In this document: piece by piece, positions 1 through 64,000 of the stretch
Position numbering within the stretch: the stretch's first letter is position 1
Layout: each line of letters starts with the position of its first letter
DNA from: Naegleria gruberi
Taxonomy: Eukaryota
Reading direction: 5' to 3' (one strand)
Assembly: GCA_000004985.1 (NCBI GenBank)
Contig: GG738894.1
Length of the DNA stretch: 64,000 nucleotides
Notes under the pieces: model-generated
What the model was told of the DNA's origin: nothing
The model's input: the letters and a program-made list of their open reading frames with translations, nothing else
The model's database searches: none
Translations under genes and position numbers: made by a program

Positions 1-328
1 GCTAGAAAGAGATTTAAATGTTAGAAATGAATATTTCTTGACATGATTTTGTAACCAGAATGTTATCCAACTAGCCTCCTACCAATTTCCTAAAGTTTCC
101 GAGCTTTGTTATTTTTCATCCCACAAGTTGTTTCTAACTCAACTGATGGTGTGCAATCAACACTTTTCAACAAATTCATCAAGAAGAAAAATCATGTCTT
201 ATTCAAAAAACAGGCATGGAAAGGAATTTACCAATCCATTCTGCATCTCTTATTGGAATGTTGTAATCACAACACAATGTTTTAAAACCGAATTAAATTT
301 GATGACGGAACGTGCCAAGAACACACAT

Positions 329-916
329 TCAATTATCCAATTGATACATCTCTCTATTATTGAATGGAATCAAAGCCAACACAAGAGCCTGTTCGTAATA
401 GGCAGCTCTCGTAACAATCTCTCTCGTCAACAACCCTACAGCACCTGTTTGTTGCTTTGAATTGTGCTTTTTAAAGACAATATCATTAGCTTCTCCCAAT
501 TCCTTGCCCTCCTTGATGAGAAGAATAATCTCTGGTGGTAAATAAAAGCTCGATGTTTGTGCCGATGATACATAACCAGTCTTGTTTTCAACAACAACAG
601 TGAAAGCAGAGGAAGCAACTCGAGTCTCACTCTCAAATTCTATTCCTCCCTCGATACCAACAAAATAGATACCATCAGTGTGGGTGGCTACATCAGTAGA
701 TGATGTTTCTTGCTCGAGAAAGGCTTTCTGTACATTGAGTGCTCTTGTTGTGGCTCCGTGAAGAGTTTCCTTGTTGGATTTTGGTTGGGCATCAACACCA
801 GATGGAACAGAGAGAGAACGAAATTCTATGGACGTGTTGTCTGGATAGACTTTGATAAAGGCTTCTTTGGTGCAGCCAACTTTAACTGGATTGGTCGAGC
901 CAACAATGACGAGCAT
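329..916 (-). CDS. Inosine/xanthosine triphosphatase, YjjX family (NTPase_I-T)
   Basis: The 195-aa ORF aligns along its whole length with E. coli YjjX. [13 protein letters not shown] matches the ATTNPAKI N-terminus; [26 protein letters not shown] matches [53 protein letters not shown] matches [30 protein letters not shown]. Single exon. Confidence 0.75.
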   Translation of the reverse strand: [195 protein letters not shown]

Positions 917-1156
917 GATGTTGTTGGATTTTTTTTAAAGATTTTAATTAAAAGTTTTTTTCAAAATTGTTCTAACGGTTTCATAAATTTTCACTATTTC
1001 CAAATCTGTTATTAAGGGATCGTAGACTGATTAACTTTCTAACAAAAAATTAATTTCAGCAAGTTTTGGAAGTATATATCTTTCTCATGAAGCCCACTAC
1101 ATGTGTTAGTTTAAATAAGAACACTATGAAAATACAAAAATACAAACTGAAAAAAA

Positions 1157-3920
1157 ATGGAACGAGAACACCGCCCTCAATACAACACTTTGAGCAGCAC
1201 CTCGAATATTACTGAGAATATGTTTGCAAATGATGACTCTTTTGGTGATGACGATTTAAATATGATGGGAGTTGATCGTCAATATTCGGGTTCTAGTAAT
1301 GATAATAGTAATAATGATGAGGAAGAGGCTCGGCAAATTTCATCCTTCCTGAATACAACAGCAGGTTTATCACAAGTAAGGGATAATTCAATTCATTCGG
1401 GGACGGTTGATCCATCATTTGATGATAATTTATCTGATTATGGAGATGAATACTTGGGAGAGGATGTTATGATGCAGACAATGAGACCTAACAGAAATAA
1501 TAAGGAAAACAATGAGGATGAGGATGAAACACTCCTTCAAACAAATTCATATGAATATTCACAGGATAAGGTGGAACAGTTCATCAAAGGAGAAGACTTT
1601 GCTGGTCTATCTAAGGAGATTGAAAAGCTTCTCGAGTCAGATAATGCCACACCTCGTCTTGGAAATCAAACAACAACACCATTGGATAATATTGGAGAAG
1701 AATATGCATCTCTTTCTAACAATAGTTCTCTTCTTCAACAAGAAGGAGAAGGAACAAATGATATGAGCACCACCAATAAGGAATCTTCATCTTTCATCAC
1801 TGATGAAGAAGCAGAAGAGAGATTGAAATCACTTCTAATGAAATTGGACAAGTCAAAAATCTCGGAAACCAACACTAACAGAACGGAAAGCCCTAAACAA
1901 CAATCATCTCAATTCTTTCTTCCTCAACAGGAAAATATCATAACAACCAGAATGCTTCCAGATGCAAATGAATTGTCTATTGAAACAAGATCATCAACCT
2001 CCTCACCTGCAACAACACGAGAAAGTACTCCAAGTAAAAAGATTGAGGAAATTATAGAAAAGTATGAATATTTGGATAGTATTTCTCACAATAGCGATAC
2101 TGTGAAACCTGTTCATTCATCGAGAGAGGATCATCTCTTTGACAAGTATGATGCAAATTATAACAACTTGGATCAAGGGGAAATATCATTGAAAAAGGGT
2201 GAATCTAAAAGACCAGAACTCTTAAGTGCACCGTCTACTCCTTCACTCTCCTCTATAATTAATAATAACATGAATCACAATTTAGAGTTCAGAGAGCAAA
2301 ACATTCTGCCAGAAAAAGAAGTGGAAATTTCAAACATCTCAACTATTTATGAGGAGACCAACGTTAATAATATAATAGAGATGAAACTTGAACCAATTTC
2401 TCAATTGTTAAGGTCAAGTGGATATGCTGGCTTTTTAGGGGAAACTGATATTGTAAAGAGTAAGTTCACAACAATCGTGCAACCAAACAATATTTTAATA
2501 ATATCATTTCAATACGATAGGAATCAAAGAAACATTCCAAATGATGTTAGAAGATATGGAAAGAAAAACTAAAACCATTGAATTACAATCTAAGAATCAA
2601 CAAGAATTTACCAAAACCATGTTGAAATTAAAGCAACAGGTGGAAAAGGCCAATGAAGTTTGTAATCAATACAAGGTTCAACTGGAAAAGAAGGACAATG
2701 AATTGAAAGCATTCAAGGATAACAATCAAGTTAGTAGCAATAAGAATGAGAAGGAAATTTCTCAACTAAAAAAGATGGTTGAAGGAATGACCTCCAAAGT
2801 TTCGCAATACGAGTCAAGCATTACAGTCAAAGATGAGGAGATTAATGATTTGAAAAAGAAACTTTACCAAATTGTATCAAAAGAAGAAACTAAGCGAATT
2901 AATGCGATGAATATATTCAGTCAAGCCAATAAGAGAAAGCCTACAACTAAAACAGACTTGAAAGAAATTGATATCATTTCAATGTATGAAGAGCAGAGAA
3001 CACAACTGAAGAGAGAAGTTGCATTCCTTAAAACCGAGATACAGAGACTCAATGAAAGTGAAGTGCAAAATCAAAATGGCTCAGAAATTGTTCATAAGAA
3101 TGAGGAGCAAATCAAAAAATTAATCGCTCAAACGAGGATGGAACGAGAACGATATTCCAAGTTGGAGGCCGAATTTAATGCCGTTCAACAAAAACTAAGT
3201 GCACTATCGAATCAGAACCAAAGAGTGATAGCAAATCTTGAAGAGGAGAATTCCAGACTTTTGAATGAGCTAAAAGGAAGACCTCACGCTGAAGACTTTG
3301 AGAATCTCAGACAAAGGAGCGAACTAATTAGAAAGGAGCTTATTATGAAGAACAAGGAACTGACAGAATTGAAAAAAACTACAGACAAGTCTGCAGTCCT
3401 TTCTATACCCGGAGGGAAATGGTCTAACACTAAAGAGGAAGCCTCCTCAAAAAAGAAGAAAACCACTGACAATGTCTCTCTCCAAACCTCTTTCGAGAAA
3501 GAAGATCAGAAAGATCTCTCTATCTACAAGGATATTATTCAAGAAGTTTGTAAAATTCTAAACATCTCAGACGTGAGTGGACTTGTGGCCTCCCTCCAAA
3601 AGATGGTTTCAATTGTGAAGGCTGTACCAAAAATGGAAAAGTTTATTTGCGAGATTTGTGATATTTGTAAAAAGGGAACTGTGGATCTGGGCCACGAAAT
3701 TGATCTAAAACCAAAGGTGATTGCTCCATTGTTGGGATATTGGATTGAAAAATTGAGGGAAAATCAGGAAATGGAAAAGGAAATTGCTCAACTTTTGAAT
3801 AATAGACAAGGTAAAGAACCAATAGATTATTCCGATCCTGATTACAAGGAATTGAAGAGACAAATATTGACATCAGTTGCAGAGTTGGTGAGTTACGAGT
3901 CCAATCAACAGACTCAATAA
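1157..3920 (+). CDS. Hypothetical protein with acidic/Ser-rich N-terminus and long coiled-coil; two exons
   Basis: ORFs 1157-2572 and 2541-3920 are joined in frame by removing a roughly 62-nt intron (GTAAGT at about 2459, AG at about 2520; phase 1 gives ...GETDIVK-R-IKETFQMM...). Heptad-rich K/E/Q sequence follows. No recognisable catalytic domain. Confidence 0.55.
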
Positions 3921-3931
3921 ATCACCAACAA

Positions 3932-4642
3932 TTAATACTTTCTAGGTCTGCCTCTACTTCTCTTGGGTTTCAGACTATTCATCAATTGCTCTTCCCTGTA
4001 GGATTCCATGGTGTGATTCACAAGCTGCAAGTTTCCGTTTAATGTTGAAATATTTTGAGAGTAGGTTGATGAGCTATTTGTCGGTGATTGAATTATAAGG
4101 GGAGGTGGAGGGAAAGATGATTTTCTGGCTCTTTTTTGACTTGCGGTCTTGGTTGGTTTGGAAATTAAACTGTCTTTTCTGTACATGGGAACTGGTAATA
4201 TTATTTCTTGTTTGTTTTCATTAGATGGAGTGGTTTGAACGACATGATTAGTATTTAAACAAGAGGGGAATTGATCTAATGAAAATTGTCCTTGAACTGG
4301 ATTAATAGATATCGAAGTGATGGGAGAAGGAGAATTGAAATTTGAAACTTCTGAGTGTGGAATGAATTCAGTTTGAGCTACCATTTGTTGATTAGAAGAG
4401 GTATGATAGCTTAGAAAAGTTGGAGAGCTACAAACTTGATTGGATATTTCACTTGACGTGTTTTCATCTGATCTGTTAATAAGCGAAATGTAAATCTTCA
4501 ACAGTGAAAAAAACAATTCACTGTCTGCCTCTTGCTGTTGCATGCAATTGTAATTATTGGACATTTTTTTGTTATGGATTAGGTTTTTAATCGTGTTGAT
4601 GGTTTTAAGAGTGAGGAGAATGGTTACCATACCAATCAACAA
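3932..4642 (-). CDS. Hypothetical nuclear-type protein with a C-terminal AT-hook (RPKRSRGRPRKY*)
   Basis: 236-aa ORF, S/N/Q-rich, ending in the canonical AT-hook core GRP (KPKRSRGRPRKY). Its C-terminal 25 aa are paralogous to the neighbouring gene (MESYREEQ... versus MDSYREEM...). Confidence 0.5.
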   Translation of the reverse strand: MLIGMVTILLTLKTINTIKNLIHNKKMSNNYNCMQQQEADSELFFSLLKIYISLINRSDENTSSEISNQVCSSPTFLSYHTSSNQQMVAQTEFIPHSEVSNFNSPSPITSISINPVQGQFSLDQFPSCLNTNHVVQTTPSNENKQEIILPVPMYRKDSLISKPTKTASQKRARKSSFPPPPLIIQSPTNSSSTYSQNISTLNGNLQLVNHTMESYREEQLMNSLKPKRSRGRPRKY

Positions 4643-4770
4643 AGAGATATTCCTAATGAAGAGGATAGTTTTACCATTCTATTATATATCTCTAAATCTA
4701 GAATATCATCTTCAAATAAGTATACTCGAACATTGACATTTATAATATTCAAACAAATGAAATTGAATAT

Positions 4771-5497
4771 TTAATTCTTCCTGGGTCTTCCTCTTCCACG
4801 TTTAGGTCTATTCAAGTTCTTTTTCATTTCCTCCCTGTAAGAATCCATTGTTACAACAGAGAGTTTAATTCCATTTTCGTTTTCATTTAACTTTTGGGTC
4901 TGATCTACTATGATTTTTGAACTTGATGTACTAGAACTTGATGAAGATGATGTAGATGATACTGATCGAACTCTGGACATGATGTTTTGATTATTTCTCG
5001 ATTTGATTTTGGCAGGCTTAATAATTTTTTGTTCATGTGAAAAATTGGTAGATGTTGATGCATGTTGCGAAACATGATGTTTCTGTTAAGGTAAAGAATA
5101 CATGTACACATGTCGAACTACTTACATGTACATCATGCATGATTTCTTGGGATGTTTCAATAATTTCACATTTCGAAATTCCATTCTTTTCTGAAAGAAC
5201 TATTCTCATCATGGGTTTTGTCTTGGATGTAGAAGATTCATCAACAGCATGTTGTTGCTGAACTGACGCTTTGGTATTTTCAACACAAATAAGGCCTTCT
5301 ACATGTTCGTTTGTGCTATTCTGCCTCAGCATCCATTGTTGTTCCTGCTGTTCTTGTTGATATTGTCGATGAGCCAACATTTGTTCCTGTTGTTGCTGTA
5401 AAGCATATAATTGAAGCAAGATTTGCATGTTATTTTCACTTGGTTCATCACTGTTGTTGTTTTGAGATATTGATGATGAGGTATTGTTGTTAAACAT
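4771..5497 (-). CDS. Paralogous AT-hook protein (Q-rich N-terminus, poly-Ser, C-terminal RPKRGRGRPRKN*); two exons
   Basis: ORF 5033-5497 (MFNNNTSSS...QEIMHDVH) continues after a roughly 43-nt intron (GTAAGT at about 5125, AG at about 5083) into the frame of ORF 4771-4980 (...KHHVSQHASTS...MSRVRSVSSTSSSSS...RPKRGRGRPRKN*). Confidence 0.5.
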
Positions 5498-6119
5498 TTT
5501 TTAAGGTTTTTTCTCAACTGAAAGCTTCTCTAGGATTAAAGAAATGGTAGATTCGTTCCTTGTCCACAAAATTTCTAATTAAGGATATCGAATTTTGCTT
5601 AAATGCATTATGGGTTGTGCTTTTCACCTTAATAGAACAACATGCACCACCGCGTTTGAACGTACATCGCAGAAATGGCAGATTCGCACCGTGCGTCTTA
5701 TAACACCGTATTTCAACCCTAATTTGACTTTTTGTGCTGAGTCAAACCCACAAGAAATACGCAGTTGTGAACTCTAAGGTTTTGTTAAGAAACTATTTTT
5801 TAAGAACAATTCCAAGAGTCTTTCTTTTCCTTAGTTTTCCTCAAGGAAAAAACTGAAGAGACACATGCTGTGCACAATTATTCAGGGAAATTTGACTTGA
5901 ATAATTTTGTTCGTCGGCCATTAGTAACCAAGTTCGTCATTTGCTTGTACAAATGCTTGTAGTGATAATGTGGAAGACTCGCTGAAACGAGAACAATCCA
6001 AATCAATACACCAAACTCTTTTTCCCCTTTGATTATTTTTGAAAATCAATTAAGGTCAAAGAAATAGTAATATTTTCCCAACAATAACAAATTGATATCA
6101 CAATTGAAAGGCAAAAAAA

Positions 6120-6350
6120 AGATTTTCACTGCTGGGTTTCATCGCTGTTGTTGGTTAGAGATATTGATGAGGAGTATCTTTAAACATTTTTTTTCTCACT
6201 TTTGAAAGATACTCCACCACAGAACTACAGAATATTAAGAATATTCATTCTCCACCACAGGAATACACAGAATATATTGTGGTGGATTCTCTTTCATGAA
6301 TAATTCATTTTTGGATTGTGCGTCTCACCTTAATGGATTTAGATCACATA
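6120..6350 (+). repeat. Degenerate duplicate of the 5' end and upstream region of the AT-hook gene at 5440-5650
   Basis: ttcactgctgggtttcatcgctgttgttggttagagatattgatgaggagtatctttaaacattttttt (6121-6195) matches ttcacttggttcatcactgttgttgttttgagatattgatgatgaggtattgttgttaaacatttttt (5440-5505). ggattgtgcgtctcaccttaatgg (about 6305) matches gggttgtgcttttcaccttaatag (about 5612). Confidence 0.6.
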
Positions 6351-6922
6351 TAGAGTGTTGTGAAATGATCGTGGCTTGAATCATCTGTAAATAATCAGAG
6401 GTCTTTCTATTTCTGCTTCTGAATCATTTTCTGTGTTTGAGAATTTTTACACTACCTTTTAGCGACGATTATTTGATTGTTCTATGACACTTTTCTTCTC
6501 TCTCTGAATAGATTGATCGAGAGGGTATGAATTGTTGGATACTTTTAGATCATTTGAGTGGGACTTCTTAACAGATGACACTGTCATCAACTGAGTCATT
6601 CACATATAAAAGTTTCCATTGGATTGGTCGAGTATAACTCTGAAAGTTTCATCAATCCTTAAAATTGTGTATTTTTTTATAGTGATTGTGTGTTTCGTTT
6701 TCCTTAAACCGATTCAATATATTGATGGATGAACAAACAAAAGGAAAATGAACCAGGAGGTAAATAAAATTGTATTTAATTCACAATCTGATCTGACGTT
6801 AGGTTGAATAACGGCCCCTCTTCTTTGAAGATACCAGAGATGGTGAAAAACCTTCAGCACATGTCAAAAATCTCTCTCAGCAAGTTTCCCTCAACTCAAA
6901 CAGTTAAATTAATTTAAAAAAA

Positions 6923-9127
6923 ATGAAAACATTCCTCTCTAAACATTCCTTGCTGCCATCAAAATCAACGACAGGTGGCAGCACTGGTAAATCAAATCAA
7001 GACATGGCAAATTCAAAAACCGAATTAGAAGAAGCAACTATCGAAAGTGCACTTCATGATCCGAAATTACTAACTGTTGGTTCCGAACCTTCCATGAGTA
7101 AACAAATTTCCAAATCTCAAGGTCAATTCGATGATGGAATTTTGAAACGAGCCGAAAAGAGTTTTGGAGGTTTTTTCAAAGCATTGAGGAATGAGAAGGA
7201 TGACAATCAGAAAAAGAAGAAACCAAACAAATTTTCCAACTCTCTGCATAATATAAACAAGATGACTGATGACGTGACTAGTCCAAAAACAAGTCAACCT
7301 AATTTACAAAAGAATGGTACTGGTTCATTTCTCACTCTTCCCAATTTAAAAGCACCAGATGATCAGAGATTAAGTATTACATCTTATGACAGTAGTTGTC
7401 ATTCAATGAGTCAGGGAAATTTAGAAGAATTGTCTCCATCACCAAATGCTCAATATTTTCATAAGAGAAGAGAAGGGGAGAAATCATTGGATGATTTGTC
7501 GCCAGATGTATTGGGGTATATCATTAGCTTTTTGCCATCTAACTTGGAAATTGTTAAGGAATATTATAGAGATTCGTATAGTCAATTATTAGAAATTAGA
7601 AAGAGAGCTAAACTTTCAATGAATGGAAAGAATAAGATTGAAGCGATTAATAGCAAACAAAAGAAGGCTCTCAAAAAGTTGCTCTATTCTAAAAAGGAAG
7701 CAACTCGATCTTTTGGTGTATTTTCACTTTGTTTTACGAAACGATATTTCTATGAAGAGTTATTCGAAAGGGTTTCATTCTGGCAAAGTTTATGTGAGGT
7801 TTGTAACAGGATTGACTTGAGAAGTTGGGATTCTTTCTGTCAAAAAGTTGATCAATCACATGATGATAAGGAACAAATTGACATGTGGCAGAATATTTAC
7901 AGATATTACAATGAATTTTCTGCCAGATGGGAAATTCATCCAGATTTTGTGCATTCAGTATTCAAGATTTCTCAAAATGATTTGAAAATTAAGAGAAGTT
8001 CCAAAAAGTCAAAACTCAACTCAAGTCATCTTGGACACTTGATTGAATATAAGGATGAATTCAAGAGCTTGTTGAATACAGGTTCCAAAAAAGATTCATT
8101 ATGTGCCATTTCATCCAATTCATTCACTCCTGGTAACTTGTACTATATAGAATGTGAATGCAAGTTTAGTTCAATTTCTTCAAGATTAGCCATAGGTATC
8201 ATGCCAGATACAGATTGTTTCTTTAAGGAGCATCAAGATCCAACAGCTCACAATATGGACTATTCCTTCACCAGCTTTGATGACACAACCTCTCCATTGA
8301 AGAACATTTGCAGAAACTCTCTCAATATGGCTCAAAACATTTCACTCAACTTGTCCAATGTTCATTCACCATTCAATCCAAAAGAATACACCTCTCCTGA
8401 TATGCTCTGTCTCTCCATGCTTGAGAATATGGAAGATTCCCAACTCTTCCTCTCAGGAGACAAGATTAGTATCATTATCGACTATGCCCACACTGAAAAG
8501 AATGTTCTCAAATTGTACTATTGTAACAATTGGGATAGCTCAAAAGAAAGGACTACCTTTGCAAAATCCATCGAGAGAATTAAACTTTACGATAGGACAA
8601 GAGCTGAAGGTCAATTCGCTAATTATCTTCCTCAAAATTTAGCTCTCCAAGATGATAAGGTGTTGAATTACTTGATTAAGGATGAAATTTCACAAATTCA
8701 AAAGGAATGTAAAAAGAATTCTTCAACAACAACAACCACAGAAGACAATGTCAATCAATCATTTGAAGATAGAATTAGTGAACCATTCAAAAAGTACAGT
8801 TCCAGACATGTTTATTTCCTTTCCAAATATAGAAATTCCACAGAACAAAATTATCAATATCCGAAAGGATATAAATCACATGCAAGACGTGAAATTATTT
8901 CATTTTTCAAAGTTGATGAAAAGAATGAAAGTTCACATCCAATCAAATCTTTGAGTTCTGCATTTGATCCGACTAGGGAACGTCCAACTATTTGTACAGC
9001 TGACTTGTACTTGCCAAATATCAAACTTTGCATGTCAAGTCAAGAAGTTGGAGATTCTGTCAAGATTGTGAAACCTTCACTTCCTTATCCACCTTTCTTT
9101 TATCATTTATTATCACAAAAAGAATAA
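6923..9127 (+). CDS. Hypothetical 734-aa protein with a possible F-box-like motif (DDLSPDVLGYIISFLPSNLEIVKEY)
   Basis: Long uninterrupted ORF with a K/S-rich N-terminus. The F-box-like LPxxL...I motif is weak and no other domain is recognised. Confidence 0.45.
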   Translation: MKTFLSKHSLLPSKSTTGGSTGKSNQDMANSKTELEEATIESALHDPKLLTVGSEPSMSKQISKSQGQFDDGILKRAEKSFGGFFKALRNEKDDNQKKKKPNKFSNSLHNINKMTDDVTSPKTSQPNLQKNGTGSFLTLPNLKAPDDQRLSITSYDSSCHSMSQGNLEELSPSPNAQYFHKRREGEKSLDDLSPDVLGYIISFLPSNLEIVKEYYRDSYSQLLEIRKRAKLSMNGKNKIEAINSKQKKALKKLLYSKKEATRSFGVFSLCFTKRYFYEELFERVSFWQSLCEVCNRIDLRSWDSFCQKVDQSHDDKEQIDMWQNIYRYYNEFSARWEIHPDFVHSVFKISQNDLKIKRSSKKSKLNSSHLGHLIEYKDEFKSLLNTGSKKDSLCAISSNSFTPGNLYYIECECKFSSISSRLAIGIMPDTDCFFKEHQDPTAHNMDYSFTSFDDTTSPLKNICRNSLNMAQNISLNLSNVHSPFNPKEYTSPDMLCLSMLENMEDSQLFLSGDKISIIIDYAHTEKNVLKLYYCNNWDSSKERTTFAKSIERIKLYDRTRAEGQFANYLPQNLALQDDKVLNYLIKDEISQIQKECKKNSSTTTTTEDNVNQSFEDRISEPFKKYSSRHVYFLSKYRNSTEQNYQYPKGYKSHARREIISFFKVDEKNESSHPIKSLSSAFDPTRERPTICTADLYLPNIKLCMSSQEVGDSVKIVKPSLPYPPFFYHLLSQKE

Positions 9128-9296
9128 GAAACCTAACTAATCTAACCATGTTGAACTCACTAACTTTATAACTCAAATAACAAACTCACCACAACTTAAT
9201 AAAAACCTCAATCTAACCCTTCAAATATTCAGTCTCTTTATATCATAATCTAACCGAAATAACCAACAAAAACAATCAAAAAACAAAACAAAAGAA

Positions 9297-10163
9297 ATGC
9301 CACAACTTGAAGTTCACGTAATTAAGGGCGTAAATTTACCCAAGATGGATGTTGGAATTGGCGCCAAAAGTGATCCCTACGTTGTGATGAAGATTGGCAA
9401 GTGCAAACATCAAACCACCATTAAGAAGAATACTTTAGATCCGATCTATAATGAAACCTTCCTCTTTACCTTTGAAAATAAGGGAGAGGCTACCACCTCC
9501 GCTACCAAATTAAAATTACAAATGTTTGATTATGATAAGTTAACAAAGGATGATAAGATGGGAAAGGCTAGTATTGTTCTGAGTGGATTAAAGAAGGGAG
9601 AAGTAACCAAGCATACTATCAAGATTGGTCCGAAGGGAAATTTACTTATTGAATTGAGAGCCTTAGATTTTGGTTTGAGTGCTGATGATGATGATATTGA
9701 ACAAGATATTAAGAAGGCTTGTTATTATTACTTTAAAACACCAGTTGATGAGCAGGGAAATAACAATGAAATGGAATCAGAGGCCATTCAAAGTGCAGCT
9801 TTTGATGAGAAATTAATTGCTAATTATTTAGAGTGGCAAATTCAAACGCCCGATGATGAAATCACAACCTTTGTCAGATCTTCATTGGTGAATGGTGGTT
9901 GGTTCAGAGTGATGAAAGGCCAAATAGATGACAATTACTACTATTACAAGTATGCTGGAATTAATGATGAAGGTTTTGAGGAGTATGATCAAGCCACTGA
10001 AGAGGAATTGACAGATTTGGATAATGATATGAAACAGTGGAAGTTAGAGATGGAATATCAAGTCGATGAAAGTGAAAGGAAACAATTGTATTTTGTGACT
10101 GAATATTTGGATAGTGCCACTGGAGAATATTATGCTGTCTATTCTGATAAGCAACATCTATAA
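9297..10163 (+). CDS. C2-domain protein
   Basis: N-terminal 120 aa form a typical C2 domain: LEVHVIKGVNLPKMDVGIGAKSDPYVVMKIG...KKNTLDPIYNETFLF...LKLQMFDYDKLTKDDKMGKASI. The tail is acidic. Confidence 0.8.
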   Translation: MPQLEVHVIKGVNLPKMDVGIGAKSDPYVVMKIGKCKHQTTIKKNTLDPIYNETFLFTFENKGEATTSATKLKLQMFDYDKLTKDDKMGKASIVLSGLKKGEVTKHTIKIGPKGNLLIELRALDFGLSADDDDIEQDIKKACYYYFKTPVDEQGNNNEMESEAIQSAAFDEKLIANYLEWQIQTPDDEITTFVRSSLVNGGWFRVMKGQIDDNYYYYKYAGINDEGFEEYDQATEEELTDLDNDMKQWKLEMEYQVDESERKQLYFVTEYLDSATGEYYAVYSDKQHL

Positions 10164-10963
10164 ATTGTTATCAAATTAAATTGTTGAAGTTGACTTTGTT
10201 GGTGTCACGTTAAGAACTTAAAAGTGACCAATCTACAGATAATAGCTTAATAGATGGGTATTATACAACAGCGAACTGTACAGTAATAGTTCAATGATTA
10301 GTTGTGAAAAGAATCACGGATAAAGATGATTCTCGACGAAAGCTTGCCATCTTTTTAACACAATGGCAAGTCAATCTACCAATTCCACACTGAAATATAA
10401 CATTGTTATCGGTTCGAATAGATTAGGAAGGTATATGTCAGATGCAAAAGTTACTTTCCAAATAAATAAGAAATGCAAGTTCTATAATGAGCTACTAGTT
10501 GACTTAGATGAATTCGAAATTAGCCACCCATTTGTTTTTGGACCCACAGTATTTGATGTTGGATCTTTCTTTCTCGAGCCTTTATTGTTCTCCTTCTCAA
10601 TTTTTACAGGTTTCTAATAAATATATCATCTCTTTCGAATAGGTTTTAGAGACATTTCTACCTCATCTCCATGAATGTATCTTTGAATAAAAGCCCATTT
10701 TTATGTTTCTCTGATTCAGGGTGATGTGTTTCTTGATTTTATTTTCATAAAGTTATGTCAGTTTGCAAACGCCAAATAAAATCACCTTGATCCTAATTTG
10801 GAATACTGACAAGTGACTGGGCATGAAAATGCATGACTTAGTTGGCTGACCAGCATCAAAAGCAATCACTTAGTTTCCTTTTGAAATGTTTTAAAGTCTC
10901 CAACAATACACAATACAAAAAAACAACATTACATTTATTCGAAACAATAGTTTATTAGAAAGT

Positions 10964-12508
10964 ATGCATCACAATAGATCAGAAAGTGAACCAACAAGAA
11001 TACAATCTATCCGATTGCCTACTCATGATCGAAGAGGTCAATCTATGGGAAATTCTCCACAATCACCTTTAAACATACTTTCGTCTAGTACTCCAAGATA
11101 TTCTAAACGAAAGGAAGAACGAACAGTCAATCTAGACCAATATTCCTTCAAAACACAAACTAATCCAACACTTTCCCAACTCTTACTCAAGCTTGGTCAT
11201 GAAATATTCGAAAATTGGGACGAATTCTGTGGAAACTTGGCACTTCAAGCCAGAACCTTCAAATCTTCATCAAAATCCGATCAGGAAACTAAACCATTCT
11301 CTTCCCAACCATGTACTCTACTCAATAGAATGTTCTCCTACGAGAATGTCTTTTCAAAACTAACCATAGAACAGCAAATCCATTTAATCACCAATTTCAT
11401 CACAAACTATTCCTGTTATGAGGTGAATGGTTCGATAAATATGAGAATTCCAACACATCTGTACAAGTATGTGTTAGATGAGGAGGAGCACATTACGAGA
11501 TCACGTTCTCCATCTTCACCTACTCATCATGTTTCCAATTTTTCACATCATTCGAATAATGATAGATTTTCCAATATTAAAGGAAGAGCTCCAATGAGCA
11601 GGAGAATAGTTCCACAACAGGTATCAGTCCTTTCAGAAATGTATTTCCAATACGATGAGGAGAATGACAGATGCGATTCAATGATGGTTTTGGCCTTTTT
11701 ATTGGATGTGGTTTTGAGAGGTTGTGTCCAGAAGGAGTTGACCACAACTTGCATGGACATGAGAAGTGTGGAAACAATTCTTTCTGAGAAATCTGAGCAT
11801 CATGGAGATGATTCACCTTGTTTAGGAAGGGATCAAGATGAGGAGGTCAATAGTTATCATTGGAGAGAGTATGTTTGTGATGTTTTGAGGCAATTGGTGG
11901 TTGGAAGAGAATCGAATAGAGATTCGTTTGATGAGACAGATCATGGAAATGATGTAGATATGGAAATGTCTGCATTTTCAAATGACATGTCAGTTTGGGA
12001 TGCTTTAATAATGAGAATTTTCAAGAATTTTCTTGATTTTAATCAAAATGACAAGCTGTCACGTGTTGAAACAGTTAAGGAACAATGTAAGCGATTGAAA
12101 AAACATTTCAAGAATAGTGCCAAGAATGTTTATCAAGTTCTGCAACACGACATGTGTCGTTTGGCATTCGTCTGTCAAAATGCCACACTATTCCAACCAA
12201 ATTTCAGAACTACTGCCGAAAAATATATCGACTCTCTCAGAAAGGAAGATAAAATGAAAGATCTTCCATTGAGTTTGGAAATGAGTGGCGAGCTACCTTT
12301 CATTACCATTTGTTATTGGCATACCTTGATGTGTAGAGGAGTACATGCTTATTTATCACCTCTGGAAAGAGTGAAAGCATTCCACAGAGTGGTGGAGAAG
12401 GCAATCTTTCCAATCAAACATATTTCACCAAAGAATCCAACAGAACCTTCTCATGTTTCATTAATCTTGTCAAAATCTGTACAATCATTCTTGGAATTAT
12501 TCAAATAA
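10964..12508 (+). CDS. Hypothetical protein (514 aa)
   Basis: Single long ORF; no recognisable domain. Confidence 0.4.
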   Translation: MHHNRSESEPTRIQSIRLPTHDRRGQSMGNSPQSPLNILSSSTPRYSKRKEERTVNLDQYSFKTQTNPTLSQLLLKLGHEIFENWDEFCGNLALQARTFKSSSKSDQETKPFSSQPCTLLNRMFSYENVFSKLTIEQQIHLITNFITNYSCYEVNGSINMRIPTHLYKYVLDEEEHITRSRSPSSPTHHVSNFSHHSNNDRFSNIKGRAPMSRRIVPQQVSVLSEMYFQYDEENDRCDSMMVLAFLLDVVLRGCVQKELTTTCMDMRSVETILSEKSEHHGDDSPCLGRDQDEEVNSYHWREYVCDVLRQLVVGRESNRDSFDETDHGNDVDMEMSAFSNDMSVWDALIMRIFKNFLDFNQNDKLSRVETVKEQCKRLKKHFKNSAKNVYQVLQHDMCRLAFVCQNATLFQPNFRTTAEKYIDSLRKEDKMKDLPLSLEMSGELPFITICYWHTLMCRGVHAYLSPLERVKAFHRVVEKAIFPIKHISPKNPTEPSHVSLILSKSVQSFLELFK

Positions 12509-12593
12509 AAATAATAATAAATAATTGAGAGCGTTTTATTTACAATCATATATTTTTCAATAGTATGATAATGAAGATTTCGAACATCTTGAA

Positions 12594-14053
12594 TTAGTCC
12601 TTAATTACATGTTCATAATCTTTGGTGTGTTCAAATTCATAATCTAAATGTACATAACATCTTTCAACATCTGGTAATGATTCAATCTTCTTTTGCAATG
12701 ATTCACCAACATCGTGAGAGTCCAAGAGTGGAGTTTCCTTTGGAAGGACAACATCAATCTCAACAATCATGTTAGCTCCAGAGTAGTAGGCCATTACTGA
12801 ATCAACTTGTGTAATTAAAGGACTATGATTCAAGGCCATAAATGTTAATTTTTGAATATATTCCTTGTCTGCAGTCAAGCCAACCAGTTTTGTAATGTGT
12901 TCCAATGATTCCTGAATCCAACTCTTAATAATATAAGTACTCAAAAGAACTGCACCAATAGAATCTAACCACCACAAGTAAGTACTCAAGAATAATGAAA
13001 CAAGTAACAAGCTGTTCGATAAGACATCATTTCTATGATCGAATGCGTAGGCAATTACAGATGGTGAATGTTTGACTCTTCTGCAAACCAAATGGAGAGC
13101 CAATTTGATGAGAATAGTTGCCAACAAGACACCAATACCATACCAATAGAAAATTGAGGAGAGATATTTTGGAATCATAATTCCAAACATCCATTCAACC
13201 TCAGCATTGGAATCAGCAGAGCTATTATTATTGTAAACATCGCCAGTAATGAGACCTGTTACAATTTGAGATATACCTTCCTTGATAATTTGTAAACTTG
13301 CTGTACACATGCAAGTTGCAAAGATAACAAATCCAATTGGTTCCAATCTGTTTCTTCCAATTGGGTATTGTTCTTTCTTCTTCTGTACAATGAAGTAATA
13401 TAAATAATCAAACCAGACAATAAATCGAGAGCTGAATCAATTGTAGACGTAATAACTGAAAGGGAAACTGACAAGACACTCGCAGAACATTTCAACACAA
13501 ATAAGCAAACATTAGTCCAAAATGACAAGTGAATGCACCAATATTCCAATCGTTTCATTGCAGGTGAAACTTGTTCTTCCTGTTTGAATGCATCTTCATT
13601 CATAACAACAGATCTTCCTGTTAAATCACCTTCACTGGTTGTTTCATCTGCATGTTCCAATTTTGACTTGTATAGTTTTGCATACTCATCAACCATTTCA
13701 TTTTGCTTTTCGTAAAACTCAACTACCTTCTTCTTTTCAATATTGGATGTATCAATCAGTGGAAATTGCTTAAAATTTGATTGCCAATCCCTTGTAGCAT
13801 GTTCCACATACGACACATTTACCTTGGGAACTGAAATTGGATTAAAATTTGGACTGGAACCAATTCTATGCGTCATCATTTGTTCAGATGAATTTCCTCC
13901 TTCACCATTAGCAGCAGTAGCAACAATTGGTTTATCATTATTCATGTCCACAACTTCAATCATTTCTTCATCATCTGTTGCAGCAAGTTTGGTCTTTTTC
14001 TTTTTCGCATAGTGGCCATGATTAATTCCCTCCTCTAATATTCCTTCCGACAT
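12594..14053 (-). CDS. Cation diffusion facilitator (CDF) transporter, Mn-type (MTP8-like)
   Basis: STIDSALDLLSGLIIYITSL...(K)KEQYPIGRNRLEPIGFVIFATCMCTASLQ...AYAFDHRNDVLSNS...WWLDSIGAVLLSTYIIKSW...DSVMAYYSGANMIVEIDVVLP...VERCYVHLDYEFEHT is colinear with plant MTP8/Mn-CDF proteins. Homology runs through a frame change near 13350-13375 (see findings). Confidence 0.85.
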
Positions 14054-14446
14054 TTTTAAAGCTACTGTAATGAACGCACAAGTATATTTTTGTTATGAAA
14101 GTGTTGCGGCTTTGTTTTTGCACAAATTCTTATTGCGCAATTATTTCGTAAGTGTTGGAGTTCTGGAGCGATAATGATGAATAAAAGGCAAATAATCAAA
14201 TAAATGGGTAATAGCAACACTAACATTGTTGACTAATATGTGAAGTGCAGATATGAATGCTCGTTTTCAACAAGGTTTTTGAATAAGATTCCAATCACTA
14301 TTAATCATTTCCTTTCGAGCAATGTGTTCTAGAACGTTTTGTAGATGCATTGCTTTCCAGAACCAATTATCATTCATACCACTATAAAGATTGTTGCAAG
14401 TTGGTGGCAATTTTGTTGAAATTGCACTGAGAAATAGTTTTTAAAT

Positions 14447-15511
14447 TCATGGATAATTAAATTCCAAAACAGAACTATTCCAATTAAAAAATTCAACGTA
14501 AAATCCAAGATTTTTCATATCTTGCACATAATCCTTCACCAGAGAATGACTCTTATAATCAATAGAAAGAAACTCCTCACTTTTAAACCATTCCAATTGT
14601 TTAGGTAGTTTCATACCTTCTGCCAAAGATGCTTGGACCTCTTCATCATCTGAAACATCTTGAACCTTGTTTGATTTTCTATTGCTATTTTTTAAAGTAA
14701 GATTATCCACTTCATCTTTCCACCAAAATTGATAACCCAAATATCTAAACTTTGGAATAATTTCTGTAGCAAAAACTCCTTGATTATTATTCAAATAGTA
14801 CCAACTTCCAATATATGCATTAAACCCTTCATTCATTAATGCATTTTCCTCAGTTGCCCAGAATGGATTATCCTCATTGAGTGTAGTATGTATTAAGTGT
14901 TTCAATTGTTTTTCAAAATTTTCATTATTCGAACAATCTGATAATGGATCCAATAATTTCATTAATTTCCTATTCTTTTGATTGTAAGGCATTGCCTCTT
15001 CCATTTCAATCCACTTTTCAATGATGGCATTTGTGGCACTATAGACGAATATTCCAACTGGACACAATAGAATATCAAATAGTAATTTTCCTTGACAATT
15101 TGATAGATATCCCACATTATCGATGTGATCTTGTACAACTCCGATCATATCCTCACTATAATTGTAATATCAAAATTAATATTAAATAATTATTTAAATT
15201 AATTACCTTGATATTAAATTGGCCATATTAATAGGAAGTTTAGTCTTTCTATCAATTTCAATCGGATGACAATGAAAAGTATACGGAACATCATCATGAA
15301 CCTCACATAGTGTATAATCTAATTGTCTTCTTCCCTTCCTAATTGATGAAGATGCTTGTTCTTCATCTAATTGCTTTTGTATCGTTAGAATTATTACTTC
15401 ATCTATTTCCGAAAGAGTTTCATCATTATGATCATTAATTTTCTTTTTTTTACAAGTTTTTTCTTCTTTCCTAATTTTTTTTTTTTTTTTTTTGGTGATT
15501 TTCATAATCAA
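14447..15511 (-). CDS. Hypothetical protein, two exons (15511-15222 and 15148-14447)
   Basis: The intron at about 15149-15221 has GTAATT...TATAG ends and is phase 2 (...ANLIS-S-EDMIGVVQDHIDNVGYLS...). The K-rich N-terminus is encoded across a T16 run. No confident domain; a loose DxD-type glycosyltransferase flavour is only a guess. Confidence 0.4.
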
Positions 15512-17092
15512 AATAATAATATAATACCAGCTTGAGTACCCAAAGTATTCAAAACAGTATCAACATCACCAGAATAAACAAGAATTCTAATTTGAGGAAG
15601 CAACTTGGTATAGAATGGCAACATGGTAGTATAGATGGTGGTGTAATTAATGAAGGTTGAACAAACTTGCCATCCATTTGGATTACCAATATGAGTAGCA
15701 CCAATGGCTGATCTAACAGCTGGAGTATTGAAATAGGAAATGACAGAGTGATCTGGAACACAAGGTGAATCACTTTCGTCACCAACAATAGAGAAACTAG
15801 ATCTTCTTGATGTAGCTCTGTGAGTGTGAAGTTGGAAGAGTGGATGATTCTTAGAGTTGATAGAACGCTTTGGCATGTTTAAACCGTTATCACCCAACCA
15901 TGTGCAGCTAAATATTTTGTTGACCAAAAGATGAGAAAATTCCAATAATAAATTCCAATAATAATTCCAACAATTCAATTTTCATGAATTTTCAAACATT
16001 TTCAATAACATTGTTCACGTTAATATTGATATCAAATTACTTGGATAACTTACGAGTCATAAATGTAATATGGATTCAAATGGGTCAAGGAAGCATAAAC
16101 TTTTGACAAGAATGCAGAACAATCAGCACTGTTTTGATTAGCATAAAAATTACCCTTGCAACTAACAAAACCAGCATTGTAATCTTCAATGGTAATCAAA
16201 CTGTGTTCCTTATAGAAGAGAGGAACAGAGTTGGCATCTTCTTCACCATCAGTAACACCATTACCAACCAAAATACCTGCATGAAATTATATTAGTATAA
16301 ATTGAAATCAGAAACATACCTTGCAAGTTAATCTTTGGTAATTCACCTTGTTGATTTCCTTGTAAAATTCTGTAAGCAGCAGATGGAACATAAACTCCAC
16401 CATATGATTCTCCAGAAATAAAGAATGGATTCTTGACATATTGTGGGAATCTAGAGAAGAAATCTCTCATGGCTCCATTCATATCATTGGCAGCAGTAAT
16501 ATCGGTGATAGACATATAATCAGCAGTATTGTCACTATAACTATAACCCTATTTAGTTGTTTAAATCATGAACAAACTCTCTATGTAACAAAAACTTACA
16601 ACACCAATTGGTTGTTCCAAATAAATAATGTTAACTCTCTTATTCCAAGCAAATGGATTGCTAACAACAGTTTTACCATCAGCTAACACAACAAAAGGTC
16701 CATGTTCCGATACCATTCCGTCTATTGTTGAAATAGTCATTAGATGACATTGTTAAAACTTTAAATTTTCACAATTTTCACAAAATACTAACCAATTGAA
16801 GAGCAACCTGGGCCACCATTTGTCCACAAAACCCTATTCATTGTCAAAAGGATGATAATACTGAAACAACTTACACTGGTGCTGTAGCTGGATTTTCTTG
16901 ACATTCCATGAACCAATAAAACAAATGGTGTTGAGTAGAATTTCCATTCAAATAGCCAGTGTAACTCTTGAATGTTATTGGTTGATTATAACCAGGCAAG
17001 GAAGTAACAAGATGATCCCTCGAGGTTTGTCCCATAACAACCTGAGCATGCAAGAACATCAACAGAGCAAGGCTTCCGAAGACGAGTAACAA
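15508..17092 (-). CDS. Serine carboxypeptidase, peptidase family S10; at least 6 exons
   Basis: Signal peptide plus LPGY...SYTGYL...HLFYWFMECQENPATAPV (exon 1, 17092-16875). The next exons give [23 protein letters not shown]...NIIYLEQPIGVGYSYSD...GESYGGVYVP (catalytic Ser), then KINLQGILVGNGVTD, then ...RILVYSGDVDTV (catalytic Asp). Introns are 41-150 nt, GTAAGT/GTTAGT/GTATGT...AG. The expected C-terminal His region was not found (see findings). Confidence 0.85.
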
Positions 17093-17363
17093 AGTTCTGG
17101 AAACGTTTTTGCATTTTTTTTAAATTCAAGTAGCCGGCTATTGGTTGGCGGGTGATTTTTTCAGTGCTTTTTGAGGCAGGCAAAATATCTCAAGAATTTC
17201 CAATGTTACGGCTTTCATGTTGGGAGATGCTTTTTTGAAACTCCGGAGATGGAAAACAAAATTGTTAGTAATGACCCTTGAGTATCTTGTTCGTTATCTT
17301 CAAATAATATTGAAATACATCTATGATTCCGTTTTCCAAACATCTTAATTACAGATATTTTTT

Positions 17364-17603
17364 TCATTGTAGGGTGATATTTAAGAGGTCACAGCAATCA
17401 CAATAGCAACGCTTTTCTCTTGTGTATGGGACAATCATTTGGTTGTCGAGTTGCTTATCGTTATCCTTAGAAGATTGAAGAAGCATCAGAATTTGTTTAA
17501 TCCATTCTTCTTGTTTCCTATCTCTTTCTTCTTGTTTTCTATCACGTTCATCTTGCTTTCTATCCCTTTCTTCTTGTTTCTTTTCAAGCTTATTAACTTT
17601 CAA
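17364..17603 (-). CDS. Small ORF with KQEERDR tandem repeats (doubtful gene)
   Basis: 79-aa ORF built on 4 copies of a roughly 24-nt repeat encoding ERDRKQEE. It could be a small charged protein or non-coding. Confidence 0.2.
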   Translation of the reverse strand: MKVNKLEKKQEERDRKQDERDRKQEERDRKQEEWIKQILMLLQSSKDNDKQLDNQMIVPYTREKRCYCDCCDLLNITLQ

Positions 17604-18006
17604 TAATCTTATTTAAAACCGAAAGGATTAGGGAATTATTAAGTTTTAACATGTCGAGTGAATTCATTTTTTTCTATTATAGATTTAGTTTATTTAATAT
17701 GGGTAAGTTGTAGGGACTTTCACTGTACAATATTTGAAATGTGGGGGATTATTGGGTCTTTTCAAGAACTCTTTTGATTTCTTCGACTGTTTATCACGAA
17801 AATTGGGAATGTGTCAAATCAAGAAATATACAAGTAAAGAAGCATTTCAAAAGTTATGAGTAGAGCACAAATTTACAACTTGATTCAATACAGAGATCTT
17901 TTAAGTCATGTTTCAGATTTAGCTTTTCATGATGTTGCTTGACATTCGAAATAATCTTATTTATGCCTGTATGAAGTGAAAAGAACTATTTGGTTTCAGT
18001 CCTGTT

Positions 18007-18993
18007 TTATAAAAGAGAGCAATACCAATTTTTAATCTCCTCTTCATTTGCATCCTTTTCGAAAAAACTATTGAAGGTAAATTGTAATTGAATGAACCAC
18101 ACTGGTACATAAATATGTTTGAAATTCTTACAGTCAATCTCCACAAATACTGAGCGTCTATATTCATACGCTTTCTGTACAGCATCTTTCAAGCATACTG
18201 GTTTTCTTTCGTAGTGAGAATAATTCTTTTCTGAATGTAATCCTAAAACTATTCCTGTATCAGTATTATTAGATTGTAAACCCGCTAAGAACCATTCATC
18301 TAATTTGTTGAATGTCGATTCATGATCCATTGAAAATGCAAATAAACATTTCACATCATATTCTTGATGCCATTTATCTTCAATCATTTCACTCTTGGAG
18401 TAGAATCTTTCAACTCCATTTGTCTCCCAAATCTGATGCTTACAACGATTCTCCTCATTGGGAATTGTACATATTTTTGAAAAGTAATAAGGCCCAATAC
18501 CAACATTTTCCCTAAATTTTCCATGTTGAATAAAAGTTCCCAAAGTTGATTTTCCAATACCACTATCTCCTAAAATCATATAATTAATTGTTTGATCTTT
18601 GTGAGCTATTTCAAAATTAGGAAAAAATAATCGATAGAAATTCAACAATTCCAACTCGTTAGGATTGAGAATTTGTGAAATTTCTTCTGTATTTCTTTCC
18701 GGATCATGATTTCCCAATTTAAAAGCCAATTTTAACAAGTGTAATCGTATGAAATATTTTGCATTTCCAATTAATTTTACATGATCACTATTCGAATTTT
18801 CCGCGTTTTGATAAATTGAAATATTTAAATCTGATTTCTCGCCATTACAAAATTTACAAATATCATCACTAATAACAATGCAGGAATTTCTAATCAAGTT
18901 GTGAATATTCCGATTAACAGTGAGGAGAGAAGTTAAAACATCAATCGGTTCTAAAAATTGAATAATCTCCAACCAAGCAAGATCTTGCGCCAT
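18007..18993 (-). CDS. F-box-like N-terminus plus divergent Rab-like small GTPase domain (probable pseudo-GTPase)
   Basis: N-terminus is LAWLEIIQFLEPIDVLTSLL. The C-terminal half follows the Rab layout: P-loop ILGDSGIGKSTL, switch II IWETNGVERF in place of WDTAGQE, no NKxD. It is a paralog of 62420-63424. Confidence 0.6.
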   Translation of the reverse strand: MAQDLAWLEIIQFLEPIDVLTSLLTVNRNIHNLIRNSCIVISDDICKFCNGEKSDLNISIYQNAENSNSDHVKLIGNAKYFIRLHLLKLAFKLGNHDPERNTEEISQILNPNELELLNFYRLFFPNFEIAHKDQTINYMILGDSGIGKSTLGTFIQHGKFRENVGIGPYYFSKICTIPNEENRCKHQIWETNGVERFYSKSEMIEDKWHQEYDVKCLFAFSMDHESTFNKLDEWFLAGLQSNNTDTGIVLGLHSEKNYSHYERKPVCLKDAVQKAYEYRRSVFVEIDCKNFKHIYVPVWFIQLQFTFNSFFEKDANEEEIKNWYCSLL

Positions 18994-19660
18994 TTTTTTT
19001 GTAATGAATTAACACACCAACACTCACAGTCAACCACAATAAAATCTAATGAAATATCTTTCTCAATAAAATCCAAATTCCAATTATAGTTTGTCTGAAC
19101 CACCTCTCAATGCTAATTCTACTACTCCATCTCAATAGCACAAACCAATATTCCACATTCCACAATTCTCCACATCAAGTACAACTCCAACTTCGGATCA
19201 CCTCTCTACAAAATCAAAAACTTCCAACACCCACTTTCCAAGTGAACCAAAAATCAATCCTCCATAAAAAACAATAGGATTACATAATATTCAATATACA
19301 GTACACTGAAGCAAGCACACTTCATCATAATCGCGCATTATTATTTCACGAATATACTGAATATACTGCCGTGTCATTTCATGAGTGGACAATTCATGCA
19401 TAACTCCTTTTTACATTGCTAACAACCCATCATATCAAAAAAAGACCCAATACAACAATCAACAGCCAGTTAGTTGCCTTCATCCTCAACACACAACAAG
19501 CCTTTGATTTTTCGCGCTTTTTTTCTCTTGTTTTAATTTCCCTCCACAAAGCTCCTGTAAATAATTCAATATTTCATCAAAGAGCACACTCAATCTTTTT
19601 GCGTGAGTGAAGAAAGAAGAAATTAGTGTACAATAGTGGTTTTCCCGACATATTGAAAGT

Positions 19661-22600
19661 ATGAAACGGGTTGGAATTTCCCAGAGGAAGATCCATCATT
19701 TGATTTTAATTTTGATTTTCCTTGTCTTGTTTGTGATTAATAATTATGAATTATTAATTAATAATCATAATGCTGATTTGGGATCATCACCAGAGGCAGT
19801 GTTCATGGGAGGTCTTGTTAATGGTGCTTCTTATCGATTTTTAGGTGAATTAACCAATTCAACCAAAACAAATGTTTCTGCAGTCTATGTAGATGCACAA
19901 TCAGGTCAATCATTCACTAATTATACTGTATCGACTTCAACTTCAACGATTGGTTTTGGATCATTTTCATATACCTATGAAAGTGATGAATTTTCATGGC
20001 AAATTGTGATGGACAATGAATTGCCTTCATTTACCAATACGAGTAGTAGTATTTCATTGAGATATTATCGATTGGTACATAAGAATATATTGCTGACTGA
20101 TTTATCAAAGAATTTATTTATTAGTGTGGAGAATATTTCGACAGTGTTGACTCCTCTCAATCTGTTGAATGGATCTAATGGATTGGATATTAGTGTGAAT
20201 GGAATGCTTATTAGATTGAATGGAACAACTAAGGGAAAGTACTCCAATTCATCAAAATTGGTGGATATTCCTGAATTGTTTACATCTTCCTATTCATTAC
20301 AATTGTTTTCAATTCAATTGAATACATCAAAATTACAAGATAATAGTACCTATCCTGCAGTGGTAGATCCATCGAAAATTTTGGTCAATTACACTCAACT
20401 CAAAGGAAAGAATCCAACATATTCCTACCAGGTTCTCGAATCAGTGAAGGAATATATCAAGGTTCTTTCAGTAACCACTGTTTCATTGAAGAATTTGTGC
20501 AGTTCTTCCTCTCCTATTGTGGCCTTTACGTGGGGCTCTTGGAAATTGTGGTTCGTTTTGGCCATTGTCATTCTAATGTTGCTCATGCTTGTGGCTTCAT
20601 GGTGGAGGCCATACTTTATTGTTTTCATGACTTTGGTCATTTTGAATCTTTCAGGAATAATTAACCTTACACAAACTCTGAGTGGTTTCTCTAATGATGG
20701 TATGCTGACAGTCTTGCTGCTCTTCCCTATTGTCCAACCATTATCGGAGAATTCATTAGTATTGAGAGGATCCAAGTTAGTATTTGGTACAGCCAAGTAT
20801 GGTTTATGGTTGTGTATGCTTAGATTATGTTTGGTTATTTCAGTAATTAGTCCTTTCATTAATAATACTCCAATTGTCGTTACAGCCCTTCCAATTATTG
20901 TAAGTTTATTATGAATATTTCTCTTATTTTGTTTCTTCTATAATATTTTAATATTTATTTCATTAAAATAGAAAGATTGGGCCAGAGAAAATAACATTGC
21001 TGCCTCCAAATTCTTAATGGCCATGTGTTATATTACAACAGCTGCAGGCTTAATGACCTTGATTGGTACCAGTACAAACATTGTGACCAATGGTCTATTT
21101 ACTGCCTACGGTTATGAGGCTTTCACATTCTACGAATTTTTCTACATTGGATCAATTTTGACATTTATTACAATCATTTATTTGTGTACATATGGATTGT
21201 GGGTCTCTCCAAATAGAAAAGGTGGTATGTTTAGATTGGCCAGAGAAAGAGGTGAACAATTCTTGACAAAACTTGCAGTCGAAAGAAGGAATTCACCTTT
21301 AATTGGTAAGAACAAGACCAAAGTTATTACTTATTTGGGATTGGACAAGTTGGAAGTTGTTGAAATTATCAGAAAAAAGACCAAACAAGCACCAGCCGCC
21401 ACACCATCCAATGACCGATCGAATACTGATTCACCAACTAGGGTGGAGGTGACCACAATTATGAGTTCAAACGATGATGACAATTTGGAACATATTGTGC
21501 CAGTTCCTGACGATTTGACCATTCAACTCTATGATACCATCATTTTCAAAGGTCATCCAACCAATATTTTAAAACTCCACTCCATGGTTGGTGTTTCACA
21601 AAATATTGAACAAGATCCAAAGGAAGAATCCAACATTTTGCACACCATGTTGGGAACTGAAAATTTACAAATCGATACCAATGTAAATAATGCAAACAAT
21701 ACAGAAAAGAAGAGTCCACTTTCTCCAAGAAAGCCATCAACTGCTGAAGAGAATGATCAAGAAGTTGTTGTGGAAATTAGTGATAGTGAGGCTGCTTCTA
21801 CCAATGATTTGATTATTGGTGAGACAAATTCTACAGAGGATCAATTTTCCTCTGCACCACCAATTCCAAAAACCTCATTGAAAAATAAGATTAAGGAACA
21901 AAATCTTCATGAAATGGTTCTCAAAAAGTCAGTTGAAGAAGAAGAAAAGAGAAAGTCTTCTGTTGAAGAAGAGACTGAAATGGAGGAAATACAAATTCCA
22001 AATGATGTGGAAATTCCATCAAACCCTACTGATTCAGAAAAAAGAATAGACACAATTGACAATACAGAAAATAAGACAGTCGACACTACAACTGAAAGTA
22101 AAAAGAAGGAGGATGCCTCTGAAGCAGAATCTGAGAATGAACCAGAATTTTTCGAAGTGGTCATTAGTACCTTCAACCCATGCATGGGTGAATTATACTC
22201 TGATTTTGAAAAGAGATATGGAGTTGTCATTCTTGCAGTTCGTCACAATAAGGGTCTCGAAACTAAAACAGATATCACTGATTTCAAGACTACAAAGGTT
22301 AAAGCAGGAGATACTTTATTACTTATTGGAAAGGCTGATTTCTATTCCAAGTGGCATGAACTAAGGATTTCTATGTCATTTCCAGATGTAATGTTTCACC
22401 AAAGGAGAAGAGCAAACATCAAAAATTTATTGTCAAGATTCCATTCACAAAGAAATCAGTCAACTTGTGGTGGTGGGAACACTTGATTTTCCCATTCTTT
22501 ATTGCAATGATTGCTGTTGCCATTGCTGGATATTCAATGCTTCAATGTGCTATGGTTACTTTGTGTGTTGTAATTATTTTCAGATTAATCAATCCAATTA

Positions 22601-23064
22601 AGGCAATTGAATCTATCGAGTGGCCACTTATTGCCTTGATCGGTTCTAGTTTTGGTATTGGTACTGCAATTACTCAATCAGGTATGGGTGAGGCTCTTGC
22701 AGAATTATTAAGATTGATGAATGTTCCAGTTATTCTACTTCCAGCATTTGTCGTTTTCATTACTCTAGTAGTGACTGCTGTCATTACCAATAATGCTGCT
22801 GTGGCTGTTTGTTTCCCATTGGCTATGGCTATTGCTAGATCGTACGGTTTAAATCCTCGATGCTTTGCCATGTGTGTCTGTATTGCTGCCTCCTCTGTAT
22901 TTGCCACTCCAATTGGCTACCAATGCAATATGATGATTATGGGACCTGGTGGTTATTCCTTTATCGATTATGTGAAAATTGGTTTACCATTGACAATTAT
23001 TTACTTTTTCGCCGTTAGTACATTTGTTCCACTCATTTGGGGATTGGAAGTTCCAAACTTTTAA
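19661..23064 (+). CDS. DASS/CitMHS (SLC13/ArsB-like) anion permease with internal TrkA-C domains and a large glycosylated N-terminal ectodomain; three exons
   Basis: Exons are 19661-20899, 20972-22386 and 22438-23064. Intron 1 is GTAAGT...AAATAG and intron 2 is GTAATG...GTCAAG, both in frame. Permease halves LVFGTAKYGLW...PIVVTALP and KDWAREN...MCYITTAAGLMTLIGTSTN / NLWWWEHLIFPFF...GYQCNMMIMGPGGY flank two TrkA-C-like segments (TIIFKGHPTNI..., GDTLLLIGKADF). Confidence 0.7.
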
Positions 23065-23143
23065 AATATTTGAAAATATTACAATATTAGAAATAATTAT
23101 TTATTTTGAAATATATATCACTTTTGGATAATATACAAATAGT

Positions 23144-23965
23144 TCAAACTTCTTTCCTTTTACAGAAAATCAAACAGCTCCAAATAAATACTGTTAATAC
23201 AATTGCCAAACAACACAATACAATACAAGCAATTCCTCCTCCTTTGAGACTTGTTTGAAGTGCCAACAATCTGTCCACTTCATCCAAATTTATAATTGGT
23301 TTCACAGAGAGTGTCACATTAGAACTCAACACTCCACTAATCAAAGTAGAATTATTCGAAAATTGATTATTCAAGTTATTGAGATACCACTCTGTTTCAT
23401 TCATGTAGCAGATTCCTTTTCCCAAATTAATGCTTGTCAATTCAATAGTCGAAAATAATCGATTAGTTTCAAGAGTGGTATTTAATTGTGGGAAACGATC
23501 ATCCTCAATTCGAATCAAACTTGCACATTTTTTCACTTTACAAACATTCGTATAATAAGTCGTCGATCCACAATAATAAAAACTATCCACACATTTTGCA
23601 GTAACATTCAACACTGTACAATTCATAACAAATTGATCCCTCACCATACTTTCTCTTTCAATTGAAACCACAACTTTCGAATTGGGTGAACAACATTCGA
23701 ATAACAATCCAGCACTCGCACCCAACAATCCAAGTACCAAGGCAGGTAAAACAAGCACTCCAACCACCAATAAGAACGTCCAATGCTTCCTCCCGAATGC
23801 ATTCTCCAACGAGTGAGGAATACTTGTCGGTCTAGTGCCCAAATTAACAACGACCGTAGTGGATTGTGCAATTTGTGCGTTTTGACCTGCAGAGGCCTCC
23901 CGTGGTGGGATGGCTGCTGGATTGGAATGCGAGGTGGAGGGAATGTGGGCTGGTAGAGTAGACAA
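23144..23965 (-). CDS. Hypothetical Cys-rich type-II-like membrane protein
   Basis: 273-aa ORF with one clear TM segment (WTFLLVVGVLVLPALVLGLLG), a Cys-rich ectodomain with N-glycosylation sites, and a second hydrophobic segment near the C-terminus. Confidence 0.4.
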   Translation of the reverse strand: MSTLPAHIPSTSHSNPAAIPPREASAGQNAQIAQSTTVVVNLGTRPTSIPHSLENAFGRKHWTFLLVVGVLVLPALVLGLLGASAGLLFECCSPNSKVVVSIERESMVRDQFVMNCTVLNVTAKCVDSFYYCGSTTYYTNVCKVKKCASLIRIEDDRFPQLNTTLETNRLFSTIELTSINLGKGICYMNETEWYLNNLNNQFSNNSTLISGVLSSNVTLSVKPIINLDEVDRLLALQTSLKGGGIACIVLCCLAIVLTVFIWSCLIFCKRKEV

Positions 23966-24074
23966 TTTTTTTAAAGTTGTTTTTTGATGAATTTACAAAA
24001 ATACTTTACAATAAATTTCTATAATTGATCTACTAGTAGATCAGTATTGATTTATCGTTGATGAGGGAGGACTA

Positions 24075-24992
24075 TTAAACATGATTAACACTTGAATAGT
24101 AATAAACCACTGCTTCAGTTTGTTGCGCAGCATTCGAAGTATTTCTATCCGAATCTTGTTCATAATTCTCCATTGCAGTAGAAGAATACTCAACTGTTGA
24201 AGCTTCTGTATATCTACGTGAATTCTCACCTCTATCTCCCACATTATCAGCATTTTCATTTTCCAATTGATCACTACTTGCATTACTTGTTGAACGATAT
24301 GGATTCTTTCCATTCAAAACATCCAAAACCTTAAAACAACAATTAGAACTCCAATCTCCTTCTGAAATTGTCTTGTGAATTCCAAATGCACAAATTGGTA
24401 AGACACAAAATACTAAAATGAGACCAACAGGGACCAAAATGAATGGAAGAATGCAATTGACATCACATTGGTTGACTGCAGTGGTTGATTGAGTGGAATT
24501 GGAATTGGTTTCAGTTAGGACATTCAGAAATTGTGTTGAAATTTCGTTAGCTGAAACTATTAGAATCGAATGAGTTGACGAATGAATGAGCATGAATAGT
24601 ATAAAGGAGAGAATTAAATATTGTTTCCATTTCAATAACTGAAACTTTTTCTGCAACAATTGTGATTTCATATAATTTCTTCTTGTTTTTTGAATTTTCC
24701 CTTTTTCATATTCATCACATTTGTATTGTTGTAATTTCTTCAACTTATTATTGGTAATAATATTAATAATCCTATTCCTTCTTGTAGTGTCATCTTGATC
24801 ATCGGAATTACAAGTTATAGTAGAATTAATACTACTGTCATATTGTGGTTGTTGCTGAGAGGATTCTCTTCCATGAATTGTCACACTTGATGAATTCTCC
24901 ATCACAGTTGTGGCCCTATCATGACATTGTTGGTGGTGTATGAACATTTTTTGTTTGTTGTTCATGAAATAGAAGAGACTATTGTGACACAA
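24075..24992 (-). CDS. Hypothetical membrane protein
   Basis: 305-aa ORF with a His/Gln-rich N-terminus and two hydrophobic segments; no domain recognised. Confidence 0.35.
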   Translation of the reverse strand: MCHNSLFYFMNNKQKMFIHHQQCHDRATTVMENSSSVTIHGRESSQQQPQYDSSINSTITCNSDDQDDTTRRNRIINIITNNKLKKLQQYKCDEYEKGKIQKTRRNYMKSQLLQKKFQLLKWKQYLILSFILFMLIHSSTHSILIVSANEISTQFLNVLTETNSNSTQSTTAVNQCDVNCILPFILVPVGLILVFCVLPICAFGIHKTISEGDWSSNCCFKVLDVLNGKNPYRSTSNASSDQLENENADNVGDRGENSRRYTEASTVEYSSTAMENYEQDSDRNTSNAAQQTEAVVYYYSSVNHV

Positions 24993-25132
24993 ACAACAAC
25001 TTGCATTAATAACGGCATTGGGTGGAGTTGAAGTTCGATATTGTGCGGCCTCTAATTGTCAAAAATAGTTTTGTTTTATTATTTCATGATCCTCACAAAA
25101 ACGATAACAAGTTATTTGGAGTTCGATAACAA

Positions 25133-27331
25133 TTAGTGAGTTTCAGTTGTTGTGGTGGTAGCTTCTGTTTGTTGAGATTGTTCGTTTGTTGTTTGATTAG
25201 TGGCAGCACCAATACGTTGTTGAATCATATTAACGACAAAGGCTGGATCAATAACGTGTTCGAAAATTAAACCAGATCTTTCCATACCCTTAGAATTGAC
25301 AGTCTTCAAGTAAATTCTATTGTCTTCAGCCCAAACACTCTTAATCTTTTCATAATTGACACTGACCAAGTTCATTCTCAAACGAAGTGGCAATTCAATA
25401 ACTCTAACAATACGTTCAGAGGTGATCAAATAGTGAACACTTCTTCTCTTGAAGAGAGCAAACCAAGTAATGAGGGCAATAACACCCAAAGTAAAGTACA
25501 AATGCAAGAATCCACTGAAAATCTTGAGTTTGAAAATAGAGATACCAGCATGGAGAGTACCATAGGCAATCAAACCAATAACGAATAAAATAAGGGCAAC
25601 CTTGGCAATGACACACAAGATACGTCCAAACTTTCTCTTACCATTACAAGCACCATGTTTCTTACCGTGACATGAAATATTCTTCTTGGCTGGCTTTTCA
25701 TACAATAAGAGAGTTTCAGTTGCCTTGGTAGCAGTTGATCTCATAAGTTTCCAGAACTTGGACAATCTCTTTTGCAATACTCTTTCTTGACGTGGAGTAT
25801 TTTCCATCTGTAAAGTGGAAGAAGAGAGAAGAGTTCTAGACTTTGGTTCTTTTGGATCTTGAATAATAACAGCTGAAGAGGAAACTTCATCGAGTTTGTA
25901 AACTTCTCCAGTACCTTCAAATGGATTGGCAAAGTATTGTCTAATGAATCTATCACAAGAACGTCTACTCTTACCATCCAAAACCTTAAAACCAATAATT
26001 ACAAAGATTACAGTAATAACTACTGAAAGAATCAAGAAACCTGGAATAGCACAACGAAGACTACGACGGAATCTACGAGCAACAGTTTCACGAGTGGCAA
26101 TAACATCTTCATGGTTCTCATCTCCACGACGATCCTTTTGTGGTTGTCTATTGTCAGCAGGAGCAATTGATGAGGATGGTTGTTGTCCTTGTTTACCAGA
26201 GTCAGGTTTAGCTTGATCGTTTGGTTGACCAGATTGTGGTGGTGCTTGCTGATTATCATTAGATGGTGGTGCTTGTGGCTTTGAGCTTTCTAGGATTCTC
26301 TTTTCACCACGACCAGATTGTGGTGGTTGATGTTTGGAGTATCCTCCATGACCCTTTCCTGGCTTTTCCATATCAAAGAACATGTCCATAACTTCCATCA
26401 TTCTCATTCTGTCTTCATCAATATAGCAAGAAATTTCACCAAGTTTAATAACACGATCTCTGCAATCTAAAGTTTGTTGTTGTAATGGATATGAACAAAC
26501 TCTTGACATGATGAAGGATTTCTTGGCAATCTTTGGTGGTTTAGTGTAAGAGTCTGGTCTTGATCTCATTACATGTCTAATTTCTCTAGTGTGTCTGGCA
26601 TGATTAGCAATTGAATGATGACCAGGATGGAATTCATCATGACCTGGACCACCAGGACCCAAGTTTCTGTGTGCAACTGAAACATTCAATTCGAGATAGT
26701 ACACTCCACGATCATAGTCAAAGTGTACAACAGAGTTATCTTGGTCAGTATTGACCTGGCAAACGCTCTTTCTATAATTTAAATGATTGTCAGCACTCTT
26801 ACCAATAGTTAAGAAGAATGCAATGGAGAGGAAAATAAATAAGAGTGAGAATACCCCAACAGCTCTTGGAATTCTTGTCCAAGTCTTACCCTTTAACGAT
26901 TTCAAAAATCTTTTTTGTTGGGCATGTTTACAATTTCTCCACTTCCAGAGCCATGATCTACGAGGAGCTTGTTCTCTTTGTGGCAATGGAATGGTAGTAT
27001 CTTGATTATTGGTAGTAGTAGTGGATGATGGAATTAAATTTTGGTTCATTGGAACTTCTTGTAATTCAACATCATTATGTACAATTGAAGATGGAATTGA
27101 TGATGAAGGAGGAACGTAATTGAATGGAATTGGATTCATACCACTCCATGGATACATGGTTGGGAGGTTATTTGTAGTAGTTTGATTAGCTGTTGATGGA
27201 GTTGTGGAATTTGGTTGTTGTTGATGAACCGTATAATAGGGAACATATTGAAGATCTTCGGAAGCCCCATTCAATGATGGATATTGGGAAGTTGGTTGTT
27301 GTTGTTGATTATTCATCTTCACTACTAACAA
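25133..27331 (-). CDS. Membrane protein with a C-terminal bPH_2 (DUF304/YdbT-like) PH domain
   Basis: 732-aa ORF: P/S-rich N-terminus, TM segments, a PQ-rich linker, then two adjacent TM helices followed by ITSERIVRVIELPLRLRMNLVSVNYEKIKSVWAEDNRIYLKTVNSKGMERSGLIFEHV, which fits the bacterial-type PH (bPH_2) pattern. Confidence 0.45.
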   Translation of the reverse strand: MLVVKMNNQQQQPTSQYPSLNGASEDLQYVPYYTVHQQQPNSTTPSTANQTTTNNLPTMYPWSGMNPIPFNYVPPSSSIPSSIVHNDVELQEVPMNQNLIPSSTTTTNNQDTTIPLPQREQAPRRSWLWKWRNCKHAQQKRFLKSLKGKTWTRIPRAVGVFSLLFIFLSIAFFLTIGKSADNHLNYRKSVCQVNTDQDNSVVHFDYDRGVYYLELNVSVAHRNLGPGGPGHDEFHPGHHSIANHARHTREIRHVMRSRPDSYTKPPKIAKKSFIMSRVCSYPLQQQTLDCRDRVIKLGEISCYIDEDRMRMMEVMDMFFDMEKPGKGHGGYSKHQPPQSGRGEKRILESSKPQAPPSNDNQQAPPQSGQPNDQAKPDSGKQGQQPSSSIAPADNRQPQKDRRGDENHEDVIATRETVARRFRRSLRCAIPGFLILSVVITVIFVIIGFKVLDGKSRRSCDRFIRQYFANPFEGTGEVYKLDEVSSSAVIIQDPKEPKSRTLLSSSTLQMENTPRQERVLQKRLSKFWKLMRSTATKATETLLLYEKPAKKNISCHGKKHGACNGKRKFGRILCVIAKVALILFVIGLIAYGTLHAGISIFKLKIFSGFLHLYFTLGVIALITWFALFKRRSVHYLITSERIVRVIELPLRLRMNLVSVNYEKIKSVWAEDNRIYLKTVNSKGMERSGLIFEHVIDPAFVVNMIQQRIGAATNQTTNEQSQQTEATTTTTETH

Positions 27332-27971
27332 TATTTATCTCAACGTGATGACGATGATAATACAATTATTATTAACAAAGGAGATTTTGCCGTTGATGAT
27401 AGTTCGCTATTTAAAAAATGTCGATACAAAAATGCGCGCTAACTGGGTAATGAGTTGGTTTTTTTAATGTTGTTTTTGCTGTTTTGAAAGCAGGAATTAG
27501 AAGGTAATAAAAATGCGACGATTAATACGCCTTAATACAGAGTTCCGTTCCACTAGTACTGTTTACGTTCGCTGATGGTTGACTTGTGAAGGACAATATT
27601 GCAGGGTTTGGAACAACAAAGTAGAAGATGCTATTGTCCTGTTCAGTGATGAAGAACTTTAAATTTTAGAAACTTACTGTTCTGCTCAATAACTATGCAA
27701 TATTACTTTATCTGATCTAATATTGGGTTAGTACTTTATTCCTCGTTATTCGAATGATGTAGAATAGTTGAACAACATGGTTATTGCATGGTTGTATATT
27801 AAATGACACTTCATCTCAACAATTTATTCGCCAAAATATCCTATTCATCCATTCCATTCTCAAAAAGAAATTTCGCCTCCATCCTCATTACAATTAATAT
27901 TTATGCGTTCATTCCAAATCGTCATTTCATAAAAGAGTCGAATTTACAATCTTTCCAAAATCATTGAATGT

Positions 27972-30900
27972 TTAATGCTTGTCACTGGATTTTACCGAAA
28001 GTACAGAAGGACGGGTTGAAGATTTGACAGAGAGTGGAGAGTTTCTGGTATTATTTACATTGTTTGAACTGTTTGTGACTGAGAGCTGTTGTTGGGATTG
28101 TTTGATAGGAGTTGTGTTGACCTGTCTTCCAGTTGTTGTTGATGAGCTTGAACCAGTTGCTGTTGTATTGGATGTGCTTGGAGTACTGGAATACTTTTGA
28201 GAGGTAGTCACAACTTTTCCACTATTAACATTTGTATTGACCTTATTCGTTGCTGTTGGTTGATTAGCAGTTGTAGAACTTGTTGTTGTGGACGTAAGCT
28301 TTGGAACTGTATTGGTTGCAGTTGATTTGTTGGCAGTCTGAGTTGTTGGTTTGACTTCGACTGGTGTGGAGGTAAGTTTTGGAACTGTATTGGTTGCAGT
28401 TGGTTTGTTGGCAGTCTGAGTTGTTGGTTTTACCTCCACTGGTAGTGGTAAAATTTCATTATCTTTCAGAACTGTCTTGGCAGAGGTTGAGGTGAGAATT
28501 TGAGGTTCTTCTCTATTACCACACAATCTATTCTTTCTGCATTTTCCTTTGGCATTGGCACTGATTTCGATACCCCTCTTCTCACTGGTGAAAAGTTTGT
28601 TGAGCATGACGAGAGGGTCCGCATCCGATCCAATATATACATTCGATCCGCTATTGCTAAAAACCTTATTATTTACAATATTTCCGAGTCCTTCCTTTCC
28701 AATCTTGATACCTTCAGCCATGCTATTGTGAATTTGATTATTTTCAATTGTTGGATTTCCACCATCCTTTATAAAAATGTTTGCTTCCAAACTTCCAAAA
28801 ATGTCATTATCAGCAATAGTGCCATGAGCACCTGAATGTATTTGAATTCCAACATGAGGAGAGTCACGAATAGTATTACCAGTAATGGTTGGATCTGCCT
28901 TTTCACAAATTTCCAAAGAAACTCCCTTAAAGGTACACTTTTCGATGGATGCATCACATTTTGATCCCTTCAATTTAACAGTACAATGTGGGAGTTTTCC
29001 AGTTGTTTTGGTATTTGGTTTGTACTCTGAATTGTAAACTATCAAATTTCTAATTTTCGAATATCTGACATTGTCAAAGAGAATGACATCCTCAACATCT
29101 TTTGGTTTGTAAAGAATGGCATGTGATTTTCCTTCCGAAATTCCCTTCAAAAAGACACTTCTGTCAATGAGAATTTGTTCCTTATAAACTCCAGGTCGAA
29201 TATTAATAATTGGTGTTGTGAGTGGTCTGGTTGGTTTGATGATTTTTCTTCCGTCTGATGGCCTCACAATGAAAGGCAAGTTGAATTTTTGCATTAAAAG
29301 TCTCTGCTTATCAACAAGTGAAATGTCAAGATTGGAGAGTGGATTACTCTTGACTGGATTGTTTGTTCCCAACATGACTCCTCCACTCGATCCACAATCT
29401 TCATACTCTCCAATATCTCCCAAATTACCAGTTCTAAAACTACTGGCCTTCTTTAGCGAGCCCGAGTCTGAGAAGGCATTCTTCATGGAACTGGCTGAAA
29501 AGGTTTTTGTCAATGAATGAGATGGTAGTGGCCTCTTTGGTATAATTTTCGTAATATCCATTGGAAGAGCATTGATAGCTGTTTGAATGGATGTATAGTC
29601 TCCCTTTCCATTAATATCTACTGTATATTCGAGTGAGTTTTGGAGAGGAATACTTCTCAATTCGGTCAATATTTGAGAGAAGGTTGGACGTTCGTCTGGA
29701 TCCTGTAAACAACAAGTCGAAACCAATCTAACAAAGCAATCAATAATTGGTGATTCTTGTGCCAATTTTTCAGCATTTTCAATCTTTGGTCTTTGTCCCA
29801 TAATTACCTGTGAAGCTACAGTGAATGGATTTTGAACATCGTGAAATGGAATTAAGTGAGTAATCAACTCGTACATGACCATTCCGAAACTGTAAACGTC
29901 AGCTTTTTCTCCTGAAGATGCTGCAGAACTGAACATTTCCTGTTTTTCAAGTTTCGAATATAATAAGTAAAGTAGTAATATTTGATAATAATTTGTTGCA
30001 TAATTTGAATAATAAATTGATATTAAAAGTCAATGCAAAAATACTTACTGGAGCCATCCATCCAGATGTACCTTTCATACCAGATACTCCTGAATTTCTA
30101 TTTCTCACAGAAGACAATCCAAAATCTGAAATTTTCGAAATCAAATTCTTATCCAACAACACGTTATGACTCTTCAAATCTCTGTGAATGATTGGTTTTG
30201 GTCTCGAGTGCAAATGATGCATTCCTTCGGCAATATCAATGGCAATTTGTAATTTCATTTCATTGCTGAGAATTGGTTGTGATTGGAGGAATTTCTTGTA
30301 CTTGTCTGCTTGTTCATCCTCATCATCCATTGGAGATTCGACAATGGTGAGTCCAGTTCCGAGAAGTTTCTTTGTGGTTGGTGTGATCACTTGTCTATTG
30401 TTTTGTTGATTTGAAGGAGGTTTTAATTTGCCATTCTGTGATGATTCATTGGTTGGTGAGAGTTGAGAAGAGTTTTGTTTCTTGGATTTCATCAGAGGTT
30501 CATAGTCATACTCTGGAAAGGTTGTTTCTAATACTTTATGAAGAGAGAAGGGCAGAAATTCCTATTTTTCAATATTACATTATATATTAATTATATATTA
30601 GAATATTAATATGATGTTGTGTGTTGTTGTTATTAATATTATTCCGAATGATGTTTTCCAATTAATTAAATTAAACATTATAATAACAATTAAATTGTTG
30701 GAAGAAGTTAAACACAAATATAATGGAGAGAAGAGTCATAAGAAGAAGAAGAAATTACACTTAGAAAAGAGAGAAATAATTAAACAACTCACCATAACAA
30801 TATAAACACACTGACTATCATCGGACCAACCAAAAACATTCAAAATATTGGAATGTTGTACTCGTAACATGATGGCAATTTCATTCAAAGTCTCCTTCCA

Positions 30901-31466
30901 CAATTCATCATCATCACTATAGCTAGCAAGTCCAATCTTATTTCTTGGTGTTCGACAATTCTCGGGTATGAACAATTGTTTAATAGCACAAACTTCACCA
31001 TCATAGGTTCCCTTACTATTATCATCATCATCATTCGTTATTATTAATTGTTATTATTAATTCATATAATTCAAATATAATGGTTTAAATTCCAAATCAA
31101 AATATTACAGCAATATTTGGATAGATTACATTGTATATAATGGCAATCAGGATGATTTTAATTTTTCATAATTTGTAATTGTATCCGTTATGAAGATATG
31201 AAATTAATTGGCAAAGGAAAAGATTTGATAATTAAAAACATTAACAAAGGAAATGATAGAACGATCATTGAATCAACTACTGAACAGACAAATTAAACAA
31301 CAACATACTTTACAAAGCCTTTAAATAATATATATTAAAAAAACGAGGGAAAATATATTGAAAACATACCAAAACCTCCTTTACCAATCTTTTCTCCAAA
31401 TTCTAAATCCTCCTTATCAATTCGAAATTCTTTAATTTCGTCTTCCAAATCTCCGATATTATTCAT
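27972..31466 (-). CDS. Protein kinase (TKL-like) fused to a C-terminal right-handed parallel beta-helix (pectin-lyase-fold/PbH1) domain and an S/T-rich tandem-repeat tail; at least 4 exons
   Basis: Exon 1 (31466 to about 31368) gives MNNIGDLEDEIKEFRIDKEDLEFGEKIGKGGFG. Exon 2 (about 31011-30793) gives KGTYDGEVCAIKQL...LNEIAIMLRVQHSNILNVFGW...VYIVM. Exon 3 (30561-30049) gives EFLPFSLHKVL, an N/Q insert, then IIHRDLKSHNVLLDKNLISKISDFGLS...GTSGWMAP. Exon 4 (29939-27972) gives EMFS...ADVYSFGMVMYELIT, then YTVDINGKGDYTSIQTAINALP and repeated NxIxNN/GIxI beta-helix turns, then 2 x 78-nt repeats. The exon 1/2 junction phase could not be resolved. Confidence 0.8.
28291..28445 (-). repeat. Two tandem 77-78-nt coding repeats (VKPTTQTANK[P/S]TATNTVPKLTST) in the kinase C-terminal tail
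   Basis: Near-identical direct copies at 28291-28371 and 28372-28445. Confidence 0.8.
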
Positions 31467-32774
31467 CTTCTTTGGATTGTAAAACTAAAGGTTGTTGCAA
31501 CGACTGTAAATATTTCGTTTTTTATATATATTTGATTATTGTATTGGGTATCGTGTTGTTTTGTTCACTTTCTTGATGGACTTTGAAAAAAGGTCAATGT
31601 CCACTGATGTCTATTGTTTTTTTTTAACTTGACGAGTGACAATCGGGCTCATTCTTGGGTCATCCAGAAAACAACATTGATTTTGTCGTTCAAGCAAAAA
31701 GCAATTCTCTATCTTTTACCTTGCATTTTACCAACAGCAAACAAAGTAAACGCCAAAAATAGAAGAAATGGCTGGTTTCATGGTTCACCGAGTTGTAAAT
31801 TATTTTGGCGCACTCTAAGAAAATGCACAACATTTACCAAGTTTGTTAGGATGAGATTTTACCTGCAACGATTCAAAGAACGTTGAGAGTAATCACTTGT
31901 TTATTGAATTGGTAGAAGGGTAGAAGAAAAGAAGGCTTCCCTAGAAAATGAAGATGATTGAAAAATCTCCAAATCAGAATCAGAAATGAATTAAGAGAAC
32001 AAGGAACATATTCAAACCTGCAGTGAAAGATAATCTTGAAGTTAAGATTCTCTATCATTAAAGCAGTTTCTCTTCAATGGTAATAACAATAAGTTTTAGA
32101 TTCAGAAAAGATTCGTCAATAATTGAAATCTAATCTTGTATCTACTCTTTGATTAATTTGAATGGAGTCCAACATTATGAACAATTCACCTCAAAGAAGG
32201 TTCAAGTTCGTGACATTTCTTCAGCTAAGGAAATTCTACTTGAAAATGCTCATTATGCCTTAACTATGGATATGGCTCAATAATAGATCCAAACAATTCG
32301 ATTTGAGTTACGATTGGTCTCAGATATCATAGTTAAGTATTATTAGAATGTTTTTACTTCCCCCTATCTAGAGGTAAGTGATATTTCAATCAGGCTCCAA
32401 GCTGATTTATGTAACATTCTGGATTATTCAACATTTTATTGATCGATGCTCGACAGAGGAGGAAATCCTGACATTCTAATTGAAGGCGTAGCTGCTTAGC
32501 ATTGAAAGATAAATCGGTCTGCAGTAGAGTTTCATCAATTATTATTAATGAAATTTCTCTCGAAAGTTAGATGGGGAATCCAATTAAGCATCGCATCTTT
32601 GATTAATTAGAGAAGAGGTTAAGGAACTAACCTTATGGTAATCTAATTGAGGATTCATTCATCTCCCAAACTTTCCGTAGATTCGTCACAGTGCGCAAGT
32701 TTGTAATCTAAAAAATATTTTGACAGAGAAAAAACCTCAAATCTAATAGAAATCAGTAAGTAGAAAGTTAACAT

Positions 32775-33164
32775 TTGTTACTTATTCTTCAGCAGGGGTC
32801 GGTCATGTTAAATTCTATCATTAAGGAACAACTTGATAGTCTCAGTATCACTGGTGTAGATAATAACGAACTTTCGTATATGGTAGAGAATGGAGCTAAA
32901 TTCACCACTTCCATCGTTACTGCCATGAAAAGAGGAAATGAGGCACAAATTCAGAAGGAGGTTAATGATTTTTTGGCCACCACAGACAAAGCAATTGTAG
33001 AGATTTTCCTTTCCTTATCCTGTCGGTATCAACTTGAGAAAGATGAGCTTGAAAAAGACTTATTCACCAATATCACCCCTCAAGAGTTTAGCAGAAATAT
33101 TAAAGCAATTCCTAAACCTCAAATCTTAAAGAGATATTCAGCTTTAATAAGGCTCCATTCCTAA
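32775..33164 (+). CDS. Hypothetical ORF (129 aa); gene status uncertain
   Basis: Isolated ORF followed by a repeat-rich, multi-frame-open low-complexity stretch; no domain recognised. Confidence 0.25.
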   Translation: MLLILQQGSVMLNSIIKEQLDSLSITGVDNNELSYMVENGAKFTTSIVTAMKRGNEAQIQKEVNDFLATTDKAIVEIFLSLSCRYQLEKDELEKDLFTNITPQEFSRNIKAIPKPQILKRYSALIRLHS

Positions 33165-33291
33165 ATGTAATGAGAAAATTAATAGAAACTCATCGAATTG
33201 CATCGGAGAAGCAAGAGTTGGAAGCAAAGGAAGTAAGAAAGTTACTTTTCGCGGAGCAGGGTGTTCAACAAAAAACTGCAAAAAAATCAAT

Positions 33292-33332
33292 GATTTATCC
33301 AACAATACACCAATAAATTCGGAAATTATGAG
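33292..33332 (+). repeat. 41-bp dispersed repeat B, copy 1
   Basis: atttatccaacaatacaccaataaattcggaaattatgagc is identical to 33845-33885. Confidence 0.8.
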
Positions 33333-33726
33333 CTTTATTCTACTACACGCACGTAATAGATTATTTTCAACACTGAACAACCACAAAACCAATTTCTACT
33401 AATCTATTACCCTTGAAATACTAGCAAACCGAATAATGGTTGACAAGATGAAAAACTTGAAAATTAATTTTCAAGAAAATCTTGCCTAATTGTAATAGAA
33501 TCAATTCCATTACAATTACCTCGTCCAATACTACAACCATTATTCAAACACCCACAGAGTCTTTGACACTCCAAAAAATCCCCTCACCAACCCTAGAACC
33601 CAATTCTATGTTGGCCTATTGAGCGCAGATTTTTAAGCACCACAAAGTCCTTGATAACACACCACTAATAAAATAACAATAAAGACGTATCAAAAGAATT
33701 AATATACTCACCGAGTGTTGGGGTGG

Positions 33727-33885
33727 GTGGTGGGGAATCAAAGTATTAAGCTTGCTCAATGTTGAAAATTTTTTAGACAAATTTTCCTATTTCTTGGTGT
33801 ATTGTTTACAATAAACTTTAGTGAGTTGAATACTCACTCCAATTTATCCAACAATACACCAATAAATTCGGAAATTATGAGCCCA
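33727..33885 (+). repeat. Composite repeat A (about 112 bp) followed by B (41 bp)
   Basis: gaatcaaagtattaagcttgctcaatgttgaaaattttttagacaaattttcctatttcttggtgtattgtttacaataaactttagtgagttgaatactcactccaa recurs almost identically at 34718-34828; it is followed here by the B unit. Confidence 0.8.
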
Positions 33886-34717
33886 TACTAGCAACCTAAT
33901 TCTTTTGATACGTGATTGGCTAAAACTTAATCACAAACTCAACTATCTAGATAAACCATACAAGCTAATTCTTCCATATAAATGGAGAATGTGCCTTAAA
34001 GGAGCCTGAATCAATGCATTAGCTTAAATCAAAACATCACCTCTCTGGAGAACATCAAGCCAATGATTACTAATCGTGATGAATAAATAGGTTTCGCTGT
34101 GAATGGATCATTAAGGGTATTCAATTTTGGAGGTCAACAGGAATATTAATAACATGTGGAAGTGGAGGTGTGTGTTCAAGATTATATGCTTGGCTGATAA
34201 TATTCTCAAATTTAAAACATCTAGCCCATAACCCATTATGTCCAATATATTCGGAAGGATTGATTGAAGCCCTGAATCCTTTGTTAGCAATCAAGTTACT
34301 GTTATTAGGTGAGATGGAGACTTGCTGGTTCATCAGTCTTAAGGTTCATGAATTTCATAAAAGACTAGAGAACCTAAGGTGGAAGTGATGAGTCGTCTCC
34401 ACTTATTCCGAAGTAAGTATTCTTGGGAAATAATCTTATCTACTTGCGTATGGTTGAACTCTATCCTTTAGCGTTCACTTTTGCAACCATCAAGAAAAAG
34501 GATACTTGTTGTTGTGTATCACCTTGACTATATGAGCTTTCCGAAGAAGAACAACCGTTTTGAAAGTGTTAATGTGTTCTGTTGACTTAACAATTATTAT
34601 AAACAGTGTCCGAATGTTGAAGATGAAGGAACCGGATGTCTGGTCGGAAGAGAATTGGTGCTAGGTTTATCGTGCTGTTTCTTGCTCTGGTTGAAAAAAA
34701 TTACTCTCCTTGAATCA

Positions 34718-34828
34718 AAGTATTAAGCTTGCTCAATGTTGAAAATTTTTTAGACAAATTTTCCTATTTCTTGGTGTATTGTTTACAATAAACTTTAGTG
34801 AGTTGAATACTCACTCCAAAGAACAAAA
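34718..34828 (+). repeat. Repeat A, copy 2, immediately upstream of ORF 34921-35703
   Basis: Near-identical to 33729-33841. Confidence 0.8.
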
Positions 34829-34920
34829 AAAGGGCTGCTAAAAAGGAGAAGAAGAAAGAAAGTGTTCTGAATGCAACGATAATTCTTCAAAATGTAAAGT
34901 CTCAAGATAAGGAAGAAGGT

Positions 34921-35703
34921 TTGAATGAAACAACTTCCACATCTCCTCGCTCGCCTATTGAAAACATCAGTCCCGATATAACAAACGATGCTCAGTACAA
35001 TGCTATTGTTAATGCTAAAGATCTAAGGGAAAGTATTAAAATATTAACTTTTACGATGATTGAGATGAAAACAGACGTGCAAAGAGATATGAAAAGTATG
35101 AAGAAAGATATTGCAGAAATCAAAGTGGAAATTACAGAAATCAAAAAAGATATGTATAGCTTGAATAGAAATGTGGGCTGCCTTTACGAAGGCCAAGTGA
35201 AAGCAGAATTTGAGAAGAATTTTCAAGTTGAGTCTCCAAAGATTTTAGAATATGACAAGTTTTCAACTAGATTTGCTGAAGTGTATTCCCAAAATGGTTA
35301 CCTTAATGAATTGGTGAAGAAATTGATAATAGGAAATGTTTTGAGCAAGGAAGAAAAAAGAAAGTTGACCTTGAAAACCTTCAAAGTTGAGCTTAATTTT
35401 GTTCTAACCGACAACTCAAACTCCACAAAAGTCCAAATCATTGAAGCAACCATGTCCTCATTCTCAAATCCTAACAAGTTAATATGTAAATTAGTACAAT
35501 TGGAACGTCAAGTATTGTTTTATAAAGCTTGTTACCCATCTCATACAGTCACTAAAATTGGATTAGTTTCACCATCCGATTTGGATTCAGATATGGTAAA
35601 GGATGCACTTGATAAATACCCAGGATTGGTAGTTGTTAAATCATTTTTAGATGAGGGTAATTTTGAAACTATTAGATTGGGTAATAAGCCAGAGATTTTT
35701 TAA
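34921..35703 (+). CDS. Hypothetical protein (260 aa; the frame stays open upstream to about 34835, inside repeat A)
   Basis: Charged, coiled-coil-like ORF (IAEIKVEITEIKKDMYSLNR). No domain recognised. Confidence 0.4.
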   Translation: MNETTSTSPRSPIENISPDITNDAQYNAIVNAKDLRESIKILTFTMIEMKTDVQRDMKSMKKDIAEIKVEITEIKKDMYSLNRNVGCLYEGQVKAEFEKNFQVESPKILEYDKFSTRFAEVYSQNGYLNELVKKLIIGNVLSKEEKRKLTLKTFKVELNFVLTDNSNSTKVQIIEATMSSFSNPNKLICKLVQLERQVLFYKACYPSHTVTKIGLVSPSDLDSDMVKDALDKYPGLVVVKSFLDEGNFETIRLGNKPEIF

Positions 35704-35804
35704 TTTGAAATCCCATGATGTCCAAAAACAAGTAGTTCACTCTGATTGTTTCGTATTGTTATATTTATCAAGTTAGAATTGAAATAAATCAACTCTTCAA
35801 ATTG

Positions 35805-35950
35805 GTATATGTGCAAATGATTGAGTAGGGTGGAATTATTCCCTCATTAACTTTTTAATATTTAAGTATTATTTGAAAAGCCATTAAAAAGGAATTGGAT
35901 TTGTGACAGTTATTAAGGAGTTGATCATTAATATTCAATTCCCAAAACAA
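35805..35950 (+). repeat. About 130-bp direct repeat R, copy 1 (3' flank of the USP-cyclase gene)
   Basis: tgagtagggtggaattattccctcattaac...cattaaaaaggaattggatttgtgacagttattaaggagttgatcattaatattcaattcc recurs at 42525-42650. The 55-bp core is identical and the rest is about 85% identical. Confidence 0.8.
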
Positions 35951-36008
35951 ATGAACTAGATTGGAAATATATGCAAACCAATAAATTTATTTGTAGTGAT
36001 AATTCATT

Positions 36009-39000
36009 TCAAATAATGGAGTTTATTTCTTCAGTCTTGACGATTGCTCCCACATGATACTTATTGTCCAATAAATAAGTCTGAAGAATTCCCTTTCCTT
36101 TTACTGCGATACTACGCTCCTCAAATGTGAATTCTAAATCAAAAACTCTTTCATATGTTTTTCTTGACAGTTGAATTCTTCCAGGTAAACTAGTGCTTTC
36201 CATCCTACTTGCTGTAGTTATGGAAAGAAAATAAGAAAATCATTAAATAATTATTACCACACTTCAAACTTACCTGTGTTGATATTGTCTCCCCAAAGAT
36301 CGTATGCAAACTTCTTCTTTCCAATCACTCCAGCTGTTACACTTCCTGTGTGTATACCTATTCTAATATTTATCTGTTTTTCAACAGGCTTTCTTGAAGT
36401 AATGTTGTAGTTACGAATAACATTGAAACAATCAATGGAAAATCTAAGAATTCTCTCTGGATGATTAATGTCAACATTGTTTAACCCTGCACAACAAAAG
36501 TAAGAATCACCAATGGTTTTGATTTTTTCCACATTATATTTGTCAGTCAAACCATCAAATCCATCAACCACACAATTCAGTAATTGCACTAACTCTGTAT
36601 GTGTTAATTGTGAGGTCAATGCAGTGAATTCAACCATATCACTAAAGAAACAGGTGACATCTGGGTGTTTCTCCGCAATAAGAGATGCTCCAGCCAAAAG
36701 TTGACGAGCTACAGAGCTAGGTAGAATATTAAGAAGCATATTTTCCGATTTCTTCTTTTCTTCGTTTAGTAATAAAATTGCCTTCTTCTCTAAGGTGGAT
36801 TCTTTGATGAAAAATAATGTAATGTGTTTGTTTTCAAAGAATGTTACATAGATATTGACTGTTGCAGGGAAAGTCTTTTGATTTTTTCTGACACACTCAA
36901 GTTCAAAAGTTTCTCCTTTAGGGCAGGTTTTTGTTACTTGTTTTTTGATGGATTCGACTTCGTTCTTAACCAAAGTTTGGTGTTCTCTTGTGAATATTTT
37001 AATAGGTTTACCAATAACATCTTCGAGTTGATAACCAAACATTCTTTGAGCTGAAGGATTGAAAATATCCACTAGCATTGTATCATTACATGTAATTACA
37101 CCATCAACAAATGTGTTAAGAATTGTCACTAGTTTTGCATCTCGCTCTGACGTGACACCATTGTTGGTAAATAATTTGGATGGGTTTTCATTAGGTAGTG
37201 TTTTAAATAATGCAAAGTTTTTAAGTTTCTCGTTGAACACCAAAGTATCTATCGATAGGTAATCGAACATGATTCTCATTTGTTGTTCTGCATTAGCATA
37301 TTCACGGAAAATGTAATACATCGAACAAATCGAGCAAGTGACAAGTACAAAGCCAATTACAAAACTCGCTATCACATAATTAATATTTGGTACAGAGGCA
37401 TCAACAGCGAAAATATTTGCAAAATCAATCAATTTCATCGATGACAAGTTAAAAAGAAATAAAATCTTAAGTAAGGAAGTAATATGTTCCTTGATAGTCA
37501 CTGGTTGAAATAAAATTGTCTGGGCCAATAAATTTTGTTTCAACAATATTTGTGTTGATAATAATATATGTGTTAGCATTGTATCTATTCCAATGCCACA
37601 AGTGCTGTTAAAATGAGTGTCAGTTTCTGGAATGGTACAATTTGGATCGCCCTTAATCAAGTGGTCTGTACCGGGAAACATGCCTGCAACTACTGATTCA
37701 AAGGGTTTTGTAGTTGATCCGAATAAACACCAATCCCAATTCCTTTGAAGATTTGCTGCCTCTTGATAATATTGAAGAGTCATATTTAAAGCTTCATCCT
37801 CTGTTATCAATGGTATATCGTCAACATTTCTATAATAAGCATATAGTTCAGTACTGTAAAATGCTACATTTTGCAGATGCTTGGTAGTTTCAAATACGTC
37901 TTGTACATTTACAAAGGATTCAACCGAATAATGGGTATTGTCAAACAAGCCACATACGAATACTGCCGTACACACTCCAACTGTTAAAAATATTACTATT
38001 ATCAAAATGGGGAAACATATCTTATGTTTGAGAGGATCTACTTTTCCTGCATGAGTAATCACTTCTTGTGGTTGTTGTTCGCATAATGTGTGGTATATTT
38101 CACCAACTTCTGGTTTAGAGACACACTCTTTCAGTAGCTTGACATGATTTTTCAATCTAGAGAAAGTGAATCTTGAATATATCAAATATAATACACACAC
38201 TATTAACAAGCAAGGTAACACGGCTGCTGTGTAAATGATTAAAACATTCCTCGAATTCAATGCCTCATCTATATGAACTTGTGTGTAAGAATGACAAAAT
38301 AAAGAATATGCCTGTGTAAGGGTATTTTGATTTCTATAAAGAAACATGAACATAAAGGATGTGTAGGTTTGTAGTAAAGCTTCACTTGTTTCTGACAAGA
38401 AGCGATTTGCCAATAGTTTTAAAATCTTATTGATTTGAGAGAGTGGGTACTTGTTTGACTCAGTCAGGTTATATAAACCTCCTCCTGGTATTACAGTTGG
38501 AATTACTAATGAATAGTGGAAATCAGTAAATTGAGAGTAGATTTGAGGTGAAAACTTTGAGGCAAAAGCAACGTTTTCTAAATTGACTATCGATTGTGTG
38601 AAATATTCGACATGCTGTTTGTATTTATCCATGTCAAAATAAATATCATTCGTCCAATTATGTTCGATGGTGATATTTGATTGCATCCAGTGGTCAATAA
38701 TCTGATACCCTCTTCCTGAAAGTAATAAGTTAGTGACACAGGGTATTGTGGCACATGCCTCCTTAGAATGTAGCAAATTGCTTGTTGCTTGATTGGAATA
38801 AATCAGTGACAGCAAGAATGGAGTGATGAGAGCAACCAAGAACAGTATGCAAAAGCCAACAAATAGTATGATAAAAACAGTTCGGCGTGTTGGAGTTGCA
38901 AGAGCATTGCTATAAATCATCTTTCTTGTTTGTGGATCCAGTGTTTCAAATTCTTCTAACGTTTGCTCCTCATTTTCTCTCCCATCAGTGGTAATTTCAG

Positions 39001-42000
39001 ACACAGAAGATTCACCTTCAGCTTTTTTAGTGGATCTGTTGCATTCATTTTCTTCGAGTAAGTTTGCTTTGTTAAAATTCTCATTTGATAATTCTGGATT
39101 TGCTTTAAATGATACCAAATATTGTGCATATATTCTTAGTGCTGTTTTGTCTTGACTATAAAAAGGAACAAGGTTGTTAAATATACAGTCACACTCGGCA
39201 ACTAGCTTGGAGCTTCTAAAAATGACTCTTTCAATTTTTTCCATAATAATACTTTCTTTCAGAAACTCTTTCCAAAAATCCTTATGAAGAGCATAAAGTT
39301 CTTCGGTTTTTCTCCGAATTTTAGACAGTATTAATACCAGTTCTGACTTGGAATCATCTTCACAAAGATACGCCTCAATTTCCTTCTTCTTTTGGCACAA
39401 TGAATACGAAGAAACAAAATTTGCATACTTTGGTGTCATATTTTTTGTTAAAATTGAAAAAGCCAATGTACGTTCACCCTTCGTTTGATATGCCATTATT
39501 GATGCTGATACTAAGGGCAACCTCATACTGCTGTTTAAATCTTGTAAGGTTGCCTTGATAAATGCTATTATCCCTGAATGATACTTGCTTCGTTTAGGTC
39601 CTTTCATCATTTCAAACTTTAAAAAAAGACCCAATAGGTAAACAATTCTATCATCTTGGAGATTTAAGTTTTTTGAGACTGTATATGTTCCAGTGTCTGG
39701 TTCTTCTTTAAAAAACTTGTTCTTAAATTTATACATATTGTATCTTGTATAACATTCCATTGTCACACATCCAATTAAAGCCATCAATAGCATCAACCCC
39801 AGAGTAGCTGAAAACAATATTATTCCAAGAGTGTTATCGTTGGTCACATTGACAAAATATGTCACAAGACCAGATACACTTGTGGCCAGTCTACAGAAAA
39901 TGATACCACTAATAACAGTATTTTCAAATCTTCTTAGCATTGGTATTGTTTGAAAAACAAGTATTATCAATAGTAGAGTCGAAATTATGTGTACAATAGA
40001 TCTTAAATATGCCGTGTACGGAGGAATTAGATGATGAATGACAATCCCAACAACATTGCACAACGGAATAGTGGCCTGAAAGATAATATTGTCATTTAGC
40101 ATTGGGGAGTTGCTTAATGGATGAGAATTTGGTAGAATCAATATTGATAGACCAAGTACAATTATAAAAACAACTATTGAAAGCAATGATAATATCATCA
40201 GAGGAATGTTGATAGAATCGAAACAAGGGGAACCTGGGAATCGATTCAACACCATTCCATTAGGTGCCCGACTAAATGGAATAACTACAGCAAGTGGTTC
40301 AGGTTGCGTCAAGCCATAACTGCAGTCTACAAAGGAAGTTAACACGTATGTGACAGGTGCCGAGATCAATAAACAAGTGTAACATAGAATATGTACCACT
40401 TTTTTCAGGAGCTTCCTCCTGCTACTTACTCTTTTCACAGCAGTATTAGCCAAAATAAAACAGCACACAATTGCCACAATAGTGATCATAAAAAATACAG
40501 CAAGACCAAGGTTAGCATAATATGGAAATGTCCATGATGCAAGAGTTATTGGAAAGTTCAAAACTTTGATGATCCAACTAGCCCATACTCCAAATCTGAA
40601 AGACACTGGATTTAGTAACGGTATCCATACAAAACACCAAAACAATACAAGCTGTACGATGAGTTGCTTAAGAAACTCAATGGTTCCTTTTCTAATTTTG
40701 TTTGCCTGCATTGCAAACAAGAAGATAAAAAACTCATTCGCTATGGCAGACCCAAACTCTGATGATAGAGTAGAGCTCTGGCAAGTAATAGATGTAGAAA
40801 ATCCGTTTTGTTTTTTTTCATCCTTGTTTGTGTCCTTAGTTTTGTTTGGTTTCTCAATACTGATGGCTCCATTATGCTGAAGTCTTATATAGCCTTGCAT
40901 TTCGATTTCAAACTTTGCATTGTCTAATTCAACTTCTTGTCTCAAATCATTTGGTATGAGATTATTATCCACATTGTTAATATTCAACTTTGGGTCTCTT
41001 CTGCTGTACATGAGCATGTAAGCATTTGTGGAATCGCCAATAATCTCATCATTTCCATACATGGATTCTATTTGAGATTTATCAATTTCATCAATATAAT
41101 TATCATTAAATTTAAACCATTTCCCTGAATGGAACGATCTTATTAACACAAAGTAATGCTTTAAAAAAGGTCACTAAAAAGCTAGCTATTTTACATACCC
41201 CTGTAAGTGCATCTCCAGAATGAATGATAACACTATAAAGATCAAATAAATGTTGCTGATCATCTACATATTTTGACATGTCCAACACAAAGGGAAAGGT
41301 AACTTTGTTTCCAAGCTAATACTACAATTACATTAATATGAACAAGTTCATACTTACCTTGACAGGAGTATTTGTTTGATAATCAACCCTCTTGAGTTGA
41401 AGTGTTAAAATGTAGGGAAGATGAGCCAATTTTAAATTCTTGACCGCATCTATTTTCTTATTTCCAAGCTCCTCACAACACCATTGATTATCTCCCTTCA
41501 TTTCCTCAGATTTTAAAAAACTTTCAATGGCCTCCTCGACACTGGACACATCCCGAATAGCCAATTGCAAATCCATAAAACTGTCCACTTTGGTGGTTTG
41601 ATATACTTCACCACTTTGTTTCTTCTCATCCACAGACTCGATATGATCTATTACAGTGCCACAAAACAGGTCGCTGAAGGATACATTGCTATCGTTATTG
41701 TAATTTTTTTGTGGTGGTGATGAATCAGTTTCTTTAGAATGGGATCCGTCAGTCAGCACGTCGAACAAGATCCTAAACACTTCATGAATATCGTGTTGAA
41801 CTTTTAAATCTGATGCTTGCCAGCCTAAGCATAGAAAAATTTTCGCACACGAATCAATCATATTATGTGTTGATAATGAAATCTAAGGACAATCGAAAAC
41901 TTACCAAATGAATTTGTTAACTGTGTGGTGTCCACTGAGTTTCTCTTTGATAAAGTCAAATAGGCAAACAAGCGTTGCAATTGATAAGGGACGCAATGGT

Positions 42001-42211
42001 CCTGGTCAGGATCATGCTCAGGATCGTACCTCCATTTGAAAACCAACTCACGAAATTTTGGTGTGTGATGCAGAGATTGTAGTAGAGAATTTAAATAACA
42101 TGTGGTTCCATTATTGGTGAGGCCAACAAAATGCTCTTCCTCTTGTGCACTACAAGATTGACGCCAGTTGGTGTTGGATGGTCCACTTGATGTTTCGTGG
42201 TTGTACTGCAT
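36009..42211 (-). CDS. USP-type deubiquitinase domain fused to a multi-TM module, an extracellular loop domain, PAS and a class III adenylyl/guanylyl cyclase domain (receptor-type cyclase A); five exons
   Basis: Exon 1 (42211-41905) gives ...GLTNNGTTCYLNSLLQSLHHTPKFRE (USP Cys box). Exon 2 (41824-41358) gives GWQASDLKVQHDIHEVFRILFDVL...NQWCCEELGNKKIDAVKNLKLAHLPYILTLQLKRVDY. Exon 3 (41315-41200) gives LGNKVTFPFVLDMSKYVDDQQHLFDLYSVIIHSGDALTG. Exon 4 (41160-36275) gives HYFVLIRSFHSGKWFKFNDNYIDE (USP His box), then with no intervening stop about 12 TM helices, a roughly 430-aa loop between two TM helices, PAS (VTILNTFVDGVITCNDTMLVDIFNPSAQRMFGYQLEDVIGKPI) and cyclase (FFSDMVEFTALTS...KIKTIGDSYFCCAGL...IRIGIHTGSVTAGVIGKKKFAYDLWGDNINT). 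Exon 5 (36211-36009) gives ASRMESTSLPGRIQLSRKTYERVFDLEF...*. Introns are 39-83 nt, with GTAAGT/GTATGT donors. Confidence 0.8.
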
Positions 42212-42524
42212 GGTGATGTAAATTGTACTTTGTTTAAGTGGCGTTCCTCCTATTTTAATTGAAATTGAGACTTTAGTGTGACAAATTTATTATCTAATCT
42301 ATTTTGGTAAAATTGTAAAAATAGTAATTAGACTTCCGTAAAAAGTTGCGTCTTTTTGAAGGTACAAAATACTTTCACGGTAAACACTGCTTGGAACACA
42401 AAATCTGAGCAACACTCAAACTGTTTTCAAACAATTCTTCCAAGGTAAACTGCAAACAAACCAACTGCCGCTTAGTGCAAACTCTTAAATTGATTAAATC
42501 TCTGGTTCCAAAAACCAAATGTTT

Positions 42525-42650
42525 TCCATTGAGTAGGGTGGAAATCATTCCCTCGTTTAATTGTTAATTATTTGAAAGGGCATTAAAAAGGAATTGGATT
42601 TGTGACAGTTATTAAGGAGTTGATCATTAATATTAAATTCCAAAAAAAAT
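42525..42650 (+). repeat. Direct repeat R, copy 2 (immediately 5' of the ATG at 42649)
   Basis: See 35805-35950. Confidence 0.8.
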
Positions 42651-43558
42651 GAAACGACAACAAACCTGCGCTAATCCAGAAGAAAAAAGCGAAAAACGCT
42701 CCAAACACAACGATCAAGCGAAAATTGTAACCTTGCAGATGGATGAGGCTTTGGCGGGAAAAAATTCTAGCCTCTTATTCAGTAAGAAGACGAAGAATAT
42801 TGAAATGACAATTCATTTGAACGGAATGGAGTGTCATGAAGGGATACTTTCCACCATATTTGATTTTCTGGATGTGAAAGATTTGCAATTTATTAAATCA
42901 GTATCATGGAAATGTTATGAATTGGTGCTTGCTGATAATTCAAGATATGCACAGAGAATGAGGGAGGAGTTTCCAATATATTGTAAAAGATTGGAGTATT
43001 TGAATGAGTTTGCTGAAGGTTTGATGATAAAGTGGCTGAAGAGGAGATTTGTGAAAAGACATGGCGAGAGATTATTATGGTAGATTGTGGAGAAATCAAA
43101 CGGGAATCATGAGAAGGTTGTTGAAATTATTGTGAATTATGGATTGTTTGATCTTATTGAAATATTATCTGATGAGTTTCTAAATGCTAGACTTGCATTA
43201 TATGAATGTGGAAAGAAGATAGATGAGTTTGAAAGTCTCTTTGAAGGTAAGCTATTTAATTGTGTTTGCCATCCCTAAAATGTGTACAGATGATTATGGC
43301 CTGTTTGCAATAAGTGAAATCATTTCACAGGGGGAGGAGTTCTATAAAAAGGTTATTGCTAAACCTGAGCTTGGTAAATCAGCACTTCGATACGGATATG
43401 AGGAATACATGTATTGTTTCCATTCTCTCTATTACATTCCAACTCAAAACTATATTGCAGAAAACGAAATTCAGTACGAAAGAAGAAAACAAAAAACCAT
43501 CAAAGCACTTATTGAAGGGTATGATGTTTTTAAGAATTTCAATCCTATCTATTGTTAG
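42649..43558 (+). CDS. Hypothetical F-box-like protein (ECHEGILSTIFDFLDVKDLQFIKSVSWKCYELV); an in-frame TAG at 43081-43083 and one intron
   Basis: ORF 42649-43083 and ORF 43087-43278 lie in the same frame, separated only by TAG. A 43-nt intron (GTAAGC at about 43249, ...TGTACAG at about 43291) then joins ...SLFEG to DDYGLFAISE...NFNPIYC*. Confidence 0.45.
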
Positions 43559-43973
43559 GTGGTTTCCAATAACAGGTTGTTTCTTTAATATTATTCCATT
43601 GTACAACAACTTGATTTCCAAGAGTTTAACCAAAAAGAACAAAACCTCAACAACAAATTCCTAAAATACTCATTAAGAAATGTTTCATCATCTTTGATGG
43701 TTGCAAACTTTCTGTAGTCTGAAACCAATCAATTAAAGGATTTTTATTAGAATTGAAACAATTACAAGTGAGAGGAAAGTATCGAATGAGGATTTTAGAT
43801 ATTCTCCAGAAAGAATCTAAAAAACGGAGCAAGACAATCCGTTCCAGACTATTTTTACAATCGGAACGGAAAAGTATCTCGGAGACGGAGTCATTTTTCA
43901 CTTCAATTAAACAGTGGACAACCAACACAATCACTTGCCGTATACACACTGGTTTCCCTCTTTCAACCTATAA

Positions 43974-45154
<1,181 letters not shown>

Positions 45155-45537
45155 ATTTCACACCTGTGTATTGAAATAAATTTTGTAAATATATTTTAAA
45201 AAACTCAAAGCTAATTAATATTGTAAACACAAATTCAATCGTATTTTGCCCATCTCTCTAAAAAGCCGATTCCTTGAACCAAGAATCCAATTTTGCCTCC
45301 TCAATTTATATAAGGCACTGTAATATTTCATTTTTCTTCTTCTAACATTTTGTAATGATGCCAATTAATTTCGCCGCCTGCTATTCCACCTCTTGACTTG
45401 GCCAAGGTTTGCACCGACAACACACATTTTTCAAGTTCACCTTTAAATAGCATTTGGCAAACATCACAAGATTTCAAAAAAAAAATATCAACACCCTCAC
45501 TTGTAGTACATACTTTTAGTATAATTTTAAAACAAAG

Positions 45538-46245
45538 ATGATCTTTAGACAATTATTCTCTGCTGATACTTGCACAATGACTTTTATTTTGGGATGCGAA
45601 CAAACTGGACAAGCTGCCATTGTTGATCCTGTCATTGAAGAATGCGAAAGAGATGCCAAGTTGGCTAAGGAATTGGGATTGACTATTACACATATTTTGG
45701 ATACTCACGTTCATGCTGACCATATTACTGGTGGTATTGCCTTGAAGAAACACTTCCCACAAGCTACTCATGTTTATAGTATGCATTCCGGAGTTACTTT
45801 CACTACAGGATTGACTTTGGCCAAGGAAGGTGATGTTATTCAAGTTGGTTCTCTCAAGATTCACGTTTTGGAAACTCCAGGACACACCAATGGTTGTTTG
45901 ACCTATTATACCGATGATAAGAAGATGGTTTTCACTGGTGATGCCTTGTTCATCAGAGGATGCGGAAGATGTGATTTCCAACAAGGATCTGCCTCCAAAT
46001 TGTATGATTCCATCATGAAGATTTATTCTACATTGCCTGATGATTGTTTGGTCTATCCTGGTCACGACTATAAGGGCATGATGTTCTCCAGCATTGGTGA
46101 TGAAAAGAAGAATAATCCAAGAATTTTCGCAACTCAAACTCGTGAAGGATTCTGTGAAATTATGAATAACTTAAAGTTGCCAAATCCTAGATATCTTGAT
46201 GTTGCTTTGCCAGCTAACTTGTTGGGTGGTGTCAAGACTAATTAA
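45538..46245 (+). CDS. ETHE1: Persulfide dioxygenase ETHE1 (metallo-beta-lactamase fold, glyoxalase II family)
   Basis: MIFRQLFSADTCTMTFILGCEQTGQAAIVDP...THVHADHITGG...ETPGHTNGCLTYY...FTGDALFIRGCGRCDFQQGSASKLY...PGHDYKG...NPRIF is colinear with human ETHE1 (MIFRQLFESESCTYTYLLGD...HCHADHITGSG...SPGHTPGCVTF...[25 protein letters not shown]...PAHDYHG). Confidence 0.9.
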   Translation: MIFRQLFSADTCTMTFILGCEQTGQAAIVDPVIEECERDAKLAKELGLTITHILDTHVHADHITGGIALKKHFPQATHVYSMHSGVTFTTGLTLAKEGDVIQVGSLKIHVLETPGHTNGCLTYYTDDKKMVFTGDALFIRGCGRCDFQQGSASKLYDSIMKIYSTLPDDCLVYPGHDYKGMMFSSIGDEKKNNPRIFATQTREGFCEIMNNLKLPNPRYLDVALPANLLGGVKTN

Positions 46246-46491
46246 TTATTTCCGTCATCATCAAATAATTATTATCTATATTTTAAATAATTGTGATGAG
46301 AATATATTTTGATTGTCCGACTTGCTAAAAACAATATGTACATAGAGAAAATAAATTTTGAATTTAAAAATCTTTTTAATTTACAAAATAATAATACAAT
46401 TTGATAAATTCCAAATCTTTCAAAATATTTACATATATAATATTTCAATAATAATTATATTAAAATTTTCCATTACTTCATCATAAAATTA

Positions 46492-47025
46492 TTACTGTCT
46501 TTTAACAACAGTTTTTGGTCTTTTACTACCTCCCATCAAGGCAGAATTCGACACTGATACCAAATCTTCCCTCTTCCTAAACGAATCAAATCGTTCTCGT
46601 TGTTCCTGTTGATTTTTCCTCTTCAAAAAAGCCTTCACCAAATTACGTTGTCTCGTCAGCTGTTCTGCTTGTTCCGTCAGCAAATCTGCAGCATCGGAGG
46701 CTGAAGCAGAATTGGCGCCATCTCCGCCACCACCACGTCTCTTCTTCTTATTATTGAGCGAAAATTCCAACATATCGATACGACGATTTCGCGCCTCAAT
46801 ATCCATCTCGAGTTGTTGAATGTACATGAGCATGTGATGGAATCGTTGTTGGAGTATCGAGTTGTGTGAGGAGAGTGAATCGTCCCATTTTTCAAATTTC
46901 ATATTGGAGAGAGGATGCGATTCGAGGGCGGCAACTTTTTGTTTTAGAGTTTCACATTCGATTTCTTTCAGCATGAGACGAATGTGGAGAGGTGAGGTGA
47001 GGTCCAAGGGCAGTATTGAAGACAT
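46492..47025 (-). CDS. Hypothetical coiled-coil protein (177 aa)
   Basis: ORF with heptad character and a basic C-terminus; no domain recognised. Confidence 0.4.
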   Translation of the reverse strand: MSSILPLDLTSPLHIRLMLKEIECETLKQKVAALESHPLSNMKFEKWDDSLSSHNSILQQRFHHMLMYIQQLEMDIEARNRRIDMLEFSLNNKKKRRGGGGDGANSASASDAADLLTEQAEQLTRQRNLVKAFLKRKNQQEQRERFDSFRKREDLVSVSNSALMGGSKRPKTVVKRQ

Positions 47026-47303
47026 TTTTTTTTGATGAATTATTTGAATGACATGTTTGACATGATCTGTTCTTTTTGTTTTGAGGATTCGTATTTGAAA
47101 GGTTTAGAATAGCAGTTCTATAGAAATATTTTCAAAGTAATTTCATTATCTGTTATATTCAATGTATTGTAATATAAAGATTTAATGTATTGAAAGCAAA
47201 GAAATATTTTATTCTAATTGTTTCGAATAGGAATACATCTATTTTCACATCAAATTTCCATTAAAAAAAAATTCAAAAGTTTGCACGGACTTGTCCAAGC
47301 AAC

Positions 47304-49998
47304 ATGTCCTCATCGAATAACAATAGCAAAACAATACGTTTCTTTTCGGATACCAATTCGAATACACTTATCAGAAACTCACCATCCAACAATACAAACT
47401 TAAAGGACAACTCTAATCCCATCCTCTCCATCACCACCACCACAACTCCCAACAACAACAAATCCACCACTCAATCTCCTCACCATTTAGACTTTCAACT
47501 TTCTCCAAGTACTTTACAAAACACTCGCAAATTCTCCCTCAACAAGGATATATTAATTTCCATGATCAATAATTCATCTACATCTGCTACATCTCCATCC
47601 TCTTCATCTATAAATTCTCCTTCATCATCTTCATCATCATCACAACAATTAAATAATAATTTTTCATCATCAAATAATTTATTCAATTCCGTTGATCCGG
47701 ATTCGAGGAGGCGGAGTAGTGGCGGAGAAAATATTAATATCGGTAGTGGTAATGGTAGTGGTAATAATAATGCGAGTGTTAATAGTTTGGGAGGTGCAGG
47801 GAATAATTCAGTTCTCTTTTTGAATTTGGACGAAAGATTGGCCATGCAAACACAGAATGAATTGAATTCTTCGAGACCGATCAATCATCAGAGGAATAGA
47901 CATAAGGGATCTGGTGGTATTTCTGAATATTCATTTACGGTGGATGATTTGATATTGCCAAATAGTGATATATCATCACCTAGATTGGCAATTTCAAGTA
48001 ATTTAAATTCGAATATTGTTTCTTCTAATGTTTCGAATGCGAAGAGTCCAACTCCTCATTCAAAATCAAATTCAACGACTACAGCTACCTTTGTACCATA
48101 TATTTCTCCTTTAAATACTTCGAATAGTTTGGAAAGTAATGAATTGGGAACTACAGAATTTGTCAATTTGGATCTCACTTCAATTTTACCTCATGGAAAA
48201 TTATTGAGATTCTTCCTTGTGAATAATCAGGACTATTTCACAGACACTGTCCAATTGAGAAAACACAGCCCCGTCATTGCTCAGGAAATTGATTTCCAGC
48301 AACGATTGAATGAATTTGAAAATCAAAACACTGGATTCTTTTCAGATATTTCCATTAGATTTGTACCGAGTGGAAGAGAGATTCGTGCCCATAAATTCAT
48401 TCTCTCCATGTATAGTCCCGTGTTGGCTACACTGTTTAGTTCGAGATGGAAGGAAACTCATGATAATGTCATTGAGGTTTTGACTGAAGTTAGTAATCAG
48501 AGTGGTGGTGGTGTAAATTTTGAGGAGGTTGACGATGAGCAATTATTTGTGGAAATGATTCTCTGCATGTATAGTGGTCAGATTTATCAAGTGGAGCAAC
48601 ATTTAATTGTTCCATTGTTGGAGTTATCTGACAAGTATCAATTTACAGAATTGTCGAGAGCTTGTGAGGAGTATTTGAGAGTTCACTTGAATGAACACAA
48701 TTGCATTTCATTGCTCTATCTTGCCAATGGAATTTCCATTGAGAATACTCTTCAATCCTCTGCAAATACGAGACTTTCCATTTCATCAACAACTGGAAGC
48801 AAGTATTCAAAGGGAAAGTTTGATCGATTGAAAGAGAGAGCACTCGCCTACATTGATACACATTTCGAGTTGGTTTCCAAGACCAAGGCATTCCTCTTTT
48901 TAGATGTTAACATGTTGATTTTCCTCCTTAATCGTGGTGAGCTCAGAGTTGATTCTGAGGATGTCATTCTCAGTGCCATTTTAAATTGGTGTGATGGTGA
49001 TCTGTGCAATAGGAGAGAACTCTTATTCTCAACTCTATTGGAACATGTTCGATTGTACCACCTCTCTCCCAATCGATTGGCTCATTTGGGTGAAGTATTG
49101 GAAAGGTACACTGGAACATTGGAGAATTCCTCTCTCATGATGCCATGGATGAATAGAATCATGCAAGCCATGTCCTATCAAATGTCTCACACTCTCGGTT
49201 TCCAACTCTCTCAGAGTATGCAACAGAAAATTGCACTCGAATGTCCTCCAAGAAAGAGAGCTACTCAAGATATTACAAGAATTTCAAATTTATTATCACA
49301 GGAGCAATTTTTACAAATTGCAGAGTGGATTAATGAGCAAGGAAAGCAAGGATTGATGAAGGATGTTTCTGAAAGGTTTGTTTCCATTTTCCCACTCTAA
49401 TTGATTAATTTTCTAATAATTTTTTGTAAATATATACTTCACACATTTTACAAATATTTCACACAAATACAATCTCAAACTAATCAGAGAATGGCTACTT
49501 CTCTACAGAGGAACAAGGGATGGTTTTCAAGGTAAAGCTTTCCATGCCAAATGTGATGGAAAAGGTCCAACTTTTTGTGTCATTAAAACAGATAAGGGAT
49601 TTCTATTTGGAGGATTCACATCCAAGAGTTGGCACAGTAACAACACTGATGAGAGTGACGAATGTGCATTTTTATATTCTCTCTACAATCCCTATCTGAA
49701 CAACAAAATGACAAGATTTAAAATCAAACCTGGAATGTCAGCTGCCATTGGATGTTATGCAAACTTTGGAGTAATTTTTGGTGGAGGAAGAGATTTAATT
49801 CTCTATTCTGAAAGTAATATTAACAATTCGAGTCATTGTGAATTCTTTGGCCACACTTATCAATTACCAAATTTAGCAGGAGTTTGCTATGGATCTCTGA
49901 AGAGTAAAACCTTCTTCAATGGAACTGAACAGTTTAGAGTGAATGATTGTGAAGTTTTTGGATTAGTTCCATCCTCAAATAAATTCCTTACCAAGTAA
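47304..49998 (+). CDS. BTB/POZ-BACK protein with a C-terminal TLDc domain; two exons (47304-49375, 49488-49998)
   Basis: S/N-rich N-terminus. BTB is SDISIRFVPSGREIRAHKFILSMYSPVLATLFSS...; the BACK-like region is ...LIFLLNRGELRVDSEDVILSAILNWC.... A 112-nt intron (GTTTGT...AATCAG, phase 2) joins ...KDVSE-R-EWLLLYRGTRDGFQGKAFHAKCDGKGPTFCVIKTDKGFLFGGFTSKSW...FGGGRDLILYSES...EVFGLVPS, a classic TLDc signature. Confidence 0.7.
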
Positions 49999-50115
49999 TA
50001 CTTGTCCTATTTCACATTGAGAATCTTTTTGCATTTCACACACAAGTCAATCGACAGTTAGCTCCATAACAATAACATTTAAATGAGCACACTAACTTGT
50101 TTATAATATTTTGGG

Positions 50116-50550
50116 TTAAACGATTTCACAACAGGTTTTTCTTTCAAATTCTAACAATTCCAATTTTACTTGTTGCAATTCGTCTAAATCTTCCGAATCT
50201 TGAACAGTTTCCACAAAATGTCTATCAATAGATAACAAGACATTCTTCACCTCTTGAAACTTATCGGAGTAATATTGAATTTGATCTTGTTGTTCTCTTG
50301 TTGGATTTTCAACTTTGATTAACATTAGTTTTTCTAGACGAAAGTCAATTAAAGCAATTTTCTTTTCCGTAATTTCTTGATTAGAATACTTGGTTGGTTG
50401 TTGATAGTGATGAGCTGGTTCCTGCAGACCGGTATCTTCGAAAAAGCTTGGAGGACCATAAGGAACAAGTTGTCTGTAGAAAGATGGCATTTTTTTGAGT
50501 TTAGAATAGTTCGTTTCGTGTTCATGATCATTTTTTGTTAGGTGGCCCAA
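50116..50550 (-). CDS. Hypothetical protein (144 aa)
   Basis: ORF only; acidic C-terminal half. Confidence 0.35.
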   Translation of the reverse strand: MGHLTKNDHEHETNYSKLKKMPSFYRQLVPYGPPSFFEDTGLQEPAHHYQQPTKYSNQEITEKKIALIDFRLEKLMLIKVENPTREQQDQIQYYSDKFQEVKNVLLSIDRHFVETVQDSEDLDELQQVKLELLEFERKTCCEIV

Positions 50551-50740
50551 AGGTAATGTGAGAAAAACTTTTTACCATGTGAGAATAAAAGTTAATGAGA
50601 AAGCTGTTCAAAGATCTTTCAATTTTTATGTTTAGCAACCTAACAAAAAATGATCTGACGTCATTAATGATAAATTCAAAATTTATTTACAAGATTATTT
50701 ACAAATATTTCATCACAAAAGAAGGTTTCTACTAATGAGA

Positions 50741-51628
50741 TTACTTTTTCATATCCAAAAGGACAAATTCAGTCATTGAATTCACTCCCTCAATGAATAA
50801 TTCCTCTTCAGTGGATGAATCTGAATGAATGAAACAACCATCTCCTTCTTTCAATGTTACAATTTCTTGATTGTTTCCATGAGAAAGTTTGATTGAAATT
50901 GGGTTTTCTAAATTTGGTGATTTGAATAGTTTCATTTTCAGATAATTGGAAATGAAAGGGTTAGCTTTACGAAGTAAAGAAGAAAACAAACCATTTAGTT
51001 TAGAATCTTCAACTGAAGATGATCCAATTCTACTCATAATTGGAACGTGAATATAAATTTGACGACCAGGTTGCAAAGTATGATTGACTTTCTTTCCAGA
51101 TTCCAATAAACTTGAAAGTACATAAATATCTTGATCAATTCCAATAAATTCTTCACTCAATTTGGCACTTTCGTTTGGAACAATCATTAAACGCAATTGA
51201 TTCAGTTTTTGTTCTGGTGTGAAATCTTTCGTTTGATAATTTGGTTTCGAATTGAAATTTCGAGGTTTCACCCAAATTTGTAAGAATTTGACATGCTCAT
51301 TCTTATCCCTATTAAACTCACTGTGATAAACTCCACTTCCAGCTGAAGTAAACTGAACTGAACCCTTCTTACAAACTTCTGTATTTCCCATAGAATCTGA
51401 ATGAGTCAAATTTCCAGACAAGATATACGAAAATATTTCATAATTCTGATGAGGATGCATTGGAAATCCGCTTGATGGCTCCACTGTATCTTCATTCAAT
51501 ACTCTCAATGGTCCGAATTGAGTAAACTTTTGATTTCGATAGCTTGAAAAGGAAAATGTGTGGTAGGTATCAAGCCAGCCTTCATCATAGTGTCCTCTTT
51601 CTTCTGATGGTCTAATTTCAAATTTCAT
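50741..51628 (-). CDS. Pirin-family cupin protein (YhhW/quercetinase-like)
   Basis: GFPMHPHQNYEIFSYILSGNLTHSDSMGN fits the pirin N-terminal cupin motif HPHRGFETVTYvleG. The 295-aa length suits a bicupin. Confidence 0.8.
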   Translation of the reverse strand: MKFEIRPSEERGHYDEGWLDTYHTFSFSSYRNQKFTQFGPLRVLNEDTVEPSSGFPMHPHQNYEIFSYILSGNLTHSDSMGNTEVCKKGSVQFTSAGSGVYHSEFNRDKNEHVKFLQIWVKPRNFNSKPNYQTKDFTPEQKLNQLRLMIVPNESAKLSEEFIGIDQDIYVLSSLLESGKKVNHTLQPGRQIYIHVPIMSRIGSSSVEDSKLNGLFSSLLRKANPFISNYLKMKLFKSPNLENPISIKLSHGNNQEIVTLKEGDGCFIHSDSSTEEELFIEGVNSMTEFVLLDMKK

Positions 51629-51690
51629 TTTTCTTGTTATTTGGCGCGTGTGTTGTTGTTTGTTTTTTTTTGATTTGAAAAATTGAAAAG

Positions 51691-51706
51691 TTTGTTGGCG
51701 GGAAAG
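51691..51706. promoter_or_regulatory. GC-box TTTGTTGGCGGGAAAG (E2F-like TTGGCGGGAAA) about 70 bp upstream of the pirin ATG, in the bidirectional pirin / cyclase-B intergenic region
   Basis: An isolated GC-rich motif in AT-rich DNA. The same TTGGCGGG core occurs at 17143-17153, about 55 bp upstream of the S10 carboxypeptidase ATG. Confidence 0.25.
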
Positions 51707-52527
51707 ATAAAGAAAATTGTGAGCGCAAGAACTTGCTGGTTAGTGCGCACGGTTTTTGTTGTGCCAATTCCGTTGGTTTTTTATGGGCAAATTGCTGCAC
51801 TTTACAACCTTGTTCACGGAAAAGGGAGTTTTAGTACCAGTTACGGATTCGAAGTACTTGAATGTTGCAAACATGTTGGTTACAAAAAATGGTCCTTAGA
51901 TTGTACTTATGAATGCCTTAATGGATCACTCACATTTTGGAAACAACAATCCTAAAAATCTGGTGGCTATTAATTTTTTTAAATGGTTTTCTATTTTTCT
52001 TTTTTGAATTACTTTTTTTTAAGGATATGGATATGGAGATTGATCAATTAATAGGAGCACTAAGCTTACTTTCCTTGAGTTTAACACTTTTTATGGGGTA
52101 AGAAAGTGCAGGGGTTCGCAATCTGAAGTCAAATTTCTAAAATATCTTGTATTCATCGATAAAGAGGCAAACCCTTATTTCTCAAAAACCCACATTACTT
52201 TTCTCTCAAAGAAAAAACAAATTATCGAGTTTCACATTGGATATTTAAGGTAAATCACCGAGGACTGCCTGTGATTCTCTGCCTTAATTAGAGGTTAAAA
52301 TTTCCAAATAGAGGCACTGGAATGACTCTCCTTAATGAGATACACAACATGAATCACTAACAAACTTTGCTTTAACAACCCTCAAAAAACATAAGCAACT
52401 CTTCATCATCAACCACAACAACAAATTTTGAACTGTTTAAAATTTCTAACCAACATTAATATTAAGGAACATCAAAATCTACAACAGCCATTTAAAAGAA
52501 CAGTAGATTTATATAAAACACAAGAAA

Positions 52528-55500
52528 ATGCAAGCCTCATCTAGTGGACAATTTGAATCCGATGGAGAGGGTTCTGATTTTTTGACAAATAACAATAATA
52601 TTAATGGTGGAGGTGGAGGAACCAATGGTGCTCCCTTAGCAAATCCACAACAAGCAATGAGTAATGTCGGAACGAGTAGTGTTGGTTCGACAGTTTCAAC
52701 TAATACCGATTCTAATCTTTCAAAGAATGTTGTGTCCATGTTTAGAGATCAATTCATTGGATTTATGATATCATTCAATGCAAAAGTATCGAGAATTTCC
52801 AAGCTAAAGTATGGTATCCTTAATATTTTGATATATGTGTACTTGTGGTACGTTACAATGGTACTCTCCTCTTGTCCTTCAAGAATTGATGAAGAAACAT
52901 CTGCATCTGCATCATCATCTTCAACAACATCTTCCTCACATCACTACTTGTGGGGAGAAATACCAGGTTGGATTCATAGAGCCTTATTCTATCCCATAAA
53001 TTTTGGCGTAGAACATTACCCTTACGAGCTAACATTGACAATATCTGCGCTATATCTGCTTGCTGAGGTTATTTGCATTGGACTCTTAGTTCTCTTTCAA
53101 GTGGCCAAGAATAAGGGAAGCAAATGGAGTGAAAAGATTAATTCAATTGCTTCCAAACTGATACTTTTCCTTATTGTGACTTCACATTTTGCATTGTGGA
53201 TTCATACAGTACCTATGGCACCACTCGAATCAATACCACTAGGACACGGTTCATCAACAATAACGAGTAGTTCATCATCATCAAAAACATCTTCTTCAGC
53301 AGAGGAGGACACTTATCTTTACTATTATCCTTCTCTTTCAATTAGTTCAACAGTGAATATTATTTTCATAGTGATTGGTGCACTTGGTGTGGTTTGCAAT
53401 GTTGGAGTGACACTGTTGGGATTCATTCTCACTGCAGAAACTGTTCCACCAATGAAGAAATATTCCTTATTTTCAATTGATAGAGTGGAGCCAACAGCTG
53501 TTCTTCTTTTCACAAATCAATTGAGTGTAATTGTTACTGTTATTGTAACTTCTCATTTGGCAGTCGTGTCGAGTGCATTCAAGATTGTAATCTCTGGAAT
53601 ATGCTTGATTTTCTTCATGAACAAAATACCCCACTACAGAAAGTGGGAGAATTCTTTAATGGTGGGAGTAATGTTTGGAAAGACTTTGGGAAGTATTGGA
53701 CCTCTTGTTTCTGATCTAATAGTCTCGGGCGAAACAAATGCAACTACTCTTGGAGGAGCACTAACTGGTGTCACTATTGGATTGCAAGTAATTGGATTCA
53801 TTATAGGATTCATTGGATTTTACATTTATCTAAGCATGATAACTAGGTCTGTTCGTAAATTCTTATTATCAGAATTTGAGGATAAGAAGAAGGATAAAAT
53901 AGGAGCACAACAAGCATTTGCCTATTTTGAAGAGAATAAGAATATGAAGAAGCTGTCACTCTATATCAAATTATCAATGGGAGAAAATGGTTCTGCAAAC
54001 TTTAATGTGGCCACTCGATTTGTGAGGAATATTGGTGTTTCCAGAAGTATGACCAATGTGGATTTCCTCATTACAGCAGCCATATTCTCTGCATTCCATC
54101 CGGATGTAGATGACCAATTTACATGCATTGCCAATGCCATTCATTTACTTCAGAGAGCTCAAAAACAACATCCATCACTCTCGTTCAAGTACATGATCAT
54201 GTTAAGGCATAAGGAAATTGAGGAGAATATGAATACCATATCTGCTATTAATATTGAATTGAGACAAATGTTACAGACATTGGATAAGAAACAACACTTG
54301 TTACAATATTTCCATAGAGAATTTTACAAGGAACTTTTGAATGAACATCCTTCATTGTCCAAGATGGAAAATATCAATAGAACTATATCCATTATAGTTC
54401 AGGATTGTGATCTCAAGTTTAGAAATTTACTAGTCTCCCATCCTAATGATAAAACCCTATTGAGATCGTACGCCTGTTACTTGGAAACTTGTAGGTGGGA
54501 GAAGGAGCTAGCAGCTGAATACTATGATGATGCCAATCAAATTGAGGAAGAAGAGGCAAGAAAACACCATCATAAGAAGGCAAAGAATAACTTTATGAGT
54601 AGTGACTTTTCAAAGAGAAGAGCCATTCCAACAGCATCAAACAAAGTCGTACCAATATCCAATATGGCTGCTAATTTCGATCGTAAAATTAATGCCTCAC
54701 TGGATTTTGATGTTGTGGAGAAATCGTTAGATCATAAACATGATGAAGAAAATTGGGAATCAGTATCAAATGCAGAGGAGTTATCTAAGAAGGAAGACTT
54801 GTTCAGAATTGCAATCAACACTGAGGATGACCATACTTTTACCAAAATTTGGTTTTCCATATTCACCATGTTCTCTATCATTGTCATTTCTGTAATTATT
54901 GGTTTTGGAATGGGCCAGCTCAAGATTACAACAGACAGAGTTTCACTGCAAGAGAAGGTTTGCTCACTGAGTGGAATTCCTTACCTCATTGTTTCACAAT
55001 TAAGATCAGTGCAGTCCATCTATAGATTCTCTTCCTCTTCGTGGGAGCAAACTCTCAAGGTACCACTGGTTGCAAATATAGCAAAGAATCAATTAAGCAT
55101 GTTGATGGAGAAGGTACAACATGTCAAAGATGCCTCAAACAATGGTGAATTTGTTCCCGAAGTTGTTGAAATGTACAATGAAGTTCGTTGGACGAATATC
55201 ATTCCTATTAAACAACAAACAGAGGAAACAAGCATTCCATTGTACCATAAAGTGAACGGATCGATTGCAGAGTTTGTCGAATCCATGTTGACACAAGCTC
55301 ATGAACTTGAGAAACAGTTTGATAATTTACATGTATTGAATGTTACCATGTCAAATTATAACTTTTTATACTAGTAAGTTTTATATCCTTCATTGAATTC
55401 TCTATAACGTGAAATAGTTATTTGGGAAGAACTGAAATGACAGAAGCTTTTGACTATTTTTGTTCTACCTTCATCAAGAGTTCAGAAAGCACAGAAATAG

Positions 55501-57928
55501 AAGGTCAAAAAGAGTTTTACATTCTCTGTGGTGTTTTGATGGGTACCTATGCTCTACTTGCTTTGATTTATGTAATTGTTTTGAGAACTCAGCTTTTACA
55601 AACATTGAGAATTATTAGATGTATATTCAAGAAGATTCCAAAAGAAGAAAGTGGCAAAATTTTTCATCGTTTTGATAAGAAACTCTATGATGAAATACAT
55701 AAGGAAAATAGAACAGTGTTGACACCTAAGAATCTCTTCCTTGTCACTACCATTTTGATTATTTTGATAACATTCCTTGTGTGTATATTGATCATTATTG
55801 ATTTCGAACAGGGATCACAAGAAATTATGTCCACAATGGTGACAGTCTCATCGCTAAATGATGTTATTACCATTTCTTCAAAGGTTACCTTTACGTTGAA
55901 TGAGTTAATCACAAAAAGTATAATCATGAATGAAAACTGGATTGATTTGAGAGATAGAAACTTGGAAGATTTGAAACAAGCTGCCATAGCATGGAGAGAC
56001 ATTACCATTGGTGGCAGTGAAAATAATTTCAAGCCAACAGTGTTTGGTATTTTACCTGAAATTGATGACTTGTTGGATGGAACCTGCAGCAATAAGACAT
56101 TCCAGGTGTCTGAACCTCTCAATTACACAACAGTCATGTCAGAATTGAGTTGCAGAGGAATGGATCAATTGTTGAATATATTTATGGATAGATCCTATGA
56201 ATTGAGTCAAGATTTTTATTCTAATTACTATGATAAGGAAAGTGCTATGGAGTTGTACTTTACTTACATTTATTTCCTCTCTGTAACTTTCTCAGACAAG
56301 TTATTGGACTTGATAAGTGTGTATGTGAATTTCGCAAAGCATCCAGAAGTTGCCTTAGCAGCGGCATCGACTTCTGTTGGTTTGATATTAATTATCATGT
56401 TGAGCTACTTTGCCTATTCAAATATTTCATCCTATTGGATGGAAAAGCAAAATTTAAGAAGTTTGTTAAATTATATTAATTGGGAATTGATTGAACAAAT
56501 AGACGATTTGAAGCAGTATGCAGTTTCACATAGAATTAAGGAAAATACCTATCAAAGTTTGGAAAAGGTTTCTAGCAAAATTTCCAAGTTCAATGTTTTC
56601 AAATTTGAAGATGGTGACGATGAAGAATCCAACGATCCATTGGCCATGACCAAATCTATTCTATTGGCTGCAGCTGATGGCAGTATCGTTTGTAGTTCAA
56701 ATGGCTCTATTACAATTTTTAATCCAGCAGCTGAAGACATGTTTGGTTTGAAAGGAAGCGAAGTCATGGGAACACACATCACTGATCTATTCTCCATTCA
56801 AGATCAACCTAAAATTGCAAATTTGCTCAAATCCATGAATAGTTCACTAAGTGCCTTCTCTGAAACATTCGAAGCAACAGCTATCCGAAAGAACAAGACA
56901 ATCTTCTCTGTGAAACTCTCAATGAGTGTTTGTATCTTTATGAAGAAGGCCATTGTTTCATGTTTCGTCAAGGATATTACCCCAGAGAAGAAACAAAATG
57001 CTCTCATTGCTGAAGAAAAGAAGAAGAGTGAAGATTTATTATTGAATATTTTACCACTTCCAGTCGCAAATCGATTAAAACAAGGTGAAACATTCATTGC
57101 TGAAAAGTTTACAGATGTCACTGTATTCTTTTCTGATATGGTTGGATTTACCAAAATGTCATCAGGAATGGAACCAGATCAATTGGTTAAAATGTTGAAT
57201 ACCATCGTTAATGAATTTGACAAGCTGACAGAAAAGTATTCCATTGACAAGATTAAAACTATTGGAGACGCCTATTTTAGTGTAGGTGGTTTGCATGCTT
57301 CCAAATCAAGTGATCACCCAGAAAGAATGTTAAGAGTAAGTTGTAATAAGTTTACAAAAAAACGCAATATTCACACAAAACATAGTTCTCAATTGATATC
57401 TTTTTCTTTTTGAACAAATTCAACACAGAGACCAACAACAAGATTAACCTAAGAGTTGGCCTTCATACTGGTGGTTGTGTGGGTGGTGTAATTGGCAGTA
57501 AAAAGTTTGCCTATGATTTGTGGGGTGATACCATTAATACTGCCTCGAGAATGGAATCTACATCCATTGCTGGAAGAATTCAATTATCCAGATCTACCTA
57601 TGAGGTAAGTTTCTTTCTAAAAAGATTACAAGATTATTTCTAATACTATTTTCACCTCAATGTTTAGAGAGTTTTTGATTTGGATTTCCAATTTGAAGAA
57701 AGAGATGGAATTGAAGTAAAAGGAAAAGGATTAATGAAAACCTATCTAGTCCATCAAAAACACCATCCAATTGCTTTTGAAGAAGAACACGAAATGACTC
57801 CAATTATTATTGAACCACAAACTTGTCATCCTCCATTATTGGAATCAAACAACATGTCAACACCACTTCTTGAGGAACATTTGGAAAACAATGATGAAAC
57901 CCTAGAGTATACCATTGTCCAACACTAA
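52528..57928 (+). CDS. Receptor-type class III adenylyl/guanylyl cyclase B (multi-TM, extracellular loop, PAS, cyclase), paralog of cyclase A but lacking the USP domain; four exons
   Basis: Exons are 52528-55373, 55418-57335, 57386-57604 and 57668-57928, with introns of 44, 50 and 63 nt (all GTAAGT...AG). PAS is ILLAAADGSIVCSSNGSITIFNPAAEDMFGLKGSEVMGTHI. Cyclase is FFSDMVGFTKMSS...KIKTIGDAYFSVGGL...HPERMLR|FSIDIFFFLNKFNTETNNKINLRVGLHTGGCVGGVIGSKKFAYDLWGDTINTASRMESTS...STYE|RVFDLDFQFEERDGIEVKGKGLMKTYL. The exon 2/3 junction was set by alignment to cyclase A (ERILRFSIDCFNVIRNYNITSRK...INIRIGIHTG). Confidence 0.8.
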
Positions 57929-58002
57929 GAAAAACCCACAATAAAATTCCATTCCTCAAACCATAGGGATGGAGTCATGTCATTATTCACCCATCAAAAA
58001 AA

Positions 58003-59808
58003 ATGTATCATCATCACAACAGTAGTAGCAGTGGATATGATAATGATAAATCCACAACACCCATTCCCATTGGAGGTGGCAACAACAGCAAATCTCCATC
58101 ATCGTCATCATTAAAATCCTCACCACCAACCTTTTCCTCCTCTCCCAATACTTCAACTTTTCATTCCATAAGTAAAAATCAAGCATCAGCAGTTCCTTCA
58201 ACATTGGTTTTTACTAGAAATTCATCGACAGTATCACCTTCTAGTCCTATTAGTGCTAGTTATAGTGGTGCAAGTGGACAGGTTCATTTTCAATCATCAA
58301 ATTTAACATCAAATGTGACAAGTGAAAGGAAGACTACCATGTTTCATTTTGGAAGAAAGAAATCAGTATTGAAGGCTACTCCGATTATATCACCTCTTTT
58401 GTTACCAACTCCTGATCAATCTAATAATTCGTTTAGTTTAGGTTCGAATAATGCCTTGACAAGTACAAGTAGTGGAATGTCTTCACAAGGATCTACTGGA
58501 AATTTGGAAAGTGTTGGGCAATCATTATTGGAAAATTCTACAATGGCTACTTTTGCTTCATGGGAAGAAGTTAATGGATCCATGCTCAATTCATTCGATT
58601 CATTTTCTTCAGTTTCGTCCAATTCAGGAAGTTTCGATTCAAATTACGAAGAAAGTTCGGAACCTTCTAAAAGATCAAGTGTTGGGAAATCTAGAAAATT
58701 CACAACATTTATTTCGAAAATATTTGGAAAGAATCAAGAAAATGCAATTCAATCAACCTCTCCAAAATCGAATAGAAGCAAAGCCAAGTTTCTCAATTCT
58801 CTATCCGAAACTGATGATTTTTTCAGGGATAGTGCAATGGGAATTGAACCAAGTCCTTCACCATCAACCAGTTCAGGAAGTTTGAAAGGCCACCATGCAG
58901 CATCCAATTCACTAGAGCAACAAGATAGATCATTTACAGATTTGGACACCAAACAAAAATCAATGTTTAATGGATGGTTCCAAGAGAAGGCCTCCATTTT
59001 GGAAGATTTATTCGACAAGGAGGGCTGCGTGTATTTTTACAAGAATCAAATCAAACCAGGTCAGAATAAGAAGAGATCTTCCACCACTCTTAATCTCAGT
59101 TCGAATAGTTCAAGTAGTAATGAAGGAAATGACGATGATGGAAATGGTGATCTCTCCAGGGAGGAAGATGTTTTTGTTGAGAGATTTTTTAGTTGTAAGA
59201 ATTCGGCCATTACAATTTTCGAGAAGGGAACTAAGGATTCTCCTGTCAAGCATTCATTCTCATGGAATCAGAATGTTACATTTAGTTTGGTTCCTACTGA
59301 AAAATCATTTGATACAGTTGTTGCCAAGTCGATTAAGAAAGCCACACGATACAACAGGTCACAATATTTCCTATTTGAAATTAGAGTGGAACAGGGTGAT
59401 AATTTCTATGTGATGGATCCACTCATTCTTGTTGGATTAGTCAGAACTAAAGAGGAACGTGATGATTGGGCTGATTTATTCGAAATTTACTCAATTTACT
59501 CATCACTCAATGTGTTAACAGAGGACGATTTCACACTCTCATCAACCATGACAAGAGAGGAAACTCTTCGTGATTATTTCATTCAGGAATATGAACTTTT
59601 CGATGAATATCAAAATGAAGTGAGAGAACAAGGTGAAAATCAACAAAATTTCAATAACAGAGGAGAAACTGTAATGGACCCTCGATTGTCAACTATTGAA
59701 AATCCATTCGAAGAGACAAATGCATTCCAGAGAGAAATGGAAAAGTCATATACTTTTTTGATTCAATCATTTGATCCATATCTAGCAATTAATTCTCAGT
59801 CTCAATAA
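58003..59808 (+). CDS. Hypothetical Ser-rich protein with a possible PH-like fold in the C-terminal third
   Basis: 601-aa single ORF with a long S/N-rich N-terminus; no catalytic motif. Confidence 0.4.
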   Translation: MYHHHNSSSSGYDNDKSTTPIPIGGGNNSKSPSSSSLKSSPPTFSSSPNTSTFHSISKNQASAVPSTLVFTRNSSTVSPSSPISASYSGASGQVHFQSSNLTSNVTSERKTTMFHFGRKKSVLKATPIISPLLLPTPDQSNNSFSLGSNNALTSTSSGMSSQGSTGNLESVGQSLLENSTMATFASWEEVNGSMLNSFDSFSSVSSNSGSFDSNYEESSEPSKRSSVGKSRKFTTFISKIFGKNQENAIQSTSPKSNRSKAKFLNSLSETDDFFRDSAMGIEPSPSPSTSSGSLKGHHAASNSLEQQDRSFTDLDTKQKSMFNGWFQEKASILEDLFDKEGCVYFYKNQIKPGQNKKRSSTTLNLSSNSSSSNEGNDDDGNGDLSREEDVFVERFFSCKNSAITIFEKGTKDSPVKHSFSWNQNVTFSLVPTEKSFDTVVAKSIKKATRYNRSQYFLFEIRVEQGDNFYVMDPLILVGLVRTKEERDDWADLFEIYSIYSSLNVLTEDDFTLSSTMTREETLRDYFIQEYELFDEYQNEVREQGENQQNFNNRGETVMDPRLSTIENPFEETNAFQREMEKSYTFLIQSFDPYLAINSQSQ

Positions 59809-59873
59809 ATGTGTACAATAAATTTAATTTACAAGAGTATGAGTGATATTGAATTACATTGAAAAATAATTGT

Positions 59874-62120
59874 TTAATTGGCTGATTTCAAATCAAATAG
59901 TTCAATAATATCTTCCATTTTGGATCCCTTATTGGCAACCAAAACGTCAGTGACAGAGACGAGTACCTTAATTGGTACTGATTCACCATACTGATCACAA
60001 ATTGCATCCATGAACAGATCGAGATCTTGTTTGCTAGTGAAAATAGGTTCGCCAGCAATACTTTCAATGACATCCTTAATGTTATCAACTCCTTTAACAT
60101 TTGGTACTCTCAATACTCTGTCAAATTGCTCAACCAAATCCAAATCTTGCAAAGAGCTACTCATTGAACTGGTACCAATGATCAATAATTTACGTCCCTT
60201 TGGTGGAGGTGTTCTGATACAGGTCATTAAAGTTTGAAGTACGAGATTAGAAAATCTTGGGCCAATTCTTACCAATTGAATTAATCTTTCCACATTATCC
60301 AAAATAATGACACTCTTATCTGAACGGTAAGAATCTTGGAAAGCATCTGAAATGTATTGACATTGCTCATATTCTGAAATCATTTTGATCATTTTGCTTG
60401 GTGAGACAACCTTGACAAATGGGAATTTAGTTTCCAATGCCAAACTTGCAGCAAGGGCAGTCAAACCACTTTTTCTAGAACCAGTCAATAAAACACTGGA
60501 GAGGAATGTATTTTCACCCTTATCAATTTGCTTCATAATGAGTGAACATTTTTCTTTCAGTTTTTCAAATTCTAATCCATGAGTAATAATTCCCTTTCCA
60601 ACAAATGACTTCAAGTCATCCTCGTCAACACTAAACGATGGTTTTGATTCAAGGAGAGCTCTATTAAAATCTTCCATTGTAACTTTGAGCAATTCAGAAA
60701 ATTCCTTGATATTCTTAGTTTCGACTTTCTGATTTTTAACGTCGATTCCTCTCGACATGGCAAATGATCTGGCACTTGCAACAAGACCCATAATATCAGA
60801 ACCTGTATAATTCTTTGTTCTCTCAACAATACTTGCAAAGTCTACATCACTCGACAGGAACTTGTTCTCTTGCAATTTTTGGGTGTGAATTTTCAAGATT
60901 TGCATTCTTCCTTCTTCGTTTGGAAGTCCAATTTCAATCTGTACATCAAATCTTCCCTTACGAAGAAGAGCTGGATCAATCAAATCCAAACGATTGGTCA
61001 TGCCAATAATTAAAAAATTGTTTGGAGTATCAACACCATCAATCATAGAAAGCAATTGATTGACCACATTATCTCTGACACCAGTATTGTCTCCAGCATT
61101 ACCTCTTTTTTTACAAATTGCATCAATTTCATCCATGATAATCAAGTGCAAACATTGAGTTTTTCCATTACTATCTTTCCAATCTTGAATTGCTTCAGCA
61201 AATAATTGTCTGATTTTCTTCTCAGATCCACCAACAAAAGAATCGAAAATTTCTGGACCATTGACAACTTCCTTCGTTTTACAATTCAATACTTGGCCAA
61301 TTTTCTTTGCAATCAAGGTTTTACCAGTTCCAGGTGGACCATAGAGAAGAACACCCTTAGTGTGCATTGCTCCCATTTTCTCAGCAACTTCTGGTGGATA
61401 AGCTCTCGAGGCAAATGCTCTTCTGAAGAGAACATTTAATTGTTTTTCTAAACCACCAATTCCCAAAGTGTTGAATGTGAAATCTGCATTGAATAGATCA
61501 GGTTGTTCCTCCTTCATTTCTTCTTCACTCAAATTGAGATTTCCAATTCTAATATCATCATTCAATTGAGTTGGAAGAGCATTAATATCATATGGTACAT
61601 TAGAGAATTTCATAATATTCTTTCCTGAAGACAATTTGAAATAAATAGTTGTCAAATCATCAATCTTGACTCTCTGTTTCGAGGTACAAACTGCCTTTGC
61701 TTGTACAAATTCTCCATTCATAACAAACAGTATCGATTGACCATAGGTCAATATATGAGCATTAAATGCCTTCTTTACAATACTAATCATTTCAACAATA
61801 TCTACAACTTTTCTATCGACAATTCTTTCATCCACAAACTTGATCTCAAAAACCACATGTCTCTCCTCCTCACAATTAATCACCGATAAATCATCAAATA
61901 CTTTAAATTCATGCTTTTCTCCCAATTCAACACCTGCCTGACTTCTCATAAACTTATTCAATCCAATTTCACCTTTTTGTATGGTCGGATAGGTTGAAAC
62001 TCTCGTAACCAAATTACCACAAATTAAATAGGATTGATGACCAATATCATCGGGGTGAAGATAGGCCAAATTGGAAAATTGTAAGTGTTTCACTGGTGTA
62101 CTAGCAATAGTAAACTTCAT
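59874..62120 (-). CDS. NSF: N-ethylmaleimide-sensitive factor (NSF), vesicle-fusing ATPase
   Basis: 748 aa with an N-domain (MKFTIASTPVKHLQFSNLAYLHPDD...), D1 AAA with Walker A GVLLYGPPGTGKTLIAKKIG, Walker B LHLIIMDEIDAI and the conserved NRLDLIDPALLRKGRFD, then a degenerate D2 (SVLLTGSRKSGLTALAA). Single exon. Confidence 0.92.
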   Translation of the reverse strand: MKFTIASTPVKHLQFSNLAYLHPDDIGHQSYLICGNLVTRVSTYPTIQKGEIGLNKFMRSQAGVELGEKHEFKVFDDLSVINCEEERHVVFEIKFVDERIVDRKVVDIVEMISIVKKAFNAHILTYGQSILFVMNGEFVQAKAVCTSKQRVKIDDLTTIYFKLSSGKNIMKFSNVPYDINALPTQLNDDIRIGNLNLSEEEMKEEQPDLFNADFTFNTLGIGGLEKQLNVLFRRAFASRAYPPEVAEKMGAMHTKGVLLYGPPGTGKTLIAKKIGQVLNCKTKEVVNGPEIFDSFVGGSEKKIRQLFAEAIQDWKDSNGKTQCLHLIIMDEIDAICKKRGNAGDNTGVRDNVVNQLLSMIDGVDTPNNFLIIGMTNRLDLIDPALLRKGRFDVQIEIGLPNEEGRMQILKIHTQKLQENKFLSSDVDFASIVERTKNYTGSDIMGLVASARSFAMSRGIDVKNQKVETKNIKEFSELLKVTMEDFNRALLESKPSFSVDEDDLKSFVGKGIITHGLEFEKLKEKCSLIMKQIDKGENTFLSSVLLTGSRKSGLTALAASLALETKFPFVKVVSPSKMIKMISEYEQCQYISDAFQDSYRSDKSVIILDNVERLIQLVRIGPRFSNLVLQTLMTCIRTPPPKGRKLLIIGTSSMSSSLQDLDLVEQFDRVLRVPNVKGVDNIKDVIESIAGEPIFTSKQDLDLFMDAICDQYGESVPIKVLVSVTDVLVANKGSKMEDIIELFDLKSAN

Positions 62121-62419
62121 CTTGAATTATTATCGCTCTCTATTTCAATTAATAATAAAACAATTGATCGTTGTTCTCTCCTTTTTTTTATGTTGAAAAT
62201 ATGAACTTTTTTGAGTGTTCTTTAAATAGGTTTTAAAGTTATCTAAAAACAAATTGATGACGCAAATTCAAACACTCTCAACGGATACCATGACGTACTT
62301 GCCACTTCAATAGTAAAAACAGATTTAACCTATTCCATTCAAATGATTTGTTTTTGAATAAGGTTGTTTTTTGGAGGAGGTTTTATGAATTGGAATTTTT
62401 TTTGTAATACTTATAAAAA

Positions 62420-63424
62420 ATGCATCAAGATGTTTGGAGGGAAGTTTTTCAATTTTTGGAACCGATTGATTTGGTGAGTTCAATGTTGGCTATTGTAGAA
62501 GAATCAATTGTTACGTTTGAGAGTATTGCTTTGGGAGATTGTAGAGTTTCATTCCGATATATTGATCACAATGATGATTGGTCAGAAAATCAATTAAATT
62601 CTGAATATTGTTTGGATTATGTTAGAATATTGGGAAATGTAAATTATATTGTTAATTTATATTTATTAAAATTGGGAATTAAATTGGGAAATTTTGATAG
62701 TCAATCGAATGTTGAATCGATACTTGATAGTTATCAATTTAGTTTATTGGAATTTTATAGAAAAAGTTTACTTCAAGTTGAATTTCCACCATTTGAACCA
62801 ACTACACCAGATAAAGCATATGTATTGAAATATGTTACAATTGGAGATAGGTCAATTGGAAAGAAAACTTTACAAATGTATTTGAGGGATGGAAAATTTG
62901 ATCCTCACCCACCAATTGGAGTTGATTTCTGTATCAAGAGGTGTGCTCTAAAAGGAGGACCAAATATTAAACATCAAATATGGAATGCTTCAGATATGAG
63001 ACAAGAATCAAAGCCAGAACTTATTCAAAAACTTAGTCGATATGGATTTTCATTCCTCTTTTGCTTCTCAATGGAAAATGAGGAAACCTTCAAAGTGATG
63101 GAACAGTGGATTGAACCTCTTAGGAACCTTGATATTTCAAAAAGATTGGGTTTAATCATTGGCTTTCATCCATTCATTAAGAACGAAACAAAACAACACT
63201 TGACTCGATTGGAAGCTGTGAAAAAATCTTGGCAATTTGAAAAATCATTATTTCTCGAAATTGACACTGCCAAGAACCAGAATATATATGCTCTTGTTTG
63301 GTTCCTTCAGATAAAGTATACATACTTTAAACCTCCTTCGACAATGTATTATGTAGCACCTGAAAATATTACAAAGCAACAAGAAGAAGAGCCTGTTAAA
63401 AAGTCATTCTGTATTATACAATAA
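62420..63424 (+). CDS. F-box-like N-terminus plus degenerate Rab-like domain (pseudo-GTPase), paralog of 18007-18993
   Basis: MHQDVWREVFQFLEPIDLVSSMLAI versus MAQDLAWLEIIQFLEPIDVLTSLLTV, colinear throughout. P-loop VTIGDRSIGKKTL; switch II IWNASDMRQ (no DxxGQ); no NKxD. Confidence 0.6.
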   Translation: MHQDVWREVFQFLEPIDLVSSMLAIVEESIVTFESIALGDCRVSFRYIDHNDDWSENQLNSEYCLDYVRILGNVNYIVNLYLLKLGIKLGNFDSQSNVESILDSYQFSLLEFYRKSLLQVEFPPFEPTTPDKAYVLKYVTIGDRSIGKKTLQMYLRDGKFDPHPPIGVDFCIKRCALKGGPNIKHQIWNASDMRQESKPELIQKLSRYGFSFLFCFSMENEETFKVMEQWIEPLRNLDISKRLGLIIGFHPFIKNETKQHLTRLEAVKKSWQFEKSLFLEIDTAKNQNIYALVWFLQIKYTYFKPPSTMYYVAPENITKQQEEEPVKKSFCIIQ

Positions 63425-63768
63425 GGAAAATTTAATGATACTATTTGGATATCAATTGGATATTTTCAAAGATAATTTCATTTTCACTGTAGTTGTCAAT
63501 TTGTGAAAAATTGTAAACTCTGTCTTTGTGCACCTTTACAAAACATTAAATGGATTACACTTTAAAATCAATATAACTGGATTGTATGAAGGAAATGCCA
63601 TTGATTTTAAAGTGTAATCCATTCGCATCCATCATCACTTTCCAAATCCGTTTATTCCATCCACAAATTCTCATTCCTTATTCGTCAACTCTTTACCGTA
63701 GTGTTTTTAAAAGAAAATAAATTTGGGCGCGCTTTTTGAAAAATCTTTTTTTTTCAAATCCAAAAAAA

Positions 63769-64000
63769 ATGGCAAAACAATCGCATCATCACGAAGAGGT
63801 GGATTATGGCTCGGCGTTGGATAGAACAACTTCGCCGCTTGAGGAGGAGAAGAATCACAATAATAATACTATGAATGATGAAGAAGAAAAACACTTGTCG
63901 AGTAATGCATCGGCGTTGATTAATATTATTAAAGCAAATATTGGATCGGGTATTTTGGGTATGCCCTATGCATTTCGTTGTGCTGGATATTGGCTTGGAA
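63769..64000 (+). CDS. Amino acid/auxin permease (AAAP, SLC36/38-like) transporter, 5' part (runs off the window)
   Basis: Starts MAKQSHHHEE...; the frame is still open at the window end in ...SNASALINIIKANIGSGILGMPYAFRCAGYWLG, the typical start of TM1 in AAAP carriers. Confidence 0.55.
   Translation, partial: MAKQSHHHEEVDYGSALDRTTSPLEEEKNHNNNTMNDEEEKHLSSNASALINIIKANIGSGILGMPYAFRCAGYWLG

What the first reader, a model, noticed from the sequence alone, without database searches (positions are those of the whole stretch)
18007..18993. Family of F-box-like plus Rab-like pseudo-GTPase proteins (two paralogs in the window)
ORFs 18007-18993 (minus strand) and 62420-63424 (plus strand) are colinear paralogs. 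Each starts with an F-box-like helix (W.E..QFLEPID...L) and ends in a domain that follows the Rab/Ras layout. The domain has the P-loop (GDSGIGKST / GDRSIGKKT), a switch I Thr region and beta-strand spacing. Switch II DxxGQ is replaced by ETNGVE / NASDMR and the NKxD guanine-specificity motif is absent. That predicts nucleotide-binding-defective or non-hydrolysing pseudo-GTPases tethered to an SCF-type adaptor motif. The combination suggests substrate receptors or decoys in small-GTPase pathways.
Basis: partly seen in the sequence, partly recalled or inferred. Interest (0 to 1): 0.6.

Follow-up and report, generated by a model that had tools for sequence, protein, structure and literature searches.

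The report
Naegleria F-box-like, prenylated Rab pseudo-GTPases
The two genes are real paralogs from the amoeba Naegleria gruberi, each with a degenerate F-box-like head, a Rab-fold domain that has lost most GTP-binding motifs, and a lipid-anchor tail, but the family, including these two genes, was already catalogued in a 2021 Naegleria genome paper and has never been tested experimentally.

Summary

All family members lack the switch I Thr, NKxD and SAK. DxxGQ is lost in both window genes, and the second also has a broken P-loop (GKK).

The N-terminus is F-box-like. It scores below the Pfam cut-off in both genes (15-17 and 12 bits against 20.5). A N. lovaniensis homolog passes (23.0). A profile comparison with verified F-boxes gives 75% probability, E 2e-5, and beats all 200 shuffles. 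The Leu-Pro motif is missing, and the second gene also lacks most of helix 3.

Herman et al. 2021 (BMC Biol, supplement) already describe this Naegleria-specific Rab-like subgroup, with its N-terminal extension (an F-box in some members) and CaaX motif, and list both accessions. The only increments here are the pseudo-GTPase reading and F-box evidence for this subgroup.

The likeliest function, which is inferred, is a membrane-anchored SCF adaptor with a nucleotide-independent Rab-like binding module.

The parts
18007..18993 (-). Gene 1: complete intronless ORF, 328 aa plus stop. It is N. gruberi XP_002672932.1 (NAEGRDRAFT_71933).
18883..18987 (-). Gene 1, F-box-like three-helix head (aa 3-37). 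The Leu-Pro motif is replaced by Met1-Ala2.
   Evidence: Pfam F-box scores 15.3 bits on the whole protein and 17.0 bits on the N-terminus alone, against a cut-off of 20.5; residues 6-39 match profile positions 8-40. hhalign to verified F-boxes gives prob 75.5%, E 2.4e-5, with 0 of 200 shuffles as good. AF2 predicts helices 3-13, 16-23 and 28-37.
18592..18882 (-). Gene 1, family-specific linker region (aa 38-134). It carries the conserved GN.KYFIRLYLLKL..KLGN helix and the LLNFYR motif and has no Pfam or PDB match.
   Evidence: conservation 0.71 and 0.90 among 8 N. gruberi members
18058..18591 (-). Gene 1, Rab-like G domain (aa 135-312). G1 is intact (GDSGIGKS). G2 Thr is replaced by Gly. G3 reads WETNGVE. 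G4 NKxD is replaced by GLHSEK. G5 SAK is replaced by IDCK.
18010..18021 (-). Gene 1, C-terminal CaaX box CSLL. The final Leu fits geranylgeranylation by GGTase-I (general knowledge).
   Evidence: Herman et al. 2021 supplement
62420..63424 (+). Gene 2: complete intronless ORF, 334 aa plus stop. It is N. gruberi XP_002672868.1 (NAEGRDRAFT_71949).
62423..62503 (+). Gene 2, truncated F-box-like head (aa 2-28). An 8-residue deletion removes most of helix 3.
   Evidence: Pfam F-box scores 12.2 bits; only residues 3-22 match profile positions 6-25. The gap is visible in alignment A1.
62504..62821 (+). Gene 2, family-specific linker region (aa 29-134).
62822..63334 (+). Gene 2, Rab-like G domain (aa 135-305). 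G1 is broken (GDRSIGKK). G2 Thr is replaced by Pro, although IGVDF is kept. G3 reads WNASDMR. G4 is replaced by GFHP. G5 is replaced by IDTA.
   Evidence: Pfam Ras 42.4 bits; motif table
63410..63421 (+). Gene 2, C-terminal CaaX box CIIQ. The final Gln fits farnesylation (general knowledge).

Best explanation
Both genes belong to a small subgroup of Rab-derived proteins found almost only in Naegleria. Nine N. gruberi loci are listed by Herman et al. 2021. Each protein has three parts:
1. A divergent, N-terminally truncated F-box, followed by a conserved helical linker.
2. A Rab-fold domain.
3. A C-terminal CaaX box.

Shown. The Rab fold is retained. Every member has lost the guanine-recognition motifs G4 and G5 and the switch I Thr. 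Most members, including both window genes, have also lost the switch II DxxGQ. Within the subgroup the N-terminal module is more conserved than the nucleotide-binding motifs.

Inferred. The G domain no longer works as a GTP/GDP switch. Gene 1 could at most bind phosphate or nucleotide weakly through its intact P-loop, and gene 2 probably binds none. The domain would then act as a constitutive protein-binding module. Prenylation of the CaaX Cys would anchor the protein on a membrane. The F-box-like head would dock Skp1-Cul1. The protein would thus be a membrane-resident SCF substrate receptor, analogous to the prenylated F-box proteins FBXL2 and FBXO10, that ubiquitinates whatever the Rab-like surface binds.

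My confidence in the architecture and the pseudo-GTPase status is about 0.8. My confidence in the SCF-receptor mechanism is about 0.35. The overall figure given reflects the mechanism.
For: Paralogy: E 3e-48.

Motif loss: the table covers 11 relatives. G4, G5 and the G2 Thr are absent in all of them. G3 is intact only in P0002, and DxxG survives in XP_002681067.

F-box: sub-threshold Pfam F-box hits recur. The N. lovaniensis homolog P0006 was found with the N-terminal profile at E 8.9e-12 and passes the Pfam F-box cut-off at 23.0 against 20.5. hhalign against 8 F-boxes that each pass Pfam gives prob 75.5%, E 2.4e-5, with 30 columns in register. The score of 26.8 compares with shuffles of mean 9.0 and maximum 17.5, so 0 of 200 reach it. 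Three helices are predicted at residues 3-37.

CaaX: present in 7 of 8 full-length N. gruberi members.

Conservation: F-box-like segment 0.78, linker helix 0.71 and LLNFYR 0.90, against 0.41-0.42 at G2, G3 and G4.

Literature: Herman et al. 2021 describe three Naegleria-specific Rab-like subgroups with an N-terminal extension (an F-box in some members), one of them with CaaX, and they propose GTPase-dependent ubiquitination. Prenylated F-box proteins exist (FBXL2 and FBXO10). A class i pseudoGTPase is known to act as a protein-binding module (AAGAB, PMC12490416).
Against: Both window proteins fail the Pfam F-box cut-off. The Leu-Pro motif at the start of canonical F-boxes is absent in the whole subgroup, because the protein begins there. 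Gene 2 lacks most of helix 3. Profile searches of PDB sequences with the N-terminus found no F-box protein. The hhalign probability is only 75%.

The N-terminal part of the AF2 model has modest confidence (block means of pLDDT 51-85 over residues 1-130), and I could not superpose it on a solved F-box. No data here address Skp1 binding, nucleotide binding, prenylation, expression or partners.

Herman et al. report disrupted copies in these clades (birth-and-death evolution), so some members may be drifting. P0002 keeps G1 and G3, so the family is not uniformly dead.
Confidence: 0.4

Rival explanations
1. The F-box-like head does not recruit substrates. It controls the protein's own fate instead. 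Either it is a degron or Skp1 handle that makes the Rab-like protein short-lived, as proposed for TbFRP. Or it is a helical cap with the linker that packs on the G domain in place of nucleotide-dependent regulation. The protein would then act as a prenylated, constitutive Rab-like membrane scaffold.
For: The TbFRP authors suggest that its F-box is coupled to the protein's rapid proteolysis. A pTM of 0.78 for a two-module protein implies that the N-terminal module is predicted to pack rigidly against the G domain. The degenerate F-box, with no Leu-Pro and with helix 3 deleted in gene 2, fits a structural role better than Skp1 docking.
Against: The F-box-like segment is the best conserved part of the protein (0.78), which suggests a specific external partner. 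A rigid linker between the F-box and the substrate-binding domain is also typical of true SCF receptors (general knowledge).
Confidence: 0.25
2. The proteins are still nucleotide-regulated switches with altered specificity. The intact P-loop of gene 1 (and of P0002, P0004, P0007 and XP_002681067) would bind ATP, another NTP, or GTP with low affinity. This would give nucleotide-dependent control of an attached E3 adaptor, the 'GTPase-dependent ubiquitination' suggested by Herman et al.
For: GxxxxGK[ST] is kept in 6 of 11 relatives. P0002 keeps DTAGQE and XP_002681067 keeps DTSGEE. Herman et al. propose GTPase-dependent ubiquitination. Some atypical G domains show ATPase activity (noted in PMC12490416).
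Against: G4, G5 and the switch I Thr are lost in every member. Gene 2 also lacks the Mg-binding Ser/Thr and the DxxG motif. G2-G4 positions are the least conserved part of the domain.
Confidence: 0.2
3. The genes are fast-evolving, largely neutral products of the Naegleria Ras-superfamily expansion. They would be on the way to pseudogenisation, and neither the F-box remnant nor the G-domain remnant would have a specific function.
For: Herman et al. report members with disrupted coding sequence and birth-and-death dynamics. One family locus (ACER01000495) has lost the P-loop and switch II completely. The family is tiny and taxonomically narrow, with 9 hits among 1.84 billion representatives.
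Against: Both window ORFs are intact over about 330 codons despite only 34% identity. That implies long-term purifying selection on length, on N-terminal motifs, on new family-specific motifs (LLNFYR, CFSM, P.WF.QLQ.TYF) and on the C-terminal CaaX. Homologs exist in N. lovaniensis and in environmental sequences.
Confidence: 0.1

Closest known systems
Naegleria-specific divergent Rab-like subgroup with N-terminal extension and CaaX (Herman et al. 2021, BMC Biol 19:142, Supplementary Material 4 and Table S8)
   Same: This is the same family. XP_002672932.1 and XP_002672868.1 are both listed under 'Rab', next to XP_002669889, XP_002670133, XP_002673455, XP_002670760, XP_002673286, XP_002681067* and ACER01000495**. 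The paper already notes the conserved N-terminal extension (an F-box in some members), the CaaX motif, the lack of relatives outside Naegleria and the birth-and-death evolution.
   Different: In Table S8 none of this subgroup's members carries the 'F-box' flag. The F-box evidence for this subgroup is added here: the N. lovaniensis homolog above the Pfam threshold, plus hhalign with a shuffle control. The paper does not discuss the loss of G2-G5 or pseudo-GTPase status. It states that no functional prediction is possible.
TbFRP / FRP of Euglenozoa (FYVE - F-box - Rab-like GTPase; Exp Parasitol 2013, PMC3593210)
   Same: It is another Discoba protein that combines an F-box with a C-terminal Rab-like G domain. 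In the published alignment its F-box also lacks Leu-Pro, and its G domain also lacks NKxD (VCGLIPP where GNKxD is expected).
   Different: [quoted passage not shown] The family here starts directly at the F-box. I found no specific homology. hhalign of the two N-terminal regions gives prob 0.1%. The family G domain scores 103 against ordinary N. gruberi Rabs but only 51 against FRP. The FRP authors found no Naegleria orthologue. It is an analogue and has not been shown to be a relative.
Prenylated F-box proteins FBXL2 and FBXO10 (SCF receptors anchored by a geranylgeranylated CaaX)
   Same: They share the F-box plus C-terminal CaaX logic: an SCF substrate receptor confined to a membrane compartment (titles and abstracts).
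   Different: Their substrate-binding domains are LRR or other repeats, not a G domain. They have canonical F-boxes with demonstrated Skp1 binding. They are unrelated in sequence.
PseudoGTPases (e.g. the AAGAB N-terminal domain as class i; p190RhoGAP pG domains; CENP-M)
   Different: Those proteins are unrelated lineages of the superfamily. The proteins here are clearly Rab-derived (they retain IGVDF and KHQIW), and gene 1 keeps an intact P-loop. Nucleotide binding has not been measured.
Canonical Rab GTPases
   Same: Best sequence and structure matches. Remnants of the RabF motifs survive. The proteins are lipid-anchored at the C-terminus.
   Different: The switch I Thr, DxxGQ, NKxD and SAK are all missing. 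The tail is CaaX rather than the Rab-type CC/CxC. There is a 134-residue N-terminal extension.

Membership tests
F-box domain (Pfam PF00646 / PF12937) | Score at or above the Pfam gathering threshold | tested here: not met
   Gene 1 scores 15.3 bits (17.0 for the N-terminus alone) and gene 2 scores 12.2 bits, against a cut-off of 20.5. Only the N. lovaniensis homolog P0006 passes, at 23.0.
F-box domain (Pfam PF00646 / PF12937) | Profile-level similarity to bona fide F-boxes, in register and above chance | tested here: met
   hhalign of the 11-sequence N-terminal profile against 8 F-boxes that each pass Pfam gives prob 75.5%, E 2.4e-5, over 30 columns. None of 200 column shuffles reaches this score (maximum 17.5 against 26.8).
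F-box domain (Pfam PF00646 / PF12937) | Conserved Leu-Pro at the start of helix 1 | tested here: not met
   The proteins begin with Met1-x2 where Leu-Pro would align. The Pfam match starts at profile position 6-8.
F-box domain (Pfam PF00646 / PF12937) | Three-helix fold of about 40 residues | tested here: inconclusive
   For gene 1, AF2 predicts helices 3-13, 16-23 and 28-37 at pLDDT 51-78. No superposition on a solved F-box was possible. Gene 2 has an 8-residue deletion in helix 3.
F-box domain (Pfam PF00646 / PF12937) | Binds Skp1 | not testable with these tools
   This needs yeast two-hybrid, pull-down, or complex prediction with N. gruberi Skp1.
Rab/Ras small GTPase (Pfam PF00071) | Pfam Ras above threshold and a G-domain fold | tested here: met
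Rab/Ras small GTPase (Pfam PF00071) | G1 P-loop GxxxxGK[ST] | tested here: inconclusive
   Met in gene 1 (GDSGIGKS). Not met in gene 2 (GDRSIGKK).
Rab/Ras small GTPase (Pfam PF00071) | G2 switch I Thr | tested here: not met
   Gly in gene 1 and Pro in gene 2. The Thr is absent from that column in all 11 relatives.
Rab/Ras small GTPase (Pfam PF00071) | G3 DxxGQ (switch II, catalytic Gln) | tested here: not met
   ETNGVE in gene 1 and NASDMR in gene 2.
Rab/Ras small GTPase (Pfam PF00071) | G4 NKxD and G5 SAK (guanine recognition) | tested here: not met
   GLHSEK and GFHP replace GNKxD. IDCK and IDTA replace SAK. Both motifs are lost in every relative.
Rab/Ras small GTPase (Pfam PF00071) | Rab-type C-terminal CC/CxC geranylgeranylation motif | tested here: not met
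   The proteins have a single Cys in a CaaX box (CSLL, CIIQ), whereas canonical N. gruberi Rabs end in CGC or CNC.
Rab/Ras small GTPase (Pfam PF00071) | Binds and hydrolyses GTP | not testable with these tools
   This needs recombinant protein assays.
Naegleria-specific Rab-like subgroup with CaaX (Herman et al. 2021) | Listed by accession; conserved N-terminal extension; CaaX | tested here: met
   Both accessions are in Table S8. The N-terminal extension is conserved. CaaX is present in 7 of 8 full-length N. gruberi members.
PseudoGTPase | G-domain fold with loss of residues needed for nucleotide binding or catalysis | tested here: met
   Fold. Motif loss. This is a sequence-based prediction only.
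PseudoGTPase | Experimentally lacks GTP binding and/or hydrolysis | not testable with these tools
   No biochemical data are available.
FRP (FYVE-F-box-GTPase of Euglenozoa) | N-terminal FYVE domain | tested here: not met
   There is no FYVE hit in Pfam at E up to 10, and the protein starts at the F-box-like segment.
FRP (FYVE-F-box-GTPase of Euglenozoa) | Specific sequence relationship beyond generic Rab and F-box similarity | tested here: not met
   hhalign of N-terminus against FRP N-terminus gives prob 0.1%. The G domain scores 51 against FRP and 103 against canonical Rabs. The FRP sequences were transcribed from an OCR alignment.

The most novel reading that the evidence does not exclude
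The family could consist of membrane-anchored 'Rab-mimic' SCF receptors. The dead Rab-like surface would act as bait for proteins that normally grab Rabs: endogenous GAPs, GEFs or effectors, or Rab-targeting effectors of the intracellular bacteria and giant viruses that infect amoebae. The bait would deliver these proteins to ubiquitination. This would be a decoy-based, fast-evolving cell-autonomous defence or trafficking-control system. It fits the birth-and-death evolution and the 'organism-environment interface' guess of Herman et al., but nothing here tests it. A scan of viral contigs found no relatives.
Probability: 0.08. Interest if true: 0.75.

Novelty: already known. Interest (0 to 1): 0.3.

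Why it matters
Fusions of ubiquitin-ligase adaptor domains to small-GTPase domains are unusually common in Naegleria. F-box domains are fused to Rab, Rho, Ran and Galpha domains, and BTB domains to Ras and Arf (Herman et al. 2021). This hints at a mode of regulation that links G-domain surfaces to ubiquitination, and it is uncharacterised in any organism.

The subgroup seen here is the extreme case. The G domain has lost every base-recognition and switch residue, yet the proteins keep an intact reading frame, a conserved N-terminal module and a lipid anchor. That makes it a clean candidate for testing whether a Rab fold can be reused as a nucleotide-independent substrate-binding domain of an E3 ligase.

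As a discovery it adds little. The family and both genes are already catalogued. The contribution is a sharper, testable annotation: pseudo-GTPase status, F-box evidence and its limits, the CaaX box, and no link to TbFRP.

Tried and rejected
- **PDB sequence searches.** Profile searches with the N-terminal 134 or 50 residues found no F-box protein and nothing significant.
- **Other Naegleria subgroups.** hhalign of the N-terminal extension against the extensions of three members of the other Naegleria F-box-Rab-like subgroups was not significant (prob 0.2%). Homology of the whole extension across subgroups is therefore not shown.
- **Link to TbFRP.** FRP sequences were transcribed from the paper's supplementary alignment. 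The N-terminal comparison gave prob 0.1%. The G-domain similarity (score 51) is weaker than to ordinary Rabs (103). Rejected as a demonstrated relative.
- **First AlphaFold run.** With a 5-sequence alignment the model was unusable (pLDDT 42.9). Only the 10-sequence run was used.
- **Fold searches.** They return only G-domain hits because the model cannot be cropped. The afdb50 library was unavailable.
- **Wider homolog searches.** The word-index searches returned only N. gruberi paralogs. Scans of viral and metagenome contigs found no relatives.
- **Further copies in the window.** tblastn found none.
- **N. fowleri members.** They could not be retrieved from the held supplement text.

Full report
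**Source and observation**

The window is from Naegleria gruberi. The 328-aa ORF at 18007-18993 (minus strand) is 100% identical to the NCBI 'predicted protein' XP_002672932.1. The 334-aa ORF at 62420-63424 (plus strand) is XP_002672868.1. Both lie on the same 499,907-bp scaffold. The annotated models equal the ORFs, so both genes are intronless.

The two proteins are colinear paralogs: BLASTP gives 34% identity over 321 columns, E 3e-48. tblastn with five family members finds only these two copies in the window. They lie about 43 kb apart on opposite strands. At this level of divergence they are old duplicates and do not form a recent tandem pair.

**The G domain**

Pfam Ras (PF00071) matches both proteins well above its cut-off: 40.3 and 42.4 bits against 21.6, covering nearly the whole profile. 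phmmer against PDB sequences returns only Rabs (Rab5, Rab14, Rab2, Rab11 and others).

**Motif loss**

I aligned 11 relatives with three canonical N. gruberi Rabs taken from Table S8 of Herman et al..

| Motif | Gene 1 | Gene 2 | Rest of family |
|---|---|---|---|
| G1, GxxxxGK[ST] | intact (GDSGIGKS) | broken (GDRSIGKK; Lys replaces the Mg-binding Ser/Thr) | lost outright in P0003, ACER01000495 and both metagenome sequences |
| G2, switch I Thr | Gly | Pro | absent from its column in every member |
| G3, DTAGQE | WETNGVE | WNASDMR | kept only in P0002; XP_002681067 has DTSGEE |
| G4, GNKxD | GLHSEK | GFHP | replaced by G(L/F)H(P/S)-type sequence in all |
| G5, SAK | IDCK | IDTA | lost in all |

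Among the 8 N. gruberi members, the G2-G4 positions are the least conserved part of the domain (0.41-0.42 share the commonest residue). New family-specific motifs are better kept: the CFSM strand (0.68) and P.WF.QLQ.TYF in α5 (0.66). This is the sequence signature of a pseudo-GTPase. Whether any nucleotide still binds cannot be decided here.

**The N-terminus**

Pfam F-box is the only recurring hit on the first 134 residues. It is below threshold in both window proteins: 15.3 bits for gene 1 (17.0 for the N-terminus alone) and 12.2 for gene 2, against 20.5.

An exhaustive hmmsearch of 1.84 billion representative proteins with the N-terminal profile found only nine proteins at E <= 0.001:
- six from N. 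gruberi;
- one from N. lovaniensis (P0006, E 8.9e-12), which UniRef names 'F-box domain-containing protein';
- two from metagenomes.

P0006 passes the Pfam F-box cut-off (23.0 bits).

I verified that each passes the Pfam F-box and F-box-like thresholds. hhalign of the 11-sequence family N-terminus against them gives probability 75.5%, E 2.4e-5, with 30 columns in register from helix 1 into helix 3. The score of 26.8 exceeds all 200 column-shuffled controls (mean 9.0, sd 2.2, maximum 17.5) and the reversed control (7.4). AlphaFold predicts three helices at residues 3-13, 16-23 and 28-37.

Four points count against a fully functional F-box:
- The protein begins exactly where the conserved Leu-Pro should be, with Met1-x2 in its place.
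- Gene 2 has an 8-residue deletion that removes most of helix 3.
- PDB profile searches found no F-box protein.
- I could not superpose the model on a solved F-box.

The rest of the extension carries the helix GN.KYFIRLYLLKL..KLGN and the motif LLNFYR. It has no match to anything known, yet it is highly conserved (0.71 and 0.90). The pTM of 0.78 suggests that it packs rigidly against the G domain, as linker domains do in SCF receptors (inference).

**The C-terminus**

Seven of eight full-length N. gruberi members end this way (CSIY, CSLM, CSLQ, CLLQ, CGLM). P0004 ends in CFI. Canonical N. gruberi Rabs end in CGC or CNC. A single CaaX Cys predicts farnesylation or type-I geranylgeranylation and membrane attachment (general knowledge; also stated by Herman et al.).

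**Prior knowledge**

Herman et al. 2021 (BMC Biol 19:142, PMC8296547) re-annotated all Ras-superfamily genes of N. gruberi. [quoted passage not shown] One subgroup has a conserved CaaX motif. Some copies are disrupted, which the authors call birth-and-death evolution. [quoted passage not shown] They also note F-box fusions to Rho, Ran and Galpha domains, and they suggest GTPase-dependent ubiquitination.

Table S8 lists both window accessions under 'Rab', among the nine loci of this subgroup. None of the nine carries the 'F-box' flag, which is reserved for the other two subgroups.

The finding is therefore a rediscovery. Three things are added here: direct F-box evidence for this subgroup together with its limits, the systematic G-motif analysis that supports pseudo-GTPase status, and the conservation pattern.

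**Relation to TbFRP**

The closest published architecture outside Naegleria is the FYVE-F-box-GTPase FRP of Euglenozoa (PMC3593210). Its authors found no Naegleria orthologue. I transcribed ten FRP sequences from their supplementary alignment. FRP also lacks Leu-Pro in its F-box and NKxD in its G domain.

hhalign shows no specific link. The N-terminal regions give prob 0.1%. The family G domain scores 51 against FRP, 103 against ordinary N. gruberi Rabs and 88 against the other Naegleria subgroups. FRP is an analogue at best. hhalign of the N-terminal extension against three members of the other Naegleria subgroups was also not significant.

**Mechanism**

The best-supported reading is a prenylated, membrane-resident protein. 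Its degenerate F-box would dock Skp1-Cul1. Its Rab-derived pseudo-GTPase domain would serve as a nucleotide-independent binding surface for substrates. This is functionally parallel to the geranylgeranylated F-box proteins FBXL2 and FBXO10 and to pseudoGTPase binding modules such as AAGAB.

The fold, the motif losses, the CaaX box, the F-box-like similarity and the conservation pattern are shown. Skp1 docking, prenylation, loss of nucleotide binding and substrate recruitment are inferred.

There are three rivals:
- The F-box-like head controls the protein's own turnover or is purely structural.
- A residual nucleotide switch with altered specificity survives, at least in gene 1 and P0002.
- The genes are decaying neutrally. 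Against this, both ORFs are intact at 34% identity and keep their terminal motifs.

**Verdict**

The family is already in the literature, and the functional claim remains untested. Interest is modest, at 0.3.

Noticed in passing
window 36254-41149 (-) and 52528-57413 (+): There are two paralogous large multi-pass membrane proteins with TmcB-like TPR, PAS and adenylate/guanylate-cyclase domains. The second is split into two ORFs (52528-55374 and 55422-57413), presumably by an intron or a frameshift. BLASTP of these two ORFs to the first gene gives E 4e-25 and 7e-63.
   Followed up: partly
window 59874-62120 (-), next to gene 2: An NSF-type double-AAA ATPase (748 aa) is transcribed divergently from gene 2, with only about 300 bp (62121-62419) between the two start codons. 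A vesicle-fusion ATPase sits beside a Rab-like gene. This could reflect a shared promoter or be coincidence.
   Followed up: no
window 47304-49400 (+): This ORF encodes a BTB-BACK protein (698 aa), another cullin-adaptor-type gene in the same window.
   Followed up: no
window 27972-29936 (-), with 29947-30492 (-) upstream: The ORF starts in the C-lobe of a protein kinase domain and continues into a right-handed beta-helix (NosD-like) region. The kinase N-lobe is probably in the adjacent upstream ORF or exon.
   Followed up: no
window 16871-17092 (-) and 17364-17603 (-): Just downstream of gene 1 lie what look like serine-carboxypeptidase-like exon fragments (my reading of the translated sequence; no family search was run) and a short ORF with a KQ(D/E)ERDR repeat.
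   Followed up: no
window 19661-20914 (+) and 21017-22486 (+): Two adjacent ORFs probably form one transporter gene. The second ORF has CitMHS and TrkA-C domains, and the first had no Pfam match at E <= 1e-5. They are probably separated by an intron.
   Followed up: no
PMC3593210 supplementary alignment (not in the window): The published FRP 'GTPase' of trypanosomatids has no NKxD motif (VCGLIPP in its place), and its F-box lacks Leu-Pro. FRP may therefore also be a pseudo- or atypical GTPase. The parts of the paper I read (keyword passages and the supplement) do not mention this.
   Followed up: partly
Table S8 of PMC8296547 (N. gruberi Ras-family entries): Many N. gruberi Ras-class proteins in the table also start with an F-box-like 'LP.E(I/L)L..IL.F' segment, followed by a conserved helical extension and ending in CaaX. 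Only two Ras rows in the part I read carry a domain flag, and both are ANK repeats. The F-box-plus-G-domain-plus-CaaX design may be more widespread in Naegleria than the flags suggest.
   Followed up: no

What the first reader, a model, noticed from the sequence alone, without database searches (positions are those of the whole stretch)
27972..31466. Protein kinase fused to a right-handed beta-helix (pectin-lyase-fold) domain
After a complete kinase catalytic domain (GKGGFG, CAIK, HRDLKSHNVLL, DFGLS, GTSGWMAPE, DVYSFGMVMYE...RP) the same exon continues into YTVDINGKGDYTSIQTAINALP. That is the hallmark start of pectinesterase and parallel beta-helix proteins. About 8 PbH1-like turns follow (NTIRDSPHVGIQIHSGAHGTIADNDIF / NIFIKDGGNPTIENNQIHNSMAEGIKIG / NIVNNKVFSNSGSNVYIG), then a Thr/Ser-rich tandem-repeat tail. 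There is no signal peptide or TM segment, so the beta-helix would be intracellular and act as a binding or scaffold module rather than a secreted carbohydrate enzyme. This is an unusual kinase accessory domain.
Basis: partly seen in the sequence, partly recalled or inferred. Interest (0 to 1): 0.6.

Follow-up and report, generated by a model that had tools for sequence, protein, structure and literature searches.

The report
Naegleria kinase fused to beta-helix domain
This is a real gene from a Naegleria-type amoeba that encodes one cytosolic protein joining a Raf-like protein kinase to an FBXO11-like beta-helix; the helix most likely serves as a binding or sensor module, and the combination is conserved in related amoebae but unstudied.

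The parts
31370..31466 (-). Exon 1 (97 nt). It runs from the ATG to the first G of the last Gly codon of the loop, MNNIGDLEDEIKEFRIDKEDLEFGEKIGKGGF(G). Donor GTATGT.
   Evidence: the N-terminus aligns with N. lovaniensis and Willaertia orthologues
31309..31318 (-). 10-nt micro-exon GCTTTGTAAA (acceptor AAAG, donor GTATGT). It supplies G-F-V-N and restores the Gly-rich loop GKGGFGFVNKG.
   Evidence: N. lovaniensis has the same micro-exon, GCTTTGTCAG, flanked by ag/gt. The resulting model is in frame with all GT-AG introns. Willaertia reads GFGFVC through without the upstream intron.
30793..31015 (-). Exon 3 (223 nt): kinase N-lobe, containing VAIK-type Lys47 (CAIK) and the alphaC Glu (LNEIAIM).
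30049..30561 (-). Exon 4 (513 nt): a low-complexity kinase insert of about 80 aa, then the catalytic loop HRDLKSHN, DFG and the activation loop up to GWMAP.
   Evidence: (Pkinase matched in two stretches)
29655..29939 (-). First part of exon 5: kinase C-lobe (E of APE, DVYSFG, DERP) to about residue 376.
   Evidence: best solved relatives are CTR1, B-Raf and Roco4
29547..29630 (-). N-terminal cap of the beta-helix (residues 385-412, EYTVDINGKGDYTSIQTAINALP...). It starts about 9 residues after the end of the kinase domain.
   Evidence: AlphaFold pLDDT 85-92, one strand plus one helix; I16 and A19 of the fragment are invariant in the family alignment
29274..29546 (-). Ser-rich insert predicted to be disordered (residues about 413-503). 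It ends in a conserved helix and motif, KQRLLMQKFNLPF..SDGRKIIKPTRPLTTP.
   Evidence: pLDDT below 50 for fragment residues 33-118; the insert varies in length and is nearly absent in P0007
28443..29273 (-). Right-handed parallel beta-helix body (residues about 504-780, about 11 coils), with PGVYKE at its start and 23-residue PbH1-type turns.
27975..28442 (-). Thr/Ser/Asn-rich low-complexity tail (residues 781-936), including a 26-aa unit repeated 2.1 times (28287-28448).
27972..27974 (-). Stop codon TAA

Best explanation
The locus is a five-exon gene of a Naegleria-like heterolobosean amoeba. It encodes a soluble, cytosolic, probably active TKL-group Ser/Thr kinase. The kinase C-lobe leads, through a linker of about 9 residues, directly into a single FBXO11/CASH-type right-handed beta-helix. 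A low-complexity Ser/Thr tail follows. The most likely mechanism is that the helix is a non-catalytic recognition module. It would bind a protein partner, or possibly a polymeric ligand, and so recruit substrates or localise or gate the adjacent kinase, as the CASH helices of FBXO11 present substrates to the SCF ligase. The Ser-rich disordered loop between the cap and the helix body, and the tail, are plausible regulatory or autophosphorylation regions. What is shown: the gene structure, the domain identities and fold, the intact kinase motifs, the absence of membrane segments, the conservation of the fusion, and the identity of the nearest helix relatives. What is inferred: kinase activity, the non-enzymatic binding role of the helix, and any role of the disordered regions.
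Against: There is no direct evidence of what the helix binds, and no expression or phosphorylation data. The best solved structural and sequence matches are enzymes (alginate C5-epimerases, lyases, tailspike depolymerases). The His of the epimerase motif is kept in the Naegleria and Willaertia sequences. Catalysis with a different residue set cannot be excluded from sequence alone. I could not inspect model coordinates to look for a conserved groove.
Confidence: 0.6

Rival explanations
1. Bifunctional enzyme. Under this reading the beta-helix is an active carbohydrate-modifying domain (epimerase, lyase or hydrolase) acting on an intracellular or cyst-wall-precursor polysaccharide, and it is coupled to a regulatory kinase.
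Against: Both Asp residues of DPHD are replaced (QIHS), and the His is lost in P0007 (HVLQ). Family-invariant residues are structural. There is no Pectinesterase, glycosyl-hydrolase or lyase Pfam hit at E<=1. There is no secretion signal. The closest sequence relatives are FBXO11-type proteins and signalling or effector fusions rather than CAZymes.
Confidence: 0.1
2. The helix acts mainly as an intramolecular regulator or oligomerisation scaffold (autoinhibition, dimerisation, filament or condensate formation with the S/T tail) rather than as a substrate or ligand receptor.
For: The helix cap begins only about 9 residues after the kinase domain, so the two domains must sit close together. A conserved helix and motif precede the helix body. 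Raf-type TKL kinases, the nearest solved relatives, are regulated by dimerisation; that last point is established knowledge and was not tested here.
Against: Nothing here separates this reading from partner binding. The same helix type is attached to many unrelated effector domains, which fits a portable recognition module better than a kinase-specific regulator.
Confidence: 0.2
3. Gene-prediction artefact: two adjacent genes (kinase and beta-helix protein) wrongly read as one.
For: A prokaryotic gene caller split the identical metagenomic contig into two ORFs. N. lovaniensis has an annotated 'beta-helix only' protein (P0006).
Against: The kinase C-lobe (APE to DERP) and the helix lie in one ORF with no stop and no intron. 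The metagenome split falls at the intron inside the kinase domain, not between the domains. P0006 comes from a redundant contig end that is 98.9% identical to the main locus and has 41 gap openings, so its model is frameshifted. P0007 is a single 841-codon ORF.
Confidence: 0.02
4. Receptor-type kinase with an extracellular beta-helix, as in some bacterial kinase-helix proteins.
For: 6 of the 26 non-heterolobosean kinase-helix proteins listed have a hydrophobic segment (5 of them between kinase and helix), which suggests an extracytoplasmic helix.
Against: The Naegleria protein and all its orthologues have no segment with a Kyte-Doolittle mean of 1.8 or more. The maximum here is 1.05, and it lies within the kinase core. 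The kinase starts at residue about 20, with no signal peptide.
Confidence: 0.02

Closest known systems
FBXO11 / FBXO10 (F-box proteins with CASH beta-helix domains and a UBR zinc finger)
   Same: Both carry an intracellular PF13229-type right-handed beta-helix with the same PGxYxE cap and 23-residue PbH1 turns. Identity to an FBXO11-architecture protein is 24-30% over up to 262 residues. In FBXO11 the helix is described as the substrate-recognition part (PMC8825234).
   Different: There is no F-box and no zf-UBR here. The window protein has one helix domain of about 11 coils rather than three CASH domains, and the partner enzyme is a kinase in cis rather than an SCF ligase in trans.
Cyanobacterial Hanks-type Ser/Thr kinases with PbH1 repeats (e.g. 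Alr2502/Pkn22 of Nostoc PCC 7120) and similar prokaryotic kinase-helix proteins
   Same: The order of parts is the same, with an N-terminal kinase and a C-terminal PF13229/PbH1 helix. Most lack membrane segments (PMC2176072). Pkn22 is a working kinase that phosphorylates HetR (PMC6985446 title and abstract).
   Different: Their kinase domains are only remotely related to this one: 14-49 bits, against 99-261 bits for eukaryotic TKL kinases. They carry several tandem helix domains (3-7 matched stretches). The fusion therefore arose independently. The role of the helix in Pkn22 is not discussed in the paper I checked.
TKL-group kinases (CTR1, Raf, Roco4/LRRK-like)
   Same: The catalytic domain is most similar to these among solved structures. 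It has the HRDLKxxN catalytic loop, and all catalytic residues are present.
   Different: It has an 80-residue low-complexity insert in the kinase domain and a beta-helix as accessory domain. It has none of the Ras-binding, ROC-COR, LRR or ankyrin modules of those families.
Mannuronan C5-epimerases AlgG / AlgE4 and polysaccharide lyases and tailspikes of the pectin-lyase fold
   Different: Those proteins are secreted or periplasmic enzymes. Their catalytic DPHD motif is QIHS here and is not conserved in the family. This protein has no signal peptide.
Prokaryotic TIR-, caspase-, CHAT-, SIR2- and HSP70-beta-helix proteins
   Same: They carry the same helix subtype as a C-terminal module on a cytoplasmic effector or signalling domain. 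116 of the 148 closest relatives lack a strongly hydrophobic segment.
   Different: They have different N-terminal domains and several tandem helix domains, and their functions are untested. The resemblance to conflict-system architectures comes from my own knowledge, not from a test here.

Membership tests
Eukaryotic protein kinase superfamily (Pfam PF00069 / PF07714) | HMM score above the curated cut-off | tested here: met
   Pkinase 147.7 bits (cut-off 31.7); PK_Tyr_Ser-Thr 137.1 bits (cut-off 23.1)
Eukaryotic protein kinase superfamily (active members) | Catalytic residues present: GxGxxGxV loop, VAIK Lys, alphaC Glu, HRD Asp, catalytic-loop Asn, DFG Asp, APE, subdomain XI Arg | tested here: met
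   GKGGFGFV 28-35 (requires the micro-exon), CAIK 45-48, LNEIAIM 79-85, HRDLKSHN 236-243, DFG 256-258, APE 280-282, DERP 363-366. Enzymatic activity itself cannot be tested here.
TKL group of kinases | Catalytic domain closest to TKL members rather than to other groups | tested here: inconclusive
   The best solved matches are CTR1, B-Raf, RAF1 and Roco4, and the best database matches are TKL-like kinases of protists and plants. No kinome-wide phylogeny or group-specific HMM was run.
Pfam Beta_helix (PF13229) / pectin-lyase-fold right-handed beta-helix | HMM score above the cut-off and a three-stranded right-handed coil fold | tested here: met
NosD (PF05048) | HMM above the cut-off; periplasmic copper-enzyme maturation context | tested here: inconclusive
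   34.5 bits (cut-off 23.6), but the match overlaps the stronger Beta_helix hit and covers only profile positions 56-167 of 212. The protein is eukaryotic and cytosolic, so I do not file it as NosD.
Pectinesterase (PF01095) | HMM match | tested here: not met
   No Pectinesterase hit at E<=1. Only the generic cap (GDYTSIQ.AI..A, PGVYKE) resembles it. The family's signature catalytic motifs were not individually searched.
Mannuronan C5-epimerase (AlgG/AlgE) | Catalytic DPHD motif; secretion | tested here: not met
   DPHD aligns to QIHS. Orthologues have HIHS, YIHS, HVLQ and YIHN. There is no signal peptide.
FBXO11 / FBXO10 | F-box, three CASH helices and a C-terminal zf-UBR | tested here: not met
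   No F-box or zf-UBR hit. True FBXO11-architecture proteins (P0134, P0145, P0149) have them. Only the helix type is shared.
Receptor / transmembrane kinases | Signal peptide and/or a TM segment between ectodomain and kinase | tested here: not met
   The maximum Kyte-Doolittle 19-residue mean is 1.05. No segment reaches 1.8 in any heterolobosean orthologue. This is a crude hydropathy test; no dedicated predictor was available.

The most novel reading that the evidence does not exclude
The FBXO11-type helix could be a cytosolic sensor for a non-self or damage-related ligand, for example a microbial or viral protein or polymer met by a bacterivorous amoeba, with ligand binding switching on the attached TKL kinase. 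That would make this family a eukaryotic counterpart of the prokaryotic TIR/caspase/CHAT/SIR2-beta-helix proteins, in which the same helix subtype is joined to immune-type effector domains.
Probability: 0.1. Interest if true: 0.6.

Novelty: new member of a known kind. Interest (0 to 1): 0.3.

Why it matters
If the reading is right, heteroloboseans independently attached the FBXO11-type recognition helix to a Raf-like kinase. This would be another case of a fold best known from secreted carbohydrate enzymes being reused inside the cell as a recognition module. It would also give a defined, conserved and probably druggable kinase in the genus that includes the pathogen N. fowleri; I did not confirm that N. 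fowleri carries it. Practically, the locus shows how a 10-nt micro-exon inside the Gly-rich loop can be missed, and how a redundant low-quality contig created a spurious 'helix-only' protein in a public annotation. No long-standing question depends on this gene, and its orthologues are already in public databases with the same Pfam domains assigned automatically.

Tried and rejected
1. My first gene model used the only in-frame GT-AG junction between exon 1 and the next large exon (31366|31015). It gave GKGGFG-I-KGTY, two residues short and lacking the loop Val. I replaced it with the micro-exon model after reading the N. lovaniensis locus.
2. The search for homologous proteins with the helix alone returned only 4 hits and missed the known orthologues. 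With a six-sequence helix alignment it returned nothing. Both look like limits of the word index and say nothing about distribution. As a result I could not list further eukaryotic kinase-helix fusions with names.
3. The afdb50 fold library was unavailable, so there was no comparison with predicted structures of annotated eukaryotic proteins.
4. The pectinesterase reading of the N-terminal motif is rejected because there is no HMM hit.
5. An HGT origin of the whole fusion from bacteria is rejected, because the kinase domain is eukaryotic TKL-like and scores only 14-49 bits against the kinases of the other helix fusions.
6. The 'separate beta-helix gene' in N. lovaniensis is rejected as an assembly or annotation artefact.
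7. A search of the 64-kb window for a second kinase or helix found none.
8. Literature searches for kinase plus PF13229, PbH1 or CASH in Naegleria or other eukaryotes found no description of this family.

Full report
What is there. The region lies in AT-rich DNA (about 31-38% G+C in the 2-kb windows) with short introns. On the minus strand an ATG at 31466 opens a gene that ends at a TAA at 27974-27972. The last exon (29939-27972, 1968 nt) is a single ORF. It starts inside the kinase domain at the E of APE, runs through DVYSFG and DERP (kinase subdomains IX-XI), and continues without interruption into YTVDINGKGDYTSIQTAINALP, the repeat region and the Thr/Ser tail. The central claim, that kinase and beta-helix are on one polypeptide, therefore does not rest on any predicted splice.

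Gene model. With canonical GT-AG sites, the only in-frame join of exon 1 to the next large exon gave GKGGFG-I-KGTY. That is two residues shorter than the orthologues (GKGGFGFVSKGTY) and lacks the conserved Val of the Gly-rich loop. The N. lovaniensis locus has a 10-nt micro-exon (GCTTTGTCAG) between two introns at this point. The window has the same element, GCTTTGTAAA at 31318-31309, with an AAAG acceptor and a GTATGT donor. Including it gives a five-exon, 936-aa protein with the loop GKGGFGFVNKG and all introns GT-AG. Willaertia lacks the upstream intron but keeps the downstream one in the same phase.

Domains. Pfam gives Pkinase at E 5.6e-43, PK_Tyr_Ser-Thr at 8.5e-40, Beta_helix (PF13229) at 7.5e-29 and NosD at 1.9e-8. 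There is no Pectinesterase hit at E<=1. All catalytic kinase residues are present. An insert of about 80 low-complexity residues splits the Pkinase match in two. The nearest solved kinases are CTR1, B-Raf, RAF1 and Roco4. The nearest database kinases outside the family are TKL-like kinases of protists, oomycetes and plants.

Location. No 19-residue window exceeds a Kyte-Doolittle mean of 1.05, and the kinase domain begins about 20 residues from the N-terminus. The whole protein, helix included, should therefore be cytosolic. This is a crude hydropathy test, but the margin is large.

Conservation and origin. Full-length orthologues exist in Naegleria lovaniensis (69% identity over 99% of the query) and Willaertia magna (59%). 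Two environmental Naegleria-like sequences are 66-67% identical. Two more distant kinase-helix proteins (P0007, P0008) are about 35% identical. The N. lovaniensis locus is collinear with the window, including the downstream gene. P0007 is one uninterrupted 841-codon ORF. P0008 lies beside a eukaryotic RME-8 gene. A 100% identical 3.1-kb metagenomic contig exists. A prokaryotic gene caller split it at the intron inside the kinase, not between the domains. The N. lovaniensis 'beta-helix only' protein comes from a contig end that is 98.9% identical to the main locus but has 41 gap openings, so its model is frameshifted. I conclude that the window comes from a Naegleria species and that the fusion is an established heterolobosean gene family.

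Relatives of the helix. An exhaustive HMMER search of 1.84 billion representatives with the helix region found 2677 proteins at E<=1e-3. Outside the family, the top hits are multi-domain proteins with several tandem PF13229 domains. A Pfam census of 65 of them gave TIR in 15, Pkinase in 6, caspase in 5, F-box plus zf-UBR in 4, CHAT in 2, and single cases of SIR2, HSP70, PNP_UDP and trypsin. P0134, P0145 and P0149 were confirmed to have the FBXO11 architecture. The window helix aligns to P0134 at 24-30% identity from the PGVYKE cap onward. By a crude measure, 116 of the 148 closest relatives lack a strongly hydrophobic segment.

Other kinase-helix proteins. Twenty-four of the top 148 non-heterolobosean relatives were initially found to carry a kinase; two more weak kinase matches (P0238, P0253) appear in the scored list. 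Their kinase domains score only 14-49 bits against the window kinase, whereas eukaryotic TKL kinases score 99-261 bits. Six of the kinase-helix proteins listed have a hydrophobic segment, in five cases lying between kinase and helix. They resemble bacterial Hanks-type kinases. Cyanobacterial kinases with PbH1 repeats, including Alr2502/Pkn22, were catalogued in 2007 (PMC2176072). The heterolobosean fusion is therefore an independent joining of a eukaryotic TKL kinase to this helix type.

Function. The AlgG catalytic DPHD motif aligns to QIHS in the window, and to HIHS, YIHS, HVLQ and YIHN in relatives. Residues invariant across the family are almost all Gly, Asn, Pro, Ile or Val. Four observations fit together: the cytosolic location, the helix type being the one that FBXO11 uses for substrate recognition (PMC8825234), its repeated pairing with signalling or effector domains in prokaryotes, and the weak conservation of the epimerase motif. 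On that basis the best-supported reading is a non-catalytic recognition module that brings partners to, or controls, the adjacent kinase. This step is inference. A catalytic role with other residues, or a purely regulatory or oligomerisation role, cannot be excluded with the tools I had.

Comparison and novelty. The protein is a member of the protein kinase superfamily, probably of the TKL group, and of Pfam Beta_helix. It is not a pectinesterase, an alginate epimerase, an FBXO11 orthologue or a receptor kinase, because a defining feature of each failed when tested. The combination of kinase and PbH1 helix is already known in bacteria, and intracellular CASH helices are known in animals. The orthologues of this gene sit in public databases as hypothetical proteins with the same Pfam domains. 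I found no paper describing the eukaryotic family. I rate it a new member of a known kind, of modest interest (0.3).

Limits. Two of the three indexed protein searches were uninformative. The AlphaFold-database fold library was unavailable. Model coordinates could not be inspected. The distribution of this architecture across eukaryotes and the nature of the helix surface therefore remain open.

Noticed in passing
window 31309-31318 (-); L002 6181-6190: A 10-nt micro-exon inside the kinase Gly-rich loop is shared by the window species and N. lovaniensis. Willaertia magna (L006) lacks the upstream intron but keeps the downstream one in the same phase. Ab initio gene finders are likely to miss it.
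   Followed up: yes
L005 (N. lovaniensis PYSW02000034.1, contig end) versus L002: The N. lovaniensis assembly holds a redundant copy of this locus that is 98.9% identical with 41 gap openings. It yields a split annotation: a 168-aa kinase fragment plus a 535-aa 'Right handed beta helix domain-containing protein' (C9374_008558). This looks like a haplotig or unpolished contig end, not a paralogue.
   Followed up: yes
window 36254-41149 (-): A 1631-aa ORF carries TPR (TmcB-type), PAS and an adenylate/guanylate cyclase catalytic domain (Guanylate_cyc E 3e-36). It is a large sensor cyclase gene about 5 kb upstream of the kinase gene.
   Followed up: partly
window 25133-27331 (-): The downstream neighbour is a 732-aa Gln/Asn/Thr-rich ORF with visibly hydrophobic stretches and no Pfam match. 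It is conserved and collinear in N. lovaniensis (L002 about 9839-11824).
   Followed up: partly
window 28287-28448 (-): A 78-nt tandem repeat (2.1 copies, 91% matches) encodes PVEVKPTTQTANK(P/S)TATNTVPKLTST within the low-complexity tail. The tail is not alignable between species.
   Followed up: partly
proteins P0124, P0127, P0128, P0123 and alignment A3 (not in the window): The same FBXO11-like helix subtype is repeatedly fused in environmental, mostly prokaryote-looking proteins to TIR, caspase, CHAT, SIR2, HSP70-like and TPR domains. This set of architectures resembles conflict or defence systems, and the role of the helix there appears undescribed.
   Followed up: partly
L001 (ENA ERZ929261, run ERR1078381, project PRJEB11402): A 3146-bp metagenomic contig encodes a protein (P0002) 100% identical to the product of the last exon of the window gene, so this Naegleria species or strain was present in that environmental sample. 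No annotated protein from an NCBI genome matched at 100%, so the source genome of the window may lack this gene model.
   Followed up: no

What the first reader, a model, noticed from the sequence alone, without database searches (positions are those of the whole stretch)
35805..42650. About 130-bp direct repeats flank the segment holding only the USP-cyclase gene
Copy 1 (35805-35950) lies 60 bp beyond the 3' end of the USP-cyclase gene. Copy 2 (42525-42650) abuts the ATG of the next plus-strand gene. The copies are in the same orientation, 55 bp are identical and the rest is about 85% identical. The 6.6 kb between them contains just this one gene. That pattern is what unequal recombination or insertion of a gene-sized segment into a pre-existing promoter/5'-leader would leave. 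It may mark how the USP-cyclase locus arose.
Basis: seen in the sequence. Interest (0 to 1): 0.5.

Follow-up and report, generated by a model that had tools for sequence, protein, structure and literature searches.

The report
Duplicated gene leader flanking USP-cyclase gene
A ~130-bp stretch that forms the promoter-side leader of a small unannotated gene in the amoeba Naegleria gruberi has a second, orphan copy 6.7 kb away, so the two copies bracket one large signalling gene; it is a real but ordinary-looking relic of an old local DNA rearrangement.

Summary
Window 35820-35955 and 42528-42653 are direct repeats: 137 alignment columns, about 85% identical, a 54-nt perfect block, blastn E=5e-39. 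There is no third copy in the 64 kb.

The window is Naegleria gruberi NEG-M. "USP" here means a ubiquitin-specific protease (UCH) domain fused to TPR_TmcB-PAS-cyclase in one five-exon minus-strand gene (42211-36009). GenBank splits this gene into two models.

- **Copy 2:** it is the promoter-proximal leader, including the ATG, of an unannotated F-box-like gene.
- **Copy 1:** it is an orphan (ATG-AAC-TAG) lying between the poly(A) signals of two convergent genes.

An independent metagenome contig from a relative (97.9% identical) carries the gene and both copies. The repeat is therefore not an assembly artefact and predates that split. In the relative, copy 2 has lost 98 bp and keeps only the TATA-like motif, the A-rich leader and the ATG.

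I found no transposon hallmarks and no RNA family or structure signal.

The best reading is an old, decaying rearrangement footprint. It fits insertion of the one-gene segment into the leader, but no empty site was found and genome-wide copy number could not be tested. Interest is low to moderate.

The parts
35820..35955 (+). Repeat copy 1 (orphan copy). It lies in the 305-bp spacer between the stop of NAEGRDRAFT_51902 (35703) and the stop of the USP-cyclase gene (36009). It ends in ATG AAC TAG.
   Evidence: limits and identity; stop codons and dead ORF; 112/115 identical in relative L003
42528..42653 (+). Repeat copy 2: the promoter-proximal region, A-rich leader and start codon (42649-42651) of the F-box-like ORF.
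   Evidence: start context
35882..35935 (+). 54-nt block identical in both copies (copy 1 coordinates; partner at 42581-42634). It contains the TATA-like TATTAAGG at 35911-35918 and 42610-42617.
42507..42605 (+). 98-99 bp present in NEG-M but absent from relative L003. It comprises 21 bp of flank plus the 5' 78 bp of copy 2. Read as a deletion in the relative, with CA microhomology at the junction.
36009..42211 (-). USP(UCH)-TPR_TmcB-PAS-guanylate/adenylate cyclase gene, 1992-aa model. Exons: 42211-41905, 41824-41358, 41315-41199, 41158-36274, 36211-36009. It is the only gene between the copies.
   Evidence: The GenBank models D2VSH2 and D2VSH1 match its N- and C-terminal parts.
42649..43083 (+). 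First ORF of an unannotated F-box-like gene (F-box 19.2 bits, below the Pfam cut-off of 20.5). It stays open in L003 with two in-frame 3-nt indels.
34921..35703 (+). Last-exon ORF of NAEGRDRAFT_51902 (D2VSH0), the plus-strand gene upstream of copy 1. Its AATAAA lies at 35783-35788, 32 nt before copy 1.
   Evidence: sequence
35986..35991 (-). AATAAA on the minus strand, 17 nt after the cyclase stop. The cyclase mRNA therefore probably ends just before copy 1 (inference).
   Evidence: sequence; frames

Best explanation
The two units are paralogous copies of one promoter-proximal/5'-leader segment of an F-box-like gene in Naegleria gruberi. The segment comprises a TATA-like TATTAAGG, about 30 nt of sequence, an A-rich leader and the ATG. 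Copy 2 is the working copy. Copy 1 is a non-coding orphan left in the spacer between two convergent genes. The pair is the footprint of one old local rearrangement. The most economical version is that the 6.57-kb segment 35956-42527 (the USP-cyclase gene with its own 316-bp upstream and 53-bp downstream flanks) was inserted just after the start codon of the F-box-like gene. Repair of staggered or resected ends would then have duplicated about 130 bp of target on both sides. Since then the copies have drifted apart (about 6% substitutions plus 4 indels), and in a sister lineage copy 2 lost its 5' 78 bp. Shown: the repeat, its limits, its promoter/leader context, its age relative to the strain split, and the absence of mobile-element or RNA hallmarks. 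Inferred: the insertion event, its direction, and the inactivity of copy 1.
For: The repeat is real and sharply bounded. Copy 2 ends in CCAAAAAAAATG, and the same A-run precedes about 10 other gene starts in the window; CAAAAAAA is enriched upstream of genes (7 of 18 occurrences, P about 1e-6). TATTAAGG lies 39 nt before the ATG, and 4 of its 5 other occurrences in the window lie within 200 nt upstream of gene starts in sense. Copy 1 starts 32 nt after the AATAAA of the upstream plus-strand gene and ends in ATG-AAC-TAG. Removing 35956-42653 would leave a normal tandem spacer of about 250 bp. The interval holds exactly one gene. Composition is uniform, so there is no sign of foreign DNA. Contig L003 has both copies. 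Diagnostic sites (CCC versus CC, AAAACAAATG versus AAAAAAAATG) group copy 1 with copy 1 and copy 2 with copy 2 across strains, so the duplication predates the split and was not recently homogenised. The F-box-like ORF behaves as coding: two in-frame indels and an F-box stretch identical at the amino-acid level. In L003 the deletion keeps exactly TATTAAGG to ATG, so the 5' part of the unit is dispensable. The extent of the unit therefore reflects how it was duplicated, not a functional module.
Against: No empty-site allele or species was found. The flanking genes have no detectable homologues outside N. gruberi, and the Naegleria cyclase homologue loci are not syntenic. A 126-136-bp target duplication is far longer than those of known transposases or retroelement integrases. 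The gene has introns, so it is not a retrocopy. No donor or near-identical paralogue of the gene was seen; the nearest window paralogue is 22-27% identical and the nearest N. gruberi hit is 34%, but one search was demonstrably incomplete. Genome-wide copy number of the unit is unknown. The coincidence of the 3' limit of the unit with the ATG is unexplained under a random-break model.
Confidence: 0.4

Rival explanations
1. Copy-and-paste of the leader alone. About 130 bp of the F-box-like gene's leader was copied into a break in the next intergenic spacer 6.7 kb away, by templated insertion, template switching or ectopic repair synthesis. On this view the USP-cyclase gene was already in place and is flanked only incidentally.
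For: Only the unit is duplicated; nothing else is. Other short dispersed duplications lie just upstream: perfect 108-nt (33735-33842 = 34712-34819) and 41-nt (33293-33333 = 33842-33882) direct repeats, 0.5-1 kb apart. All three non-tandem repeat families of the 64-kb window fall within 33.3-42.7 kb. Without copy 1 the convergent spacer would be 169 bp, still plausible.
Against: It needs the pasted copy to land, in the same orientation, just after a poly(A) signal where a promoter would normally sit. It also needs the copied segment to end within 5 nt of the ATG. No mechanism-specific junction signature was seen.
Confidence: 0.25
2. The unit belongs to a dispersed repeat family of the N. gruberi genome, either a small non-autonomous element or a promoter module shared by a gene family. 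Two members happen to flank this gene.
For: The limits are sharp. The divergence between copies (about 6% plus indels) exceeds the between-strain divergence. The unit carries its own TATA-like motif, leader and ATG. Genome-wide copy number is untested.
Against: There are only two copies in 64 kb. There are no terminal inverted repeats and no matching target duplications around either copy. No tRNA-like or Rfam signal was found. Exact-word scans of metagenome, prokaryote and viral collections gave no match, although those collections hardly sample this genome. The positions are orthologous in L003.
Confidence: 0.2
3. Both copies are active. Copy 1 is a live orphan promoter that fires into the 3' end of the USP-cyclase gene and makes an antisense RNA under the same control as the F-box-like gene. 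This concerns function and is compatible with either origin above.
For: The TATA-like motif, leader and ATG are intact in copy 1. The 54-nt perfect block is longer than expected under even divergence (P=0.013). Copy 1 is 112/115 identical in L003.
Against: Copy 1 is no better conserved between strains (2.6% different) than introns (2/162) or the 3' UTR (1/53), and one of its three changes falls inside the perfect block. No ORF follows it. No fold signal was found.
Confidence: 0.1
4. Chance similarity of AT-rich DNA, or an assembly artefact.
For: The genome has 34% G+C.
Against: E=5e-39 and no such match in shuffles. An independent short-read metagenome assembly reproduces both copies.
Confidence: 0.01

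Closest known systems
Target-site duplications flanking inserted DNA (transposons, retroelements)
   Same: Two direct copies of pre-existing target sequence bracket a discrete inserted segment, and homology ends abruptly at both edges.
   Different: Known target duplications are about 2-20 bp, or tens of bp for some LINEs; here they are 126-136 bp. The bracketed DNA is an ordinary intron-containing host gene with no transposase, reverse transcriptase, terminal repeats or poly(A) tail.
Long flanking duplications from repair of staggered or resected breaks, and replication template switching (FoSTeS/MMBIR-type rearrangements)
   Same: These can yield insertions flanked by duplications of tens to hundreds of bp, and nearby short copied segments such as the perfect 41- and 108-nt repeats at 33.3-34.8 kb.
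   Different: This is a resemblance only. No junction microhomology or templated filler could be demonstrated for the main repeat. The mechanism has not been described in Naegleria to my knowledge.
LTR pair of a retrotransposon, or solo LTRs
   Same: Two direct repeats of similar size flank about 6.6 kb. Copy 1 can be read as TG...CA.
   Different: The internal region encodes UCH-TPR-PAS-cyclase on the opposite strand with introns, and no gag, RT or IN. Copy 2 lacks the CA end. There are no 4-6-bp flanking duplications and no primer-binding site or polypurine tract next to the repeats.
Low-copy repeats as substrates of non-allelic homologous recombination
   Same: Direct repeats flanking a gene could mediate its deletion or tandem duplication.
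   Different: The 54 nt of perfect identity is very short for efficient homologous recombination. This describes a possible consequence, not an origin.

Membership tests
LTR retrotransposon (LTR pair) | Internal region encodes gag/pol (RT, integrase) in the orientation of the LTRs | tested here: not met
   Pfam finds only UCH, TPR_TmcB, PAS and Guanylate_cyc, on the opposite strand and interrupted by introns.
LTR retrotransposon (LTR pair) | TG...CA termini, 4-6-bp target duplication, primer-binding site and polypurine tract abutting the LTRs | tested here: not met
   By inspection, copy 2 ends AAAAAAAATG (no CA). The flanks GCAAATGA/CTAGAT and TTTTCC/ACGACA do not match. The DNA before copy 2 is not purine-rich.
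TIR DNA transposon / MITE | Terminal inverted repeats at the ends of the unit | tested here: not met
   No inverted pair joins the two ends of either copy, even at seed 6 and length 8.
TIR DNA transposon / MITE | Many dispersed copies in the genome | not testable with these tools
   There are two copies in 64 kb. Exact-word scans of other collections returned nothing.
SINE / tRNA-derived element or small structured RNA gene | tRNA-like or known RNA-family match, or a fold more stable than shuffles | tested here: not met
   ARAGORN found 0 genes. No Rfam hit overlaps copy 1 even at E<=10. Fold z-scores are -0.67, +0.97, -0.81 and -0.04.
Transposase- or integrase-type target-site duplication | Short fixed-length duplication (about 2-20 bp) flanking an element with defined ends | tested here: not met
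   The duplication is 126-136 bp, and the bracketed DNA has no element ends.
Core promoter / 5' leader of a protein-coding gene | Lies directly upstream of, and runs into, a start codon in the start context typical of the genome | tested here: met
   Met for copy 2. AAAAAAAATG is shared with about 10 other starts, and CAAAAAAA is enriched upstream of genes. The ORF is conserved in L003. Copy 1 has the context but no ORF.
Core promoter / 5' leader of a protein-coding gene | Mapped transcription start or promoter activity | not testable with these tools
   No transcript data are available. The position of the TATTAAGG motif is only suggestive.

The most novel reading that the evidence does not exclude
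The ~130-bp flanking duplication, together with the perfect 41-nt and 108-nt duplications 2 kb upstream, is the signature of an undescribed way in which Naegleria relocates whole host genes or DNA blocks, leaving very long target duplications. In addition, the orphan copy 1 remains an active promoter that makes an antisense RNA over the 3' end of the USP-cyclase gene, co-regulated with the F-box-like gene.
Probability: 0.08. Interest if true: 0.55.

Novelty: new member of a known kind. Interest (0 to 1): 0.25.

Why it matters
If the insertion reading is right, this would be a dated, sequence-level footprint of how a lineage-specific signalling gene came to its present place in a free-living amoeba whose cyclase family is greatly expanded. 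That gene is a ubiquitin-protease/cyclase fusion. It would also hint at a repair route that leaves unusually long target duplications. In practice the value is modest. The useful by-products are annotation corrections: two GenBank models should be one USP-cyclase gene, and an F-box-like gene is missing. There is also a natural deletion that narrows the F-box-like gene's essential promoter to about 45 bp.

Tried and rejected
- **RNA gene:** the Rfam E-value scan and folding of both strands of both copies gave nothing.
- **tRNA/SINE:** ARAGORN found none.
- **Coding exon:** the plus strand has stops in all frames. One minus-strand frame is open for about 35-43 codons in both copies, but it has no start and lies beyond the cyclase stop, so I rejected it.
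- **Relic of an F-box paralogue after copy 1:** there is no DNA or translated similarity beyond the unit.
- **Recent local duplication of the cyclase gene:** the second TPR_TmcB-PAS-cyclase gene at 52528-57413 is only 22-27% identical and lacks UCH.
- **Synteny in N. lovaniensis and N. fowleri:** the loci of the best homologues share no neighbours with the window. An adjacent F-box-like gene in N. fowleri is unrelated.
- **Copies of the unit elsewhere:** exact-word scans returned nothing in metagenome (2 scans), prokaryote and viral collections.
- **More contigs from relatives across the gene-A/copy-1 junction:** four exact-protein look-ups failed.
- **Homologues of the flanking genes:** gene A matches only itself, and the F-box-like ORF matches nothing.
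- **USP-cyclase fusions elsewhere:** five long UCH homologues have no cyclase domain.
- **Caveat:** it missed the 100% identical GenBank cyclase model and the L003 ORF, so absences in that search are weak evidence.
Full report

Yes. Reading the two regions and aligning them gives a direct repeat at 35820-35955 and 42528-42653. The alignment has 137 columns, about 85% identical, with 8 mismatches and 4 indels. blastn against the whole window gives E=5e-39 and no third copy.

The ungapped 83-nt core is 94% identical. A 50-nt exact block occurs only at these two places at up to 3 mismatches, with none in 100 shuffles. The longest perfect run is 54 nt (35882-35935 = 42581-42634). With the 12 differences placed at random, a run that long occurs with P=0.013, so divergence is concentrated in the 5' half.

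Homology stops abruptly. The 120 nt downstream of the two copies are unrelated (P=0.98) and the upstream flanks are only marginally similar (P=0.04). The true gap to the stop codon is 53 nt.

**2. Where are we?**

The window is Naegleria gruberi NEG-M, on a 499,907-bp scaffold. Eight window ORFs or spliced models match GenBank/UniProt proteins exactly: D2VSG0, G1, G5, H0, H3, H4, H6, H8 and I1.

"USP" here is a ubiquitin-specific protease (Pfam UCH), not a universal stress protein. The gene runs on the minus strand from the ATG at 42211 to the stop at 36011-36009 in five exons. The introns are 80, 42, 40 and 62 nt.

GenBank splits it into two models:
- D2VSH2 / NAEGRDRAFT_71940 (324 aa). Its last 27 residues are out of frame and it lacks the UCH His box.
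- D2VSH1 (1122 aa), which starts at an internal Met.

Both agree with my exons where they overlap. In my model the His-box motif GHYFVLIRSFHSGKWFKFND...AYMLMYSRR lies in the same uninterrupted 4.9-kb exon as the TPR_TmcB, PAS and cyclase domains. One 1992-aa USP-cyclase protein is therefore the better model. The interval between the repeats holds just this gene.

**3. Context of each copy**

*Copy 2.* It ends in CCAAAAAAAATGAA, and the ATG (42649) opens a 144-codon ORF with a weak F-box match (19.2 bits, cut-off 20.5). The ORF is not annotated. The only plus-strand GenBank gene between EFC40119 and EFC40121 is the cathepsin EFC40120, and the ORF has no detectable homologue.

It nevertheless looks like a real gene for two reasons:
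- About ten other gene starts in the window carry the same A-run before the ATG, and CAAAAAAA is strongly enriched upstream of genes.
- The ORF is preserved in a relative (section 4).

A TATA-like TATTAAGG sits 39 nt before the ATG. Four of its five other occurrences in the window lie within 200 nt upstream of gene starts, in sense.

*Copy 1.* It has the same motif, leader and ATG, but the ATG is followed by AAC TAG. It occupies 136 of the 305 bp between two convergent stop codons. It starts 32 nt after the AATAAA of NAEGRDRAFT_51902 (35783-35788) and ends 31 nt short of the minus-strand AATAAA of the cyclase gene (35991-35986). It is thus an orphan leader, placed where the promoter of a next plus-strand gene would sit.

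**4. Evidence from elsewhere**

A full HMMER scan with the UCH exon-2 ORF found an identical 177-aa ORF. The look-up returned a 7010-bp ENA metagenome contig, L003 (ERZ929261 / ERR1078381). L003 is collinear with window 35841-42903 at 97.9% identity.

Identity by region:

| Region | Identity to window |
|---|---|
| Exons | 98.1-99.1% |
| Introns | 160/162 |
| 3' UTR | 52/53 |
| Copy 1 (covered part) | 112/115 |
| USP-cyclase 5' spacer | 82.5% (many indels) |
| First 250 nt of the F-box-like ORF | 95.3% |

Four conclusions follow.

- **(a) Not an artefact.** Both repeat positions and the gene exist in an independent assembly, so the repeat is real and there is no presence/absence polymorphism at this distance.
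- **(b) Old duplication.** Diagnostic sites (CCC versus CC, AAAACAAATG versus AAAAAAAATG) group copy 1 with copy 1 and copy 2 with copy 2 across strains. The duplication therefore predates the split, and that part was not recently homogenised. The copies differ by about 6% plus indels, against 1-4% for non-coding DNA between strains, so the event is several times older than the split (inference).
- **(c) Deletion in the relative.** L003 lacks window 42507-42605 (98-99 bp) and keeps only CAGTTATTAAGGAGTTGATCATTAA---TAAATTCCAAAAAAAATG. The missing part of copy 2 in NEG-M is only about 80% like copy 1, so it is old. The simplest reading is a deletion in the relative, with CA microhomology at the junction.
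- **(d) The ORF survives.** The F-box-like ORF stays open over the 87 codons covered. It has two 3-nt in-frame indels, three amino-acid changes in the N-terminal tail, and an unchanged F-box stretch with two synonymous changes.

From (c) and (d), the 5' 78 nt of the unit appear dispensable and the essential promoter is probably within the last 45 nt. The 130-bp extent of the repeat then reflects how it was duplicated, not a functional module.

Copy 1 is no better conserved between strains than introns, and one of its three changes lies inside the perfect block. There is thus no sign of purifying selection on it, although the counts are small.

**5. What it is not**

- No tRNA or tmRNA gene.
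- No Rfam match over the unit even at E<=10.
- No fold better than shuffles on either strand.
- No terminal inverted repeats, no matching short duplications around either copy, and no gag/pol-type content between the copies.
- No compositional anomaly.
- No translated or DNA similarity beyond the unit.

**6. What could not be tested**

Exact-word scans of metagenome, prokaryote and viral collections gave nothing. The flanking genes are orphans. The loci of the closest cyclase homologues in N. lovaniensis and N. fowleri are not syntenic and those proteins lack UCH.

**7. Mechanism**

I favour a single old rearrangement (confidence 0.4). In this reading the 6.57-kb one-gene segment 35956-42527 was inserted just after the start codon of the F-box-like gene, and about 130 bp of target was duplicated by repair of staggered or resected ends. 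This explains four things:
- the orientation of the copies;
- the promoter-like position of copy 1 after a poly(A) signal;
- its ATG followed by a stop;
- an insert that is one complete gene with its own flanks.

The weaknesses are the unusually long target duplication, the lack of a donor or an empty site, and the unexplained coincidence of the repeat's edge with the ATG.

The rivals are:
- **Copy-and-paste of the 130 bp alone (0.25).** It gains plausibility from the perfect 108-nt and 41-nt dispersed duplications at 33293-34819, arranged [D5-X-D2][D5-Y-D2]. These show that short local copying has occurred in this neighbourhood.
- **A dispersed family (0.2).**
- **Copy 1 still active as an antisense promoter (0.1).** This is a functional add-on, compatible with either origin.
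- **Chance or artefact.** Excluded.

**8. Novelty and verdict**

This is a locus-specific, as far as can be seen, low-copy direct repeat of promoter/leader DNA. It is an ordinary kind of rearrangement relic, with an unusually long flanking duplication. It is not a member of any transposon, LTR or RNA family tested. Interest is low to moderate (0.25). The more useful outcomes are the corrected USP-cyclase gene model, the missing F-box-like gene, and the natural promoter deletion in a close relative.

Noticed in passing
window 36009-42211 (-): GenBank/JGI annotate this as two genes: D2VSH2/NAEGRDRAFT_71940 (a 324-aa UCH whose tail is out of frame and which lacks the His box) and D2VSH1 (a 1122-aa PAS guanylate cyclase starting at an internal Met). 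One 4.9-kb exon runs from the UCH His box through TPR_TmcB, PAS and cyclase, giving a single 1992-aa USP-cyclase protein. The same structure is open in L003. None of five long UCH homologues checked has a cyclase domain.
   Followed up: partly
window 42649-43083 (+), continuing to about 43600: An F-box-like gene that is not annotated in GenBank and has no detectable homologue. Its ORF is kept open in the relative L003 with two in-frame 3-nt indels. Downstream exons with GTAAG/GTATG...AG introns are visible at about 43247-43289 and 43520-43559.
   Followed up: partly
window 33293-34819: Perfect direct repeats: 108 nt (33735-33842 = 34712-34819) and 41 nt (33293-33333 = 33842-33882). They are arranged as two adjacent units with identical ends and unrelated interiors (401 and 829 nt). 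All of this lies inside the 1.6-kb 'intron' of the GenBank model of NAEGRDRAFT_51902. It could be recent templated duplication, an element with conserved ends, or a haplotype mis-join.
   Followed up: partly
window 52528-57413 (+): A second TPR_TmcB-PAS-cyclase gene without a UCH domain, 22-27% identical to the USP-cyclase. The two family members lie 10 kb apart in opposite orientation.
   Followed up: partly
window 42212-42506 versus L003: The spacer upstream of the USP-cyclase ATG is by far the most indel-rich part of the strain comparison (82.5% identity with 48 gap columns), while the introns are almost unchanged.
   Followed up: no
window 28284-28439: Two tandem 78-nt units, 91% identical, inside the coding region of the kinase/beta-helix gene (ORF 27972-29936, minus strand).
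   Followed up: no
window, gene starts (e.g. 1157, 6923, 18993, 47025, 58003): Many genes start with AAAAAAAATG. TATTAAGG occurs mostly within 200 nt upstream of gene starts in sense (1010, 5634, 27537, 52460), which makes it a candidate TATA-like promoter element in N. gruberi.
   Followed up: partly
(tool behaviour): The word-indexed protein search with the 1631-aa exon missed both the 100% identical GenBank model D2VSH1 and the 98.7% identical L003 ORF. Both are in the collection. Negative results from that tool should be treated cautiously.
   Followed up: yes

What the first reader, a model, noticed from the sequence alone, without database searches (positions are those of the whole stretch)
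36009..42211. Deubiquitinase (USP) domain fused in frame to a membrane PAS-cyclase
A complete USP catalytic core sits at the N-terminus of this gene. The Cys box (NGTTCYLNSLLQSL), the QQD region (VQHDIHEVFRILFDVL), the KRVDY motif and the His box (HSGDALTG/HYFVLIRSFHSGKWFKFNDNYIDE) are all present. The His-box exon then continues, with no stop codon for about 4.9 kb, into roughly 12 TM helices, a large loop between two TM helices, a PAS domain and a class III nucleotidyl cyclase domain. Ubiquitin-hydrolase and cAMP/cGMP-synthesis activities on one polypeptide is not a domain combination I know from described cyclases, which fuse to kinase, ATPase-like, CHD or response-regulator modules. The neighbouring paralog (52528-57928) has the same TM-PAS-cyclase body without USP, so the USP looks like a lineage-specific N-terminal accretion. 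Functionally it could couple second-messenger synthesis to deubiquitination of the receptor itself or its partners.
Basis: partly seen in the sequence, partly recalled or inferred. Interest (0 to 1): 0.85.

Follow-up and report, generated by a model that had tools for sequence, protein, structure and literature searches.

The report
Deubiquitinase fused to membrane adenylate cyclase
In the amoeba Naegleria gruberi, a copy of the front half of the USP47 deubiquitinase gene has joined in frame to a 12-pass membrane PAS-adenylate cyclase gene, giving one 1992-residue protein that the public annotation misses and that has no counterpart among the relatives I could examine.

Summary
The window is Naegleria gruberi NEG-M. 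On the minus strand, five exons (42211-36009) with four GT..AG introns of 80, 42, 40 and 62 nt give a 1992-aa protein. It consists of a full USP47-type catalytic domain, a ~32-aa linker, 8 TM helices, a cytosolic TmcB-type TPR region, 4 TM helices with two ~190-aa outer loops, a PAS domain and a class III cyclase with adenylate-type residues.

The second half of the His box lies in the same uninterrupted 4.9-kb exon as the cyclase body, so the fusion does not depend on any intron call. An independent metagenome contig from another strain (98.6% identical) has the same junction, splice sites and open frame. Between the two strains dN/dS is 0.06 in the USP part.

Introns 2 and 3 sit exactly where the stand-alone N. 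lovaniensis USP47 gene has its introns, so the USP arose by partial gene duplication. The public model (XP_002672936.1, 1122 aa) lacks the first 870 residues.

None of the 125 relatives of the membrane body has a USP, and none of the 120 best USP relatives has a cyclase. No transcript data were available.

The most likely function, by inference only, is a tethered deubiquitinase that protects the cyclase from ubiquitin-dependent removal.

The parts
36009..42211 (-). Whole USP47-cyclase fusion gene: 5 exons, CDS 5979 nt, 1992 aa, stop codon at 36011-36009
   Evidence: Assembled and translated without an internal stop. The same model is intact in the independent contig L001.
41905..42211 (-). 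Exon 1: start ATG (42211-42209), N-terminal tail and the Cys box with catalytic Cys38 (42100-42098)
   Evidence: The ATG and an upstream in-frame stop are present in both strains.
41825..41904 (-). Intron 1, 80 nt, GTAAGT..TTAG, phase 1
   Evidence: Conserved in L001. It has no counterpart in the N. lovaniensis USP47 gene.
41358..41824 (-). Exon 2: QHD region, fingers and KRVDY motif of the USP domain
41316..41357 (-). Intron 2, 42 nt, phase 0, contains an in-frame TAA. Its position (..PVK|LGN..) matches the intron after codon 316 of N. lovaniensis USP47.
41199..41315 (-). Exon 3: palm strands up to ..HSGDALTG (first half of the His box)
41159..41198 (-). Intron 3, 40 nt, phase 0. Its position (..LTG|HYF..) matches the intron after codon 357 of N. 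lovaniensis USP47.
36274..41158 (-). Exon 4, 4885 nt. It carries the catalytic His298 and Asn315/Asp316, the end of the USP47 homology, the linker, all 12 TM helices, the TPR region, the PAS domain and most of the cyclase domain. This single exon contains the fusion junction.
   Evidence: Uninterrupted ORF, coordinates, identical structure in L001
40841..42136 (-). USP47-homologous region, aa 26-403: catalytic domain (Pfam UCH 29-348) plus the following helix at 367-393
   Evidence: BLASTP against N. gruberi USP47, 50% identity over q26-403. Best PDB sequence match USP47 8itn, E 1e-65. AF2 pLDDT 87-94. Best Foldseek matches 8itp/8itn.
40745..40840 (-). Linker, aa 404-435, rich in Lys, Ser and Thr, predicted to be disordered. 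It lies between the end of USP47 homology and the start of homology to the cyclase-body paralogs.
   Evidence: No differences between the two strains here.
39749..40684 (-). TM block 1, aa 456-767, 8 predicted membrane helices
   Evidence: Hydropathy and the positive-inside rule. A low-confidence AF2 model shows helices at all eight positions. Homologous to P0122 and to N. fowleri FDP41_001627.
38882..39748 (-). Cytosolic region, aa 768-1056, with the TmcB-type TPR repeats (Pfam 908-1002 = 39328-39044). The public gene model starts inside it at Met871 (39439-39437).
37319..38881 (-). TM block 2, aa 1057-1577: 4 membrane helices (1057-1075, 1269-1287, 1348-1366, 1559-1577) framing two outer loops of about 190 aa (1076-1268 and 1367-1558). 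Each loop has 3 Cys and 3-4 N-glycosylation sequons.
36803..37135 (-). PAS domain, aa 1639-1749
   Evidence: Pfam PAS_9, 50.5 bits against a cut-off of 27; Pfam PAS, 27.8 against 22.6
36066..36676 (-). Class III cyclase catalytic domain, aa 1792-1974, interrupted by intron 4. Key residues: metal-binding Asp1804 and Asp1848, Lys1844 and Asp1917 (adenine-specifying), Asn1924 and Arg1928.
   Evidence: Pfam, 174 bits. Alignment to AC9 C1 and C2. Residue positions.
36212..36273 (-). Intron 4, 62 nt, phase 1, at ..NINT|ASRMES... The closest N. fowleri relative has an exon boundary at the same place.
36009..36211 (-). Exon 5: end of the cyclase domain and the stop codon
52528..57928 (+). Neighbouring paralog: the same TM-TPR-TM-PAS-cyclase body, 1747 aa, 4 exons, no USP. 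It is context, not part of the fusion gene.

Best explanation
SHOWN. This is one protein-coding gene of Naegleria gruberi encoding a 1992-aa multi-pass membrane protein. From the N-terminus it has a USP47-type cysteine deubiquitinase domain with all catalytic residues, a ~32-aa flexible linker, 8 TM helices, a cytosolic TmcB-type TPR region, 4 TM helices with two ~190-aa outer loops, a PAS domain and a class III cyclase domain. The cyclase domain has the full residue set of a homodimeric adenylate cyclase.

The gene arose when a DNA-level duplicate of the 5' part of USP47 (introns included, breakpoint about 106 codons into USP47's last exon) joined in frame to the first exon of a TmcB-type PAS-cyclase gene. 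The duplicate replaced that gene's short N-terminal tail. Every part of the gene, and the USP most of all, is under purifying selection between two strains.

INFERRED. The USP, TPR, PAS and cyclase all face the cytosol. The cyclase is a receptor-type enzyme, gated through its outer loops and/or its PAS domain.

The tethered USP has lost the UBL domains that boost USP47 activity. It is therefore likely to be a weak deubiquitinase that depends on being close to its substrate. It would act mainly in cis, on its own chain or on the partner chain of the dimer, or on proteins bound to the cyclase. By stripping ubiquitin it would protect the receptor-cyclase from ubiquitin-dependent endocytosis and lysosomal sorting, which would prolong or stabilise cAMP signalling.
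For: Gene integrity. The 5979-nt CDS has four GT..AG introns. The second half of the His box and the whole cyclase body share one 1631-codon ORF (chance of staying open about 3e-54).

Independent assembly. ENA contig ERZ929261 k127_410922 (L001) is 98.6% identical and has the same exons, the same splice sites and an open 5979-nt CDS. All 4 indels between the strains lie in the 5' flank and none in the CDS (Fisher P 2e-7).

Selection. dN/dS is 0.06 in the USP (8 synonymous, 2 non-synonymous; binomial P 6.5e-5). It is 0.19 in the unannotated residues 1-870 and 0.16 in the annotated part. Neutral drift to the observed 51% identity with the parent never kept the frame open: 0 of 1000 runs, about 15 stops on average.

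Domain identity. Pfam hits. USP47 is the best sequence and fold match. All 62 invariant alignment columns are kept, including N33, C38, H298, N315 and D316. The AF2 model has pLDDT 87-94 over residues 27-393, with the linker disordered. The six cyclase catalytic residues are present.

Origin. Introns 2 and 3 are at exactly the positions and phases of the two introns of N. lovaniensis USP47. N. gruberi keeps a separate full-length USP47, XP_002679670.1.

Body family. P0122 aligns from fusion residue 436 to 1991. N. fowleri FDP41_001627 aligns from 436 to 1988.

Topology. Hydropathy and the positive-inside rule give 8 + 4 helices, with weak support from the model.

Mechanism by analogy. The isolated USP47 catalytic domain is active but weaker than the full-length enzyme, and its triad aligns only when ubiquitin binds (PMC10516900). 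DUB catalytic domains fused experimentally to yeast membrane cargo abolish that cargo's ubiquitination and vacuolar sorting. The effect needs catalytic activity, and co-expressed cargo is unaffected (PMC3172180).
Against: There is no transcript, EST or proteomic evidence that USP and cyclase are on one mRNA or one polypeptide. None could be retrieved.

The public annotation starts the gene at Met871, although homology shows that this model is truncated.

An internal promoter or alternative splicing could also produce USP-less or cyclase-less isoforms.

The fusion is known from one species only, in two strains 1.4% apart. That is a shallow comparison with few substitutions per region; for example, the linker has none.

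The helix count in TM block 1 rests on hydropathy and a low-confidence model (pLDDT 55). An odd count would put the USP and the cyclase on opposite sides of the membrane.

The USP differs from other USP47s at several nearly invariant positions (Q34N, Q116H, F249V, Y300F) and lacks the activating UBL domains, so its activity could be very low.

The cis-protection mechanism is purely inferential.
Confidence: 0.6

Rival explanations
1. The gene is fused as described, but the USP works in the other direction or in trans. One version: it is a membrane-anchored deubiquitinase whose activity on partner proteins is gated by the receptor (ligand or PAS state, or local cAMP). Another version: it serves as a ubiquitin-binding sensor that changes cyclase output when ubiquitinated proteins bind. 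In neither version is its main role to protect its own polypeptide.
For: The catalytic residues and the ubiquitin-binding fold are intact. The USP47 triad aligns only on ubiquitin binding, which is a conformational switch that could be coupled to the rest of the protein (PMC10516900). The USP is the most constrained part of the gene (dN/dS 0.06), which suggests more than a generic protective role. DUB domains fused to ESCRT subunits or to Rsp5 do act on neighbouring proteins (PMC3172180).
Against: The ~32-aa linker is predicted to be disordered, which argues against tight allosteric coupling between the USP and the membrane body. The substrate-recruiting and activating UBL region of USP47 is absent. 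In the engineered cargo fusions the effect was restricted to the tagged cargo.
Confidence: 0.22
2. There are two separate expression units. A truncated USP47 paralog is expressed on its own, ending through an undetected splice or polyadenylation event. The cyclase is transcribed from an internal promoter. The shared open frame would then be incidental.
For: No transcript data are available. The public model XP_002672936.1 begins internally at Met871. The 33-codon stretch spanning the linker would stay open by chance with probability about 0.08. Met457 could serve as an internal start.
Against: In both strains there is no stop codon between the His box and the end of the cyclase. There are no indels anywhere in the CDS, while the 137-nt 5' flank has four. 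Homology to the body paralogs begins at residue 436, upstream of Met457 and far upstream of Met871, so a separate cyclase would lack conserved N-terminal sequence. A stand-alone USP would need a stop codon, and the sequence offers none.
Confidence: 0.1
3. The USP part is a decaying partial duplicate (pseudogene remnant) that happens to lie upstream of the cyclase and contributes no function.
For: It lacks the C-terminal two thirds of USP47. It sits on a long branch with only 51% identity to the parent. It has substitutions at some nearly invariant USP47 positions.
Against: In 1000 neutral-drift simulations to 51% identity none kept an open frame. All invariant and catalytic positions are retained. 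Splice sites are intact in both strains. dN/dS is 0.06, with no amino-acid change in the catalytic domain between strains. The predicted fold is confident.
Confidence: 0.04
4. Assembly chimera: the reference scaffold wrongly joins a USP47-like locus to a cyclase locus.
For: None beyond the unusual architecture. The junction lies within a single exon.
Against: An independent MEGAHIT metagenome contig from a different strain (82 mismatches over 6514 bp) spans from upstream of the ATG to beyond the stop codon in the same order and frame.
Confidence: 0.01

Closest known systems
USP47 (peptidase C19 family, USP7/USP47 subfamily), in particular N. gruberi USP47 XP_002679670.1
   Same: The catalytic domain and the helix that follows it are homologous: 50% identity over 378 aa. 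USP47 gives the best sequence and fold matches in the PDB. The Cys, His and Asn/Asp residues are the same. Two intron positions are shared with a stand-alone Naegleria USP47 gene.
   Different: It lacks the whole C-terminal UBL region of about 665 aa, which in USP47 and USP7 raises activity and recruits substrates. That region is replaced by a 12-TM PAS-cyclase. It sits on a long branch with substitutions at several nearly invariant positions. The N-terminal tail is shorter (25 aa against about 81 aa).
Naegleria TmcB-type membrane PAS-adenylate/guanylate cyclases, e.g. N. gruberi XP_002670952.1, N. fowleri FDP41_001627 and the paralog at 52528-57928 in this window
   Same: The body is the same from residue 436 to the C-terminus: an 8-TM block, a TPR_TmcB region, a 4-TM block with two large loops, PAS and a class III cyclase. 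Identity is 30-36% over about 1550 aa. An intron position in the cyclase domain is shared.
   Different: These proteins begin with a low-complexity tail of about 70 aa. None of the 125 family representatives has a USP or room for one.
Chimeric protist cyclases with a second enzymatic or transport module, such as the P4-ATPase-guanylate cyclases of alveolates
   Same: The principle is the same: a class III cyclase on one polypeptide with a large multi-pass membrane module and a second, unrelated domain type. P0129 and P0131 have this architecture, and it is reviewed in PMC13466520 (listed).
   Different: The partner there is a flippase-like ATPase and is widely conserved. Here the partner is a ubiquitin protease, known from a single species.
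Membrane-anchored USPs (human USP30 and USP19), from my own knowledge and not tested here
   Same: A USP catalytic domain is held at a membrane by a transmembrane segment of the same polypeptide and faces the cytosol.
   Different: Those have a single TM anchor and no second enzymatic activity. Here the anchor is a complete receptor-type cyclase.
Engineered DUB-cargo fusions (Stringer and Piper 2011, PMC3172180)
   Same: A DUB catalytic domain covalently tethered to a multi-pass membrane protein. Experimentally this blocks the cargo's own ubiquitination and lysosomal sorting. It is the functional model for what this natural fusion may do.
   Different: Those are artificial constructs in yeast using Ubp7, UL36 or M48 domains at the C-terminus. 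No natural receptor with this design is described there.

Membership tests
Peptidase C19 (USP/UBP deubiquitinases) | Full-length match to the UCH profile above Pfam's gathering score | tested here: met
   PF00443: 180.9 bits against a cut-off of 23.9, profile positions 1-254 of 254, residues 29-348
Peptidase C19 (USP/UBP deubiquitinases) | Cys box with the catalytic Cys and the oxyanion Asn; His box with the catalytic His; third catalytic Asn/Asp | tested here: met
   N33, C38, H298 and N315/D316 fall in columns that are invariant across 22 USP47 proteins
Peptidase C19 (USP/UBP deubiquitinases) | Thumb-palm-fingers USP fold | tested here: met
   AF2 pLDDT 87-94 over residues 27-393. Foldseek top matches are the USP47 and USP7 catalytic domains, TM 0.80-0.88 normalised to the target. 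This is a prediction, not a solved structure.
Peptidase C19 (USP/UBP deubiquitinases) | Ubiquitin isopeptidase activity | not testable with these tools
   Needs a Ub-AMC or di-ubiquitin cleavage assay on recombinant residues 1-403
USP47 orthologs (as opposed to a USP47-derived domain) | C-terminal tandem UBL region following the catalytic domain | tested here: not met
   Homology to N. gruberi USP47 stops at query residue 403 (subject residue 474 of 1139). No USP47 C-terminal sequence occurs anywhere in the 64-kb window. The genome has a separate full-length USP47. This is therefore a USP47-derived paralogous domain, not a USP47 ortholog.
Class III nucleotidyl cyclases | Match to the cyclase catalytic-domain profile above the gathering score | tested here: met
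   PF00211: 174 bits against a cut-off of 21.9, profile positions 3-182 of 183. Best PDB matches are AC9, AC8 and AC5.
Class III nucleotidyl cyclases | Two metal-binding Asp, a substrate-specifying pair and the transition-state Asn/Arg, all in one domain (the homodimeric type) | tested here: met
   D1804, D1848; K1844 and D1917 (the adenine-type Lys/Asp pair); N1924, R1928. The assignment as adenylate cyclase follows from established residue rules, not from an assay.
Class III nucleotidyl cyclases | Dimerisation and cAMP synthesis | not testable with these tools
   Needs an enzyme assay on the cytosolic PAS-cyclase fragment
TmcB-type membrane proteins / Naegleria membrane PAS-cyclases | TPR_TmcB region between two multi-pass membrane blocks, and end-to-end homology with family members | tested here: met
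   PF25474: 37.3 bits against a cut-off of 27. Alignment of 1550-1700 aa with P0122 and N. fowleri FDP41_001627. The family has 125 representatives.
PAS domain | Profile match above the gathering score | tested here: met
   PAS_9: 50.5 against 27; PAS: 27.8 against 22.6. Cofactor or ligand not determined.

The most novel reading that the evidence does not exclude
This is a natural self-deubiquitinating receptor: a ligand- or PAS-gated membrane adenylate cyclase that carries its own USP domain. That domain would either make the receptor resistant to ubiquitin-dependent down-regulation or couple the receptor's state to deubiquitination of nearby proteins. Second-messenger synthesis and ubiquitin removal would then be two outputs of one transmembrane sensor. 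I found no described signalling protein with this design.
Probability: 0.35. Interest if true: 0.75.

Novelty: new variant of a known kind. Interest (0 to 1): 0.62.

Why it matters
Three reasons.

1. It corrects a public gene model. XP_002672936.1 (D2VSH1) lacks 870 N-terminal residues, including eight membrane helices and a whole enzyme domain.

2. It documents, with intron-level detail and a second strain, how a new multi-enzyme signalling protein arises. A partial duplicate of a housekeeping deubiquitinase was captured in frame by a member of a rapidly expanding receptor-cyclase family and then kept under strong purifying selection.

3. If the tethered USP acts as inferred, this is a natural version of a trick cell biologists engineered on purpose, fusing a DUB to a membrane cargo to shield it from ubiquitin-dependent sorting. 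It would show that receptor lifetime can be hard-wired into the receptor itself.

It also makes a clean experimental system: a single point mutation (Cys38Ala) should separate the two activities.

The limits are that it occurs in one species and in one gene of a very large family, and that there is no expression or biochemical evidence yet.

Tried and rejected
1. I looked for the missing USP47 C-terminal (UBL) part elsewhere in the window, which would have suggested a cyclase inserted into USP47 or a mis-join. tblastn found nothing.

2. I tried to fetch the annotated N. gruberi loci for P0121 and P0003 with the look-up of encoding contigs. Neither is on record. I therefore could not see how NCBI annotates the USP exons or compare introns with N. 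gruberi's own USP47, and used N. lovaniensis USP47 instead.

That search was wasted. The second search was also insensitive for the same reason, with only 14 hits.

5. A scan of JGI metagenome contigs with a peptide spanning the junction gave 37 loci. All matched only the USP part, within query residues 1-119, so there are no further junction-bearing contigs.

6. A mixed USP plus TM alignment (A1) was misaligned by MAFFT and discarded.

7. The TM-block AF2 model has low confidence (pLDDT 55, 4 sequences). I used it only for helix segmentation.

8. Flanking genes of the closest N. fowleri relative are not syntenic with the window, so orthology could not be established.

9. Dating the duplication failed. 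Quartet site counts were 6/7/6, and the NJ placement may be a long-branch effect.

10. Literature searches for the fusion, the project accession PRJEB11402 and the protein accessions found nothing.

11. I considered and rejected the pseudogene remnant and the assembly chimera.


Full report
WHAT IS THERE

The interval 36009-42211 carries one minus-strand gene. With explicit splice sites the coding sequence is 42211-41905, 41824-41358, 41315-41199, 41158-36274 and 36211-36009. That is 5979 nt, encoding 1992 aa with no internal stop. The four introns (80, 42, 40 and 62 nt) are all GT..AG.

Pfam finds the following:
- a full-length UCH (peptidase C19) domain at residues 29-348 (E 4e-53, profile 1-254 of 254)
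- TPR_TmcB at 908-1002
- PAS_9 at 1649-1749
- Guanylate_cyc at 1792-1974 (E 3e-51)

The decisive point needs no intron call. The second half of the His box (HYFVLIRS...WFKFNDNYIDE, with catalytic His298 and Asn315/Asp316) lies in the same uninterrupted 1631-codon ORF (36254-41149) as all the membrane helices, the PAS domain and most of the cyclase domain. At this base composition, about 7% of random codons are stops. The two other sense frames of the CDS hold 136 and 166 stops.

WHOSE GENOME, AND WHAT THE PUBLIC RECORD SAYS

A search with the body alone returned a 100% identical protein, XP_002672936.1 / EFC40192.1 / D2VSH1, named 'PAS domain-containing guanylate cyclase' of Naegleria gruberi NEG-M. 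It is only 1122 aa and begins at Met871 of my model. The public model therefore lacks the USP, the linker, the first membrane block and part of the TPR region.

No public protein matched the USP exons or TM block 1 at high identity. The best hits for the USP part are stand-alone USP47-like proteins of 1139-1168 aa from N. fowleri, N. lovaniensis, N. gruberi (XP_002679670.1, on another scaffold) and Willaertia magna. They are 50-53% identical and cover only 18-19% of the query. None of the 120 best hits carries a cyclase domain.

ANATOMY OF THE JUNCTION

BLASTP against N. gruberi USP47 aligns query residues 26-403 with subject residues 82-474 and then stops. The stand-alone enzyme continues for about 665 more residues. 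No trace of that C-terminal region exists anywhere in the 64-kb window.

Homology to the cyclase-body paralog XP_002670952.1 (P0122) starts at query residue 436, which corresponds to its residue 72, and runs to the C-terminus (30% identity, 664 bits). The two homology blocks are thus separated by only about 32 residues rich in Lys, Ser and Thr. The USP has replaced the roughly 70-aa low-complexity tail that paralogs carry.

The paralog 10 kb away in the window (52528-57928, +) has the same body without a USP. Its introns are 44, 50 and 63 nt, so very short introns are normal in this genome.

IS THE FUSION REAL? AN INDEPENDENT ASSEMBLY

The 90% cluster of the public protein contains a 1602-aa member called on a 7,010-bp ENA metagenome contig (ERZ929261, run ERR1078381, MEGAHIT k127_410922). 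That length is exactly the long exon read from its first ATG.

The contig (L001) spans from upstream of the start codon to beyond the stop codon. It is 98.6% identical to the window, with 82 mismatches over 6514 bp, so it comes from a different strain. The five-exon model transfers exactly:
- the same GT..AG sites and the same intron lengths
- a 5979-nt open CDS
- the start ATG and an in-frame stop upstream of it, in both strains
- all four indels between the strains in the 137-nt 5' flank and none in the CDS

An assembly chimera can be set aside.

SELECTION

Between the two strains:

| Region | dN/dS |
|---|---|
| USP47-like region | 0.06 (8 synonymous, 2 non-synonymous) |
| TM block 1 | 0.24 |
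| TPR region | 0.50 |
| TM block 2 with the outer loops | 0.16 |
| PAS plus cyclase | 0.17 |
| Whole gene | 0.17 |
| Unannotated residues 1-870 | 0.19 |
| Annotated part (871-1992) | 0.16 |

Both non-synonymous changes in the USP region lie at residues 387-388, outside the catalytic domain.

The excess of synonymous changes is significant for the USP (P 6.5e-5) and for residues 1-870 (P 5e-6).

Independently, simulated neutral drift of the USP coding sequence down to the observed 51% identity with its parent never preserved the frame. In 1000 runs there were at least 5 stops every time, about 15 on average. The USP part is therefore translated and constrained. Because it has no stop codon of its own in either strain, the simplest reading is that it is translated together with the body.

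ORIGIN

The stand-alone USP47 gene of N. lovaniensis (locus L004) has two introns, both in phase 0. One follows codon 316 (..TRIK|LGNMVTF..) and one follows codon 357 (..SALGG|HYYAYIK..). These are exactly the homologous positions and phases of introns 2 (..TPVK|LGNKVTF..) and 3 (..DALTG|HYFVLIR..) of the fusion.

This validates the 42- and 40-nt intron calls independently. It also shows that the USP part is a DNA-level partial duplicate of USP47, not a retrocopy. The breakpoint lies about 106 codons into USP47's last exon, and that exon fragment is now continuous with the first exon of a cyclase gene.

On a distance tree the fused USP is a long branch, sister to the Naegleria plus Willaertia USP47 clade. 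It carries 8 of the 12 states that define that clade, but quartet site counts are 6/7/6. The duplication therefore happened within this lineage, and its date is unresolved.

IS THE ARCHITECTURE FOUND ELSEWHERE?

An exhaustive HMMER search of 1.84 billion representatives with the body (residues 420-1600) found only 125 relatives. The closest are N. fowleri FDP41_001627, N. lovaniensis C9374_013611 and C9374_009222, other N. gruberi paralogs, and Willaertia.

A USP profile run against all 125 finds nothing; the best score is 3.9 bits. Thirty-four of them have the cyclase domain. The offsets between query and hit positions leave at most about 120 residues ahead of the body.

In the N. fowleri genome the closest relative matches the fusion only from residue 436 onward (35.6% identity). 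The next gene lies about 180 nt upstream on the other strand, and no USP-like sequence occurs in the 25-kb locus.

A scan of JGI metagenome contigs with a peptide spanning the junction gave only USP-only matches. The paper library holds no report of a USP-cyclase fusion and no mention of the accession.

Within what these tools can see, the combination is unique to this N. gruberi gene.

ARE THE DOMAINS COMPETENT?

USP. All 62 columns that are invariant in an alignment with 22 USP47 proteins from heteroloboseans, animals and oomycetes are retained, including N33, C38, H298, N315 and D316. The best solved relative by sequence is USP47 (8itn, E 1e-65). An AlphaFold model built on that alignment has pLDDT 87-94 over residues 27-393, with a long helix at 367-393 after the catalytic domain. 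Residues 394-456 have pLDDT below 50. Its best structural matches are the USP47 catalytic-domain crystals 8itp and 8itn (TM 0.80 normalised to the target) and then USP7. The fusion does differ at some nearly invariant USP47 positions, for example Q34N, Q116H, F249V and Y300F.

Cyclase. Alignment with both halves of AC9 shows both metal-binding Asp (D1804, D1848), the Lys/Asp pair that specifies adenine (K1844, D1917) and the transition-state Asn/Arg (N1924, R1928). By the established residue rules for class III cyclases this is a homodimeric adenylate cyclase, so the public name 'guanylate cyclase' is probably generic.

TOPOLOGY (INFERRED)

Hydropathy detects seven helices in block 1 and four in block 2. 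A further, weaker segment lies at about 655-675. The positive-inside rule supports it: there are basic clusters before TM1, after TM2, after TM6 and after TM8. Together these give 8 + 4 helices. That places the N-terminal USP, the TPR region, the PAS domain and the cyclase in the cytosol. It places the two ~190-aa loops, each with 3 Cys and 3-4 glycosylation sequons, outside.

A low-confidence model (pLDDT 55, four sequences) shows helices at all eight proposed positions of block 1, plus two amphipathic helices. This step is not secure.

HOW IT MOST LIKELY WORKS

Shown: one open, conserved, spliced reading frame that encodes both enzymes.

Inferred: the body is a receptor-type adenylate cyclase, gated by its outer loops and/or its PAS domain.

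The USP is held on a flexible tether about 30 residues from the first membrane helix, beside the cytosolic loops, the TPR region and the cyclase of its own chain and of its dimer partner. Published work shows two relevant things about USP47. The isolated catalytic domain is active but less so than the full-length enzyme. Its catalytic triad is misaligned until ubiquitin binds (PMC10516900).

A weakened deubiquitinase at very high local concentration is what one would expect of an enzyme that acts mainly on its own carrier. There is a direct experimental analogy. DUB catalytic domains fused to the yeast membrane proteins Ste3, Fur4 and Gap1 abolish ubiquitination of those proteins, keep them at the cell surface and stabilise them. 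The effect requires catalytic activity, and co-expressed cargo is unaffected (PMC3172180).

I therefore favour cis-protection of the receptor-cyclase against ubiquitin-dependent endocytosis and lysosomal sorting. The main functional rival is action in trans on partner proteins, or ubiquitin sensing that modulates the cyclase. The very strong constraint on the USP would fit that rival too.

WHAT REMAINS OPEN

No transcript or protein evidence could be retrieved, so isoforms from an internal promoter or from alternative splicing cannot be excluded. The comparison between strains is shallow (1.4% divergence). Neither the distribution in unannotated Naegleria genomes nor the date of the fusion could be established.

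VERDICT

This is a real, selected and so far unannotated gene fusion of a USP47-derived deubiquitinase with a TmcB-type membrane PAS-adenylate cyclase in N. gruberi. It is a new variant built from two known kinds. It is interesting to specialists in ubiquitin and cyclic-nucleotide signalling and in protist genome evolution, but it is known from one species and its function is untested.

Noticed in passing
window 39437-41158 and 41199-42211 (-): The public N. gruberi model XP_002672936.1 (D2VSH1, 1122 aa) starts at Met871 of the real gene. The 870 residues upstream (USP, linker, eight TM helices and part of the TPR region) have no public protein, although they are open, homologous to paralogs and under purifying selection.
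   Followed up: yes
window 52528-57928 (+): Neighbouring paralog of the cyclase body: 1747 aa, 4 exons, introns of 44, 50 and 63 nt. None of its intron positions matches the fusion gene, but its last intron (..STYE|RVFD..) matches an exon boundary in the N. fowleri relative. It did not appear among the hits, so I did not check whether it is correctly annotated.
   Followed up: partly
window 47304-49400 (+): A 698-aa ORF with BTB and BACK domains, the architecture of Cullin-3 substrate adaptors (ubiquitin ligase side). It lies about 5 kb from the USP-cyclase gene. The proximity may be coincidental.
   Followed up: no
window 27972-29936 (-): A 654-aa ORF that combines the C-terminal part of a protein kinase domain (profile positions about 174-259) with right-handed beta-helix / NosD repeats. 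The kinase N-terminal part presumably lies in an upstream exon. I did not examine this architecture further.
   Followed up: no
window 42212-42348 (5' flank of the fusion gene), compared with L001: The 137 nt upstream of the ATG diverge 5.8% between the two strains and hold all four indels. Exons diverge 0.65-2.0%, and the introns have only 2 mismatches in 224 nt. The introns are thus no more divergent than the exons, though the numbers are small.
   Followed up: partly
L002 19045-21840 (-), N. fowleri VFQX01000027.1: About 4 kb from the closest N. fowleri relative lies another cyclase gene with a different sensor module: OpuAC (substrate-binding domain) plus Guanylate_cyc, 898 aa. It illustrates how freely Naegleria cyclases swap N-terminal modules.
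   Followed up: no
window 50741-51628 (-) and 59874-62120 (-): Ordinary neighbours: an intronless pirin-family protein (295 aa) and an AAA+ ATPase with two ATPase regions (748 aa). Several long ORFs (10964-12508, 25133-27331, 58003-59808, 34921-35703, 42649-43083) have no Pfam match.
   Followed up: no
cluster of P0121: The 90% identity cluster of the cyclase also lists a 43-aa JGI 'hypothetical protein' (P0135) with no obvious relation to the cyclase sequence. It is probably a clustering artefact.
   Followed up: no

Follow-up and report, generated by a model that had tools for sequence, protein, structure and literature searches.

Two head-to-head PAS-cyclase genes, probably old members of a heterolobosean family, one of which reads in frame with a USP47-like domain

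Within the analyzed DNA stretch of 64,000 nucleotides, here referred to as the window, two cyclase genes, here named A and B, are arranged head-to-head with 10.3 kb between them. The locus raises the question whether both genes arose in place by an inverted duplication, as the original prediction proposed, or diverged long ago, and how the protease domain at the start of gene A is to be read.

The gene models were rebuilt, and the coordinates, strands and peptides given in the original prediction were correct (Table 1). All seven introns of A and B have the form GTAAGT or GTATGT...AG. Those of gene B were 44, 50 and 63 nt long, exactly as predicted. For gene A, lengths of 83, 42, 39 and 63 nt had been expected; the splice model yielded 80, 42, 40 and 62 nt, the 42 nt being exact and the others off by at most 3 nt. 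The intron sites lie where they had been placed (ERMLR/FSIDIF and STYE/RVFDL in B, DNINT/ASRMES in A) and differ in position between the two genes. Likewise, the read-throughs NTGKFEVW-stop and SCNKFTKK...SFSF-stop are intron sequence. The Pfam scan of the 10.3 kb between the cyclases confirmed a block of unrelated genes, and a tblastn search with A and B across the window revealed no additional family member. The closest gene spacing within the window was 75 nt.

Table 1. Coordinates of genes A and B, their domains and the block between them (positions within the window)
Feature	Position	Strand	Residues	Basis and remarks
Gene A	36009..42211	minus	1992 aa	5 exons; splice model and full-length Pfam UCH, TPR_TmcB, PAS_9 and Guanylate_cyc matches
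Gene A exons	42211-41905, 41824-41358, 41315-41199, 41158-36274, 36211-36009	minus		
A USP47-like deubiquitinase catalytic domain	41006..42127	minus	29-348	Pfam UCH; spans introns of 80, 42 and 40 nt
A USP47/cyclase junction	40745..40885	minus	389-435	between USP47 homology and cyclase-family homology
A N-terminal membrane bundle	39713..40684	minus	456-779	7 hydropathy peaks, 8 AF2 helices
A TPR_TmcB	39044..39328	minus	908-1002	Pfam PF25474, E 3e-9, 37.3 bits (cut-off 27)
A two tandem TM-loop(~190 aa)-TM modules	37310..38896	minus	1052-1299 and 1340-1580	predicted helical-bundle ectodomains
A PAS domain	36803..37135	minus	1639-1749	Pfam PAS_9 E 2.8e-13, PAS E 2.7e-6
A class III cyclase domain	36066..36676	minus	1792-1974	includes 62-nt intron 36273-36212; Pfam Guanylate_cyc 3-182/183
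Intervening block	42212..52527			weak F-box ORF, cathepsin-L-like C1 protease, MBL-fold protein, BTB/BACK protein, pirin, ORFs without family match; Pfam scan
Gene B	52528..57928	plus	1747 aa	4 exons; architecture as A, without USP; Pfam TPR_TmcB, PAS_9, Guanylate_cyc
Gene B exons	52528-55373, 55418-57335, 57386-57604, 57668-57928	plus		
B N-terminal membrane bundle	52813..53853	plus	96-442	hydropathy scan
B TPR_TmcB	54211..54561	plus	562-678	Pfam PF25474, E 1.2e-14
B two TM-loop-TM modules	54847..56426	plus	774-1012 and 1058-1285	hydropathy; 44-nt intron inside loop 1
B PAS domain	56652..56981	plus	1361-1470	Pfam PAS_9 E 3.5e-16, PAS E 1.8e-10
B class III cyclase domain	57099..57754	plus	1510-1690	includes 50-nt and 63-nt introns; Guanylate_cyc 3-182/183, E 1.9e-58

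In each protein a bundle of 7-8 TM helices is followed by TPR_TmcB, two TM-loop-TM modules with loops of ~190 residues, the PAS domain, a KKKSE..LLNILP helix and the cyclase domain. The topology is based on a hydropathy scan and on AF2 models from 6-sequence alignments; the model of the N-terminal bundle of A is of low confidence (pLDDT 61.6).

Both cyclase domains matched the Guanylate_cyc profile (PF00211, cut-off 21.9 bits) at positions 3-182 of 183, with 174 bits in A (E 3e-51) and 197.5 bits in B. Matches to solved or known cyclases included AC9 (E 1e-55) and the bacterial AC 5o5k (E 4e-44). The motifs FFSDMVEFT, KIKTIGDSY and AYDLWGDNINTASRM of A were aligned to AC9 C1 and C2; gene B carries FFSDMVGFT, KIKTIGDAY and AYDLWGDTINTASRM. 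Both metal-binding Asp, the ATP-specifying Lys/Asp pair and the transition-state Asn/Arg are found in one domain in A as well as in B. Because the catalytic residue set is complete in one chain, each protein is predicted to form a homodimer with two active sites making cAMP. The KKKSE..LLNILP helix presumably belongs to the helices that connect sensors with class IIIa cyclase domains. For the PAS domain (PF13426 / PF00989), PAS_9 scored 50.5 bits in A and 59.8 bits in B, both above the curated cut-off of 27. A heme-binding PAS of the FixL/DosP type, with a conserved proximal His on the F-alpha helix, was considered as well and rejected. The match to FixL was weak (E 8e-5) and covered the N-terminal half only, and the His in A (TREHQ) aligns with Lys, Lys and Glu in the three orthologues of A and has no counterpart in B.

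Ahead of the PAS domain a single extracytoplasmic TM-loop-TM module had been proposed. Such a module is indeed present, but hydropathy revealed two of them in A and in B. The suggested Cache- or CHASE-like fold was not supported. Both loops are predicted to be helical rather than alpha/beta, with a lone beta hairpin in loop 1, and may be of the four-helix-bundle type, and no Pfam family matched the loops of A and B at E<=0.01, including Cache, CHASE and the 4HB_MCP, PilJ and NIT profiles. The modules of both proteins are colinear but match weakly (E 0.003 and 6e-4), and loop identity between A and B is very low (15-23%).

The reading of A and B as receptor-type proteins is reasonable. On this reading, the two loops would face outward as helical-bundle sensors of the chemoreceptor or NIT type; a ligand would move the flanking TM helices, and this movement, integrated with the PAS domain in the cytosol, would control the cyclase. 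We consider it improbable that the loops are structural or oligomerisation elements instead, or that the whole 12-TM body works like a channel or transporter, as in ciliate and apicomplexan P-type-ATPase cyclases. The poor loop conservation and the missing Pfam sensor match would fit such a role, and TTYH channels and EAAT transporters were among the weak top Foldseek matches.

A search with the query without the cyclase domain retrieved 128 cluster representatives at E<=1e-3. The members looked up by name belong to Naegleria fowleri, N. lovaniensis, N. gruberi, Willaertia magna and Acrasis kona; metagenome sequences were found as well. Judged from these sequences, the multigene family combining TM, TPR_TmcB, PAS and cyclase parts has so far been found in Heterolobosea only. 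Both A and B share colinear full-length homology with it and are placed inside its tree, in different orthogroups.

The two proteins are colinear from the first TM helix through the C-terminus with identities of 22-30%. BLASTP aligned A1144-1992 with B853-1708 at 30% identity (E 2e-107), and the claim of paralogues with colinear architecture and similarity from the PAS domain to the C-terminus was thus borne out far beyond chance. A significant match was also obtained outside the catalytic core, between A484-1009 and B140-683 (22% identity, E 1e-24); the similarity therefore extends well upstream of the PAS domain.

Their proposed origin by an inverted local duplication, as the simplest history, was not confirmed. 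DNA similarity between A and B was restricted to patches of 32-63 nt in the most conserved codons, inverted matches spanned only 32-44 nt (72-84% identical), and no inverted repeat was found in the DNA comparison. The best relative of A was N. fowleri FDP41_001627 (37.7% identity, 1059 bits) and that of B was N. fowleri FDP41_007173 (44%, 1259 bits), while A against B scored 450 bits, below either match. The A orthogroup further contains N. lovaniensis C9374_013611 and N. gruberi NAEGRDRAFT_81665, and the B orthogroup N. gruberi NAEGRDRAFT_71437 and two metagenome proteins. Between the two genes and their own Naegleria orthologues, identities were 35-44%. A neighbor-joining tree (39 sequences, 1299 columns) recovered either orthogroup in 100/100 bootstraps and A and B as sisters in 0/100. 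The same 0/100 was obtained in each of three alignment partitions, where the nearest neighbors were members of the own orthogroup; among the 38 neighbors of A, gene B ranked 20th to 27th. In Naegleria, the orthologues of A lie on other contigs than those of B, and neither N. fowleri nor N. gruberi shows linkage between them. Finally, the ERMLR/F intron of B, which had been taken as a possible gain, also occurs in the A orthologue of N. fowleri and is therefore an ancestral intron that gene A has lost.

A recent inverted segmental duplication was rejected on the basis of the 0/100 sister support and the short inverted matches; by sequence comparison this form is already refuted. The tree and orthologues indicate that the A/B split is older than the divergence of the window's organism from Naegleria. 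Nevertheless, A and B are close neighbors from one family with the same colinear architecture. By a rough estimate (perhaps 15-25 members, ~40 Mb) random placement would yield ~0.1-0.2 such pairs per genome, and in Naegleria family members and other cyclases are also found near one another. Since two members within 10 kb exceed this expectation, an old local duplication with kept linkage may be involved. Any such event would predate the Naegleria split and many splits within the family and is thus neither recent nor the simplest history. We regard it as unlikely that A and B arose on the spot by a local inverted duplication, with introns later gained or lost and the USP domain added. Instead, A and B are probably anciently diverged members of different orthogroups in a family of multi-pass receptor-type PAS-adenylyl cyclases, A with an in-frame USP47-like domain. 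Such old family members, as opposed to a new duplicate pair, would be ordinary, apart from the deubiquitinase domain that stands in frame on one gene.

As originally described, an N-terminal USP distinguishes A from B, and it can now be specified as a ubiquitin-specific protease of the USP47/USP7 type. The spliced protein matched the whole Pfam UCH profile (positions 1-254/254, E 4e-53), and the Cys, His and Asp boxes of peptidase C19 (PF00443) are present, with GLTNNGTTCYLNS as Cys box and HSGDALTGHYFVLIR...KFNDNYID as His box. The best solved relative was the USP47 catalytic domain 8itn (E 8.5e-66), to which the Cys and His boxes align. L001 and L004, orthologues from metagenomes, share 45-51% identity with the domain and carry UBL and USP47_C regions after it, and the breaks in L001-L003 coincide with two of A's intron positions. 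UBL repeats and USP47_C are absent from A, with no remnant in the whole window.

Homology to L001 and L004 stops at about residue 383-391 of A. The cyclase-family homology begins at about residue 417-436, upstream of Met445, where AIANEFFIFLFAMQAN can be aligned with residues inside the Naegleria orthologues. Across residues 340-470 frame 0 alone is open, without a stop, and frames 1 and 2 contain 4 and 11 stops; no canonical donor site is present in the junction. About 25-55 codons of the junction lack attribution, and we estimate the chance of an open frame over them as ~0.02-0.15 (~7% stops per codon), which is only moderately improbable.

Taken as an ORF, gene A looks like a fusion of a USP47-like domain with a multi-pass PAS-adenylyl cyclase. 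Gene A would have gained a USP47-like catalytic domain, lost the UBL/USP47_C tail and been joined in frame to the N-terminal cytosolic segment of the cyclase. We tentatively propose that it may be translated as written into 1992 residues, so that an active USP47-type deubiquitinase would sit on the same chain as a 12-TM receptor-type PAS-adenylyl cyclase. The deubiquitinase-cyclase combination was found neither in the retrieved relatives nor in the literature searched. If it is real, the receptor could deubiquitinate itself or its neighbors and so resist ubiquitin-driven internalisation, or the fusion could instead couple ubiquitin signalling to cAMP output.

It is somewhat doubtful, though a reading to be weighed, that USP and cyclase are expressed separately, the continuous ORF having arisen by chance where a truncated copy of USP47 lies beside the cyclase. 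The cyclase transcript could start internally (Met388 or Met445), or the USP transcript could end by an unrecognised splice or early polyadenylation. No UCH was found among the retrieved cyclase relatives and no cyclase domain among the retrieved USP relatives, the N. fowleri orthologue has no USP neighbor, and genes of the window may lie as close as 75 nt. A start at Met388 would leave an N-terminal tail of ~76 residues, similar to the Naegleria tails of 80-110. A weak GTATTG donor with the acceptor ...TTTGCAATGCAG (155 nt) would shift the frame to a nearby stop; however, this donor is non-consensus and the candidate intron has twice the length of even the longest of the seven confident ones. 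Moreover, no separate stop codon ends the USP part, the cyclase-family homology reaches upstream of Met445, and the three introns and the catalytic boxes of the USP are intact, which argues for continued selection.

That a collapse or deletion in assembly or sequencing removed the USP47 tail, stop codon and intergenic spacer is very improbable. The architecture is found in this window only, and the junction peptide had no match when searched against metagenome contigs. On the other hand, the join is in frame and lies neatly where the catalytic domain ends and the N-terminal segment of the cyclase begins. Composition stays even across the join, and no repeat or low-complexity sequence that would invite a collapse is present there.

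When compared with known systems, the closest are the Naegleria orthologues FDP41_001627 and NAEGRDRAFT_81665 (of A) and FDP41_007173 and NAEGRDRAFT_71437 (of B). They are full-length colinear at 31-44% identity and share the TPR_TmcB, PAS and Guanylate_cyc set and the TM pattern, but have no UCH/USP domain and partly different intron positions. They are annotated as 'Adenylate and Guanylate cyclase catalytic domain containing' and uncharacterised, and the literature search found no experimental studies of them. The TPR_TmcB domain, which in A and B follows a multi-TM region, is named after Dictyostelium TmcB (tiny macrocysts protein B), in which we know of no PAS or cyclase domain.

The bacterial sensors Tar/Tsr, PilJ/McpN, NarX/NarQ and TorS carry a periplasmic four-helix bundle between two TM helices, and the NIT domain of NasR is a double bundle. 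In contrast, A and B each carry two modules in a row on a single chain, preceded by an additional bundle of 7-8 TM helices, in a eukaryote and with a cyclase as output; the bundle structure of these modules is predicted only, without a sequence-profile match to the bacterial sensors. As in homodimeric class III ACs of the mycobacterial Rv1264/Rv1625c/Cya types, one domain holds the complete residue set with Lys/Asp for ATP, whereas mammalian membrane ACs use C1 and C2 and A and B have a single catalytic domain per chain. The 6-TM anchors of mycobacterial and mammalian ACs are unrelated to the membrane anchor and sensor parts of A and B. The USP domain of A shares the Cys and His boxes and the 'IP..L..EV' helix after the domain with USP47 and USP7, USP47 being closest; where the USP47 relatives L001 and L004 carry UBL repeats and USP47_C, gene A has the membrane cyclase instead.

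The gene models of the two receptor-type cyclases, here named A (USP47-like domain and PAS-cyclase) and B (without the USP domain), were rebuilt by enumeration of GT...AG introns that put the frame back. The introns were 80, 42, 40 and 62 nt long in A and 44, 50 and 63 nt in B. The peptides quoted in the original prediction and the intron positions of both genes were recovered as described, and the two ORF read-throughs again proved to be intron sequence; only the intron lengths given for A were off by 1-3 nt. Spliced A matched the Pfam families UCH (1-254 of 254) and Guanylate_cyc (3-182 of 183) end to end, as did spliced B for Guanylate_cyc (3-182 of 183), which validates the splice sites.

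The window had a G+C content of ~35%, closely spaced genes and introns of 40-80 nt (GTAAGT...AG). The tight packing is also evident from the ORF that begins 75 nt past the B stop codon. A third family member was not found elsewhere in the window. The two neighbouring CitMHS-type ORFs are evidently one gene interrupted by a short intron. The N-terminal exons of the kinase ORF probably lie upstream, beyond an intron.

Coordinates of A, B and further features (window positions unless another contig is named)
Feature	Coordinates	Strand	Description
Gene A	42211-41905, 41824-41358, 41315-41199, 41158-36274, 36211-36009	minus	1992 aa; frame-restoring GT...AG introns
Gene B	52528-55373, 55418-57335, 57386-57604, 57668-57928	plus	1747 aa; frame-restoring GT...AG introns
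Junction in A (aa 389-435)	40745-40885	minus	between USP47 homology and cyclase-family homology
Post-module motifs, A	38153-38032, ~37310-37250	minus
Post-module motifs, B	~55607-55743	plus
Interval between A and B	10.3 kb		weak F-box ORF, cathepsin-L-like protease, MBL-fold protein, BTB/BACK protein, pirin, ORFs without family match
ORF next to B	58003-59808	plus	601 aa, no Pfam match
Kinase ORF	27972-29936	minus	protein kinase C-terminal lobe and right-handed beta-helix / NosD-like region in one ORF
CitMHS-type ORFs	19661-22486	plus	single transporter with TrkA_C domain in two ORFs
N. fowleri cyclase (L007, VFQX01000027.1)	19045-21840		OpuAC and Guanylate_cyc; unrelated; 3.7 kb downstream of the A orthologue
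Metagenome contig L001	3416-5527		USP47-like gene; G+C 33-39%
Metagenome contig L004	1777-2988		USP47-like gene; G+C 33-39%

The closest database proteins to A and B come from Naegleria, and Willaertia magna and Acrasis kona also hold members of the wider family. The best identity to N. gruberi, N. fowleri, N. lovaniensis, W. magna and A. kona was just 31-44%, and the pirin ORF gave no exact database match, so the source is a heterolobosean other than these five. An exhaustive HMMER search with residues 444-1640 of A, the cyclase domain being omitted, gave a family of 128 cluster representatives. At least 81 cyclases have been reported for Naegleria (PMC9928731) and many for Acrasis (PMC11589745). 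With a heterolobosean cyclase count in the order of a hundred the pair itself is routine, an ordinary sample of a large receptor-cyclase family.

The colinear similarity of A and B was confirmed in two BLASTP segments, A1144-1992 with B853-1708 (30% identity, E 2e-107) and A484-1009 with B140-683 (22%, E 1e-24). The inverted local duplication initially proposed as its simplest history was not upheld. Best matches to A were FDP41_001627 of N. fowleri (37.7% identity, 1059 bits), C9374_013611 of N. lovaniensis and NAEGRDRAFT_81665 of N. gruberi, and the A-B score of 450 bits ranked 19th among the database matches of A. Best matches to B were FDP41_007173 of N. fowleri (44%, 1259 bits), NAEGRDRAFT_71437 of N. 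gruberi and two metagenome proteins. In a neighbour-joining tree of 39 full-length proteins (1299 columns) each orthogroup was found in 100 of 100 bootstraps and the grouping of A with B in none. The alignment was also split into three parts, namely the bundle with the TPR, the loop modules, and the PAS with the cyclase; each part again gave 0/100, and in each B was only the 20th to 27th of the 38 neighbours of A; gene conversion therefore hides no close kinship. At the DNA level the match was confined to patches of 32-63 nt within the best-conserved codons, and in Naegleria the orthologues of the two genes lie on separate contigs. A recent inverted duplication is excluded by these data, and the split is older than the divergence from Naegleria, since both genes have orthogroups of their own, never group together and have unlinked orthologues.

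An old local duplication with linkage retained since is a possible alternative. Two family members within 10 kb are more than expected from random placement, but positive support for such an event was not obtained. Cyclase genes seem to cluster near one another in the genomes of N. fowleri, where an unrelated cyclase follows the A orthologue, and of N. lovaniensis, where the family members C9374_007051 and C9374_007057 share one contig at a distance of six locus tags. The ERMLR/F intron of B is present at exactly the same place in the N. fowleri orthologue of A; it is thus ancestral and was later lost from A. One protein of the wider group of B (N. gruberi NAEGRDRAFT_78958) bears the UniProt name 'FM179'. 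We take this label to belong to the Naegleria flagellar-motility gene set; if right, it would be a hint that the subfamily acts in the flagellate stage.

Hydropathy gave seven peaks in the N-terminal bundle and, past TPR_TmcB, four further strong TM helices around two loops of ~190 residues, instead of the single loop previously described ahead of the PAS. The N-terminus of B was of low complexity. AF2 predicted eight helices in this bundle, but the model, which included the TPR, was too poor (pLDDT 61.6) for a fold search. The model of A residues 1040-1600, based on an alignment of 6 sequences, was better (pLDDT 73.7, pTM 0.69). Here both loops are predicted as helical bundles running on into the TM helices, with one beta hairpin in loop 1; Foldseek returned no significant PDB match. 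With an even TM count the N-terminus would be cytosolic, together with TPR, PAS and cyclase, while the loops, which bear Cys, would face outward.

The two TM-loop-TM units, here named module 1 and module 2, showed no internal repeat by BLASTP. In a profile-profile comparison they were colinear across 248 columns (probability 81%, E 1.2e-5), which suggests an internal tandem duplication. This likeness is probably real, though the TM helices drive part of the signal. A cytosolic motif kept across the family follows each module; that of module 1 is LPK(D/E)xxGKIFH and that of module 2 is LRxMxNY(I/V)P. Both may be signal-relay or interaction sites.

The PAS of A and B is generic. Its similarity to the heme-PAS of FixL/DosP was weak, and a heme-PAS reading was ruled out, the His being unconserved. 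The cyclase domains align with AC9 C1, AC9 C2 and bacterial homodimeric ACs alike. A single domain carries the metal-binding Asp pair (FFSDMV, TIGD), the ATP-specifying Lys in KIKTIGD and Asp in YDLWGD, and the Asn/Arg of NTASRM. By established class III rules this complete set in one domain argues for homodimeric adenylyl cyclases. The family anatomy would run, in order, from a bundle of 7-8 TM helices over TPR_TmcB, two tandem TM-flanked helical ectodomains and PAS to a homodimeric adenylyl cyclase domain.

Residues 29-348 of A form a complete USP catalytic domain with intact Cys and His boxes. Its closest relatives were found on eukaryotic metagenome contigs, L001-L003 (51% identity) and L004-L006 (45%). 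The breaks in L001-L003 coincide with two of the USP intron positions of A, so these contigs may derive from related amoebae. Homology of A to the USP relatives ends at residues ~383-391, and homology of the cyclase type starts at ~417-436, where A aligns with the cytosolic N-terminal segment of Naegleria cyclases. In the junction between them frame 0 alone is open and no canonical splice donor is present; an alternative would be a weak 155-nt splice ending the USP frame. The cyclase could also have its own transcript, beginning at Met388 or Met445. Met445 lies downstream of the start of cyclase homology and aligns with an internal Met/Ile of the orthologues. A misassembly at the junction is a further alternative; the metagenome scan gave no relative of the junction peptide.

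A UCH domain was absent from all cyclase relatives retrieved and a cyclase domain from all USP relatives retrieved, no USP gene lies beside the N. fowleri A orthologue, and no remnant of UBL or USP47_C was found anywhere in the window. By the homology limits, the sole open frame and the lack of a donor, A is at the sequence level a truncated USP47-like gene fused in frame to a cyclase gene. This combination was unseen in the sampled relatives. Nothing relevant was found in the literature on ubiquitin-cyclase fusions or TmcB in Heterolobosea.

Our analysis corrects the view of a fresh inverted duplication and places A and B in distinct orthogroups older than the Naegleria split. Only two points merit further attention: the double ectodomain, predicted as helical bundles, and the ORF in which USP47-like and cyclase parts are fused. 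The family anatomy offers a concrete receptor model for a large uncharacterised signalling family of Naegleria, the pathogen N. fowleri included. A is a candidate for a deubiquitinase naturally fused to a receptor cyclase; if expressed, it would connect ubiquitin with cAMP signalling in an unusual way. Its USP domain is closest to USP47 (8itn, E 8.5e-66); in the relatives on L001-L006 the catalytic domain is followed by a short 'IP..L..EV' helix and then by UBL domains and USP47_C, whereas in A the receptor cyclase follows.
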